From Eledone cirrhosa (Eukaryota): a stretch of DNA of 64,000 nucleotides. The stretch spans positions 294,810,001-294,874,000 of the forward strand of contig OZ024740.1 in assembly GCA_964016885.1 (NCBI GenBank), in the 5' to 3' direction. This document shows positions 1-64,000 of this stretch, one piece after another (position 1 is the first letter of the stretch; each line of letters begins with the position of its first letter). A program made the translations under genes and the position numbers. The notes beneath the pieces were generated by a model. It was given only the letters and a program-made list of their open reading frames with translations, ran no database searches and had not been told where the DNA came from.

Positions 1-548
1 TTCCCCTGCATATTAACTCTCTAAAAAGGGAAATCATATCAAACCACAGTGCACCATTTGCCTCCTTCACGGAACCATGATTCAACTAAGCCCTCTTGCG
101 ATATTAACACATTTTGAACTGCTTAACTTCAATGACTGTGCTTCTAAATAACATTACTTTTTCTTCCACATTGACTTTTTACGTTCCATATTATGCACGT
201 TTTTTTCCTTTTTCTTTTTTCTTTTCACTTCTTAAACCTTGTTTGTATATAACATTATTCTTTCTGCACCTTCTGTTTAACATGTGCGACACCACACTAA
301 TACATTTCACTATCATTTGATAATGCATATAAATGCTGAAACCGGTAATAGACAATAATTAAATATATAAATAGATAAATAAATGCCATTGTTAAATAAT
401 AAATAAATCAACTAAGACCTTAACACTTCACACAAAGTAAAACATTTCGTTTTAATCATTTTCTAACCCAGAAAAGAGAGAAAGAGAGACAAAAAAAACG
501 AAAAAAAAATATTTTTCTTCCGCATAATCGTCTCTTTCTCCCTGTTTT

Positions 549-620
549 CATATATATATATATATATATATATATCCTAACTCGTGTGCCTCCTCTCCAC
601 ATTTTATTATTATTATTATT

Positions 621-661
<41 letters not shown>
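549..661. repeat. Compound microsatellite (TA)n / (ATT)n / (TA)n
   Basis: read directly. Confidence 0.95.
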
Positions 662-664
<3 letters not shown>

Positions 665-991
665 GCTTCGGGAAACCTCAGGAACCAAAATGCAGAAAGC
701 ATCCAGAGTGATCCGCCGATCTTTACGCATGTTTTCCTCGGAAGGAGACCTTACTTTTGGGATTGCCCTCTATATAATAACTGCGCGAAATTCGCACTTG
801 GCGGTAGCGTTCAACAGGAGCTCCATTGTCAACGGCTGCCAAGCCAAGATTGAGCATCCCAGCGAAGCGCGCGCATGCTTGTTTGGGAGTGAAGGAAGCA
901 CCAATCACAACAGTGTTGCCAACAGCCGTACGAACAGTTTCTCTGCGTCCCCATCGCTTTGGAGACCTTACTTTTGGGATTACCCTCGTAT
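575..991 (-). mobile_element. Deleted mariner remnant carrying two same-orientation copies of the TIR
   Basis: ggagaccttacttttgggatt(g/a)ccctc at about 745 and 961 (reverse complement TACGAGGGTAATCCCAAAAG, mariner-type end); minus peptide RKDRRITLDA...PEVSRST resembles the mariner HTH region; flanked by (TA)n. Confidence 0.6.
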
Positions 992-1404
992 ATATATATG
1001 AGTCAACTTTAATTATGTACTTATCTTACTTATCTAAGTACATTTAGTCCTTCAAAGACCAAATGTATATAGATAAGAGTGTGTCATGTCTAACGTGTTT
1101 CTGAAAGCTATGTATATGTTGGTACTATCCTGTTTTAAAGGAACTTTTAGCAAAACTATGATAAAATTTAGGATTTATTCACATTTCGTTTAAAAAGTAC
1201 GTTCGGTCTTTGATTTTCGGTCAAATTTGTGTTAGCAGCTTTTAAATGTGAAAATGACAGTCTTATTCTGGCTTGACATCGGTTTGAATAAACGCTCAGA
1301 ATTCTTGTCTGCACTCTGCAAGATTCTTGTTTTGTAATTATATTTTTTTCAAATGGATAAATACTCATAATCTTGTGACATAATAATAATTTTTTGAGAA
1401 TGAT

Positions 1405-1590
1405 TTAGGCACAAGGCCAACAATTTGTAGAGAGGGGAAAGTCGATTACTGATGATTTATTTATCGACCCCGTATGGATGAAAGGCAAAGCTAAATTTGA
1501 CAGGATTTGAACTCAAAACGTAAAGGACCGAACTCTAAGCCATAAAGCATATTGTCTGACGCTCTACCGATAATGCCAATCCACCACCCT
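1405..1590 (-). mobile_element. tRNA-headed SINE, family A (Meta/MESC-like central domain)
   Basis: reverse B-box ggatttgaactca plus cgaccccg...ggatgaaaggcaaag; related copies at about 8855, 24835, 27330, 36530, 49865, 51750 and 57905. Confidence 0.75.
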
Positions 1591-1608
1591 AATGCCGTGT
1601 ACTATAAT

Positions 1609-2590
1609 GTTTTCTTTATTAACCACAAGGGTTTACATAAAGTAGACATTAAGGACAGTACAGGACAATACAGGACAGTACAAATGGGCATTTCTGCGTG
1701 TAAAAAAAACAGAGGATGAAATAAAATAACAAAGAAAAATTCCCCAATAGGGGGGAGACTTCCGAGGGACATTTGTGGAGAAAGCCCATTAAAAGACCAC
1801 AGTGACCCTGACCACCAGGGCAAGTGCCCTCTCCCAGTTTTCCACCCTTAATTTACAGACACATACTCAGAGAAGGCCCATTCATTCGGGCCATACTTGC
1901 TTCTCTCACCCATCTTTCAACAAAATGCTGGGAGAGAGCACTTCCCTCTCTACCCTGATTTTCCTTTTCAAATGAAATTTGAAAAAGTTAATCAGGGCAT
2001 CACCGAAGAGGTAAGTGCTCGTCTTCAGCCCTTTCAAACATGTCCACCATACTATCTCTTTCGCCATGGCCACCAGACAGATAAAAACTGCCTGCCCTTC
2101 CCGGCTAAAGGAAGAGGGCGGGGCAATCCTCACGATGGACTCAGCTGATAGCTGGATCCGTCCTACACGTGACAGCAGGTGTTCGACATAAACCCACAAG
2201 TCAGCAATGCTCGGACACTGGACGAGTGCGTGCAGGACGGTTTCGTCGCCCTGCGCGCATCTCGGACATGCCCGGCTGATGACACCTCCATGCCTGTAGA
2301 GTTTATCCCGAACTGGCAAAGCTCCCCGGTAGCACTGCTAGGCCAGGGATTTCTGGAAGTTGTCCATAGGCCCCGGCCCGAAAGTCCTTCCGAAGAGATT
2401 GGCTAGTTGATTTTCGTCGACGCCTAGAGTTTCTCCAAGTACGTCGTCGCTCTTCCCCTCCACTAATCCCCTATAGAACGCCGAGGTGGAGTTTCCACCG
2501 ATCACATTGCCCGATTGGTCGAGGGCTGTGAGCGCCTGAAGACATTCCAGTCTCCAAGCGCTCCCTCTCGGTCTTCGCTTGACCCAGGAC
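1609..2590 (-). mobile_element. 5'-truncated Tx1/L1-clade LINE (C-terminal zf-RVT region)
   Basis: LPVRDKL...CPRC...ETVLHALVQC zinc motif; AATAAA near the 3' end; exact 16-bp TSD tgccgtgtactataat at 1593-1608 and 2591-2606. Confidence 0.9.
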
Positions 2591-2814
2591 TGCCGTGTAC
2601 TATAATAACAATAGAAATAATAGAATTTTCACGAGATGCAGCAATTATTATCTACTATTGCTGTGGGACTGATGGGTGGGTTGCTGGAAGAATAGGGGTC
2701 AGTGACATCACGAAAGCGGCTCGAGGTCAGTGACGTCACGTAAGCGGAAGAACGACCAGCATAGTCCTCTCTTCCCCTTGTCTATAGTCTGGTGTCAAAT
2801 TGTTGAAGTATTTA

Positions 2815-3500
2815 AGACTATTCAACAGAATTCGTAATATAATCGGCCTGTCTCTCCACAGCGCCGGCGGACAGAATAGAGAAGGCGTTAGCCTGGAGGA
2901 CGGCAAGGGAGACTCACTCAAAAAGCCACTCCAACTCGCGGGGCTCACACCTGCGGTTGACCAGCTCAGCACCTATGGTGGTGAGTAAGGAGGTAGCCCT
3001 GGGGCCGAGGACACCAGAAGTCTCCACTGCCAAGGGTACAACCGCAAACCTGTCGGAGAGCGACCGGTATTTGAAGAGTTTGGCCTCCTCAGCCCGACGT
3101 GCAGCAGAACCTGCAGACTGCACTAGGTTGCGGCTGCAGAAAGTGTCGGTGCAAGTGGCATGCCAGTCGAGGGGTTTGCCACCGTGGAACGGGAAGATGG
3201 TCGTGCCATCTGGCCTTTTGCCGTCCCCTCGGTCCAGCCCCACCGACTCAAACTGGGAAGGAAAGCCTGCAGCGCCCAAGCCATGCTTTATGACCTCGTT
3301 GAGGGCAGTATGGCATGGAAGGCGACCGGCACTGTGGCGACAGGAAAGCGGATGGAGGCCGAAAGAGTCCACGGTGGATCCACAGTGACATTGGTGTGGC
3401 TTGCAGATCCAGAGGCCGAGCCTCAAGGAAACGCCGATGTGCAGGCTATTGTTATCTAGCTGTGGAGAAAGAGGGCAGGGCATGGAGCCAGGCACCACTG
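2815..3500 (-). mobile_element. CRE-clade non-LTR retrotransposon 3' part (CCHC knuckle and restriction-like endonuclease)
   Basis: LRLG...CHC...H..SC...H, GDGKRPDG, AEEAK..KY, PLAVETSG.LG, then after a frameshift RVSLAVLQANA. Confidence 0.85.
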
Positions 3501-3874
3501 TGGGGTTTGGAGGCAAACGAAAACAGGCAAGCTGGGTCAAACGGAGGTGATTACCATGTGAACTTGGGTATGTCGATAGGTTTAAAAAAGAATAATAAAT
3601 AAATTAAATAGAAAAGTTAAAAAATAATAAAAACGAAGAATCAATCGTATTCACAAAGCGCTGAGCAAATTGTGAATGTTGTAACTAACAAAATCCCGCT
3701 TTGGAACGGCCATTTTACACCTTCCCACAGTGATTACAAGAAAGATATTTCTTCAGTGGATAGGACACCTTACGTAATCGATTGTAACAAAATTTTGTGA
3801 CAATTGTCGACAAAAATATAACAAAAATTAAAAACTCACCAGCAGCGAAAACAGCATGGTGTGATCCCGCTAGC

Positions 3875-4101
3875 TTAAGCCTTTAATGTTCAAACTGGCC
3901 AAAACCGGCCAGAATTCTCTACCTCTTTCTGTTGAAACTGGCTGTAACTGGTCGCTCAAACTGATGTTAAGGTATTGTTTTCAAAACAAATACTTTCAAA
4001 ATCTCATAGATTCAATATTATGTGAGATATTATGTGAGGTAAAGCCTTTACCATGAAAATACAATAGTATATATAGAGTAATATGAATGCTAAAGGGTTA
4101 A
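3875..4101 (+). mobile_element. piggyBac-type MITE (degenerate left end)
   Basis: ends aatgctaaaggg-TTAA; body similar to copies at 23467, 26892 and 57617. Confidence 0.8.
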
Positions 4102-5087
4102 TGTTAGCCGCTTCAATGTAGATTTTTTTACTATGAAAAATAATGGAATAAGTTTAACATATAAGCCTTTAGAAACAGAAATATTGGACTATCGATACTG
4201 TAAACAAAAAACAACTAAAAAACCTGCATTGAAGCAGCTTATATACTTTCAAATTTTTTAATATAAAAAGTTGACAAAAAAGGTTGCCAGGAAATAAAGA
4301 ATAATGAATAAAAGAAAAGAAAAGGTGAAAGGAAAAGCAAAAGCAAAAGATAAAATAAATAAAACAAAAGAAAATGAATCAACAAGAGAGAAATGAAAAG
4401 AAGAAGGAAGAGAATAAAGGTCAAATGGCATGTATCTATCGTTACATTATAACAAAAACATGTATTAAATATAGCGATGTTAGTGACTTTTAGTGACTTG
4501 AATAAATGTATATATTAAGAGGAGAAAAGTAAATTGGTATTAGTATCCAGAGAGGGGAAGTGGAAGTATGAATGAATAATACGAGGCTAAAAAAAAAAAG
4601 AAAAAAGAAGAGAAGAGAAGATAAATGACTGAAGTCAGTCCCTGCATTGACCTGCAGCTTCAGTCACCTCAGATATAAAGACTGGTGCTTGTGTAGATGT
4701 AATATAAACCCCATTAATCATTGAGTGTATTATTATGCTGTTTTGTTTATATCGTTGCACTCTTTCATTTTCAGTCAATCACTGCAGGCTTTGGTTCTCG
4801 GGTGGAGGGCTCCAGAAAATTCTGGGTGGACGCTCTTTCATAAAGAACATATTTCAGGACATTTAAAAAAAATAAATTCTATTTTATAAATCTGAGGATG
4901 CACCATTAAAAAGTTGGGGTTAATGTCATCCAGTGTCCTCCTTCCATGGCGACAGGGCCCGAATAACCGTGTTATGAATAAAGTTCAGTCAATGATTATT
5001 TGCTAATAAAAGTCAAATTATAGGTTTTACTTGCTTTGTGTAGTCTATTATCACTTCCTAGGATTCCAGAATGTCATCACTTATTTT

Positions 5088-5296
5088 AAATGAAACATAT
5101 GTAAAATCTTATTCAATGAATGTATCAGTATATGAAATACATGTTAAACCTTACTCAATGAATGTATCAATATATGAAATACATATTAAACCTTACTCAA
5201 TGAATGTGTCAATATATGAAATACATATTAAATCTTAATCAATGTGTCAATATATGAAATATATGTTAAACCTTAATCAATGAATGTATCAATATA
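5088..5296. repeat. Minisatellite, about 42-bp unit, about 5 copies
   Basis: tatgaaatacat(g/a)ttaaaccttactcaatgaatgt(a/g)tcaata repeated. Confidence 0.9.
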
Positions 5297-5389
5297 TTTT
5301 ATACAATGAATAAAACTATGCAGATATATACAGTACTAAATAAAGACAAAAAAAAAAAGGAATGGGGAGAAAGATACTCTCAATCACAC

Positions 5390-5500
5390 ACTGGAGCCTT
5401 CCTCTAATAATTGTTTACGGCAAGCCAACACACTTGTATTGCTGCAGGTGAAAGCAAGACTAAGGCGCTGAAATAACCAAGGACCCTCACAAGCAAGCTG
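5390..5500 (-). mobile_element. Short CRE-like 3' fragment
   Basis: minus frame EGPWLFQRLSLAFTCSNTSVLA, matching the RLE C-terminal WLxQRLS motif. Confidence 0.6.
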
Positions 5501-5984
5501 CCAACAATGACAAATATATGTTGTATCTGGATTTTCTATGATAAGACATAACTTCCTCTTGATAGCTTTGTTTATCCAGGTCTTATGGATGTTTTATCTT
5601 CCGTTTTATTAATCCTTGTGACACTTCATGTTTCCATAGGCTCCTGTTAACTGTGATTGCTTCCCAATGTTAACCACTTTCACACCATAACCTGTACACC
5701 TCTATGTGTTGCATGTGTGGGCAATTTTTGCCTTCTGATCCAATAAACGATGTACAGGAAATTACATAATAGTAAAGTTCACAGTTTTCCTCAAAACAAA
5801 TATGCTGACATTATAGATAGCTTGAAATATTCAAACACAAATGCCATAGCTGTCAAAAATCAATACATACATATATCTCATTTATATTATTACATGAATA
5901 TTTCACATGAAAATATAGAATCAAAATGAAAGAAAATATTAAGATAATGCTAAGTGTGTCAATGAGTCATGCACCACAAGGAGT

Positions 5985-6125
5985 GCTGGAGCCTCCTTCT
6001 AAAACTTTTTGAAGAAAGCCAACACAGTGGAAGCTTTACTTTGGGCGATAATGAGACTAAGGCGCTGGAGCAGCCAAGCACCTTCATGGGCATCACCTGA
6101 TACCTTGGTATGGCAAGTTTCCAAA
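5985..6125 (-). mobile_element. Short CRE-like 3' fragment
   Basis: minus frame SGDAHEGAWLLQRLSLIIAQSKASTVLA; shares agactaaggcgctg, aagccaacac and ctggagcc with 5390-5500. Confidence 0.6.
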
Positions 6126-6675
6126 GATAACAAACATTTCATTGTCACTGGCCTATGTTATCTGACCTTGACAAACAAGAAACATCTATACCATTATAAA
6201 CCAGTTCTTAATAAATTTTGCTTGCAACGGAAGGAGCAAAGTGAATTCTTAGTAAACATATTTGGAATGTTTTATTAAACTTTTACAGATTAAGATCAGC
6301 TCAATAATTACAGCGATCAGGGCCTATAAGAGAGAGGGGTGGGGAATTCAGCCAGTATGCTGGGTCAGGAGCTCAGAGAGCCAAGGAGGATCTTGTGAAT
6401 ATCTGAGCCTATACTTCCCTTCAAAACTATAAAAAAGAAAAATGAAAATAAAATGAACTTCCCAGTCCCCAGAATGTTGTTAGCTCTACCCCCAGTTCCC
6501 GAAAGCTGTCTTGTTCCACACTGCAAGAATTTTTGCAGCAGGCTCTGTCACTAATGTTGATACTTCTATAAAATACATGGTAAATTGTGGTATTAATTTT
6601 TTCATTACCCTATTTCTGCCTATGATTTTCAAATAATTTTGGAAATAATCAAGAATTTGGAAGGATTTAGTAATA

Positions 6676-7901
6676 TACGAGGGTGGGGTGAAAGGTTCAT
6701 AGGCTCACTATGAAGGAGTGATACTGGAGCTGTGAAATCTTGCATGGATTAATTTCAACTCTCTTATTAATAACTGAATTCTTTCCAGGTAAACTGACAT
6801 CTGACTGTCCAAAAAAAACTTCAAATGTAACTAGTAGTGACAAAATGGACAAAATTTGGCATCATGGTATTAAGTACCTACAGAAAAAGGGTTTAGCTCC
6901 CAAGGACATTTCTGCTGGCATGGTTGCTACATTAAGGGATGATACTTCAGCTTTATCAACAGTACAAAAGTGGGCAGCTGAATTTAGGAGGCAAAGAAGA
7001 ATCATGAAGATGACTGAAGGTCTGGATGTCCTGTAACTGCCACCACCAAAGAAAACATTCATCGTATTCACCACATGGTGATGGATGACAGGTGATTGAC
7101 TATCAATCAAATAGCCAATGCTATTAGCATATCCCATGAGGAGTTAAGAATATTCTGCACAATGAACTTGGCATGATGAAAGTTCTGCTCAGGTGTACCA
7201 TATCTTCTGACATCTGATGAAAAGCACACCAGGGGAAAATCTGACACTGTTTGAGGCAGATCCAGCTGGTTTCCTTGAATGTTACCTAACCCAGGATGCA
7301 TGTTGGTTTCAGCACTTTGAGTCAGAGACAAAGAGAAAATACATGCAGTGGAAACACCCATCCTAACCTGCTCCCAAAAAAGTTAAGATCATTTCATCTG
7401 CAGAGGTGATGGCCTCAGTTTTTTAGGATGCAAAAGACATTGTGTTTATTGACTATCTTCAAAAGGGCCACCATCAATGGAGAATACTATGCCAAGTTGC
7501 TGAGGCAGTTATGAAGGTTATCAAGGAAAACTGATGAAAGGGATCTTGTTTCATCAGGACAATGCTCCAGCACACAAGTCCTTGTCTTCAATGGCTGCTG
7601 TGCGTGAATGTGGCTTTAAACTGGTTGATCCCCCTCCCTATTCTCTTGATTTGGCTCCATCTGAGTATCATCTGTTCCCCAACATAGAAAACACTTGGCT
7701 TGGAACCAGTATCGCAGTGATGATGATGACTTATTTTACCAACAGGATGAAAGCTTCTTCACCAATGGCATCCAAGCATTACAACACTAATTGAAGAAGT
7801 TTGTGGACCGTAAGAGGTGCTATGTCGAAAAATAAATCTCATTTAGTCACATTCTATGAGAGTATCTTGTTCAGCCTATGAACTTTCAACCAACCACTGT
7901 A
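6676..7901 (+). mobile_element. Full-length degenerate mariner transposon (pseudogenised transposase)
   Basis: TIRs TAcgagggtggggtgaaaggttcataggct and agcctatgaactttcaaccaaccactgTA; peptides IKYLQKKG...STVQKWAAEF, FHQDNAPAH, YSLDLAPSEYHLF; multiple stops and frameshifts. Confidence 0.92.
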
Positions 7902-9246
7902 ACTAGTTATCTCATTATTAAATTGATGTTTAGAACATAATTTATCAAAAGTTCTTCTATAAAATTACACCAAATTGAAGATAGTGAGTTTAATTTTTAC
8001 ACCTACTTCCCTTCTGATTTATTTCTTTATTTATATTCAGTGATGTTGTAAATAATCAAAAACAATCTGACTCTCCAAAAAGAACCAGAGCAAAGACTGT
8101 GTTTATTTACAACAGTTTCAATTGGAAGTCTGTCCTTCAGTTTAGATACAACAACAACAAGGAACTACCAATCACCCCTGAGGTGATTAGTCATATAATT
8201 ATGTAATTATAATTTAACACCTGACTAAAATAATAAAGATGACCTAATAAAATATTTGTGAATTTTTTGGTTTTATGCTTTTATTTTGTTTTTACTGGTC
8301 TTTGTCATTAGACTGCAGCCATGCTGGGGGCATTGCATTGATTTAGTAGATCATATCGGCTCCAGTATTTATTTTATAGATTTTTTTAATTTTTGTTGAA
8401 CCCTTCAGTAATGGGACATAGATACAGACACACCCACACTCACACAAAAGCCTACCCAGAACTATGTGGTTGCAAAATGAACATCTTAACCATACTGCCA
8501 TTTCTGCACCTATATGTATTTTTCTTTATTCTTCATCTATATTTGGCAGTGAACTGATACAAGACATGACAATGAGCATAGCCATTCAACTTATCACTAC
8601 AGTTATCTTTACCCTCATGGTGCTGATAAAAAATATTTGCCAACTTACCAGTGACACTAGTAAAGTCTATTGCCACCAGTTATCAGATAGTAAATGCCTT
8701 ATGTTGTATTTTATTTTGTTTTCAAGTTGCTTTTTAGTTCAAGGTCAGCCCTAGTTAAGTAGAGCTATAATTAAAAGCATTACAATAATGACCATCCTGC
8801 CTTTTATCCAAACACTCTAGAGCTAAGATTACATTATCTAAGGGAAAAGGATTTGATAGAATTAGTAGTGTTGGATAAAATACTATTGCAGTATTTGTTC
8901 TGAGTTCAAATCCTGCCATGGTCAACTTTGCTTTTCATCCTTCTGGGGGCGATAAAATAAAGTACCATTCAAGTACTGGGGTTGATTCAAATTCTCCCAA
9001 ATTTGCTGACCTTGTGTCTAAATTAGAAATCAATATTACATTATTCAATGATATCAGTTTGTTTAAGATTTAAGGGAAAATTAGTTGCTATTTCTAGCAG
9101 GTCAAGAGACTATGCAATGTCTCCCCTGGTTGGTTGCTGGATAGCCCTGGGTCTTTTCTGATCGAGTAACACATGGCACTCAGGTATTTAAACCGACCAT
9201 AATTCTCCCACTGCTTTCTGTTCAAACTGGTCATAACCGGATTAGC

Positions 9247-9390
9247 ATTGGTGCTATTGTCCATGGTCCCTGACATACATCATATAGATGACCAATGGTG
9301 CTATTGTCAATGGTCCCTGACACTCAGTATCATATAGATGACCATTAGTGCTATTGTCTATGGTCCCTGACATACAGCATACAGATTATA
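9247..9390. repeat. Tandem repeat, about 46-50-bp unit, 3 copies
   Basis: gtgctattgtc.atggtccctgaca...cat.tagat repeated. Confidence 0.85.
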
Positions 9391-10629
9391 AACTGGAACC
9401 ATGGCTAAATGAAGGCCTTTTGAAATCCTAAGTATTTAAAAGAAAATGGTGCCCCCCCCCCCCTATATGTCTGCAAAAAAGAAAATAGGGGATGGGCAAA
9501 TAAATACATTTAATTTGAATAAAATGGTCCTTCTCTTCCATTGATTCCATAAACATGGATCTGATGGATAAATGAACAGTAAGATTATGTAATTAGAGGT
9601 GCAGAAATGGGATGGAGATGTGAAAAGAGGGGTTAATAAGGGTGTTAAAGTTGTATTTAAATACCAAGCCCCTAAACAATAAAATAGACTCAGTACAGTG
9701 AGGTTGTTAATGTGACTGAAGAGTACTATGCTTTTACATAGTTAGCTATTTCTAGAAGTTATAAGAACATTCATCAACATTCAACATCCCCTTTCCATGT
9801 TAGCATGGGTTAGATAGGTTGTTTCAGTCAAAGTAAGTTTTTGTTCAAAGTTACTGACCTCCTAAATAAGTGGGGGGATTGCATCTTGCTCATATATTCC
9901 ATTTTTGGTATGGTTTTCTAGAGCTGGATGTCCTTTCTAATGCTAAACCCTTTAAAGAGTGCATTGGGTGCATTTTACCATGGCAACAGCAGAAAAGAGG
10001 TTGTCAGGTCCTCAACAAGATTCCTCTCTTCCCCAAGTTGTCTCTATTTGATCACTGAGCACTTTACAGAGTGTACAGGGTGTATTTTATTGTGGCACCA
10101 GTGTGGTTGTTATGCCCTTGATATGATTAAAGAGTCCTCCTTACCCTATGTTGATATTGTTCGAATGTAACACGTGTATTTTATAGTGGCATCAACACTA
10201 AAGAGGCTGTCTTGTTCCAAGGTAAATTTAATCAAGATTGGAAATAGGAGAGTGGTGGTTAAGGGGAATAGAATGTGGTGTGTGTGACTGAGGTATGTGG
10301 GGGTGCTAGATGGTTGGTTGTTGGTAGGAGGTTGGATAGGCAATAACAGTAGAAGTGTAAAGAGAGGAGAGAAAGGGATGGGTAACAGTGAATAAATATG
10401 AGCCATGAGGGAAGAGAGAATGATGGAAAAGTTCAGGGAATTACTACCTCTGTTGACAACGAAAAGTTTCTCTACATCAGAGATTCTGAAACCTTTTGGG
10501 CCACTGCCCCCCTCACAGCCACGTAATATCCTCAGCCTCAGCCCAACATTCTATTTCCAGAGAGACCTGCCTACACACAAATTGTAAATATTATATAATA
10601 ATTAAAATCGTAAAAAATAAATAATATAT

Positions 10630-10850
10630 ATCAACAGTCGATTGGCAAGATCCCAGACCTCATTTGCTTAACAAGTGGGGTGGAGCTCATCAAATCGGAC
10701 CGAGGAAACAATGTTTCCATTGGTCTTTCCAATTGCTAATACTATCTGTTGGTCGCAAATCCAGACAGAAGGAGCAACGTGAAATAAAGTATCTTGCTGA
10801 AGGACATAATGCATCACCAGGTCTGAGAATTGAAATCCCAACCTCATGAT
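10630..10850 (-). mobile_element. SINE variant with CORE-like head and a distinct body
   Basis: similar to 22980-23190 (catcaaatcgg..cgaggaaa...ggagcaa.gt.aaataaagt.tcttgct.aaggaca). Confidence 0.6.
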
Positions 10851-11399
10851 TGGGGGGGGGTTGCGCCTCCTTAATGAACCTCTGCCCTAGATGAACAAAA
10901 GGGTGGCTGTATACCTGCATGTGAAGTACAACGCTACATGGTAGTGAAGCATGAGCAGTGAATGCAAAGAATGGAGAGTAATGAAGTGAGCAATCTTTGA
11001 TGGATGTACAGTGCTAAAGTTTGTGAACAACAAAGCATGGAAGAACTGAAAGGAAAACTGGGTATAAGAGGAGTCAGATGTAGTGTGTAAGAGAGAAGAG
11101 TGTGTTGGTAAGTGAAAGATAGCTGCAGTAGAAGTGGTAAGAGCTGATCTCAAATTGCCGAAGCTCATAAAGATAATGAAGGAACTCAATGAATGGAGGC
11201 ATGCTGAGCTGGAAAAAGACTCATTCAACCCATGTAAAAGCAGATGTATGATGACAGTGATTTATTTGAACTGACCTGGCAGCATTAACGGTGCTTAAAT
11301 ATTTATAACAATTACAAAGTATGAATAATTATTAAGTTTTGTGCTCAACAAATACTAATTAAAATAGAGAAAAGAAATGGCAAAATTATATAAATTTAA

Positions 11400-12332
11400 A
11401 TACACATTTTATTTTAGACAGATAATACAATTATCAGTGTGTTGATAGAATTTAAATAAACAAAAAAAAAAAAATAATTTTTTTTAAAAATTTCTCTTTC
11501 ATTTGGTCAAGAACAAAGCCATAAAAATCAATTCTGATACAATGTTTACAAAAATTCATATTTGGCATTTTTTCCCTTCCAAGATATATATATCTAACAT
11601 TTACAAAATTGACATCAAGAAGAGGCAGTCAAATTTGCTAGCAATGAATTTTTAGAACCCTGAAAAACATGATTTGTTTTTCACCCAAGGTGCTTAACGG
11701 TATTTCTCTCTTCCAACCCTAGACTTTGACCCTTAGAGATACAAATCTATTTCAAAGAATTGTATGTAATAGAGGAGCAGATGAACAAGGACTTGTTGGA
11801 TGTTTCTTAACTAGATACAGGCTGTAGTTGAATCTGAATCAGACAGACCTTATTTATTTCTGTCTCACGGGTGCACATACATGCATATATATGCATCCAA
11901 ATGCACATAACATCATTAATTCTTTCTAAGTTTAACAAATCTTGGAACATTAAACAGATAAAAACAAACAAATACAGACATAATACATCGATAAACATGT
12001 ATAAAAGACAAAGACATGAACTAAATACAAAGATAAAATACATCTAATCTTTCTTCTTCTTTAGTTTTAATTTTCTTTCCATTTATGAAATAAATCAGAT
12101 CTCAAAATGGTACATTTTACTCCCCAGGGTACACCATCTCATGTCACTAATGTAGCAGTATAAGAGGGACATTGTAATATTAGTCCAAGCTCCTACAAGT
12201 GAGACAGAGACAGAAAGAGCTAGAAGTAGAAAGAAATAAACTGCTGGTTTGCCAGTCAAGGAAAATATATTCCATAACTGCAGAAAATTGCAACTAATCT
12301 TCCCAATATATTTGGAAATAAAGGTTACACCT
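11400..12332 (-). other. Probable TADA3 3' UTR
   Basis: Repeat-free AT-rich sequence after the stop codon, with a minus-strand AATAAA (tttatt on +) near 11408; the end is not certain. Confidence 0.5.
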
Positions 12333-12461
12333 TCAACCGTCAAGCTGTTTCAGGATATCTTCCCTATCATGTAAAATTTTCCAAACTGCATCCTTCTCTT
12401 TCTTGGTTGGTTGTCTCTTTTTCTGTCGTGCACTTTGTACTTTACGATAGGCTTCAAGTAA
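12333..12461 (-). CDS. TADA3: TADA3 last coding exon (LLEAYRKVQSARQKKRQPTKKEKDAVWKILHDREDILKQLDG*)
   Basis: acceptor ttattttag; 129 nt ending TGA; ARQKKR.PTKKEKD..WK...R..ILK.LDG closely resembles the vertebrate TADA3 C-terminus. Confidence 0.96.
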   Translation of the reverse strand, partial: LLEAYRKVQSARQKKRQPTKKEKDAVWKILHDREDILKQLDG

Positions 12462-13844
12462 CTAAAATAATGAAAAAGAAATAATATTTTAGCACCTATT
12501 CAGTGGCAGAGACTGATTGAGTGAAGTCTCAATTTGTTAATTTTTCCATACAGAAAAAAATGTAAATTTATCAACCAAATATTACATTTATTAGTTAGTG
12601 CAGCAGTATTTAATTAGCATTGTGTTTAAATACTTTTTTCCAAAACTTTACAACGCCTTCTTACAATATTATTCTGGAGTTCCTGTGCCAAAGTTAAAAA
12701 TCATCATCATCATTTAATGCCTGTTTGCCCTGCTCTCAAGAGTTGGATGAGATGTCACATACCAAGTCAGTACTTACTTGGAGCCACTGATTTCTCAGAT
12801 GTGTCGGGTTTGCTTAGAGTAAGGAAAGGCATCCAGCCATAGTAAACCTACCAAACTAAAGGTCGGGAGGATTCTTCAACTGTGTCAAAGACATGACAAC
12901 TTCCCTTGATAGTGTGTGGAAACAGATACAGTAAATGAAATACAGGGCCCTTGGCCCATCTGAGACATAAGTGGCTCCGATTAAGTATTGCTTTGGTCTG
13001 TGATGAACAGTCCAACCCTTGCTAACAGGGAAATGTTAAATGATGATGACAATAATTATATAAACACAGGCTAAGTGACTCTCCATAGAATAATTTTACA
13101 ATGGGTTACTTCATCTCTGAAAGATGCCTCAAGCTATCCCTACAAAAATTATAAAGATTACTAAGAACTCCTGCTCCCATTTTTGTTGTTGTTTACTCAA
13201 GCAGAGAAGGTAGAGCAGGATCAATGACCCATTTCAATGCCTTCATAACTGATGAAAAGAAAGAGTGCTCTCAAGAACCAGGCAGTGAAGAAGGAAAGTT
13301 CGAAATGAAGACTACTGCCTGAAGTGTTTGTAACTGCACAGTCATTAATAAACTAGCAAAATACAGCATTGACACATATATTGTGAGATAATGATTCGGC
13401 TTGTGAATTATGTTAAGAGAACACATCTATGGAATACTCAGCTGCCCCTCACATATTTCATGAGTTGGCATGTAGTTGATCCAACAACTAAATACTCATT
13501 GTAGAAAGTGATGGAGAATCAGACCATCTAATGATGTGGAGCAATCACATTTAAACAATCTTATCATGAGTTAGACGGGTCCACCATGCCGGGGGGCAAG
13601 TTTGGCCATGTATTTTACATCTGGATGCCCTTCCTAACACCAACCACATTTACAATGTGGAATGTCATTTGATAAAATATAGCAAATACTGGGGTTAATA
13701 TAATAGATTTAAACCCTGCCTCCCAAAATATGCTGATGCCTAAAATAGAAATCGCTATTGCCTCAGTACATGTTTCAATGAAAAAATGAATTTTTAAAAA
13801 CATAAGCTAAAACTTGTTTGTTATGTTTAAGTTTTAACTAAGAA

Positions 13845-14338
13845 CAAAATTTAGTAACTGACATCCAGGAAGACTTGCTCAATTGCACCTCACAAAAGCA
13901 ATGACACAGGACCAAAATCTCTGGCGTTATGCAGTAATACAGAAGACCTGACTTTCCATGGGCACAGGCGAAGCTAAAGCATATATATAGTATACACCAC
14001 CCCACCCTGCCCACTCCCATACATCTCCTATGAGGACAACCTGAAGTATATATCCAGTGAAGCCTCCAGCCCACATTGTAAAGTGGTTGTGTAAGTGTCA
14101 CAACAAATAGCACCCAGTCTACACTGTAAAGTGGTTGTATAGGTGTCATGACAAAAAGCACCCAGTACTCACTGTAAATGAGATTGGCACTTAGAAAGGC
14201 ATCCAGCTGCAGAAACCAAGACAAATCAGATCTGTATGAGCAAGACATGGTCACCTGACCTGGCATTGCTTACAACAGGATAACTCGTCTAACCCATGCC
14301 AGCGTGGAAAATGGACGTTAAAATGATGATGATGATAA
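13845..14338 (+). mobile_element. RTE LINE 3' end with (GAT)n tail
   Basis: similar to 49010-49485 and 45690-46070; ends ccatgccagcgtggaaaatggacgttaaaatgatgatg. Confidence 0.75.
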
Positions 14339-14414
14339 TGACTTCAGCATCAAGAGCAACTGTTGGTAATGTCTAAGTTTTAACTAAGAGGGACATTAAC
14401 ATTTAGTAACTTAC

Positions 14415-14608
14415 CTCAGCATCAAGAGCAGCTAATTTTTTCCTAAGCTTCTGAGATTCCATTTCTTCTCTGGCCAACTTTATTAATCGTTTTGTCATTA
14501 TTGTGTTTTGATGATTGATGGCTTTTAATTCTTCCTGTTTTCGACGTAATTCTGATAGAATCTCATCATCTGGGTTATCTTCAACTCTTTCATCAAAATC
14601 CAAAATTC
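14415..14608 (-). CDS. TADA3: TADA3 coding exon 8 (GILDFDERVEDNPDDEILSELRRKQEELK...KKLAALDAE)
   Basis: acceptor ttgcag, donor gtaagt; 194 nt, phase 1 to 0; DE(I/V)LxELRxxQxELK Ada3 domain motif. Confidence 0.96.
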
Positions 14609-14766
14609 CTGCAATTTAAAAAGAGAAAAGAAAGAAAAACTTGTTTAAAATTCCACAAATGCATCCCCAAAACTATATAATTCAAGATATTAAAATCTGC
14701 TTCTCAGATGGAAAATAACCTCCACCTCACAAATAAAACAATAACAACAAACACTAGTGTTTAGGA

Positions 14767-15375
14767 CAGGGGTCAGCAACCCCTGGCCCACGAAGGATTT
14801 TTGTCTGGCTCACCAGCAGGTTTCAATTTTAGGCTAAGTGAACCCTGAAAAAGTGCTCTGAATTATTTTGGATTAGAATACCGACTAGAGATGTCTAGCC
14901 ACAAGACTCACTTAGCTGAACGTAATATTTTGTGTGGCAATAACAAACTCAGACAGATAGAACAGTCAGACATTGAGGCCAACAGGACTGTGTGTGCTAG
15001 TATCATTATTTGGCAGTATGTATACCAAAGATCGATTAAGAACAAGGCTGCGTGATAACCATCTGGACAATGTTCTACTCTTGTCCACGACAAATATTTC
15101 ACCTGATGTATAGAAGCTATCCAACGACAGGCAAAAACAAGCATCTCATTAAACAATTTACCAGTTCTACCTGTATTTTATTTGTAGTAAGGAATGTCAT
15201 TAAAGTAATATCACATAAAATTCATTGTTCTTCTTTTAAACCCCGGGATTAAGGTAGTCTTTTGGACAGAGAAGTCTGAGGTCGAGCAAATTTATTATAT
15301 TTTGATTTTATGGCCCACCGACGAGACACTGCATAGTTATGTGGTCCGCACACCCCAAAAGTTTGCCGACCCTTG
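14767..15375 (+). mobile_element. Non-autonomous hAT element
   Basis: TIRs caggggtcagcaac and gtttgccgacccttg; perfect 8-bp TSD gtttagga at 14759-14766 and 15376-15383. Confidence 0.92.
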
Positions 15376-15466
15376 GTTTAGGAGATAATTTCAAGAAATT
15401 AAGAATTAAGTTAATTTGAATGTTTAGAGGGAAAAGACAGTCTGATCTTTGCAGGCAATGGACAAC

Positions 15467-15505
15467 TGTGGACATGTTTCAGTCAATTAAACCTCATCAG
15501 TATCA
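15467..15505 (-). ncRNA. Minimal type I hammerhead ribozyme-like motif
   Basis: minus strand CTGATGA GGTT-taatt-GACT GAAAC-at-GTC: conserved core, stem II and palindromic stem III; stem I weak. Confidence 0.55.
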
Positions 15506-15666
15506 TGCCGTCTAATTGAGCTTACATCTCTTAGCTCATTTGATTTTTAATTTAAGATATGTCACTTGAACATAAATGTGTTTCTATGTAATTTACAGTA
15601 AACAGTAGCGGCGATGTGAAACTAATGAAATGATGGTACTCAGGTAAATATGTTATGTAAATTAAC

Positions 15667-15774
15667 CTTGTTCTTCTAGTTCTTTTTTAATTCTTTTCTC
15701 AAGCTGTACTGCATTACTGATATTTAGCTGTTTGGCTAACATCTTTGGAGAAATTGATGGTGGATCTTCCAAAT
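15667..15774 (-). CDS. TADA3: TADA3 coding exon 7 (DLEDPPSISPKMLAKQLNISNAVQLEKRIKKELEEQ)
   Basis: acceptor acatttcag, donor gttaat; 108 nt, phase 1 to 1; LExRIKxEL motif. Confidence 0.93.
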
Positions 15775-16131
15775 CTGAAATGTAAAAAAGTTCATCAAAT
15801 ATTTTGTAATATTAAAAACAGATCAATTTCTATTCAACATTTAATACAGATTTTATTGCCAATTATCTTTAAAACAAAATTATTGTATTTGATGCATATA
15901 AGAGCTCCCTCATTTCAGAAGGGAATATGAAAAAAAAAATGGCTCAGCATTTAATGGTATTAAAAGATGTAGCTCAACTTCACAAATAAGACCTGGATGA
16001 TATTATTTTAGTCTTTTATGGTAAAAGAAAAGTGGGTCTTTTATTTCAAATACTGACAAAGCAAAATGAAAGTTTTAGATATGATTCAATGAAAACAAAA
16101 ATAACATATTACATAAACATAATCATCATTT

Positions 16132-18480
16132 AATAATAATAATAATGAAAATATTGTGTACAGTGCTCAGGTGCACTACAACTCATCAAAAGTGTATGTA
16201 TAGTACATAGGGTAATGTACAAACGTCAGGAAAATGAACAGTGCATAAGTCATGATATACACATGTGTGCATGTGTATGGAAGGGGGACATCAGGTGTAG
16301 TTTTGGCGAATTTCGGGAAGCATGAGGGTTTTAAAGGATGCAGTGTCTCCTCGGCAGCTAACAACTGACGCAGGCAGATTGTTCCATGCTTCCGCAACTC
16401 TAAGCATGAAAATATGTTTCCGAAAGTCATGGGAGCTGTGCTGTTTTCTGACTGTGTAGGCATGTCCACGTGTGTTAGACACATGGAGATTAAAAAGGTG
16501 CTCAGGGTTGTTGTTGGCGAGATGGTTAATAACTTTGTGGGTGTTTACCAAGTCCATTGCCAGGTGTCGGAGCTTCAATGAATCCATGCCCAGGGAAGCA
16601 AGGCGTTCAGAGTATGGTAGATGCCTGATGGAGGGTATGCGCTTGGTTGCACGTCTCTGAACAGTTTCCAGGAGGTCAATGTTCTGAGCAAGATAGGGGT
16701 TCCAGACTGATGATGCGAATTCCAAGTGTGGTCGTACCATAGCTGTATACAGCTTTAAATAGATGGCTGGAGAGCGGCTAACAAAAGTCTTGCTGAGTGA
16801 TGCCAAGACACCCTCAGCCTTCTTGACAATTTTAGAGATGTGCTTTGTCCAACGCAAATCGCTGCTGACAGTAATGCCCAGGTCACGTTCACAAGAGGAC
16901 TTCTTGATATCAGTGTTGTAGAAGGAGTATGTGGATGCTGGATTTTTCCTCCCAAAATGCATGGTGGTACACTTGTCCACAGCCAACTTCAGTTGCCAGT
17001 CTGTGATCCATTGCTGCATTGTGTCCAGGTCTGATTGTAGGAAAGAGTTATAGATTTCAGGATCTGTCCTTTTGATTTCAAGGTACAGCTTGATGTCATC
17101 TGCATATTTCAGTACTGTGGCATTCTTTAAGTTGGCATTTATGTCATTAATGTATGTAACAAACAAAAGGGGACCAAGAACAGATCCCTGTGGTACACCA
17201 GATGACATCTCATATGGTGTTCTAGAACTGTGACTACCTCTTTTCGGCTGAGAGTGAAGGATTTCAACCAGTTAAAAAGATCATCATTCACACTCATTGC
17301 AGAAAGTTTTGCCATAAGTCTTTTGTGTGGCACAGAATTAAAAGTCTTAGTGAAGTCAAGGTAAACAACATCCACCCATGAGCCGCTGTCAGTGATCCGG
17401 GTAATGCCTTCAAGGAACTCGCAGCTGGAGTTAGGGATAAATCCAAATTGCGAGGGCCGGATGAGGTTGTGAGAGCTCCAGAAGTTCCAAAGTGTTTCTC
17501 TGACACAGGATTCCATCAGTTTGGCCATACAGCTAGTAAGACTGACTGGACGATAGTTGACAGGTGACGTGCGGTCGCCCTTTTTGAACAGGGGAATGAC
17601 ACTGGCAGTTTTCCACTGCTCCGGAGTAGCACCATTGTTGAGACAGTATTGAAAGAAGAAAGAAAGAAAGCTGGTGCAAAAGGAAGTACCCGCCACGTTT
17701 GAGAAGCAGGTATGTAACACCATCAAGACCAGGGGAGGCATAGTTGCGCTTATTCTTAAGGTGATGTCGCAGCATTGCAGGTGTAAATTCCATAGTTGTT
17801 ATGGAATTTGTTGTTAGAGATAGTGGAGATAGTACATTCTGGTTTTCAACAGTAAAAATGCTTGCATAGCACTCAGCAATGAGTTCTGCGCATTCTTTGG
17901 GATCGTCAGTGATCTGGCTTGTGTGGGGATTGCGAAGAGGACCAACTGGAGAGTGAGGTCTCTGCTTTGAATGTACATATTTCCAGAACACCTTACTGTC
18001 AGGATTAGTTGCTATGCACTGTTCAAATTCAAGCACTGCCTTTTTTGTCACTTGCTTGAGATGGTTGGAAGATTTATTCCGCCTTTTTCTGTTGGCATCT
18101 GAATTATGCAGTTTATATTCCCGTTCAGTATTCCGACCTTCTTTCCTGGCAAGTCGGACTGCTGAAGTTTCCCAAATTGCACTTTTGGGGTGGTTTTTTT
18201 TCTGCTTACGTGGCACTGATGCTGCACACGCTATCCATATTGAGTCCAGGATGCTCTGGAGTATAGTGTTCACATTTCCAGAGTTATAGAACTCATGCCA
18301 GTTTGGGCGCTGAAGCTCAGTGCAGTACAAGTTCCAATCTGCTTTCTTCCAATCAAAGCAAGCAGATTAGAGATGGTTCTGGTTTTTGTTGCTGCCTGCA
18401 AGAGCCAGATTGGCAATGATCATAGCATAATCAGAGTTGCCTAGAGGTTCCTCAGTAGTACAACTGATAACCACTTCAGG
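16132..18480 (-). mobile_element. 5'-truncated CR1-clade LINE (frameshifted ORF2)
   Basis: NYRPVSLTS, YLDFTKTFNSVPH, SGVPQGSVLGPLLF..YIND, YADD, ERDLG, RPHLEFASSVWNP; (ATT)n tail. Confidence 0.95.
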
Positions 18481-18496
18481 AGTAGATATGCTTTCT

Positions 18497-18782
18497 CTGC
18501 TAGCAAAGTTGAATAAGTTGTCAACAGATCAGATTAGTACTTAAGCATAGCTACTGACGCCACACGTGTTCTGGGAGCCTGCATCACATTCCCTGCTAAC
18601 GCAAGGTTGAATAAGTTGTCAACATACCAGATTGGTACTCAAGCATAGCTACTGACTCCACACATGTGCTGGGAGCCTGCATCTTGTTCCCTGCTAGCAA
18701 AGTTGAACAGGTTGTCAACAAACCAGGTTGGAACTCAAGCATAGCTATTGACTCCACACATGAGCTGGGAGCCTGTATCTCG
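18497..18782. repeat. Tandem repeat, about 97-bp unit, 3 copies
   Basis: ctgcta.caa.gttgaa..gttgtcaaca..ccag...actcaagcatagcta.tgac.ccacac...ctgggagcctg.atc repeated. Confidence 0.9.
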
Positions 18783-19499
18783 CTTACATATGTTCTACCA
18801 AGTGCTCAGACATGCCTGTGGCCCACAACTCACTTTCATCATCATTGTTTAATGTCAGAAAGGGTTGGACGGGTCAACAGACCAGGTAAGTACTCAAACA
18901 TAGTTACTGATCCCAAGATGGGCAGGTAGTCTAATTACATATGATCCTGTATTCTATCAAGTGCATTTTATCGTGACACCAACATTACAAAGATTGTCAT
19001 GTTTTTGACACAGCTGAAGAGTCTTCCTGACCCTTTGTTTGGCAGGTTTTCTATGGTTGGATGCTAATCATTTTACAGAGTGCACTGGGTGCATTTATTG
19101 TGTAATTCACCAATCGTAGGGATGTTGTCATGTTTTTGATGCAGCTGAAGAATTCTTCTGACCCTTTGTTTGGCATTGAATATATATTATATGTTTATGA
19201 GATGGTCATTACATAAAACTGTTACTAAAACCAATGCAGGAGCCTCTTGACTTGCTAAAAATAGCAACAAAGTCTCTCAAATCATAACCCCATCTTAAAT
19301 ATCACATTAGACAATGTAACTCCTGATAAGATGGGATGGTTATGGTTGGAATGTTTTTGATAATAAGTCTGTTTAATTGGGGCTGACCAGAGGCTAAACA
19401 ACACCAAAAAATTATCACAACATACAATATATTATGAAACAAGAAACAAATCCCAAAACTAAACTTTATTTACAAAGCATTAGTGCCTTAAAACCGACG

Positions 19500-19975
19500 C
19501 CTGGAAATGTTACTATGAGAGAATGTAGAGAAAAAATGGGAGGAAGAGAAACCACCTCCAACACATCCAACAGAAAAGCAAGCCATTAAAGAACAATCAG
19601 AGAGATGAAAAATGGTTAAGCTGCAGGACCATCAGAGATAGTACCGAGATGCTAAAAGCATCAGAAGAAGTAGGAGTCAAACCCACATAGTCAATCAGGT
19701 AATACAGAACGGTGCAATAGTACAATCGTAAATTGCTACAAGGGCAAAGGTGATGCCCTAGAAAGGATTAACTATAGAGGAATAAGACTACCATTCATTA
19801 TAGTTCTCCAGGAGTTTAAGACCAGCTACCTATGGGAACTTCTCCATGCAGATGATCTGGTCCTTATAGCTGAATCCATTAAAGAAACTTAGCCAAAACT
19901 AAAGTGCTAGTGAGTAGGAGAGAAGATAGGACCCTGATCCCATCAGGGAAGTAACCCTGCTTAATATGTAGAAAA
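19500..19975 (+). mobile_element. Internally deleted RTE ORF2 relic
   Basis: segments encoding VNCYKGKGDALE..NYRGI and WELLHADDLVLIAES. Confidence 0.75.
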
Positions 19976-20735
19976 TCTATCCACAGTCCATGATTTTACT
20001 CACCAATCTACACAGTTCATTATTTTACCCACCAATCTACCCAGTTAATGATTTTACCCACCAATCTACACAGTTCATGATTTTACCCACCAATCTACTC
20101 ACAGTTCATGATTTTACCTACCAATCTACCCCCAGAGTTCATGATTTAGCCCACAATTCATGATTTTACTCACAGTCCATGATTTACCCAACAATATAAC
20201 CACATCCATGATTTTACCTACCAATTTACACAGTTCATGATTTTACCCACCAATTTACACAGCCCATGATTTTACCCACAGTTCATGATTTTACCTACCA
20301 ATTTACACAGATCATGATTTTTACCCACCAATTTACAAGGAGTTCATGATTTAATCTACTCAGAATTTATGATTTAACTCACAGTCCATGTTCTTCTCTC
20401 AAGTGCTGGGGTCAAGAAAAATGTACCCAGTGCAACTTGTAAGGTGATTGGCAATAAGAAAGTCATGATTTATGTACCAATTTACCAAAGGTAAATTTTA
20501 CCCACCAATTTACACAGTTCATTATTTTACCCACCAATTTACACAGTACATTATTTTACCCACCAATTTACACAGTTCATGATTTTACCCACCAATTTAC
20601 ACAGTTCATGATTTTACCAGCCAATTTACACAGTTCATGATTTTACCTACCGATTTACTCACTGTTCAATATTTTACCCACCAATTTAACCAATGGTTTT
20701 AATTTACCCATTAGTTTCCACATGATTTAACCTAC
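19976..20735. repeat. Degenerate minisatellite, about 29-30-bp unit (acacagttcatgattttacccaccaattt)
   Basis: over 20 variant units, interrupted at 20390-20466. Confidence 0.92.
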
Positions 20736-21349
20736 GAATTTTGTTACTTTAACTTTTCTATTGTCATATTTCTAATGAAAGACTGCCTATGATTTGAAAA
20801 TAATTTTGATGATCAGGAATTTGAAAAGATTTGTAATATGACTTTCTCACCGTTAAGTTGGTCTTTGGAATGTGGTTTGCATAATATTATGATGAAAAGT
20901 TTATCCTGCCCCTTCCCTTAGTGTAGAGAGGGTTCTTCTCTCAAGTGCTGGGGTCAAGAAAAATGTACCCAGTGCAACTTGTAAGGTGATTGGCAATAAG
21001 AAAGTCATCCTGCTGTAGAAACCACGCTAAAAAGGGGTTGAGAGGACTCTTCAGCTGTGTCAAAGACATAACCTCTATTGTGCTGGTGCTATGATAAAAT
21101 GCACTCGATAGAGAGTAAGAACATATGAAATGTGGGTCCCTGGCCTGTCTGAGCATTCAGTAGAAGCAAGAGGCAGCCACCCCTCCTTCCTGGCCCATCT
21201 GAGATGACAGTAGCTTCACTCGAGTACTGACTCAGTTGGCGACAACTTGTCTAACCCTTGATAGCAAGGAAAAGTGATCTCTAAATGATGATGATGATAT
21301 AAAAAATAGGTACCATAGGGAAAACACATCTTAAATGACGATAATGCTC

Positions 21350-21705
21350 TTAACCAAATATACACCCCAATCCACTACCCCTACTCCATCCTCCCACTCT
21401 CTGTAAAGTTGGTACCACAACATCCAGTCCAAATAAATGAGAAAATGAGATCGAGATCGTGTAGGTGTCACGACAAAAAACACACAGTCCACGCTGTAAT
21501 GTGGCCGTGTAGGTAACACGGTAAAAAGTTCCCAGTCCACACTGTAAATGTAGTTGGTGTTAGGAAAGGCATCCAGCTGTAGAAAACCTGCCTGATAGTC
21601 CTATATGAGCGAGACACAGTCACCCGACCAACCTTGCCTCAAATTGGGACAACTTCCATCTAACCCATGCTAGCGTGGAAAATGGACGTTAAACGATGAT
21701 GATGA
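21350..21705 (+). mobile_element. RTE 3' UTR copy
   Basis: close match to 45735-46065. Confidence 0.8.
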
Positions 21706-21762
21706 AACACTTTAAAATAAACAGTTTTGTATGATAGAAAAAGATTTGTAAGTGTTACATAC

Positions 21763-21875
21763 CTTTAGTGCTAATATCTGTTGTAGTATCATCAACAGGT
21801 GCCATTACATGTTCTTCAATAAGTGCAGTAACAAGTCGCTGAGTAAGAGGACCAAATGGAGAGTCATCATTGGAA
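21763..21875 (-). CDS. TADA3: TADA3 coding exon 6 (SNDDSPFGPLTQRLVTALIEEHVMAPVDDTTTDISTK)
   Basis: acceptor tttcctttcag, donor gtatgt; 113 nt, phase 2 to 1; PFGxLTQRLxxALxEE ADA3 motif. Confidence 0.96.
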
Positions 21876-23466
21876 CTGAAAGGAAACAAAATAGCAATAA
21901 CTAATTAGTTATTAAAATATACTCAGTATTAATGTCTTTAAATCTATGAGCCAAACTGTAAATATTTTACTTCAGTTACTTCAGAAAGATATGATCAGGT
22001 ATACCCCACAATATATGACCAGGCACAACTCTCTCTTCTAAGCCACCTCCATGACCCAATGTTTCCTCTCCCATGATGGTATGAACACCCTCGCACCAAT
22101 ACCTCCTTAGTGCTGGTGCCATGATACAATTCATGCAGCCCACTCTCAAAAATGGTAGTGCTGATGCCCTGATAGAATGCACCCAGCCCACTCTGTAAAG
22201 TGGTAGTGCTGGTGCCTTGATAAAAGCACCCAGATAACACTGTAAATTGGTAGTGCCAGATGTATGTTAAAATGTTTCCAGTTCACACTGTAAAGTAACA
22301 TTAGGAATGGCATCTAACCATGGAAACCGAGCCAAAAATGAAGTATACGAGCAAGACATGGTCACCTGACCAGTCTAGCTTCAGTATGTAACAGGACAAA
22401 CTGTCTAACCCATGCAAGTATGGAAAATAGATATTTGATGATGATGATGATCATCATCATCATCATATCAACTACTTTTCTCTCTGTTATAAATATAAGG
22501 CCTTCTATCAGTGTAAGAAATCAACATTTCCCAAACTAATGAGTTTCAGAAAGATCAGGGATTGTCATCATCGCACAAACAAGGGAGAGTTAAAAACTGT
22601 CACATGACATGCAAGATTTGAAATAATGATTTAACAATGAAATGTTTCTTAACCAAGTGCATAATTTATTTAGCAGTAGTCTGATTTAGTGATTATATGG
22701 TTGTTATTGTTGTTTATCCCTCCCCATTGGTATTGACTGACCAGATCTGTGGTCAAAAGCAATCCAGTCATGACCACGTCCTTTTTCATATATTGTTTAC
22801 TTAGACATTTTAATCAATGTGTTTTTTATTATTAAGATGTTAAGGCATGTGAAAGCCATATTTAGTCGCTTCCTCCCAACAGAAAAAAAAAAAAGCAAAA
22901 TTTAAAATTCATTCATTTTTTCTTTTTTTTTTTAAATACAGATTCAATATCTTAGGCTAAATCAATCAAGTTTTTAATTCAATCGACAGTCGATCGACTT
23001 TCATCAAATCGGTTCGAGGAAATAGTGTTTGCATTGCTCTTTCCAATTGCCAATACTATCTATCGGTCGCAACTCCAGGTACAAGGAGCAATGTAAAATA
23101 AAGTGTCTTGCTCAAGGACACCTGGTCCAGGAATCAAACTCACAACCCCACAATTGCGAATCCAATTCTCTAACCTTTCAGCCACGCACTTTTACATACA
23201 CTACTTATATTTTATACTTACTGAAACATATAACACAAATTATAAGTGAAAGTTTTAATCTTTACTCAACCCAACAGTAGATAGCATACAAGTGAATATG
23301 ACAAATAATAAGAACAAAATTTAAAAAACTAATAAGGAAGTAACAGGCAACAAGTCAATAGCAGAAGATAAAAAAATAATCAAGCATGTTAGAAAAAAAG
23401 GTTTTACATCCAGTGCAAGGAAGAATACTCATGTTAATTGAAGAAATATTTTAACTGCATTATGCC

Positions 23467-23665
23467 TTAACCCTTTAGCATTTAAACCGACCGTATCCGG
23501 CCAGAATATTTTCATCTCTTTCTGTTCAAACCGACTGCTCATACTGATGTTAAGGTATTGTTCTCAAAATAAATAATAAAATCAAAATCTCATTATATGA
23601 GATAAAGCCTTTACCATGAAAATATAATAGTAAATATAGAGTAATGTAAAATGCTAAAGGGTTAA
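23467..23665 (+). mobile_element. piggyBac-type MITE
   Basis: TTAA-ccctttagcattt ... aaatgctaaaggg-TTAA: perfect TIR with TTAA TSD. Confidence 0.92.
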
Positions 23666-23962
23666 GCTAATTTTTCTGACATTTTTTGAACAGCTACTTG
23701 GGAGTTTTAAACTGCATACCAATTTCATTTAAAGCAAAAGTTATTGACTTGGCAAGATGACTTCAGTTCCAAAAACTAAATAGCTTTTATAAAAAGAAAA
23801 AGAAGAATTGAACTTGTTTTTTCCTCCCTAATTTTCTAGCTGTGGCAAAAGGCAAGTTAGGTAGAAAATGTAAAAAAAAAGAATTATAAAGGAGGTAGGA
23901 TCAAGCAGAATTTGAAGTAAAAATAAGTAAATGAGGGTCAGGGGAATCAAATATATACTCAC

Positions 23963-23968
23963 CCTTTC
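23963..23968 (-). CDS. TADA3: Candidate 6-nt microexon GAAAGG in TADA3 intron 5
   Basis: taactaac branch point, pyrimidine tract, TGC, caacag|GAAAGG|gtgagt; frame-preserving. Confidence 0.65.
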
Positions 23969-25523
23969 CTGTTGTATGTGCAACAAGAAAGAAACAACAG
24001 TTAGTTACAGTATTTTTTTTAGATTATTTTCACAAAAATCTTACTAGTAACTAAATAATATACTTATAAAATTCATTGATTTTGTAATGTACCCCCACTC
24101 CCACCTCATACACTGCTGGTCTTGTACTTAGTCAAGAGGGATAAAAATATTTATTGAATAACAAGTTTTCTCTTATTGTCATCTGCTTAAATTTTCAATA
24201 GATAACTAAGACAGAGAGGATTCCATAGTCTTGTCTGTGCTACGATGAAATACACCCAATACACTCTCTAAAAAGGTTGGTGTTAGAAGGTCATCCAGCT
24301 GTAGAAACCATCATCATTATCATCACCGTTTAATGTCCATTTTCCATGATAGCATGGGTTAAACAGGTTGTCCTATTTGAGGCAAATCAAGGTCAAATGA
24401 CCATGTCTTGCTCATACAGAACTGATTTTGGCTTGGTTTCTATGGCTGGATGCCCTTCCTAACGCCAACCACATTTACAGTGAGTACTGGGTTCTTTTTG
24501 TCATGACACCTACACTACCATTTTATAGTGTGGGCTGGGTGATTTTTGTTGTAACCTACACAACCACGTTACAAATAAAATGCACAGAGAGCAGTAATTC
24601 TAGATAGGAACTGATTTGGACTGCAACGACCTCTCCATTCCATGCCAGCATGGAAAGCAGATGAATAATAATGATGATGATGAAACAAGTTAAAATGAAA
24701 AATAGGATAGTAGCATTTATAGCATATATTTCTTAAGTAAGGAAGAAAACATTTTTATGAGACTGTGAGTTAACAAGGGAAGATCTATGTGGTTCCTCAG
24801 CCTACTAGAAATAGCAGTATATTAGATAATTGTTTCTACTTTTGGTACAAAGCCAGCAATTACCCAGTACATTACTGGTACTTTATCTTATCGACCCCGT
24901 AAGGATGAAAGGCAAAGTTAACCTTGATGGGATTTGAACTCAGACTGTAAAGGGACGTAACAATGCTAGAAAGCATGGCGTCCAACCCTTTAAATGTAAT
25001 CCTAGATACCCTTAAAAAAAGATGGGATGGGATGGGCACCACTGGAATGTCTGTTCATAGGTCTGCTTAATCAGTATTGATGGAGAGGGAGGAGAGGAAA
25101 GGCCTGAACAACAACAGTATAACTGGATTAACAGTTTTAGTAAAAGTGGACAGTTCAGGTTTGTAGATTACATTTGGATACAATATGAGATAACAGAAAT
25201 TCCCTTCTTATCTAAAGTATTGCAGCTGCTGCACTTTTGCAACTACAGTTTAATATGCAAGTGCAGATTCAATCTGAATTATAGCATAAAAAACAAAAAA
25301 AAAAAAACTTCCGTTCAGCTACATTCCAGTAAAATATATTGGAAGTTTAAAGAGAAACAATTTCTGAAAATACTGTACATTTTTTTTCTTTACATATTTC
25401 ATTTTATATTATATAAAAATGTAAACATGAATTTGGTCCCACAAACCTAAAACGTTTCAGTGGGTAGCATTTCATAAAGAATAAGTTCAGAAATTAAAAT
25501 AATAAAGAACAGATATTACTTAC

Positions 25524-25617
25524 CAACTATCAGACTTTTTTAACAGGTTGGAAGATTCATTGGAATTAGTTGCTGTTGAATTATTGATATTCCGTCGTTT
25601 GTCAGAGATCTTGGCCC
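25524..25617 (-). CDS. TADA3: TADA3 coding exon 5 (GAKISDKRRNINNSTATNSNESSNLLKKSDS)
   Basis: acceptor aatag, donor gtaagt; 94 nt, phase 1 to 2, bridging exons 4 and 6 in frame. Confidence 0.88.
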
Positions 25618-26498
25618 CTATTACGTAATAGAAGTGAAAAGAAATGTTTTACTAATTCGCTAAAATCTCTTCAGATAAGTTTAACCACACTTTCATTACT
25701 ATATATCTAATCAAAGACACTGCCTATGATTTTCACATCATTTTCAAAATAATCAAGACTATGCAGGATTTAGTAATATAACTAACTTGTCCATTATTAA
25801 GCTGGTGTTAGGTACATAACTTAACAAAGGTTCTTATAAAAAATTTCGATTGAAATTTTTTTTAATATAAATATAAACATTTTAAAATAAGTAGTTTTGT
25901 TACAGAGTACCAGGAGTGGCTTCCTGACACCAACCCTTTTAGCTGCTTCTTATGACACTAAACCAAACACACACATATATACACTATCTCATCTGTATAT
26001 ATAAGGCAACACTTAATGAAAGATCAGAACTTGTGAAATGTGAAACATTTGTCCTCCTTGCTATATGTGAACAATATTTCCTTCATTTCTTTGTTATTAT
26101 AATTTCTAGGATAATATTGTCATAACAGTAACAATTAGAGTGGTGTGCAATAGTGGCAAAGAAATGAAGCTAAAAGAGTAGAAATTATGAGAAGGGATCA
26201 AAGAAAATAGGAACTGTAGAGAGTATGAGAGGGGGTGAGTACTGACAATAGGAACTACGCTGTGTATGTGTATATGTGTTTGTTTGAATGTATGTCTGTG
26301 TTTGCATGTTTATATTTATATACTCATATATATAAATGTGTGCATATGCACATACACACACACACATATGCGTCAGCTTATGGAAAAAAATTCTAGTGTT
26401 CAAAATTCATTGATATACATAGGCAGTATATTTCCTTAAAATATCGTAACAAAAAGATATATTCAATATCAAATAGGATGTTAACTTTAGTTATGTAC

Positions 26499-26748
26499 CT
26501 TCTTTTTGTTCATCCATGATATCTTCTTGAGCCCATCGTTCTGAGTAATGTTTACCCAAAGGTGGGATTTTGAAAAACTCGCTATCATCTTTGATTGTAA
26601 CCAAAACTTCTTCTAGAACTTTCATATCTTCGGCACTGATTTCTGCACAGTAAGGATCAACTGATGCCCAAAATCGATTTACAATATCGTTCTTCTGACT
26701 ACGAGCTATATCAGAAGATTCTGACATGTCATAGTCAGGCATTTTCAC
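26499..26748 (-). CDS. TADA3: TADA3 coding exon 4 (VKMPDYD...NRFWASVDPYCAEI...KIPPLGKHYSERWAQEDIMDEQKE)
   Basis: acceptor tctctag, donor gtacat; 250 nt; hallmark FWASVxPYC and IPPLGKHY..RWAQED motifs. Confidence 0.97.
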
Positions 26749-26891
26749 CTAGAGAAAGTACAACAAATTATATTAAAAACTATAAACAAATTATATTAAA
26801 AAAACTACAACAAATTATATTAAAAACTAAAACAATATTTTGACCCTTAATTATCTGAAAAGTTTCAGAACTTTCAAAAGTTTTCATTCAC

Positions 26892-27104
26892 TTAATCCTT
26901 TAGCATTTAAACCGGCTGTATCCAGCCAGAATTCTCTCAACCCTTTCGGTTCAAACCTGCTGTAATCGGCTGCTCATACTGATGTTAAGGTATTGTTCTC
27001 AAAATAAATATTAAAATCTCATAGATTCGATATTGTGTGAGATAAAGCCTTTACTGTGAAAATACAATAGTATACATAGATTAATGTAAATGCTAAAGGG
27101 TTAA
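26892..27104 (+). mobile_element. piggyBac-type MITE
   Basis: TTAA-tcctttagcattta ... taaatgctaaaggg-TTAA. Confidence 0.9.
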
Positions 27105-28580
27105 TAAGTCACTTTTCAGTTATTTTTCCTTTTTTTAAACAAAATTATGCTTAAACTAATACAAATGAACATACATAGTATGGCATGGGCCTGTAACTGT
27201 TTATAGAACCATCATGAAATACAACATGTCTTGGGCACTTTAACCTGGCAGAGCCCATCCCATTCCCAGGTTGGAATACATTTGATTTCTTCCAGAAAAT
27301 AAGAGAGATTGAGAAAAAGATATAAAGGAAGAATCGACCCCAGTACTAGACAGGTATGATTTATGTTAACCTTGAAAGGATGAAAGGCAAAGTTGACCTC
27401 AGCAGGATTTAAAGTTCAAGAACACAAAGAGACACAATATTTATATAATAATAATAATAATTTTCACAGCATTCTATCAATTCTGCCATTTTGCCACACA
27501 GTATATGTACACAACAAATTTACATTCTAAGCTAAATATTCTCTACAAGACTTTCTCAGCTTTCATGCAAGATAACATTACTAATGGAAGGTAAAATACA
27601 ATTGGTCATTTACTACTGTCAATCTTCCACATTCACAGCTCATGCCTCACTATATGCAGCATCACACTTTTGGGTCTTAAATAGCTGCTCCCTCCACACT
27701 TATTAAATTTTGTTAACCTATTTGCAGTGAGATTTTATTTTAAGTGGTAACATTCCTGTGACAATTTTCTGTAGACATTAAAAAAACATTATACATGACA
27801 AAAAACTACATTACAAGAAATCCCATATGTTATAAAATAAATATGATAGGTTGGAGTCTCAATATGTAAACTAAATGACTAATTCTGGTTTAAAAAAAAA
27901 TCAACGGAGACAACCTAGAAAAATTATTGATTCACCCCACTATTATTTGGGACCCGAGAATATGCTTCATATAGCCTGTTTTTAGTATAGGGAAAGAAAT
28001 CTTTCCTTGTGAACAGGTTACAACTCCTTTAATGCTTTCTACTATTCTTTCTCTATGTATGGGCCTGTAACTCCTGATGGACTCATAGAGGAGCTGTCCT
28101 GATACATGCCATGTCTTGGGTATTTTAAACTTGGTAAAGCCCATTCTTCTCGAAGTTTTAACACAGCCGAATTTTCTAATAAAAGGAACGTGAGAAAGAG
28201 AGAGAAAGTGAAAAAGAGATGTGGAATTGATCCTAATACTTTTTTTCTTTCTTGACCATGAAAGGATGTAAGGCAAGGTTAACTCCAAAATGAAGATTGT
28301 AAAGCATTCTATTCAACATTCTAATAACTCTGCCAATTTGTCGTCTGAATCTTTAGTTACTTGTGCCTCTTTACATTAGGATGAATATTGAAATGAACTA
28401 AAATCTCAAAGACTTAAAAATATATATATGAGAAAAACACAGACATCTGACCTGCCTTGTCTGACAACGGGACAACCGGTCTAATCTATGCTAGCATGGA
28501 AAAATGGACGTTAAACGGTGATGATGAAGATGAAGAAATGTGTGCGTAAAATCTGAATAGTTAAAACTGAATTTACTAAC

Positions 28581-28718
28581 TTGTGAATTTTTGTTTTTTG
28601 GCCTTCCTGGTCCACTACAATGAGTAGCTTTCCCATTACTGTCTTTAAATTTTTTGTTTGGTTTATCTTCAGCTCCACTTCCACCTTTTCCCCGCTTTAC
28701 AACTGGTACATCAGAAGC
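28581..28718 (-). CDS. TADA3: TADA3 coding exon 3 (ASDVPVVKRGKGGSGAEDKPNKKFKDSNGKATHCSGPGRPKNKNSQ)
   Basis: acceptor tttttctacag, donor gttagt; 138 nt, phase 0 to 0; GPGRPK.KN as in vertebrate TADA3; not in the ORF track. Confidence 0.92.
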
Positions 28719-30569
28719 CTGTAGAAAAAGAAAATGAAAGGAACAAAAAAAAAAAGAAAAGAAAAGAAAAAATCCCTAAATACACATACACTCTTGTATA
28801 AATATTTAAAATATCAAGCTCTATAATATAGTCTAAAAGAAAATTGAGTCAGCAGACATTACATCTGAAATATATTAGTTCAGTCTTTTTTTACTGGTTC
28901 CAGCCATTAATTATTTTATTAATATCCAATCCATCGAATTTCAAAGTTATGCTTGGACGGACATAAAAGGACACAACTTGACACACCAATAAACATTAAC
29001 ACAAACACTACATACATAAGATATATATACATATATGGGCTTCCACACAATCTCTGTCTACTAAAGACCACTTACACATAGCATTGGTCAACCAAGACAC
29101 TTAGAATTGAACTGAGCCTACAGCTTGTATTACTTTCCAAAATAAATTCTCTAATTATAAAAATGAACAAAGTATTATGTTATCAACACGTATTAAAAAT
29201 TCAACTAAGCAAAAATATACAGAATAGTTGAAAGAAAGATGTAAAATGTTTAAACAAAATGATGAAAAATTATTGCATAAGAAAATAAAAAAAAAAGTGA
29301 AAAGCTTATAACCTATTTTTGATAAATTATTAGCGAAATCTTAAATCAACTAATAATGAAAAATTCAGAAAACCTTAGCCAAAACAAAGTAGTTTCTAAA
29401 TTTCAAACTTCCAAAATAACCATTTAATTGGAATGACTTCATTCTAGCAAGCAGACTGCAAATTATTGTTAATTTTCTAATTATTTTTGAATTTAATTTA
29501 TTGGGCTAGGGACATTGACTAGCTCTAATGAACATATTTTAAAAGAAATTATTATTTTGAGAAGGCAAACTGAGCAGATTTAAATATCATGGAAATATGT
29601 GTGCACTAATTTGAAATCTGATATATAAACTATTTTGATCCAATGTAATATGTATACATAGCATTTCAATTTAGAACAAATGCAAAATTATAACTGAGTT
29701 GTAAATTAAATATGGTTTTTGTTTAATGATGAGATGTTTTAAAAGTATTCAGTTTCAGTGACTATATTGATATGGATAAAACTAAGATTGTCTACATATA
29801 TTTTACTCTATGCTCATCTGAATGGGTGGTTTCAATTGTGCTGAAATAATGCTCCTATAATTGAATTCTGTTCCTAATGCTAATCACCCAGTCTATGGTA
29901 AAGATGGGACTTATTTCATCAACCGGGCCAACCGAGACAAACATATTTCACTAGTCTATTTACTCCCTTATCAATATTAAACTAATAATATTAACCTGTA
30001 TTATTGCATAAGTTAAAACACAATTTAGAGTTAATAATATATGTAACTTAAAGCCACTAATACTAACTGGATCAAATGATTAAAACAAAATATATTTTTC
30101 TATTGTTTTAATAATATAATTAGCTTATTTCATAATTAGTGACATGGAATACTGACATTATTTTTATAAGTAAAATTATAGCTTAACTTTTAATTGACTA
30201 CTTTTAGTTTTAGTAAAATGCTCTAAACATTTTATGACAATAAGTACACAATAATTCTCATTTTTGTGAAAATTTAAGCAATTTAATGTTTTGTCTGAAT
30301 AATTTTTCATATCATCATCAGAAAGACTTTAAAAATCTTTAAAAGCTTGCCAAACCAACTCTTTCTTGATGCTATAAGACTGGAACATACAGTAATACAC
30401 TCACACACACACACACATATATATATGAATGAATGCGTGTGTGTATATATATATATATTTGTTTATGTTTTGTTTAGAAAAACATAGAAGTGCCTAATAC
30501 AGGCTTACAGGTTACAGTACCTTGCATTGACCCAGGTGCCCTGTCCAGAATTACCTATATATTTATATT

Positions 30570-31230
30570 TCTTTCTTCAACTGTTGATTTTCAAATCAAT
30601 TTTGAGTGTTGTGTTGTTCTTTAAGTGGCAGTAATTAAATGATCTGTCATGTTGATGCAAGAAATTTCTGAATGTGAGACCTGGCTAACATGTTTTTTTT
30701 TGTGATTATGTCAGTGCAATAGATAAGGTATTTCTCCCTTCAGGAGACAGAGTTCCATACTTCAGCAAATGCATGTTGGGATTTATATTTCTTGATCTGT
30801 TCACAATAATTTTGCACTTCTACTCTTGATAATACTGGGCATGATTGGCATGCATCTGAAGCTTACCTTATATTGTTTTTGTTGAACAACCGGTTGAATT
30901 TGTGGCTGTTGAGGAAATGTTTCTTGATAATGAGAGGAATTTTTTGCCACATCACTTTTCATGTTGATGTTATGTGGTGGGTTATACCATGTCATTTTCC
31001 TTTTCCTAATCCTTTTAAGATGAACATATATTGTTACAGCTGAGTACTTTATTTTTCTCTGTAGTATTCTGTGATCTTGTTGAAGATGGCTTTCTATGAG
31101 GCTAAGTTACCCAGTCTTCTTGAGAATGCCTTTAGGAACATATTTGTTGATTTGTGTAGCTTCATTTTTGTAAGCATATAAAATGTGTTGCTGTCTGGTT
31201 TCTTGATGATATTGTGCAACTTCAATGTAA
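30570..31230 (-). mobile_element. Degenerate Penelope-like element fragment
   Basis: RKRKMTWYNPP...YKVSFRCMP.M.SII resembles the conserved WFNPP...KVSYSCMPN linker between RT and GIY-YIG in PLEs. Confidence 0.65.
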
Positions 31231-34200
31231 ACTTGTGTGTAACGCTTATGTGTGCATACAGAATGGTAAAATTTCCTCTGAAAAATGGTAGAAACCAGAG
31301 CTCTATAATATAAATTCTATTTGCCTTTTTCTTTATTGCTGCTGTTCTTCAAGTTACCTTCCAGAATAACACGATTCATTTTGCTGACGCTTTTCTTTTA
31401 GTAGCTCTCTCTGTCTCTCTCTCACACACACACACACAAAAGATCATATGAACTGCTATATCAACTGATTCTCAGGAGAAGGTAAATCCTGCCGATTAAT
31501 TATAAGCCTGAAAGAAAAAGAACAGGTGAACCTCCAGCTGAAGCCTTAGAGGTTTTCTGCAGGTCCTAATACTTCAATCAATAACACCAAGCTAAACACG
31601 ATGAATAAGTTTCCCTATTTTTGACAGCAGCACATGTCACATCAGATGATGAAATTTCAATCAATTTCTGCCAAGTAAATAAGGTATTTGCAATCTTTCT
31701 CCACTGCACTAGAACAATGTTGGTCCCTCTCTTTTACTGTGTTTGTCTGCATATGTAGTACCAAATGTGCAACTTCTTCTTCTCTTATCAGCAATAAGAC
31801 ATGGGATTGCTACGATAAACAAATCACCTTGATTTTGCTTTAATTATTTTACCTGTTTTCTATTATTTGCAGGCTTTCTTTTAATATCATTATTTATTTA
31901 TTACATGCCTACTCACAACTAGCTAAGAGATATTTTGTAGAATATTTTAATGCTGTGCCTGATGTAAGCGACCATCATTCAAACAAACACACAAGGGGGA
32001 ATATATATATATATATGTATATGTGGTGTGTGGGTGTGTGTGTATAAAATTAAGAGTAATAAAGCAGGTAAATTTGAAATCATTGGATAAGAAGATGAGA
32101 ATATTGTATGTTGAAACCTGAGTACTATTAGCAAGATTTTTAGCATTACAGTTCCAAAAATGTGGATCACAGTAGCAAATAATAACAGATTTATATCCCA
32201 ATTATAATTAAATATCACACAAGAGAAAGTGTTAATTCCATTTCATTCATGCAAGGCTTGGGGATAATCTTGGGATAATTAGCATTATCAACATCATCAT
32301 CCTCATCATCATAAAAGTTGTTTTTTGATCCACTGCTTGACACAGGCCTCCCACATCACTCCTCATTTTCCCCTAACTCCTGTTCTAGCATTCCAGTTAA
32401 TCCCTGCATGGTTTATTACCTCATTCCTCCATCTGCTTCTTGGACGACCCTATGTGAGGAAATACAGAATACCAAATAACATTAATGTTATTTTTGCTAA
32501 TTAGTTATTTTATTTGTTGAATTAGTAATATTTTTTTTAAAAAAGCAATAAAATAATTATAACAATTGATAAAGAAATAAAAAAAACAGCTCTTAATATG
32601 AAAACAATAAAAAATAAAGGCAAAGTAAATGAAAACAAAACAATGAGAATAAAAAATAAATACAACCAACCAAAACTTCCTAATTAATATGAAGAAATGA
32701 TGAACTTGCCCAGTTATTAGCTACAATATAATTACACAATGCTAACGAAGTGTATTTGATTGGTACTGAAAACATTGACAGTTGGTAAAAAATGTTCCCA
32801 ATCAGCAAATAGCATTTTTTTGAAAAATCTTCCAGATTATACAGTAGAGATGTGGTTAGGTGGAAATACCAAACCTTCAGCAGCTGTATAAAATCTAGAA
32901 AAGAATTAGTCACATGAAATATAGAGTCCCCATACCAATTTCTACTAACCATACAAAATTATTTTATTAACTTTACTTTCCTGCAGCCCAAATAAGAATA
33001 AAGTGATTAAAATAAAATGAAATCATATTGAAACTAATGTTAATAAAACAAGTTTTTTAAAGCCCGTTTCCTATGATAAAAATGGAATATGATAGAATGG
33101 TTGTGTTTTATTAATAGTAAGCTTTGGCATTACTCAAAGACTTTCCAAAATTTACTCTGTCTTATAGAATATTTCAGCACAATATTTGCTGGATAATAAA
33201 AAGTATAAATCAGTTATAATTATTTGTAACTTATCACAATCAAAATGTTTTATCCACAAATTTCCAGGTAAAAAAAGTTATATGGAATAAATATGTCTTA
33301 TTGAAAATAATTTTGTATAATATATTTATAATTGTAAGTTATGTAGTATGTTGTTTGTCATATACTGCTTTCTGTGTTACATGAATTATATACTGTACAG
33401 CACAATTAGACACAACAAGACAGAAACTAAATAGGAACACACAATAATCTACAATTAATTGACAGATACTTGATCTTTGAAATTAATCCGATGGAGTTTT
33501 ACATAAATTGGAATACCTGTACATATTAAATGAATGGAACAAATGAAAATTAATACCAAATTATCCGAGAAAGATTGAAGCAATTATTTTTGAAACACAA
33601 AGTGATGAAAATACCACAAATAACACTAGAAATACAACTGAGTTTATCTTTTGCCTACAGACACAGAAGACAGAACTGAAAGCAATTTTATTACACTAAA
33701 ATCAAATACGGATAAAAAAAACTAAACTTAAATAAATGAAACAAGTGTGGTGCTTAAATTATAACCACTGATAACAACAGAAAGAATATATCACTAACCA
33801 TGCAAAGTTTTCAAAATAAATTTCCTGTCCTTAGGACTTAATCTGATTCAATAAGGCAATGAGACAAAGGAAATGAAATTTATTAAAACAAGATGCTAGG
33901 ATTGAGATAAAAATTATAATTAGTTTAAAAATATAATTACCAATGAAGCGGGTCTAGAAAAGCTTTGATAACAAGAAAAGCAAGAGCAATAATGGAAAAA
34001 AGCAGACAGTACGGATAGGTTTACTAAATGAGGCAAAAATAATATAGTAATTTGCCGTAGGTTCTACAAGAGGTTTGAAAGGTGCAAGGGTTCTAGCCCA
34101 CAGAAGAAATATTTAAATAGAAAAGTGGCTATGGGATATGCAAGGACAGTGCATGAAATAAATTTATAATTCAAAATCTAAGAATGAAGCTAGTTAAGTG

Positions 34201-36353
34201 GTGTTAAAAATGCAGAAAAATTGAATCTAATAACTTACCTGTTTCTAAAGTTCCCCCACCCTCAAAAAGATAACTGAATAGATACCCTGATAATACATAT
34301 CATACTTTGTCTAATAGAAACCTGATAATCTATGCCAAAATGTGACACCACAAAGAATGATAAAGTTAATATTCATATCAAATAACTTTTTACATATTCA
34401 ACTTATATTATAATTTCTATAAGATTATATTTTTTCAAGCTAGTAGAGAAAAATGAAATCAGGGCACACATTAGAATATTGGTTTTCTTCATAAAGTTAG
34501 ATGCTGATGTTTAACCTTATTCTAAGAAAATGCTTAAACATTTTTTTTAATGTAAACATTTATACCTGGACCTTGTATTCCATTGTGAAGAAATATAACT
34601 ATATATTTCTGGTGAAAAAATTTAATTAATACTGGAGGTGTCTAGACTATTGTGTAGATAACTCAATCTATGTTTTGGATATCCATAAAAATATTTTTTT
34701 TAATGTAAGATTACAATATTCAATCCTAATTGAACTTCACTTGAAGGTCAGCTATTTCAAACTAAAGTAAGCTGAAAATAATTTCATATAAAATTTTAAC
34801 ATTGTTTTTCAAAAATAAAAAAAAAACACTCTAAGAAAATAATTATTAATATTAATTATTAAAACAGAGAAAGTCAAAACGGCCCTTTCAATGTTAAACA
34901 ATACACCAACAAACATATTCAAAAAGTTATATCTATTTTAGCTTAATCATTAGTGTTGGCTTGAAATTAGTTTTAATATCTTTATGATAGATAGTCCTTT
35001 TTGTGGACAAACTTTTATTTTATATCAATTCTTAGAAATAAGGTTATTATACAAATCCAGAATGTTTTCAATTGTACCCATCATCACTGTTTAACACCTA
35101 TTTTCCATGCTTCCATGGGTTAGACGAGAAAGTTTCTAGAATTAATGCTTATCTAATATAAAGTGAATAGAATTTGTAATTTAAGAAATAGCTACTCTAA
35201 CCGCTTCTTTGTGATCACTCAACATACTAGAAATAGCAGCAAAATTCCCCTCAAAGCAAACCTTACCAACTGAAAAAGGAAGGAAAGTGGCCATACCTAG
35301 AATGATTTTGATCATTAGTTGCTTTATTAAGACTAATTTTGGGCTAAATAACAGTTAACTGATGTAGATTTCTCAGATATTCAAATTACAAATAATTAAT
35401 TGCTAAGAGCTTTAAATCTTTTAGAAATTTATCAGTTTACAGTACTATAATATGATAAAAATTAACAACACAAATGTTAGTATTAGGAAGAGTTAAACCT
35501 TTAATCCTTTCTCTACCACATGAAAGACACTGACCATGATTTTAAAATAATTCTCATGAAGTTGAAGATTGGAACATAATATGAAATTATAATGGAAGGT
35601 TTTTTTATATAAATATAAGCAGTGTGTCATAAAACCTGGGTTGGTTTCAGAAGGTTTGATATCATAAAAGGTGAAAAAAAATCTCCTAAACTGGAACATG
35701 AAAGAACAGCATATATGTAAATATAAATAAAAACCATGCTAAGTACATAAATAAGAATAAACTAGTTAAATATAGGAAATTTCAAGAAATCCCTCTACCA
35801 ATTTATTACTTCAATGCAAAATGTTGATATCTGAAGTAAACTGCTAAATATATAATTTATGTACACATCAGCATCTAAGGTGACACATTTTCATTGAGTT
35901 GGTTTAAATTATTTATTTAAACACCATCCCTTTACCAAATCTTGTGTAGGTTTGACATTTTGCTGTGTAAAACTAGCTTCCATAAAAAACTGAAATATTT
36001 TATTAGTGCAAAAAGATAAATATCATCATTATCATCATCAATGCCTGCTTTCCCTGCTGTAATATTTTAAAATTGTATTCAGTATTACAGTTGCTAAGTC
36101 TCTCTATGTATTATCTCACACACTAGCAACAATATAATTATTCTTAAATAACATAAAAACCACTCCAAAATTAATGTTACTATTGCCACTGTGATAATAA
36201 AACCTAAGTTAAATTAATTTTAAAAAGTGTGTACCATATGAAAAGTTTCTGAAGTTTTGAACATTTCCTTAAAAGAATACAAAGGTGAAAGGCAATCAGA
36301 ATAAACACTATAACTATATTACATTGAGTGAAAAAAATTAAAGAAATACTTAC

Positions 36354-36401
36354 AGGAAAATTCTTCAAAGTTTCATTTTTATTTTTCACAACACTGTTCT
36401 C
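36354..36401 (-). CDS. TADA3: Candidate 48-nt alternative cassette exon in TADA3 intron 2 (ENSVVKNKNETLKNFP)
   Basis: ttttgtatctttcag|48 nt without stop|gtaagt; phase 0-0, matching the host intron. Confidence 0.55.
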
Positions 36402-36724
36402 CTGAAAGATACAAAATACAAAGCAAGAAACCTAAAGAACTCTGTGTTTTAAAATATCTGATGGAGTTTCATTTCTATATATGCAACACCATTAAATTCT
36501 TACTCACTAGTACACTGTTTCTAACATAAGCGTAATACCACAACTTTAAGAGAGCTTAGTCAATTAAATTGACCCCAGTACTTGACTGATACTAAATTTT
36601 ATCAACCCCGGAAGGAGGAAAAGCAAAGTTGACTATGGCAGCATTTAAAATGAAAATATAAAGCTTTTTGTCTGCTGTGTAAATGATTCTGCTACCAGTC
36701 ATTCATATTACTCGACTGTTCATA

Positions 36725-37028
36725 TAATAATAATAATAATAATGAAATTATTGTGTACAGTGCTCAGGTGCACTACAACTCATCAAAGGTGCATGTATAG
36801 TACATAGAATAATGTACAAATGTCAGGAAAATGAACAGTCATGAAATACATGTGTGCATGTGTATGGAGGGGGGGGGGCATCAGGTGTAGTGTTGGCGAA
36901 TCTCAGGAAGCATGGAGGTTTTAAAGGATACAGTGTCTCGACAGCTAACAACTGATGCAGGTAGTTTGTTCCATGCTTTAGCAGCTCTGAGCATGGAAAA
37001 ATGTTTTCGAAAGTCATGGGAGCTGTGA
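36725..37028 (-). mobile_element. Short 3' copy of the CR1 at 16132-18480
   Basis: close match to 16132-16440 including the (ATT)n tail. Confidence 0.9.
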
Positions 37029-37903
37029 TTTGATACAAATCATTCTTAAACAAATTTTGTAAACATTATTATTAAACAAGAATATAAATATTATCAACAC
37101 ATCCAGGAAATAATATTTTAAAAAGAAACTGCAATGCAAGTGTTCAAAGGCCATTTATTTCTGCAGGCAACAAAGAGTTTTTCAGAGTAAAAGGCAGTTT
37201 GTATGATGCGGCATATTAGTGAGATGTGGGCTTTTTGAAGATTAGAAATGAATCAAGCACACTCCACTGGATGTGTAATAGAACACAAATGAATTGTAAG
37301 AAAAACTGGATATAAGAGGAATAAAGTGTAGTGTGCAAGAGAGAAACCTGCACTGGTAGGGACATATAATGCATATGCAAGATGACAGCTGTATAAAAAA
37401 GTGCCAAGTATTCGAAGTGGATGGAACCTGTGATAGAGCCCTACATAGACAATGGGACAAATTAGTGAAGACAGATCTCAAAACACTGAGCCTCATGAAG
37501 CAAATGACAAAGGACTGTGATGATTAGTGACACAAGAAGACCCACACACCCATTAAAATAGTGGTAGTGTTAGAGGCTACTACCACTCCTCTGATACGTT
37601 CCCATCTAACAATCATCCTCTTCCCTATTTATTGTAACATGTTGACTCTCACCATGACCGCTGTGTAATAAAAAATTGCATCAGAGCTGTACTGCAAGCC
37701 ATCTCTTAATATTTCATTATTGTCACCCACCAATTTCTATTCTATTCACCTTCTTGGCAATGTTGTCAACATTGTGAACAGGTGTAAAACTTGTGTGTCT
37801 ATATACACATATAAAGCATTCGAAACTATGATCCACAGGAATTGTCCATGTGTTTGTGTCTTCCGAGTTTTCTGTTTCCTTATTTCTCCTACATGTTTTT
37901 TTA

Positions 37904-37935
<32 letters not shown>

Positions 37936-38333
37936 GATACTTCTGCATTGCACAGCCTGTAAACTCTCCTGCCTTCCAAAATAAAGTTGATCCTTTTGGC
38001 CACTTGCCAAAGGATCTCTACCAAACTCTATCAATAGATATACTTTACTCTCTGGTTTTGGTACCACTACAAAGGTGGCTTCTGCTATTCATGTCACATA
38101 CTTTTAACTCACTTTCCTCTCCTTAGTTTTTACCCTATTTTGGTGTACAATCTTATTAGTCTCCTTTCCCACTCTGAGCTGCCAGCCACCTAGTATTTTT
38201 GAAAGCTGCCTCCCCACCACAGTACATGTTCTTACACTCTCTCCTCCTCTCACTGAGTGATGGCCCTCTCAGCACACCTCAAAGATCTGGCATCTGCTCT
38301 CACTCTCCTTTCATCCCAGAGTATGTGTGTGTA

Positions 38334-38723
38334 TCATCATCATCATTTCATTTTACGTCTGCTTGTCCCTGCTTGCAAGGGTGGGACGGGAACCGATTCT
38401 GGCTTGATTTCTACAGCTGGATGCCCTTCCTAACACCAACCTCATTTACAGTGAGTGCTGGGTGCTCTTTTGTCCATGGCGCCTACACGTCCACTTTACA
38501 GTGTGGGCTGGGTGCTTTTTTGCCGTGGCACCTCCACGACCACTTTGCAGTGGAATGATATGGACCCCAGTCCCTATCATCTCATTTCTACAGCTGAGTA
38601 AACTGGAGCAATGTGAAATAAAGTGTCTTGCTCAAGGAAACAACACATCACTCGGTCTGAGAATTGAACTCACAACCTTTCGATTGCCAGGCCAATGCTC
38701 TAAACACTAAGCCATGTGCCTCC
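38334..38723 (-). mobile_element. tRNA-headed CORE-like SINE, family B, full length
   Basis: head GGAGGCACATGGCTTAGTG...GTGAGTTCAATTC, CORE-like ttccttgagcaagacacttta, RTE-type 3' tail with (TGA)n. Confidence 0.88.
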
Positions 38724-40295
38724 TGTATATATATATAAAAAATATTTTTTCAAAGGGGAACAGAAAGAGACCACAGTTAAATATAGTACTCAATATATAA
38801 AGTAGAGAAGGTATAAGATTTATTTCATATGTGTATATGTGAGTGTGAAGGTGTGTATCTATTTGTGTTCTCTCTTCTCTTTGCATTCAACATCACAGGC
38901 AGTTGTGTGAAGAATCCAGAGGAAGGGCATCCAGCCACAGATTTCTACCTTGAAAAGTCATATTTAACTGGAAAAAAAGATATAAAATTGACGTTGATGA
39001 ATATATATATATATATATTCAGGCACAATACAGTCGGTATTAGACAATCTAAGATAAATTCTATGAAGGAGTATGTCATCTTCATTCTTATATGCTTGCT
39101 GTCATTAGATAGATGGGTCAGAGTGACCTCATTTTACTCATGTATTTCATATTTGGTATGGTTTCTATGGATGAATGCTCTTCCTAATGTCAACTACTTT
39201 ACACAGTGTCAGGGTACAGAGTGCATTTTATTTTGGCATCAGCACTTGAAAAATTGTCATATACTCATCCAGATCGAAGAGACTTCTCTACCATGCATCA
39301 CCAACCACTTTACAGAATGTACTAGGTGTAGATACAGAGGTTGTCAGATACAAGTCTCACTGTGAAAACACAAATGAATGGAGACATACATTTTGTTCTT
39401 TGCTTCATTAATAGAAAAATATATTTAAAGCAATCCCTCTATTTTTCTTTGTAAGAAGAAAATAACAAAATGTATTTACATTTGTCTATGTTTTTATAGA
39501 GAGGCTTATAATTTAAAAACTCTAGGTATTTTTATACAAAATTTATCGGTTTTTAGATTTTGCACATATGTATGTACGGATACAGAAACATTGTTGACTG
39601 GTTAGCAACATCAATTTTGTGCAAAGAAAGTGAAAAAATGTCACAAGTTTGCTTCTGCACACATGTTACCTAGTTTCATGTGGTAATTAGAAGTGACATA
39701 TTTATTATAGATAAATATATTGAATATTTTCATATGCTACAGAAAGTTATGACAGTCACGTATGTAATGTTGTAGATATACATACACACATTTTAATAAG
39801 AAATATTTAGTAAGATTTCAAAAAGAATTAAACAGTTGATTACCTCTCATGGAATTAATTTAAGATAACCACTTATTTAAAAAAAGCTTTCACTATTTAG
39901 GTAAGGAGGGAAGAGTAATGTCCATGACTCATTTCAGGGTCATTAAGACTGGTGAAAGTGAAGGAGGAAAGTGCCTTCAAATCAGAAACCTGTTTCAAAT
40001 TCTTGTAACAGAGTGACTCAACTAAAGGTACCCAAGTGTGAACTGGTGGTGTTAAACCAGGTGATGGATCATGTTTATCACCCAAACAGGATTTGAACTC
40101 TGAATGCATAGATTTTGGAACAAATATCACAAGACATCTAGTCCAATGCTCTAATATTTCTGTCAATCCACTGAACTGGTCTGAATTGGTACTTTATCAT
40201 CCATAGAAGAATGAAGAGTAAGTGTTAACATCAAAAGGATTTGAACCCAGAGTGCAGAGAATTGGGAACAAATATTACAAGGCTTTTGTTAACTA

Positions 40296-41669
40296 TCTAC
40301 TTATATATATAACCAGCAATTTCTCTGTCTGTCTGTCCGACAGTGGAAACACGTGCGTAGAGAGAGAGTGAGAGTGAAAGAAAGAGACAGACTACGAGAG
40401 GGGGATAGCGGGAGGGAGAGAGAGAGAGTGAATAGATGCTAAAACACGTGCTACAGAAGCATTACCTTCCCCTCTCCACTGACTTTGCGTCAAAATGACG
40501 TAATGCAGACAGATATTATAAGGGCACAACGTTATATCTATGTATCTATCTAAAAAGAAAGACTAAGAATTATATAGAGAGAACGCTAAATCGCCTAATG
40601 CGGTCCCTAGGGCATTGAAAATTTGAAATAATTTTGCTCAAAACACTCACAGGACCATAAGTATTACATGTCTAAAGTTTGAAAACAATCGGTTGGATGG
40701 TTCTCAAGTTTTAGTGAGCTGACAGACAGACATTCTCTGTTTTAGATATATAGACTAGCAGAAAACCGTCCACGGGTGGTTTTCTGCTAGTCTATATATA
40801 TAAAACTGAGGATGTCTGTCTGTGTGTGTGAGTTTGAATCCCTAAAACCTGAGAAGCACCCAACCGACTGTTTTCAAACTTTACACATGTAGTTCTGAGC
40901 AAAAATAATTTCAAATTTTCAATGCCCTAGGGACCGCATTAGGCGATTTAGCGATCTCTCTCTATAATTCTTAGTCTTTCTCTTTTTAGATAGATACATA
41001 CATATAATGTTACGCTCTTATAATATCTGTCTGTATGTCTGCATTACGTCACTTCCCTGAGGATGTCTGTCTGTGTGTGTGTGATTTTGAATCCCTAAAA
41101 CTCGAGAAGTACCCAACCGATTTTCTTCAAACTTTACATGCGTATTACTTATGTTTCAGAGAGTGTTATGCATACAAAAAATTCAACTTTTTGATCCCCT
41201 AGGGCCCGCATTAGGTAAAAAACTGCGTTTTTTCAGCTTTTTTGAGGCGTTACATCAGACCTATTTCCTTGAAACTGTAACTATGTATTAGTCAGTCTCT
41301 TCTTCATATCGTGAGCAAAGAAAATCCAACTTTTTTATGGCCTAGGGCTCGCATTAGGTGAAAAACTTCATTTTTTCAGCTTGTTAGGACTTTTTTGAGG
41401 CGTCACGTCTAGCCGATTTTCCCGAAATTTCAAGGCATTTTATGCAGATAAAAAAATTCATTTTCTTGATCCTCTAGGGCGCGCAGTAGGTGAAAACCTG
41501 CATTTTTCCTGCTTCATCGAGGAAAATCTTAAAGATTATCCAGCCATCAGAGTATTCGGTTTATTTTCTTTACATAGTGTCCAGGCATGCAGTTTTTCCA
41601 CGATTAGGTCTGTTGGCGGCCCGCGTTCCAAAATACCTTATCCCGTGCAACGCCGGGTACCACTGCTAG
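40296..41669 (+). mobile_element. Compound non-autonomous Helitron(s)
   Basis: 5' A|TC at 40296, internal CTAG|TC junction at 40790/40791, 3' hairpin cccgtgcaacgccggg then CTAG|T at 41669; (GTCT)n near the 5' ends; ctaggg..cgca.tagg subrepeats. Confidence 0.8.
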
Positions 41670-42194
41670 TATGTAATAAAACTTATATATCTCTGACTCA
41701 ACATAGGAAACAAAGAAGAAATGAAAATGCCATTTAAGTGAGACAAAAAGCAAGTAGAGGAAAAGAGGGAGAGAGAGAGAGAGTGGGGTGGGAGGGAGCA
41801 GACACTAGGAGAAAAGTAAGTACAGTAAGGTTGAGTGTAATGTCTTTACTTGAGTTTAAAGCTTATATGTTATTAACAAGATAGAGCAAACAAGTTTAAT
41901 CCACAAAGATGTGGATGAATAGATAATTGAAATTTAAAAAAATAATTTTAATAACAAAATCAATAAATCAGTTATATCTATTGAATGAAATCAAAGAATT
42001 TTTATAAGTGTTAAATTTCAGCTTGACAAACTTAAAATTTAACCTGTATTTGTTTCAAAAGGTGATATGAAAGTTCAAGGAAACTATGAGGTTTTGTAAA
42101 GAAAAAAAAAAGACAAACTTACCCCCACCACACTAAAAAAATAACAACAACAAAAACAAAATGTAGAACATCATGAGAAAAGTAATATACTAAC

Positions 42195-42370
42195 AACTTT
42201 TCCAGGTGCAGGTTTCTTCTCTTTTTTATCTTGCCAGTTATTCAATGTTTGTATTTCTTTTTGTAGCAGTTGTAGTCTTTTACCCGCAGAAGCAAGAAGT
42301 GTTTCCAGTTCTGTTTGTAAACGGTCAATTTCATCTCCTCCAATGCCTTCTTCTTGAGTTCGCGATAACA
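42195..42370 (-). CDS. TADA3: TADA3 coding exon 2 (VLSRTQEEGIGGDEIDRLQTELETLLASAGKRLQLLQKEIQTLNNWQDKKEKKPAPGKV)
   Basis: acceptor cttccttcag, donor gttagt; 176 nt, phase 1 to 0; LQxELETLL...WQDKK motif of ADA3. Confidence 0.95.
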
Positions 42371-43325
42371 CTGAAGGAAGACAAGCATTGCAATCATAAC
42401 ACAATTACACAAAGTCTCGTTTTCTCCTCAGTGTCAACCAGTGTGGTTTTCATAAAAGTACATTTACCAGAAACTTGTTCTCCTATGACATTTATCAATG
42501 GTCTCTCGCCTATGACACAGTCAGCACAAATAAAAACCTCAACTTTGTCTGGCATGAGATCCTCCTAACTAAATTTCTCATCTATTGCATTCAGCTGTTT
42601 CGCATTAGAAGCTTTCAGCCACATGTCCTGATAGAGTTGTACCATGCCATCTCTACACACAATTAAATCCTGAAAAATAACTACAAATACTGGACAACAC
42701 ATTTTTTCAAGATCTTTCAAAACAACATTGCTAAAATGCCTGACAAAGATTAGGTTCCCTCTTTAGAGCTTGAAGAAACTTTCTCATCAGTTGCTAACTT
42801 TCTACTGCTTGCATATTTGGAATGGTGCTGTTGTTTGACAATAATCCATTACTCAGCAGCATTTGAAAACCACAAGCTCATGGATGCAGTTTTTTGTCTG
42901 TTTCTTTTACAGATACTATAATGGCCCCCTGGAACACTGTACTAGTCAGCTGTTCTCTGCCTACTAAAACCAAAGCAATATGCTCTGTATAAATTGGCAA
43001 CAAAGTTCACTGAACTTGGTAAAGAAGCAACTGTAACTTACACCCAGGTGATTTTTTGATCTTTTGGTACAAAATAGACTGAATGTTTCAGCCCTCATTT
43101 CTTAAAAGAACCATCCCTGGTTCTAGGAAACTAAACCACCCATTTAAATTAAAATCTTCCACAATATTTTCATATAAGAACCTTACATTAAGTTACTATC
43201 TTAGTAATGAAATAATTCATAATTTTAATAAATCCTTCAAAATTCTTCATTTAGAAGCTTTTAGTATATAAAGCTTATAGATTTCAATATATCAGACAAA
43301 CAATATATTCATAATGAAAACTCAC

Positions 43326-43431
43326 CTGATGAGTAAAGAGGACATGATTTTGTATGGTCAACAGGTTTGAGATCTGGAAATTGGAGGGGACAATCCTTTG
43401 AGTCACCTAACCCTTTACCCTTGCCTTTCAT
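43326..43431 (-). CDS. TADA3: TADA3 coding exon 1 (MKGKGKGLGDSKDCPLQFPDLKPVDHTKSCPLYSS)
   Basis: ATG at 43431, 5 nt downstream of acceptor gttttgtag; donor G|gtgag; DCPLQFPD..VDH matches the metazoan ADA3 N-terminus; 106 nt, ends phase 1. Confidence 0.93.
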
Positions 43432-43540
43432 GATGTCTACAAAACAAATACCAGAAGAAAAGAAGATATTTAGTACTTCAAATTATTTTTGATTATATAT
43501 TATAATTAACAATAAAGAAAATAAATAAATATATATAGCA

Positions 43541-46070
43541 ATTAGAGTCGTACACTATAGAGGAACAGTGGGAATTCCTGAAAGCTAACCTGCTGAAGGC
43601 GACAGATGAAACCTGTGGCTGGAGCAGGCCTATAGGCAGGAGGAGAGTAACTTGGTGGTGGAACAGTAAGGTGGAGAGGTCAATCAAGGCCAAAAAGCAG
43701 GCTTGGAAAGCATGGCGGGATGGGGGAAGTAGAGAAGACTATCAAGTGGCCAGGAGGGAAGGTAGGAGACAAGTGTACTTCGCAAGAAGGGAAGCAGAGG
43801 AAAGAAAGTTCAAGCATGTTCTACAACGTGAGGACTAAAAACGTGAGGTGTTCAGGATTGCTAGGCAATGTGTCAAGGAAAACAGTGATATTGTCGGAGA
43901 GAAGTGTGTCCTAAATGATGTACTTGCCATCACTGACGCTGATAAGAAGGTAGCTTGGAAGTGTCACTACGAAAGGCTACTAAATGAGGAGAATAATTGG
44001 GAGAAAGACAGTCTCCCCCACATTGACCCAATAGAGGGACCAGCAGTGCTAGTTGAAGGTAGTATAATAAGTAAGGCGATCAAAGACATGAAGACGGACG
44101 GGCCTTCGGAAATAGTTGCCGAAATGCTGAAAGCATCTGGAACGGAGGGACACACTATGGTCACCCGGATAGTAAACCAAGTCATACAGAATGGGGTCGT
44201 TCCGAAGGACTGGCGCAGTAGCATCATCATTAACTGCTACAAGGCTAAAGGTGATGCCCTAGATAGGGGAAACTATAGAAGCATTAAATTAAATGACCAG
44301 GTCATGAAGGTCACAGAAAAAGTAATAGCGCAACTAATCAGAGAGCGAATTGATCTAGACGAAATGCAGTTTGGGTTTGTGTCAGGAAAAAGTACAACAG
44401 ACGCTCTTTTCATTGTACGACAACTACAGGAGAAGTACCTAGCTAAAAGTAAACCCCTATACTTAGCTTTTGTTGACTTGGAGAAAGCCTTTGACAGCGT
44501 ACCCCGCTTGATTATCTGGTGGGCCCTTAGAAAACTAGGTGTTGATGAATGGCTTGTGAGAGCTATACAAGCCATGTATAAAGAAACAGTCAGCAAGGTT
44601 AGAATTAACAACGAATATAGTGAAGAGTTTAGCGTAAAAGTTGGTGTTCATCAGGGCTCCGTCCTTAGCCCCCTACTATTTATTATTGCCCTTCAGGCTA
44701 TAACAGAGGAGTTCAAGACCGGCTGCCCATGGGAACTCCTATATGCAGATGATCTAACGCTCATAGCTGAATCAATGGCTGAACTAGAGAAGAAATTCCA
44801 AACATGGAAGCATGGCCTAGAATCAAAAGGCCTTAAAGTTAAATTGTCTAAGACTAAAGTTCTAGTTTGTAGGAAGGAAAATAGGGCACCGGTCCCATCT
44901 GGGAAATGGCCATGCTCAGTGTGTAGGAAAGGAGTAGGTAGAAACTCCATTTTATGTCCCAAATGCAAAGTATGGGTACATAAAAGATGTAGTGGGATCA
45001 CAGGTAAGCTAACTAAGAATATAGATTTTATATGTGGCCGGTGCTCTGGTGCAATAAGTAGCAAGTGCCCACAGAATACTAACTCATTCCATTGCACAGA
45101 TGGTTCTATAGAAATAGTGGATAGCTTCTGTTACCTGGGTGATAAAATCAGCAGTGGGGGACGGTGCTCTGAAAGTACTGTAGCTAGAGTCAGAACGGGA
45201 TGGAAAAAGTTCAGAGAGCTTATACCACTATTGGCCGCTAAAGGGTTCTCTCTAAAAATGAAAGGCAGGCTGTATGATGCCTGCATACAAACAGCAATAT
45301 TACATGGCAGTGAGACCTGGGCATTGTGTGCAGAGGATATACGCAGACTGGAGAGAAACGAAGCTTGCATGCTCCGCTGGATGTGTAATAGTAATATACG
45401 TGAACGGCAAAGCATAAACGGACTAAGGGAGAAATTAGAAATAAGAGGGATCAGATGTTGTTTACTCGAGAGAAGACTACGTTGGTATAGTCACGTGATG
45501 CGGATGAAAGACAGCTGTATAAAAAAGTGCAGGGCAATAAAAATAGACGGTAGCCACGGAGTAGGCAGACCCAGAAAAACCTGGGACGACTTAATAAATT
45601 CCGACCTCACACACTTACACCTCTCCAAGACAATGTCACTGGACCGAGAGCTTTGGCGCTACACAGTAATAGAGAAGACCCGCCTTACCTAAGTACAAAG
45701 TGAAACCTACTAAAGTCAGTAGGCACCTCTAACAAAATACACCCCCGTCCCACTACCCACACCACCCCTTTCAATGTAAAGTTATGTTGGTGTCACAACA
45801 TCCAGCCCGAAACAAATGAGATCGTGTAGGTGTCACGACAAAAAAACACAGTCCACGCTGTAATGTGGCCGTGTAGGTAACACGGTAAAAACCTCCCAGT
45901 TCCACACTGTAAATGTGATTGGTGTTAGGAAGGGCATCCAGCTGTAGAAAACCAGCCAGACAGTCCTATGCGAGCAAGACAACCACTCTTGCCTCAAGTG
46001 GGAAAACTCCCGTCCAAACCCATGCAAGCGTGGAATATGGACGTTAAACGATGATGATGATGATGATGAT
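43541..46070 (+). mobile_element. 5'-truncated RTE-clade LINE, antisense within the TADA3 5' intron
   Basis: ORF2 open apart from one stop near 43836; 3' UTR ending ggacgttaaacgatgatgatg. Confidence 0.95.
43848..45692 (+). CDS. RTE ORF2 reverse transcriptase (614-aa open frame, no endonuclease) with an internal PHD-type zinc finger
   Basis: NYRSIKL, QFGF, FVDLEKAFD, GVHQGSVLSPLLF, YADD, FCYLG, LHGSETW, RRLRWYSHV, GRPRKTW. Confidence 0.9.
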   Translation: MFRIARQCVKENSDIVGEKCVLNDVLAITDADKKVAWKCHYERLLNEENNWEKDSLPHIDPIEGPAVLVEGSIISKAIKDMKTDGPSEIVAEMLKASGTEGHTMVTRIVNQVIQNGVVPKDWRSSIIINCYKAKGDALDRGNYRSIKLNDQVMKVTEKVIAQLIRERIDLDEMQFGFVSGKSTTDALFIVRQLQEKYLAKSKPLYLAFVDLEKAFDSVPRLIIWWALRKLGVDEWLVRAIQAMYKETVSKVRINNEYSEEFSVKVGVHQGSVLSPLLFIIALQAITEEFKTGCPWELLYADDLTLIAESMAELEKKFQTWKHGLESKGLKVKLSKTKVLVCRKENRAPVPSGKWPCSVCRKGVGRNSILCPKCKVWVHKRCSGITGKLTKNIDFICGRCSGAISSKCPQNTNSFHCTDGSIEIVDSFCYLGDKISSGGRCSESTVARVRTGWKKFRELIPLLAAKGFSLKMKGRLYDACIQTAILHGSETWALCAEDIRRLERNEACMLRWMCNSNIRERQSINGLREKLEIRGIRCCLLERRLRWYSHVMRMKDSCIKKCRAIKIDGSHGVGRPRKTWDDLINSDLTHLHLSKTMSLDRELWRYTVIEKTRLT

Positions 46071-47249
46071 TATGTAAAGTGGTTATGTAGATGTCATGAC
46101 AAAAAATACCCAGTATACACTGTTAGGTGGTCATGTAGGTGTCAGGAGAAAAAGCACCCGGCACACACTGTTAAGTGGTTTTGTAGGTGTCATGACAAAA
46201 ATCATCCAGTACACATGAATGAGAGAAAAGCTGAGCATAAGAAGGATTTGATACAGCGTACAAGAGAGAAGACTGCACTGGTGTGGACATGTGATGCATA
46301 TGAAGAATGATAGCTGCATAAAAATGTGCAGGGAACTCAAAATTGATGGAAACTGTGGAAAAGGTAGATCCAGAAAAACTTAGGATGATGACACAGGATC
46401 AAGTCATTTGGCGACATGCTGTATAAAAAACTCGCAATCTAATATGAGTGGGGTTAAATGCAAACAGAGAGGTAGACAGTCTCTTTCCCTCAGTCCACCT
46501 TCTCCACCATAACACCCCCATATTAGATGTAACTCACTCTCTTTAAAGCAACCTCCATAACCCACTGCTTCCTCTCCCATCGCGGTAAGATGCCCCCTCC
46601 CTTAGTTCTATCAATACTTCATTAGTAAAGGGGCTTTCATAAAAATGTATCTATTCTACTCTGTATATATCTTTACCCTTTTTTGTCTACTTTTCATGCT
46701 AGCATGGGTCAGATGAGTTGTCCTGTTGTGAGACATGTCAGATTAGGTGACCGTGTCTTGCGTGGTTTCTATGAATGGATGCCCTTTCTAATGCCAGCTA
46801 CATAACAGCATGGACTGGGTCCTTTTTCATTGTCTCTCCAGCATGATCACCTTACAGAGTGGGTTGTGTGCTTTTTGTCATGTCACCAACATGATCACTT
46901 TACAGAGTGGACTGGGTACTTTTTTAGTTGTCATCAGCACAACCAACCTATTGGGTGGATTGAGTTTTTTGTTGTCACCAGCATGGTATACTAAGGGCTT
47001 TGTTGTGTTAACAGCATGACCACTTTACAAGGTGGACTAAGTGCTTTTTGTCATTGTGGGTGAGTGTGTCTAGCTTTCCATGATTGTATGCATGGATTGG
47101 ACAGGAGAGGTGAATCAAATGTAGAAGATAGGGGGATGAGGGAGAGTGTGGTGTGTGTATGTAGGAGAGATAGTTCTAAGGTGGGGGACTTAGCTGAGGA
47201 AGGGGGTGAGTGTTAAGACATGGGAGAGGAAAAGATGAAGGCGCAGACT

Positions 47250-47750
47250 TCTAGATGTTTGCTTCATCCTGCACATGAGAAAGCAGGTCATCTGACATCA
47301 CTAGAGATCTCAATCTCTTTAAGCAGTTTAATTTTGCAAGGTCAGCTTTTATCACTTCATCCCAAGCTTTCCTAGGTCTTCCTCTTCCATAGTTTCCTTC
47401 AATTTTGAGTACCCTGCACCTTTTTATACAGCTATCATCATCCATATACATCACATGTCCATACCACCACATTCTCCTCTCCAGCACACTGCATCTGATC
47501 CCTTTTATGCCCAATTTCTCTCTCAGTTCATTGATGCTTCACTATTAATGTATATTACTATTACATACAAACTTCATTTCTTTCCAATCTTCGTAGGTCT
47601 TCTGCACACAGCACTCACTTCCATGCAGCACTATTGTTCTTACACAAGCATCATACAATTTGCCTTTCATTTGATAGAGTTTGTTTCCTGTGAGCATTTA
47701 CTGCTTACTATTTTGGTGCATCGACCACATGCAAAACCTACATTCTTTGC
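47250..47750 (-). mobile_element. RTE ORF2 C-terminal relic
   Basis: ERRMWWYGHV...GRGRPRKAWDEV. Confidence 0.8.
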
Positions 47751-47985
47751 TAGTCTGAAATCCCACTACATCTCGTGTGTGTTACGTATATATATATGCG
47801 TGTGTGTGTCTGTGGTTGTTTATGTTCCATGAATTAACAGTACCAGACTTTTGGAGCAGATATAATCAACTAAAATAACCTTCAGTCAAGTGACTGATAC
47901 CAGTAAAAGAATAAAATAGAACAATTATATATACATATACACTAGAATTCCACTCAGTGTGTGTCCATGTGAGAATTTTTCCTTA

Positions 47986-48203
47986 TACAAGGGGGTGCTG
48001 AAAAGTTCTTGGCTTTGGGTGAAAGAAAATACAGGAAGATCAGTTAATTATGATTTTATCCAACATATTCCCCTCTCAGATTCACACACTTATTGCAGTG
48101 GTCCTTCAGCTTTTCTAAGCTCCGTAAAAAGAACTTGGAAGGTTGAGCTTCCAACCAGGCCTCTGTAGTGATCAAGCCAGCAACTTTTCAGCACCCCCTC
48201 TTA
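47986..48203. mobile_element. Mariner-type MITE
   Basis: TIRs TAcaagggggtgctgaaaagtt and aacttttcagcaccccctctTA. Confidence 0.85.
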
Positions 48204-48234
48204 TATATTTGGTTGTGTATGTATCTGTATATAT

Positions 48235-49485
48235 ATGTTCAGGATTGCAAGGCAGTGCATTAGAGAAAATTGTGATATCGTTGGTGAGAAGTGTGTCCAG
48301 GATGATAAAGGCGCACTTGCCTTTGCAGATGCTAAGGAAGCTGCATGGAAGAACCATTATGAAAGATTACTGAATGAAGAGAATGCATGGGAGAAAGAGA
48401 CCCTACCCCAAGTGGACCCCATAGAAGACCCAGCTGCACAAGTTAGCAGTAGTGTAGTAAGTAAAGCTATTAAGGATATGAAGACAGGGAAAGCAGCAAA
48501 CAACCACAGGAAACAAGTGCTATCAAATTTTGGGAAGGTTCGGTAGAAGCAGTAGATAGCTTCTGCTACCTGGGTGACCAAATTAGCTGCAGAGGTAGGT
48601 GTTCTGAAAGTACAGAAGCCACGGTGAGAAGGGGATGGAATAAGTTCAGAGAGCTATTACCACTGCTAGCTACAAAAGGCTTTCCTTCAAAATGAAAAGC
48701 AGACTGTATGTGTGCATACGAGCAGCAATGTTGCATAGTAGTAAGACATGGACGTCATGTGCAGAGGACTTGCAAAGATAGGAAAGAAATGAAGTTTGCA
48801 AGCTCTGATGGATGTGTAGTAGTAATATTCATGAATGGCAAAGCATAAATGAACTGAGAGAAACTAGGCATAAGAGGGATCAATGCAGCGTGTAGGAGAG
48901 GAGACTGCATTCGTATGGACATGTGATGCGTTTGAAAGATGAAAGTTGTATAAAAAGGTGCAGAGTGCTCAAAGTTGATGGAGGCCATGGAGTAGGAAGA
49001 CCCTAGAAGACTTGGGAGCAGTTGATAAAAGCTGACCTTGCACAATTTCACCTCTCAAAGGTGATGGCAGGACAGAAATCTCTGGTGCTATGCAGTAATA
49101 CAGAAGACCCGCCTCCCCATGAGCACACATACAGTATGCACCACCCTCACCACTACCCCACCCCCTTCCATTAACGCCCCACATCCTTCCTTCACACACC
49201 CAAATACCCCCCCCCCCCAATCCACATACACTTCTCACCAAAGCGGTCGTGGTGGTGATATGACAAAAAGCGCTCAGCCCACACTGTAAAGTGGTCGTGT
49301 AGGTATCATAAGAAAAAGCACGCAGCACACACTGTAAATGTAGTTGGTGTTAGGAAGGGCTGTAGAAGCCAAGCCAAAAGCAGTTCTGTATGAGCAAGGT
49401 ATGGTCACCTGGCATTTCTCACAACAGGACAACTCATCTAACTCATGCTAGCGTGGGAAAATGGACGTTAAAGGGTGATGAAGAT
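48235..49485 (+). mobile_element. Internally deleted RTE LINE (RT core missing)
   Basis: FRIARQCIREN...KDMKTGKAA joined to VEAVDSFCYLG..., followed by 3' UTR and tail. Confidence 0.85.
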
Positions 49486-49500
49486 ATATATATATATCAT

Positions 49501-49845
49501 GGAGGCACATGGCTTAGTGGTTAGAGCATTGGCCTTGCAATCAAAAGGTTGTGAGTTCAATTCTCAGAAAAGGCGATGTGTTGTTTCCTTGAGCAAGGCA
49601 CTTTATTTCACATTGCTCCAGTTTACTCAGCTGTAGCAATGAGATGATAGGGACTGGGGTCCCTATCATTCCACTGCAAAGTGGTCGTGGAGGTGCCACG
49701 GCAAAAAAGCACCCAGCACTCACTGTAAATGAGGTTGGTGTTAGGAAGGGCATCCAGCTGTAGAAATCAAGCCAGAATCAGTTCCCGTCCCACCCTTGCA
49801 AGCAGGGAAAAGTGGACGTAAAATGAAATGATGAAATGATGATGA
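49501..49845 (+). mobile_element. SINE family B, full length
   Basis: A box TGGCTTAGTGG, B box GTGAGTTCAATTC; reverse complement of 38334-38723 lacking one internal unit of about 47 bp. Confidence 0.88.
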
Positions 49846-49864
49846 TATATTATATATTATGTAT

Positions 49865-50053
49865 GGCGGTGGATTGGCAGTATCGGTAGAGGGTCGGACG
49901 CCATGCTTTCCAGCATAGTTACGTCCCTTTACGATCTGAGTTCAAATCCCGCCGAGGTTGACTTTGCCTTTCATCCTTACAGGGTCGATAAAATAAAGTA
50001 CCAGTAATGCACTGGATGATTGCTGGCCTTATGCCTAAAGTAGAAACAATTAT
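49865..50053 (+). mobile_element. SINE family A, best-preserved copy
   Basis: ggcggtggattggcagtatcggtaga...ctgagttcaaatcccgccgaggttgactttgcctttcatcc...gggtcgataaaataaagtaccag. Confidence 0.82.
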
Positions 50054-51084
50054 ATATTATGTATATATATTTCAGGTTGAGTGTCTCTGTAGAAGCTCTT
50101 GTTTGCAAGTGTATTTTGTATTTTTTGTAAATTATTTTGGAGAATTGCTGTTTTTTTATAAACACACCCAGAAAAATCCACATATGCAAACCTTTTTTGT
50201 TTTTACTGTTTTATCAGGGAGGAAAGAGAAGTGCCCATGATTCCTTTTCAGGGCTTCTAACATTAGTGGGAAGGAAGAAAAAAAAAAGTATCCCCACACT
50301 GGAGACGAGGCCTCAATGCTTGCAACAGAAGAAATTCTACTAAACGTACCTAAGGGTCATGCGGTGGTGTTCAACTGGGTGACAGATTAAGAGGTCATGT
50401 GCTGGTACTAAACTGGGCGACGGATTAAGTCTGTCATTCAAGTAGGCCACAGTGAGATTAAAACTTAGAATGTAAAGAGCTGGAACAAATAGCACAAGAT
50501 ACCCAACACTAACAATTCCAATTCATTACCCTGGACTAGCATTTTATTCTATCAACCTCTGAATGAAAGAAAGGCAAAGTTCACTATAGTAGTCTTTGAG
50601 CACAGACAGCAGGAACAAACAGCTTAAGGCATTTTGGATCAACACTCATTTTGCTGCTTTAAACACACACAAAGTCTTATAGTTGTATAACACAAGCACG
50701 TGTGTGTGTGTGTGTGCATGATAAATACAAGCTTGTAAGTCCATTTACCTTGATAAAGCAGAAGTTAGCTTTACAAGCCTCATGATAGGGGGTCCCTATT
50801 GAGGCAATGTGTTATGGCTGGATGACCTTGGTGCCAACTCTTACAACATGCAGAGATACAAACATACCTATTCTACATAGCATGTGATATATAGTGTTGG
50901 TGCCACAATAAAACACACCCAGTAAACTATATAAAGTTGTTGGTGTTAGGAAGGGTTTACAGCCATATAAACCAAGGAGACTTCAGTCATGGCATGGCAA
51001 CCTCTCCAGTGCTTGTGCCACAAAAATACACCCAGTACACCTTATAAGGTGGTTGGTGATAGAAAGGGCATCCAGTTGTAGAAG

Positions 51085-51530
51085 CATGTCCATATCAACA
51101 TAGTCTCCTCTCCTGCACACTACTTCTGATTCCTCTTACACCCAGAATCACCCTCAGTTCATCCAAGCTTTGTCATTCTCGCACTGAAGCATGCTTGCCT
51201 CTGCATCCACTGCCCATGTCTCACTACCATGCAGCATGGCACTTTGCACACAGGCAACATACAGCCGACCTTTCATTTATAGGGAGAAACATTTTGTTGA
51301 TAGGCGTAGCAGTTCTCTAAACTTCTTCCATTCTGTCCTTATTCTAGCTACTAAGTTCTCCAAACACTTCCTCCACTGTTGATTATATCACCTAGGTAGC
51401 AGAAACTATCAACCATTTCTATGGGTCCTTTCTGGAATAGGAAAAGGTTTATATTATTTATTTTATAATTGGCAGTCTTACTACCAATTGACCCTGAACA
51501 TCTATTACATACAAAGTCTTCCTTTTCTGT
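51085..51530 (-). mobile_element. RTE ORF2 relic
   Basis: FVCNRCSG...IEMVDSFCYLGD, WKKFRELL, LHGSETW. Confidence 0.8.
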
Positions 51531-52599
51531 TGACATTGATATATATATATGATTACATTTCACGGTCTGTTTTTCTATTTTAAATACAATTTTCGTCACT
51601 GTGTTTGACTGCACATTATCATTATCATCAGTTTGACATCCATTTTTCCATGCTATATATAACACAAACTTATTTCACTCTGTTATTTGATTCCATGTTA
51701 TCATTATCATCACTTATTAACATCCATTTTTCCATGCTGGTACTTAAGGTGGCGAAATGGCAGAGTTGTTAGAATATCAGATAGAATACTCTGCAGTATT
51801 TGTTTCTGCTCTGTGTTTAAATCCTGCCGAGGTCAACTTTGTTTTCTATCCTTTCGAGGTCGATAAAAAAAGTAGCAATCTAATACGGGAGTAGATTCTT
51901 CCTATATATCTCTTTCTCACTTCCTCCCTCGCTCTCTCTATCCTTCTCTAGAAGAAATATGCTGTGTTCAGACTTGGAGAGGGATGGGCTCCACCAGGTT
52001 TAAAATGCCCTAGAAACGCCACTATGGCATCCTTATGACACCATCAGGAGGTACAGGACCATTCATGCATAGTACTTAAATAAAAACCCTTGTCCTCAAA
52101 GACAGGTGGAGTGGGGGCATGTCTCATATACATTTTGGTTTCGGTAGTGTTTCTATGAGTCAATTTTACTGTGGCACCAACACGTCCTTGAAATGACTGA
52201 AAAGTACCTGCAATCCTTTTATGGGGGGCATGTTTCCTATATCAAGATGCCCTTCCTGACAGCAACCACTTTACACCCACATGTATATGTGCATGTCTCA
52301 AGTGTTGTTTGTTACATAATTTAGAAAGAAAATCTGCCAAAAATGGAAGTAATTCCAGACTTTGGTCTGACACAACATTTTTGAAAGTATTATTTGACAG
52401 TTTGACTGATTTAGTCCTTAGTGCATATGTACAAAGAAATTCCATCCGGGCAAAATGTTTTAGAATTAGTCGTAACAAAAGCATTCCTACTGCGATTGTC
52501 TTGCTTTTTAAAAAGGGATCTACCGTGTTCAGTATTTTTCCACTATATACTGAAATCATATAATAGGACTGCATCAATCCTAACATCGATATCTAACCA

Positions 52600-54330
52600 A
52601 TACTCATGAATATTGTATAAACATTTTTTTGAACAATACTGCATGCTCTTAGCGCGTGCGCAAAATCAAACCGAATCAGACCGCCAAGTAATTTTCAAAA
52701 TTTGTTTCTCACTGTTAAGTCCGAGATTCCACACACTCCAAAAGAAAATAACAAAACAAAAAACTTACTTTCTATTTTATACTCCAAGACGAGGTCGGAG
52801 GGATTAATAAATATTTTTCTGAGCTGAATCGTAAATCTCCGATGTTTAAAAACACAGAAATCCAAAGAAATTTACGAAAAAAACAACAACAACGAACAAA
52901 ACAAAAACAAACAGTTGGTGGTACTTCTTACGAAACTCCGCCTATATTGGAAGAGTCGTTAGAGCAGGACAAAATACCTTTCTGTATTTGTTCTGGCTCT
53001 ATGCTGAAAACCAACTTTGCCTTTCAGTTTTTTGTTCAAGATCTTAGCATTTTGAGTTCCAATGCAGCTGTTAACAGTTGCAAGTATTTGGGCCAGGTCT
53101 GTGGTTAGAGGATGCTTTCTTTCCTCCCACAATTTCAGAGGATGCGAAAAGGGTGATGGAAGCTGTCTTTCTCTCCCTGACTAAATATAAAAAAACAAAA
53201 ACAAAAGAAATCCTAAAGATAATGTGTTCCGGGATCTGTGTGTGTGCGCGTGCTTCAGTAAGAACTTCGATTTTGTGAATCTTCAGACTTCTGAACTGAA
53301 ACCAAAGTAAAACTCTAAACTCTTTTTTTAAAGATGAAATAGATAATCTAAAAAAATTATTCTAATTAATTTTTTAATTACAAGAGCAACCGGGTTGAGT
53401 TTCTGTGATAAATTCAGTAAGCCGGTTCGTACATCTGAGATAAGGAAGAATTTAAAACTAAGTTGTTGTTATTTTCCCCCGGCATATCTAATTCAATATT
53501 TTATAATTCGAATTTCAAATTCTGTCGGAATTTATTGTTTTACCAGTAAATAATATAATGCGTCGCGGTCACAATATATTAATAGTAAGACAAAAGAAAT
53601 CGTTATTTTTAACTTATTTAAAATTATAATTTGCTAAATAAATGTATCGTAACAAAATACAGTTAATGTGTTTGGGAAAATAGATGTTTAAAGTAGGGAA
53701 ACACAAACCAGAACCAAAACATAGTACCGGAAATAATTATCAATAAAGCATGTTTCAGGTATTTAATTTTCAAGTAGATTTGTTTGAGAAAAACTATATT
53801 AAAATCATTTCAAACGTAAAATTACTGAGTTCATTTTGATTTATGGTTCAATGCAATATTAATAAAATTATAAAACTAACTAAAAATACCCCCTCTTACA
53901 AGCATACAGAAAACCAAATGATTTATAATATATAGCAATTTGTAGATTACAGAGTAAATAAAAGGAATAAAGCGATAAATGTGAAGTTACTGGTCAAGTG
54001 GTGCAGATTCATTATAAATGAATTGTGGATGGCTGCACGTGGGATGTTACAATTTTATTTTTTTTAAAATCCCCCCAACAACAAATCTTTTCCCACAAGA
54101 AACATGTAAACTTCCTTCCCTATGGATTATCCATAGTTTAATCTAAGCTGGAAATATAAAAAGTTAATAAAAAACTTCCTTCAACACAATAGATTTGTTA
54201 GCTTACCTTTCTAATATGAATTGAGTCGGCCATGAAAATTAATATAAACCAATAAAAAAGAAGCTTTTATCCATTATTAAAAACTGACCAATCAAACTTC
54301 ACGATTCTCATTATATCTGGTAAAATATGG
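52600..54330 (-). promoter_or_regulatory. Probable TADA3 promoter and 5' non-coding exon region
   Basis: Repeat-poor and relatively CpG-rich; GCGCGTGCGC at 52651; CCAAT at about 54249 and 54288; minus-strand donors GAAAG|gtaagc (54207), AG|gtattt (about 52978) and AAA|gtaagt (52769). The ATG exon begins at an acceptor, so an upstream exon is required. Confidence 0.45.
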
Positions 54331-56889
54331 ACAACTGGCAAAAAGATATAATATATTTTACTCTCATATATAAATCCTTCCTTCTTGTTTTGCAGGTAAT
54401 TTCTGTATACTTAATTATCTAAATAGTGCATATTTGTTTACTTAATATTTTTTTTCCTGAATGTGAACAAATATTTGTAGATTACATTTTATTTTGCTTG
54501 TTTCGAACAAAAACCGGTGTCAAGTGTTTAACTTCCATCTGCATCGTCTTTATTTTCTAAAAATGTCAATTAGTTATATTTCTAAAACTAATTTTATCAT
54601 ATGTGAGAGATCCTGTCGTTTCTGAAAGCTTATAACTTGTATAAAATTCTTCCAAAATATTCACATTGTATTTATTTCTCGACAGAATTGTTGAAAATTG
54701 TAAATATTGATACATTTATAAGCAGGAAGTACAAGTTCCGTTTTGTTGACATTTGTATTTCTCAAACCTTCCTTAAATATATAATTAGTATATTACAAAT
54801 GTAATTACTTCACTCCAAAACTAAGTTAATAATAATCTGAGTAATTCACATTATTGGATATATTTATTACTTTTCAATCACTTTAACAGTTGAACGTGTT
54901 ACTGCTCAGATTCGCTTTTCGTTTGATACCAAACAATTTCGCTTTTTACACTTTTATGTCTACCTACAATAGCTACAGAGCTTCTCTATGGTCGCTCAAC
55001 CTGCTACAAATAGCAGCCGAATATCGCCCAAATACTTCCTTACTGTTTAAAAAAAAGGAAGTATACATTAGGTAATGCCACCCCACTTAAAAGAAAGTAG
55101 TCACTGCTGGAATGTCTGATTTCGGACCAAATTACGATAACATTGTATAGAAGATGCAGAATTTCTTAAATGTTCAAGCAACAAATGCTACAGTTTAAAT
55201 CACCTACCCAACTCTTAAAAAAAATATTTATGAGGAAGATGGAAAAAATCAATTACTGAAATACTTTTAAAACATTTATTAGAAAGATTGAAGTCAAGTG
55301 AAATTGTTTGGGTGAATGCAAAACTTAGGTGAGGTGCGAATCTGGACAAGCACCGAACTTTTTTTTTTTCATCTACTTTAGTGTTTGATTGATTATTGAG
55401 TTTCGATGAAGGAGACTCCTTATTAGAGCTCCAAATAAGATAACAAATCTATCTCGATAGATTCATTGAATTAAGTTTATAGTTAGTGTTAGAGTTCTCA
55501 CGGTGGTTCGTGTGTGTTTGTTTGAGCATGACATGCGAAATGAATACGGTGAATGCTACGAAATATTTTTTATTTTCTTATATCATGTTCCACTGTTAAT
55601 GATGCTATGAAGAAATTGATAACAATACACAGCAGTTTACGAACTGAGGTATTGTCCTATGTGCGCATACTAAAAAAAAAACTAATATTTTAAGCAAAAT
55701 AAAAAATAAAATCGTAAACAAACAACAAAACGTACATAGTTTTTGTATACCATGCTGCTACTTAAAATAGAAAAACAAACACTTTTAAATGTAATGTGTG
55801 TGTGTGTATATATATAAAAAATAGTAAGACCGCTGATTTATATCACATATATATATATACACACCCACCCACATATATTTACATATGACGGGCTTCTGCA
55901 CTTTCCGTCAAACAATTGTGTGTGTGTTTATACCAATATTTGTGTCTTTGGCATAGCAGAAAATCCCTTCCGACCCTTTGACAATTGTAAAATGGCTGGA
56001 TGCCCTTCCTATCGCTAACCACTTTACAGAGTGTACTGGGTGCATTTATCGTGTAGATAACCACAAGGTTGTCGTGCTCCTGATGAAACTAAAGAGTCCT
56101 CGGACTCTTTTTGGCATGGTTTCTAAAGCAGGGTGTCCTGCTTATTGCGAAACATCTCACAGGAAGTACTAGGTACATTATTTATGGCACAAGAGTATGT
56201 CATGGGTGTATGTCAAATGTAGGGTGGTAGTGGGATTCGACAGAGTGATTAGTGGGAGGTGATAGGTGAACAGTTATTAAGGGGTTATAGAGTTTTAGTG
56301 TGGAGGTGATCCTGGATAATTTTAGGGTGATGCTGAGAATAGTTATGTGTATGGTGGGAGTGATAATGGGGAGGCATGAATGGGTGAGGTGTCAATGATA
56401 GAATATCTACTAAGGAGTGAGACTGGAAGGTTGTGGGAAACATGGATGGGTCAAGTCAGGTCACATTTTGTGCTGGTAGAAAGGTCTTCACCAGCAAAGC
56501 ATGTCCCCATTCAGGTGGTCCTTTGTCATCTCTATTGTGAGGTCCGGCTTCTAAAGGTCGTTCTTCACTCCCTCATCCCTGTCTTCCTAGGTCTGCCTCT
56601 TCGATGGGTTCCAATCACTGAGATTTCTCTGGACTTCTATATCCCTTTTGTTACCAACCTGGCCAAAACTGGTTCTGATTCTAGGAAATAAAGTCACCCA
56701 TTTTAAAGGTTTCCAATTTAAATTAAAATCTTCCAACATAATTTTATACAAGAACCTTACATTAAGTTACTGTCTTTGTAATGAAATATTTAATAATTTT
56801 AATTGATCCCTCAAAATTCTTCATTAATTAATTGGAATAGAGTGTATTTCATTAGAAATGCAGTTGTGAAAGGGATATACAAAATTATA

Positions 56890-57322
56890 TACAATTATTA
56901 TGAAAGCCGGCTGCAGAAGCTGAACCTCTTCTCCTTGGAGCCACAACGGCTAAGAGGCGATCTCATTTTGGCTTACAATCTCTTCAATGGCCATTACGAT
57001 CTCCCTCAAGATCTCCTATTCACTCCGGCAAGATCAAGATCTCCTATTCACTACGTGGACATGGCAAAAAGCTTTTTCACCACCGCTTTCGCCTAAATAG
57101 ATGGAAAGCTGCTTTCTCGATCCGCATCTCTGGACCCTGGAATCGGCTTCCAGAAGTAGTAGTCAACACGTCAACCATGCAACAATTCAAGGCGAAATTG
57201 GACCTGTGTTGGACCACTGTGTTTTGGACTGTGTAAATTTTGCCCCCCTCCCCTCCTTACATGGCACCTGAAGCATCTATGTTTTAATTTCTGCCAAATA
57301 TATTGAATTGAATTGAATTGAA
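56890..57322 (+). mobile_element. CR1-clade 3' fragment with (ATTGA)n tail
   Basis: YESRLQKLNLFSLE..RLRGDLI..Y, LRGH, WNRLP..VV; attgaattgaattgaa tail. Confidence 0.8.
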
Positions 57323-57616
57323 TACAACTGTCATTTTTTATTCACATACACACACATAATCCACGAACTAAAAATATAACTGACAATTGTTATAGTGTTG
57401 GTTTTAATCCTTCCATGGGTTAGAGGAGGGCAGATAGGTAGCATCAATTGCAAGTAAAGATAGGCTGGTAGTGAGCTGAATCTATCACTCAAGATTCATT
57501 TTACAATAGTATGTCATTCATGAAAAGGGCATAAATATCACTGCCTGTGTTTCCCTTTGTGCCCAAATCAGAAAACATTATCAATACATACTATTATCAA
57601 ATATGGGTGGTTTGAT

Positions 57617-57797
57617 TTAACCCTTTAGCATTTACATTACTCTATATTTACTATTGTATTTTCATGATAAACACTTTATCTCACATAATATCGAATCTAT
57701 AAGATTTTGATACTATTTATTTTGAGAACAATACCTTAACATACGCATGAGCAGCTAGTTATGAACTGAAAGAGGTGAGAGAATGTTAAAGGGTTAA
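57617..57797 (-). mobile_element. piggyBac-type MITE, opposite orientation
   Basis: TTAA-ccctttagcatt ... aatgttaaaggg-TTAA. Confidence 0.88.
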
Positions 57798-58051
57798 CTA
57801 AATCTTTCACTGAGGCTTCATAGTCTTAAAATATTATTTTAGTCTGAGGATAATATGCAGGGGATACAGAGTGATAGAGAGGCAGTGAGAAAGAGATATG
57901 GAGGAAGAATCAACCCCAGTATGAGACTGGTTCTATTTTTTCGACCTCGAAAGAATGAAAGGCAAATTTGCCCTTGATAGGTTTAGAATTCAGAGAACCA
58001 GAATGAATACAACAAAACATTCTATCTGAACCTATAGGAACAATGAGATAA

Positions 58052-58382
58052 TCATCATCATCATCATAATTTTACGTCCGCTTTTCCCTGCTTGCAAGGG
58101 TGGGACGGGAACTGATTCTGGCTTGATTTCTAAGGCTGGATGCCCTTCCTAACACCAACGTCATTTACAGTGAGTGCTGGGTCCTTTTTTCCCCGTGGCG
58201 CCTACACGTCCACTTTACAGTGTGGGCTAGGTGCTTTTTTTCCGTGGCACCTCCACGACCACTTTGCAGTGGAATGATAGGGACTCCAGTCCTATCATCT
58301 CATTTCTACAGCTGAGAAAACTGGAGCAATGTGAAATAAAATGTCTTGCTCAAGGAAGCAACACATCACCCGGTCCAAGAAT
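58052..58382 (-). mobile_element. SINE family B, 5'-truncated
   Basis: matches 38340-38665. Confidence 0.85.
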
Positions 58383-58794
58383 TGTTAATGTTAAATAAAA
58401 TACCAATCAAGTATTGGGATTGATATAATTGGTTATGTCCTCCATATTTCAGGCCTTGTGCTTATGCTAGAATTCAGTATTTCTTCTTACAACATGTAGC
58501 AGTCATACAAGGTCGAAATTTTCCCTACACTGCCTTGATATCTAAGTTAAGGCATTTACAATACACACATCTGGGTATTGTAAATGCTTTGTATATCCCA
58601 GTTTTAGAATAGGTACACCATATCTTGCATGTTATAAGGGGCAACTAGATAAATTGTCACCAGGAAGAGTATCCAGTTGTAAAACATTTTTCAAATCATC
58701 ATGTCTAACCCATGTCAGCATGGAAAAGTGGATGTAAAAACAATGACCATGATTATGACATCCCAAATTATATTTGAAATTATCCATGGAAGAT

Positions 58795-59757
58795 GTCAGT
58801 CACTACCAGCTTAGGTCTACTGACCTTAGATTCTGTCAATCACTACCAGCTTAGATCTACTGACCTTAGTTTCTGTCAATCACTATCAGCTTAGGTCTAC
58901 TGACCTTAGATTCTGTCAATCACTACCAGCTTAGATCTACTGGCTTTAGTTTCTGTCAATCACTACCAGCTTAGATCTACTGGCTTTAGTTTCTGTCAAT
59001 CACTACCAGCTTAGGTCTACTGGCCTTAGTTTCTGTCAATCACTACCAGCTTAGGTCTACTGGCTTTAGATTCTGTCAATCACTACCAGCTTAGATCTAC
59101 TGGCTTTAGTTTCTGTCAATCACTACCAGCTTAGATCTACTGGCTTTAGTTTCTGTCAATCACTACCAGCTTAGATCTACTGGCTTTAGTTTCTGTCAAT
59201 CACTACCAGCTTAGATCTACTGGCCTTAGTTTCTATCAATCACTACCAGCTTAGATCTACTGGCTTTAGTTTCTGTCAATCACTACCAGCTTAGATCTAC
59301 TGGCCTTAGTTTCTGTCAATCACTACCAGCTTAGATCTACTGGCTTTAGTTTCTGTCAATCACTACCAGCTTAGATCTACTGGCCTTAGTTTCTATCAAT
59401 CACTACCAGCTTAGATCTACTGGCTTTAGTTTCTGTCAATCACTACCAGCTTAGATCTACTGGCCTTAGTTTCTGTCAATCACTACCAGCTTAGGTCTAC
59501 TGGCCTTAGTTTCTGTCAATCACTACCAGCTTAGGTCTACTGGCCTTAGTTTCTGTCAATCACTACCAGCTTAGGTCTACTGACCTTAGTTTCTGTCAAT
59601 CACTACCAGCTTAGGTCTACTGGCCTTAGTTTCTGTCAATCACTACCAGCTTAGGTCTACTGGCCTTAGTTTCTGTCAATCACTACCAGCTTAGATCTAC
59701 TGACCTTAGTGTCTGTCAATCACTACCAGCTTAGGTCTACTGGCCTTAGTTTCTATC
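58795..59757. repeat. Homogeneous 40-bp minisatellite, 24 copies
   Basis: cactaccagcttag(a/g)tctactg(a/g)c(c/t)ttag(t/a)ttct(g/a)tcaat with exact 40-bp period. Confidence 0.98.
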
Positions 59758-60555
59758 TGTTTCTTCCAGGACCACTACAACAATCTCTCTTCCTCATCAT
59801 CCATCTTCACCTTTCTCAATATGCTTTTTCTATTCAAACTTATCTGTCTGCTTACCTCAGCTTCTATCACTTTTACAATCTCACGCTCCTCATACTTAAC
59901 AATTTATTCTTTTTCAGTGTTGCATTCCCATGGAACACTGGCACTGCTGATGTTTCTCTCCAATTACCCATCTATAAAATACAAGTTATCTCTATGTCCT
60001 GGTTGAAATGTATTTCAAAAGTATATAAATATTGCATTGCTTTAAACTAATAAAACAAAATACAGTAGAACATCATTTAACACCCTTGTAAAACATGTAA
60101 TGATATATCATTTTTTAGATATAGAAATGAGTTTGTCACAATTAATATTGACTAATTGTAGATTGTGATGGCCTACAGTATATTTATCTGTATAGCTGCA
60201 CAAACATTTATATGTACTTATATATGTGTGTATATATGTATGCAAAAAGCAAACAAATAACAAAGCAAATGCACAGTACAGTGAAGAAATATATTATTAG
60301 TTTGACGCTTGATATAATAGGAAAAGATTCTTAACGTTTTGGATGCTAGTCCTTCATTAGAAAATACAATGAGAAATTAAAGAAGAAATAGAAAGATTGA
60401 GGAGACAGGCAGTGGCAGAAACATAAAATAATTTTTTTAGAGTGGAAACGAGTTGGGTAATGGGGTAAGAGAGAAATAGAATGTTGAGATGGAGTGAAAA
60501 GTGGAGAAAAAGTGGTAGAGAGCCGTGGTATATTGGTATAAAGCAAAAAGCTAAT

Positions 60556-63500
60556 ATCATCATCATTTTACGTCCGCTTTTCCCTGCTTGCAAGGGTTGG
60601 ACGGCTCCTATTCAGCACAGCATCTCTCCACTTATCACGGTCCTTCGTCATCTCTGTGAGTTTCAGCGATCTGAGGTCTGCTCTCACCACCTCTGCCCAT
60701 GTTTTTCGTGGTCTACCTTTACTGCGTCTTCCCTCCACTGGGATTTCCTGGCACTTCTTCACCCAGCAGTCATCCTCCATGCGCATCACATGTCCATACC
60801 ATCTTAGCCTTCTCTCCTGCACACCACAACTTATCCCTCTTATACCCAGTTTCTTTCTCAACTCGTCTATTGTGGTCGTTCACGCACATCCAACGGAGCA
60901 TGCTTGCTTCATTTCTCTCCAGCCTTTGCATATCTTTTGCAGTTGCTGCCCATGTCTCACTACAATGCAGCATCGCGCATCTCACACAGGCATCATATAA
61001 CCACCCTTTCGTATGCAGGGAGAAACCCTTCTTTGTCAACAGAGGAAGCAGCTCCCTAAACTTCTTCCAACCCATCCTTATTCTAGATACTATGGCCTTG
61101 GAACACTCCCCTCCCATGCTAATCTGTCACCTAGGTACCGGAAGCTATCAACCACTTCTATAGAACTCACCTGCATTTGAAAAATGAGTCTATCACAGCG
61201 ATTACTGCTGCCAACTTTCCCTGTACATCTACTGCATACGTATTTCTCCCTACCTGTTAGTTTGCCTGCTATCCCACTACATCTTGTGTACCCAAGATCA
61301 GCATTGCGTACATTTTATAGAATTTATGCCAGTTCCTTTTCTGCACATTGAACATGGCAATTTCCCTGATGGAATCAGAGTTTTGTCCTCTCTTCTACTT
61401 ATCAACACTTTTGTTTTAACTATGTTCACTCTCAGGCCTCTTGATTCCAACTGCTGTTTCCAAAGCCAGAATTTATTCTCTAGCTCCTCTACTGATTCTG
61501 CTATAAGAACCAGATCATCAGCATAGAGAAGTTCCCATGGGCATCCAGTCATAAATTCCTCTGTTATGGCTTGGAGGACTATAATGAACAAGAGTGGGCT
61601 GAGGACTGAGCCTTGATGTACACCTACTTATATCTGGAATTCCTCACTAAACTCCATTCCTATTCTCACTTTACTGACAGCACCCCTGTACATAGCTTGC
61701 ACTGTCCTCACAAGCCATTCCTCTACACCTAGTTTCCTTACAGACCACCAGATGACAGATTGAGGTACCCTATCAAAGACCTTCTCTAGGTAAACAAAAA
61801 CTAAGTATAGTGGCTTATTCTTCTCTAAGAACCTCTCTTGTAGTTGCCTCACTAAGAAGAGGGCATCTGTGGTACTTTTCCGAGGCACAAAACCAAACTG
61901 CATCTCATCTAATTTGACCCTTTCTCTAATCAGTTGTGCTAATATTCTCTCTGCCACTTTCATAACCTTATCCATCAGCTTTATGCTCTATAATTGCTCC
62001 TCTCTAGAGCATCCCCTTTACCTTTGTAGTAATTTATGAGAATACTGCTGCACCAGTCTTTGGGTATGACACCACCATATATAGCTTGATTAATGATGTG
62101 TGCAACTAGTTTAGTGCCTACTTCTCCTGATGCCTTCAGCATCTCAGCAACTATCCCCGACGGTCCAGCAGCCTTACCATTCTTCATTTCCTTAATTGCC
62201 TCTTGTACCCTATATTCGTCAATCACAATAGCTGGTCCCTCTGTCGGGTCTACTGGGCGTAATTCCTCTCTCTCCCATTTGTTCTCTACATTCATCAGTC
62301 TCCCATAATGACATTTCCAGGCCTCCTTTTGATCATTCGTGACACTAAGTGCACCAACATCATTCCGGACACACTTATCTCCAACAACATCCTGATTTGC
62401 ACTGACACACTGCCTTGCAATGCGGAACACCGCACGTCTCTGATCTTCCCGTTGCAGAACATTGGCAAACCTCCTACTCTCAGCCTCCCTGCGTGCTAAG
62501 TACACCTGACGTCTAGCTTCTCACTTAGCGGCTGTGTATCCGTCTCTACTCCCACCATTTTCCCAAGCTTTCCATGCCAGTCTTTTGTCTCTAATGGCCC
62601 TATCTACCGTGCTGTTCCACCACCAGGTCACTCTCTGTCTGATTGAAGCTCTGCTCCAACCACAAGTTTCATCAGTAGCCTGCAGTAAGTTGTGACGCAA
62701 GAAATTCCAGTTATCATCTGTCATACAACTGTAAATCGTCTTCTTTTTCGTCGTACACATCTTGAAGGGCTTTGCTAAATTTATATTTTAATGAAAGGTC
62801 TTTTAGTTTCCAGACCTTACTTTTCCACACCTTACTGTATGTCTCATTCTTTCTCTTGCTTACTGAGATGTCACTAATGACTAACCTATGCTGTGGGGTA
62901 CATCCTTCCCCAGGGTATGCCTTAGTATTTGACACCATCTGTCTGTCTCGCTGTCTAACTAGCAGGAAGTCAATCTGGCTTATGTTCTTGCCTGATTTCT
63001 AGGTTACTAGGTGGTTGGTAGGCTTTTGGAAGTTAGTGTTGCAAATGGTTAGTGCATTTGCATCACAAAATTCAAGAAGCCTCCCTCCTTCATTTCTTGA
63101 GACGTAACCATGTCCACCATGTACCCCAGTGTATCCATCCTGGAGCTGTCCAACATGTCCATTGAAGTCCCCTGCTAGCATAACGATGTCTCTGTCCTCT
63201 GTCATTGAGGCTGTCTGTAAAAGTTGCTCGTAAAAGCCATTTTTCTCTTCTTTACCTAGGCCTGCCTGGGGAGCATAGGCAGAGATGATTGTCAGTAGTC
63301 TCTTGCCTACAACTAACCTAAGCTTAATTATTCTATTACTAACTCTAACTACCTCTATTGTCTTATAACTACGATGTTTGCCTGCAATTAGTCTTGCAGA
63401 GGCACCTCTCCATCTCACCTCTTGCACACATCCACATGCTTTCTCTCCAGCATCTCCGCTATCTCACCAGATCTACCTGTTAGAGTGGCAACTCTGAGAT

Positions 63501-63790
63501 GCGACATCCCGCTCTTTTTCCTGTTGTGCGATTGCTTGATGACGGTCGTGGGGTTCTCACACATGGCCACACTAGCCACCCCACTACCATGCGCAGCCCT
63601 GACATGGTTAGTGTTATTGCTGTTTACGCAGTTGTTTTTGTGCGATTGCTTGATGACGGTTGGAGGGTTCTCGCACATGGCCGCACCAGCCACCCCACTA
63701 CCGTGCGCAGCCCTAACATGGTTAGTGTTATTGCTGTTGATGCAGTTGTTGCAATTCTTATTTGTTGTGCTCATAATTTTGGCATTTATT
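60556..63790 (-). mobile_element. Near-full-length RTE LINE (APE endonuclease, RT, PHD finger), frameshifted
   Basis: QEVRWRG, ISAYAPQ, GDFNGHVG, QHRLV, QFGF, YADD, RRLRWYGHV, GRPRKTW across consecutive ORFs; (TGA)n tail. Confidence 0.95.
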
Positions 63791-64000
63791 ATACTGGTTG
63801 GATGCCCTTCCTAACACCAGCACCACTTTACAGCATGGACTGGGTACTTTTATTCATGCCACCAGCACTAGAGAGGTTGTCTTACTGGACTCAGGGGCCC
63901 TATCCACCCCTCCATTTTTACAGCATGGACTGGGTGCTTTTATTCGTGCCACCAGCACTAAAGAGGTCATCTTACTGGACTCTATTTGAACATAATTTTG

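Follow-up and report, generated by a model that had tools for sequence, protein, structure and literature searches.

A six-nucleotide alternative microexon in cephalopod TADA3 with sequence features of the eMIC class

The window analysed in this study, a stretch of 64,000 nucleotides of contig OZ024740.1 of the octopus Eledone cirrhosa, carries the coding region of TADA3, a subunit of the SAGA/ATAC HAT module, on its minus strand (Table 1). One of the TADA3 exons in the window shares 96% identity with Octopus TADA3 and 95% with that of Argonauta, while the Pfam Ada3 domain (PF10198) is recognised in the Octopus orthologue P0083 with an E value of 8e-24. The fungal Ada3 of SAGA HAT-module structures was matched both by profile and by fold, two fungal chains being recovered by profile search, and the fungal Ada3 of the solved SAGA structures aligns across the microexon region; a single-sequence search of solved structures with TADA3 gave no matches, and no paper was found in the literature on the two fungal chains. 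Three of the exons are small (48 nt, 30 nt and 6 nt), and four isoforms of 463, 461, 453 and 451 aa could be built from the window.

The 30-nt exon (window 32420-32449, minus strand) is a second small alternative exon, encoding 10 residues rich in Arg and Trp, which is present in three octopod proteins and missing from three others and from all eight proteins of a second cephalopod cluster described below; its acceptor has no UGC within 40 nt. Two further elements of the window were observed. On the plus strand, opposite to TADA3 and a short distance upstream of its start codon, positions 43839-45689 hold an open frame of 617 codons that belongs to a non-LTR retroelement and encodes a reverse transcriptase and, behind it, a PHD finger, and an array of degenerate repeats of approximately 30 nt was recognised by eye at 19980-20700 (minus strand), in the intron that follows the exon at 21875.

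Table 1. Positions of TADA3, of the microexon with its splice signals, and of the exons encoding the candidate regulator (window positions unless a contig is named)
Feature	Position	Strand	Basis or remark
TADA3 coding region, 12 coding exons including the microexon	12333..43431	-	Octopus protein mapped; AG/GT ends
TADA3 exon before the microexon's intron (94 nt, ending in phase 2; GTAAGT donor)	25524..25617	-	Sequence and contig
Branch-point motif TAACTAAC, likely branch A 24001 (-33 from exon start)	24000..24007	-	Use suggested by consensus
Pyrimidine tract, 18 nt, 15/18 pyrimidines, two UCUU, without UCUC	23983..24000	-	Sequence
UGC motif, -14 to -12 from exon start; putative eMIC site	23980..23982	-	Sequence
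Microexon acceptor AG; 69 nt before it are free of AG	23969..23970	-	Sequence
6-nt alternative microexon, Cys to Trp-Lys-Gly	23963..23968	-	Sequence, spliced contig and W-K-G isoforms
Microexon donor GTGAGT	23957..23962	-	Sequence
TADA3 exon after the microexon's intron (113 nt), coding for the conserved PFGPLTQRL helix	21763..21875	-	Sequence and contig
Srrm234 eMIC-type exon	G000:C22:28167743-28167880	-	PF15230 match
Following Srrm234 exon, continues the domain	from 28146459 on contig C22, ~21 kb away	-	Located by motif; without a Pfam match of its own

The microexon is hosted by a phase-2 intron of 3648 nt (25523-21876). Translation confirmed that the protein reads DS-C-SNDD at the junction when the exon is skipped and DS-W-K-G-SNDD when it is included, with the frame kept and no stop introduced, as the original prediction had proposed. 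The minus-strand sequence quoted there, running from branch point through tract, UGC and 6-nt exon to the donor, reads as given, and its location in unique sequence was borne out by the 201 bases around the microexon, which have a single match in the 3.0-Gb genome. The numbering of the host intron as intron 5 was in error, as this intron follows the seventh coding exon, with the 48-nt and 30-nt exons upstream. The UGC is the sole one in the 300 nt upstream of the microexon, 9 nt separate it from the acceptor AG, and the AG-free zone compares with zones of 23-55 nt at the other 10 acceptors of the gene. By eye the donor is near consensus, donors of the eMIC class being strong in mammals and weak in flies. 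The acceptor of the next exon carries a CUAAU branch motif at -30, a motif of this type being found within 60 nt of three of the 11 TADA3 acceptors.

Taken alone, the combination of branch point, UGC and AG is common (26 matches against 26.5 expected). The whole layout was found once on both strands of the window as against 0.10 times per shuffled window (10 of 100 shuffles, and two of 100 when the length had also to be divisible by three), the criteria of this comparison having been set after the microexon had been seen; in 60 kb of another contig the whole layout did not occur. The sense strand of the TADA3 gene holds 21 YAG-3n-GTRAG motifs, one of them lying only 82 nt upstream of the microexon, and the microexon is the only one of these 21 short AG-to-GT motifs with both a UGC and a branch point. 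The neighbouring AG-6nt-GT motif at 24050 was rejected as an exon since it has no tract, branch point or UGC. Approximately 120 nt downstream of the microexon, at 23840-23860 (minus strand), an acceptor-like site combines CUAAC, two UGC motifs and a CAG; no transcript support was seen for this site, whose use after the microexon would meet a stop at once, so that it could be a poison exon or a decoy.

Four runs, all from one study and of unrecorded kind, matched a mostly intronic 4-kb stretch of the window. A contig of 1972 nt from one of these (run X4) follows the exons and skips the introns and is therefore a transcript. Between the exon ending at 26499 and that starting at 21875 it contains 100 nt, of which the middle exon accounts for 94, and beyond the end of this exon it matches the first five bases of the donor intron except for one mismatch, then shows one G and then enters the next exon, which is the pattern predicted by a 6-nt microexon. 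A single site in the host intron is flanked by AG, followed by GT and able to encode W-K-G. The six bases were also considered as the product of an alternative donor or acceptor; both origins were rejected, as a 6-nt extension of the upstream exon leads to a stop and an extension of the downstream exon to other residues. The including form is the only contig over the upstream exon (one record, depth 58; tissue unrecorded), and assembled contigs of this kind drop minor forms. A search among short protein fragments carrying the insert returned one, which looks unspliced. The 6-nt TADA3 microexon is confirmed as real, alternative and frame-preserving.

Besides this contig, the predicted W-K-G form exists among cephalopod protein isoforms. 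It is present in two of six octopod database proteins and absent from four, the carriers being P0084 (XP_029636098.1 of O. sinensis and XP_014769407.1 of O. bimaculoides) and P0083 (XP_029636100.1 and XP_014769423.1 of the same two species), and the insert occurs in two UniRef entries as well. The exon is consequently not hidden, as had been claimed, its product already standing in databases as an automatic predicted isoform; the related claim that it would escape standard annotation does not hold for RefSeq or UniRef, and is right for two GenBank models of O. vulgaris and for the single Argonauta model examined, all of which lack W-K-G. Including and skipping forms occur as twins (P0084/P0082, P0083/P0001 and P0087/P0086), and the four isoforms of the window agree in length with four octopod database proteins, with 11 differences each.

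A second cephalopod cluster, composed of assembly proteins, carries W-K-G in one of eight members (P0087), which is otherwise identical to its skipping twin. When counted by contigs, inclusion was seen in one of 22, and the commoner skipping is what would be expected of a tissue-restricted exon. TADA3 of this cluster is 80-83% identical to that of Octopus, and in a tree of 23 author-selected rows it falls within the cephalopods and outside Octopus plus Argonauta with a support of 100/100, from which we infer that it represents a squid or cuttlefish, a lineage that separated from the octopods approximately 270 million years ago. Among 286 proteins fetched, 263 bear the GxLTQR motif and three of these have W-K-G before it, all three being cephalopod, while bivalve, gastropod and vertebrate TADA3 isoforms, among the matches listed, show no extra residues at the insert site; the idea that vertebrates, or molluscs other than cephalopods, have a version of it was accordingly rejected. 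Compared as peptide, the microexon appears to be old within cephalopods and, as far as sampled, cephalopod-wide.

Concerning its regulation, PMC8797185 describes eMIC targets as having a long AG-free zone and a UGC near the 3' splice site, with a branch point of the CUAAY type, a tract rich in UCUC and, downstream, a further strong branch point, a layout presented there as largely unique to eMIC regulation, and a preprint (bioRxiv 10.1101/2024.09.17.613571) reports the UGC in 74-79% of eMIC targets, as a helpful and not strictly needed element. Of the features listed in PMC8797185, the TADA3 microexon has all except the UCUC tract, including the downstream branch point that is a feature of fly targets, so that the proposed eMIC-type acceptor stands in its branch point, UGC and AG-free zone and falls short in its tract. 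The latter is U-rich and contains no UCUC, the nearest UCUC/CUCU lying at -170, although this element is an enrichment of the class and not universal in it. By these features of the DNA, the microexon would belong to the eMIC class. The corresponding regulator is encoded in the genome, in which an eMIC-type C-terminus of Srrm234 was recognised by SRRM_C (PF15230) with 29.3-31.6 bits against a curated cut-off of 27; the last Srrm234 exon runs into an RS-rich tail and then a stop.

Fly and mammalian work suggests that the small size of such a microexon, and the distance that separates its branch point and tract from the AG, would prevent default recognition, and most cells would join the two strong flanking splice sites, leaving the microexon skipped. 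Where an eMIC-bearing isoform of Srrm234 is made, it would act at the UGC between tract and AG and would help to load U2AF/SF1, with inclusion of the microexon as the outcome. In octopus, splicing is highest in neural tissue according to PMC9699675. We consider neural, eMIC-driven inclusion of the TADA3 microexon to be probable. The best explanation of the data as a whole is likewise a probable one, namely that the 6-base exon of TADA3, which when taken in exchanges Cys for Trp-Lys-Gly in a predicted flexible linker, is included mainly in neurons and through the eMIC domain of Srrm234.

What this exchange would do to the protein was approached by predicting the structure of the form with the insert in AlphaFold2 (mean pLDDT 65.8, pTM 0.39). 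Residues 271-273, which make up the insert, lie there in a loop with pLDDT below 50 that connects helix 260-269 with helix 282-293, and they fall outside the Pfam Ada3 domain (331-436). The linker measures 13-29 residues across animals (measurable in 70 of 74 aligned proteins), helix 282-293 carries invariant residues, and the motif beside the insert has six. The yeast model described in PMC10226619 depicts Ada3 as helices joined by disordered linkers and touching all HAT subunits. ADA3 of the including form might still build into the SAGA/ATAC HAT module, and a bulky basic insert beside the invariant GPLTQRL helix might conceivably tune a contact or add a modifiable lysine. The effect on the protein is possibly small because the insert sits in a length-variable, low-confidence linker, and a small tuning effect, or none, appears most likely.

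It is quite conceivable, if on balance doubtful, that inclusion is neural and driven by the eMIC but that the insert itself is a near-neutral passenger, two additional residues in a floppy linker changing nothing measurable in the HAT module. The wide variation of the linker in length and sequence across animals, the low confidence of the modelled loop and its position outside the Ada3 domain would all agree with such a passenger, whereas the retention of an identical W-K-G in two cephalopod lineages whose TADA3 is 83% identical, and its place directly beside a motif with six invariant residues, speak against it. The question concerns function only, and an inert insert would be compatible with the explanation preferred here.

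A reading that does bear on regulation is that the microexon, real and alternative, is not neuron-specific or not eMIC-driven, being included broadly or also in muscle under MBNL-, QKI- or PTB-type factors, with the strong branch point and donor making the tiny exon usable. The 300 nt downstream of the microexon hold five YGCY motifs and an ACUAAY motif overlaps its branch point, sites which presumably offer binding to other regulators; together with the missing UCUC they would accommodate broad inclusion, as would the labelling of the inclusion isoforms as X1 in two RefSeq annotations and the existence of brain-and-muscle microexons such as the MEF2 beta exon (PMC11701043). The solitary including contig of run X4 fits a neural-rich sample and equally a broadly included exon. 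Set beside the layout of the acceptor and the prevalence of skipping in the second cephalopod cluster, inclusion of this broader kind is regarded as rather unlikely. That the exon is a chance motif or an annotation artefact, or that its bases arise where a flanking exon uses another donor or acceptor, is scarcely credible, since transcripts carry the insert, common as short AG-n-GT motifs are in these introns.

Mainly neuronal, eMIC-driven inclusion remains the preferred reading. This study demonstrates that reading raw octopus DNA for an eMIC-type code leads to a true 6-nt exon. For the cephalopod programme of neural microexons, in which no described target was found in the literature searched, the TADA3 microexon represents a conserved candidate. 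Should it prove neural and functional, SAGA/ATAC would join TFIID and LSD1-CoREST among the general transcription machines with neuron-specific microexon forms. At present, the exon belongs to a familiar class, its protein product has database entries already, and the effect of the insert may be slight. No paper was found that joins a microexon with TADA3 or names this cephalopod exon, nor was TADA3 found as a target in the eMIC papers searched. A preprint that quantifies O. bimaculoides exons by tissue (bioRxiv 10.64898/2026.09.05.749416) does not name TADA3 in the text examined, and its supplements, or the 2019 eMIC paper, may list the exon.

Among known systems, the four Octopus RefSeq isoforms given above share the same W-K-G insert in the same place and, as automatic predictions, are silent on tissue and regulation. 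With the microexons governed by eMIC, SRRM3/4 and Srrm234, as characterised in PMC8797185 and bioRxiv 10.1101/2024.09.17.613571, the TADA3 exon has in common a frame-preserving length within 3-27 nt, a CUAAY branch point, a UGC placed between the tract and the AG, a long AG-free zone and an encoded regulator, but it lacks their UCUC-rich tract and would be placed among them by its sequence features. The closest analogue is microexon 34' of TAF1 (N-TAF1), described in PMC6948980 and in a review (PMC11701043), another 6-nt exon with UGC upstream. It adds two residues, of which one is a lysine, and these too fall in an unstructured part of a protein belonging to a general transcription co-activator complex. 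TAF1 differs in being a vertebrate TFIID subunit whose microexon has a proven neural pattern and SRRM4 dependence, and in having two UGCs, at -18 and -29, as opposed to the single UGC of TADA3. Since the genes are unrelated, the resemblance is one of analogy and not of homology.

In the amphioxus Branchiostoma floridae, the TADA3 isoforms X1 and X2 (XP_035686971.1 and XP_035686972.1; P0197 compared with P0142) also show a difference of two residues in the linker that precedes PFGPLTQRL; the residues are others (RT), the isoforms are known here as proteins, and the difference could reflect tandem splice sites in place of an exon. An older B. floridae model is two residues shorter still. The most far-reaching reading would have cephalopod neurons build their own SAGA/ATAC HAT module by means of a TADA3 microexon that is eMIC-driven and has been retained from the early coleoids onwards, as a counterpart of N-TAF1, with an amphioxus two-residue exon having hit the same linker independently or ancestrally and the linker being a functional hotspot for HAT tuning; this we hold to be improbable. 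The amphioxus difference would itself fit the recurrent gains described in bioRxiv 10.64898/2026.09.05.749416.
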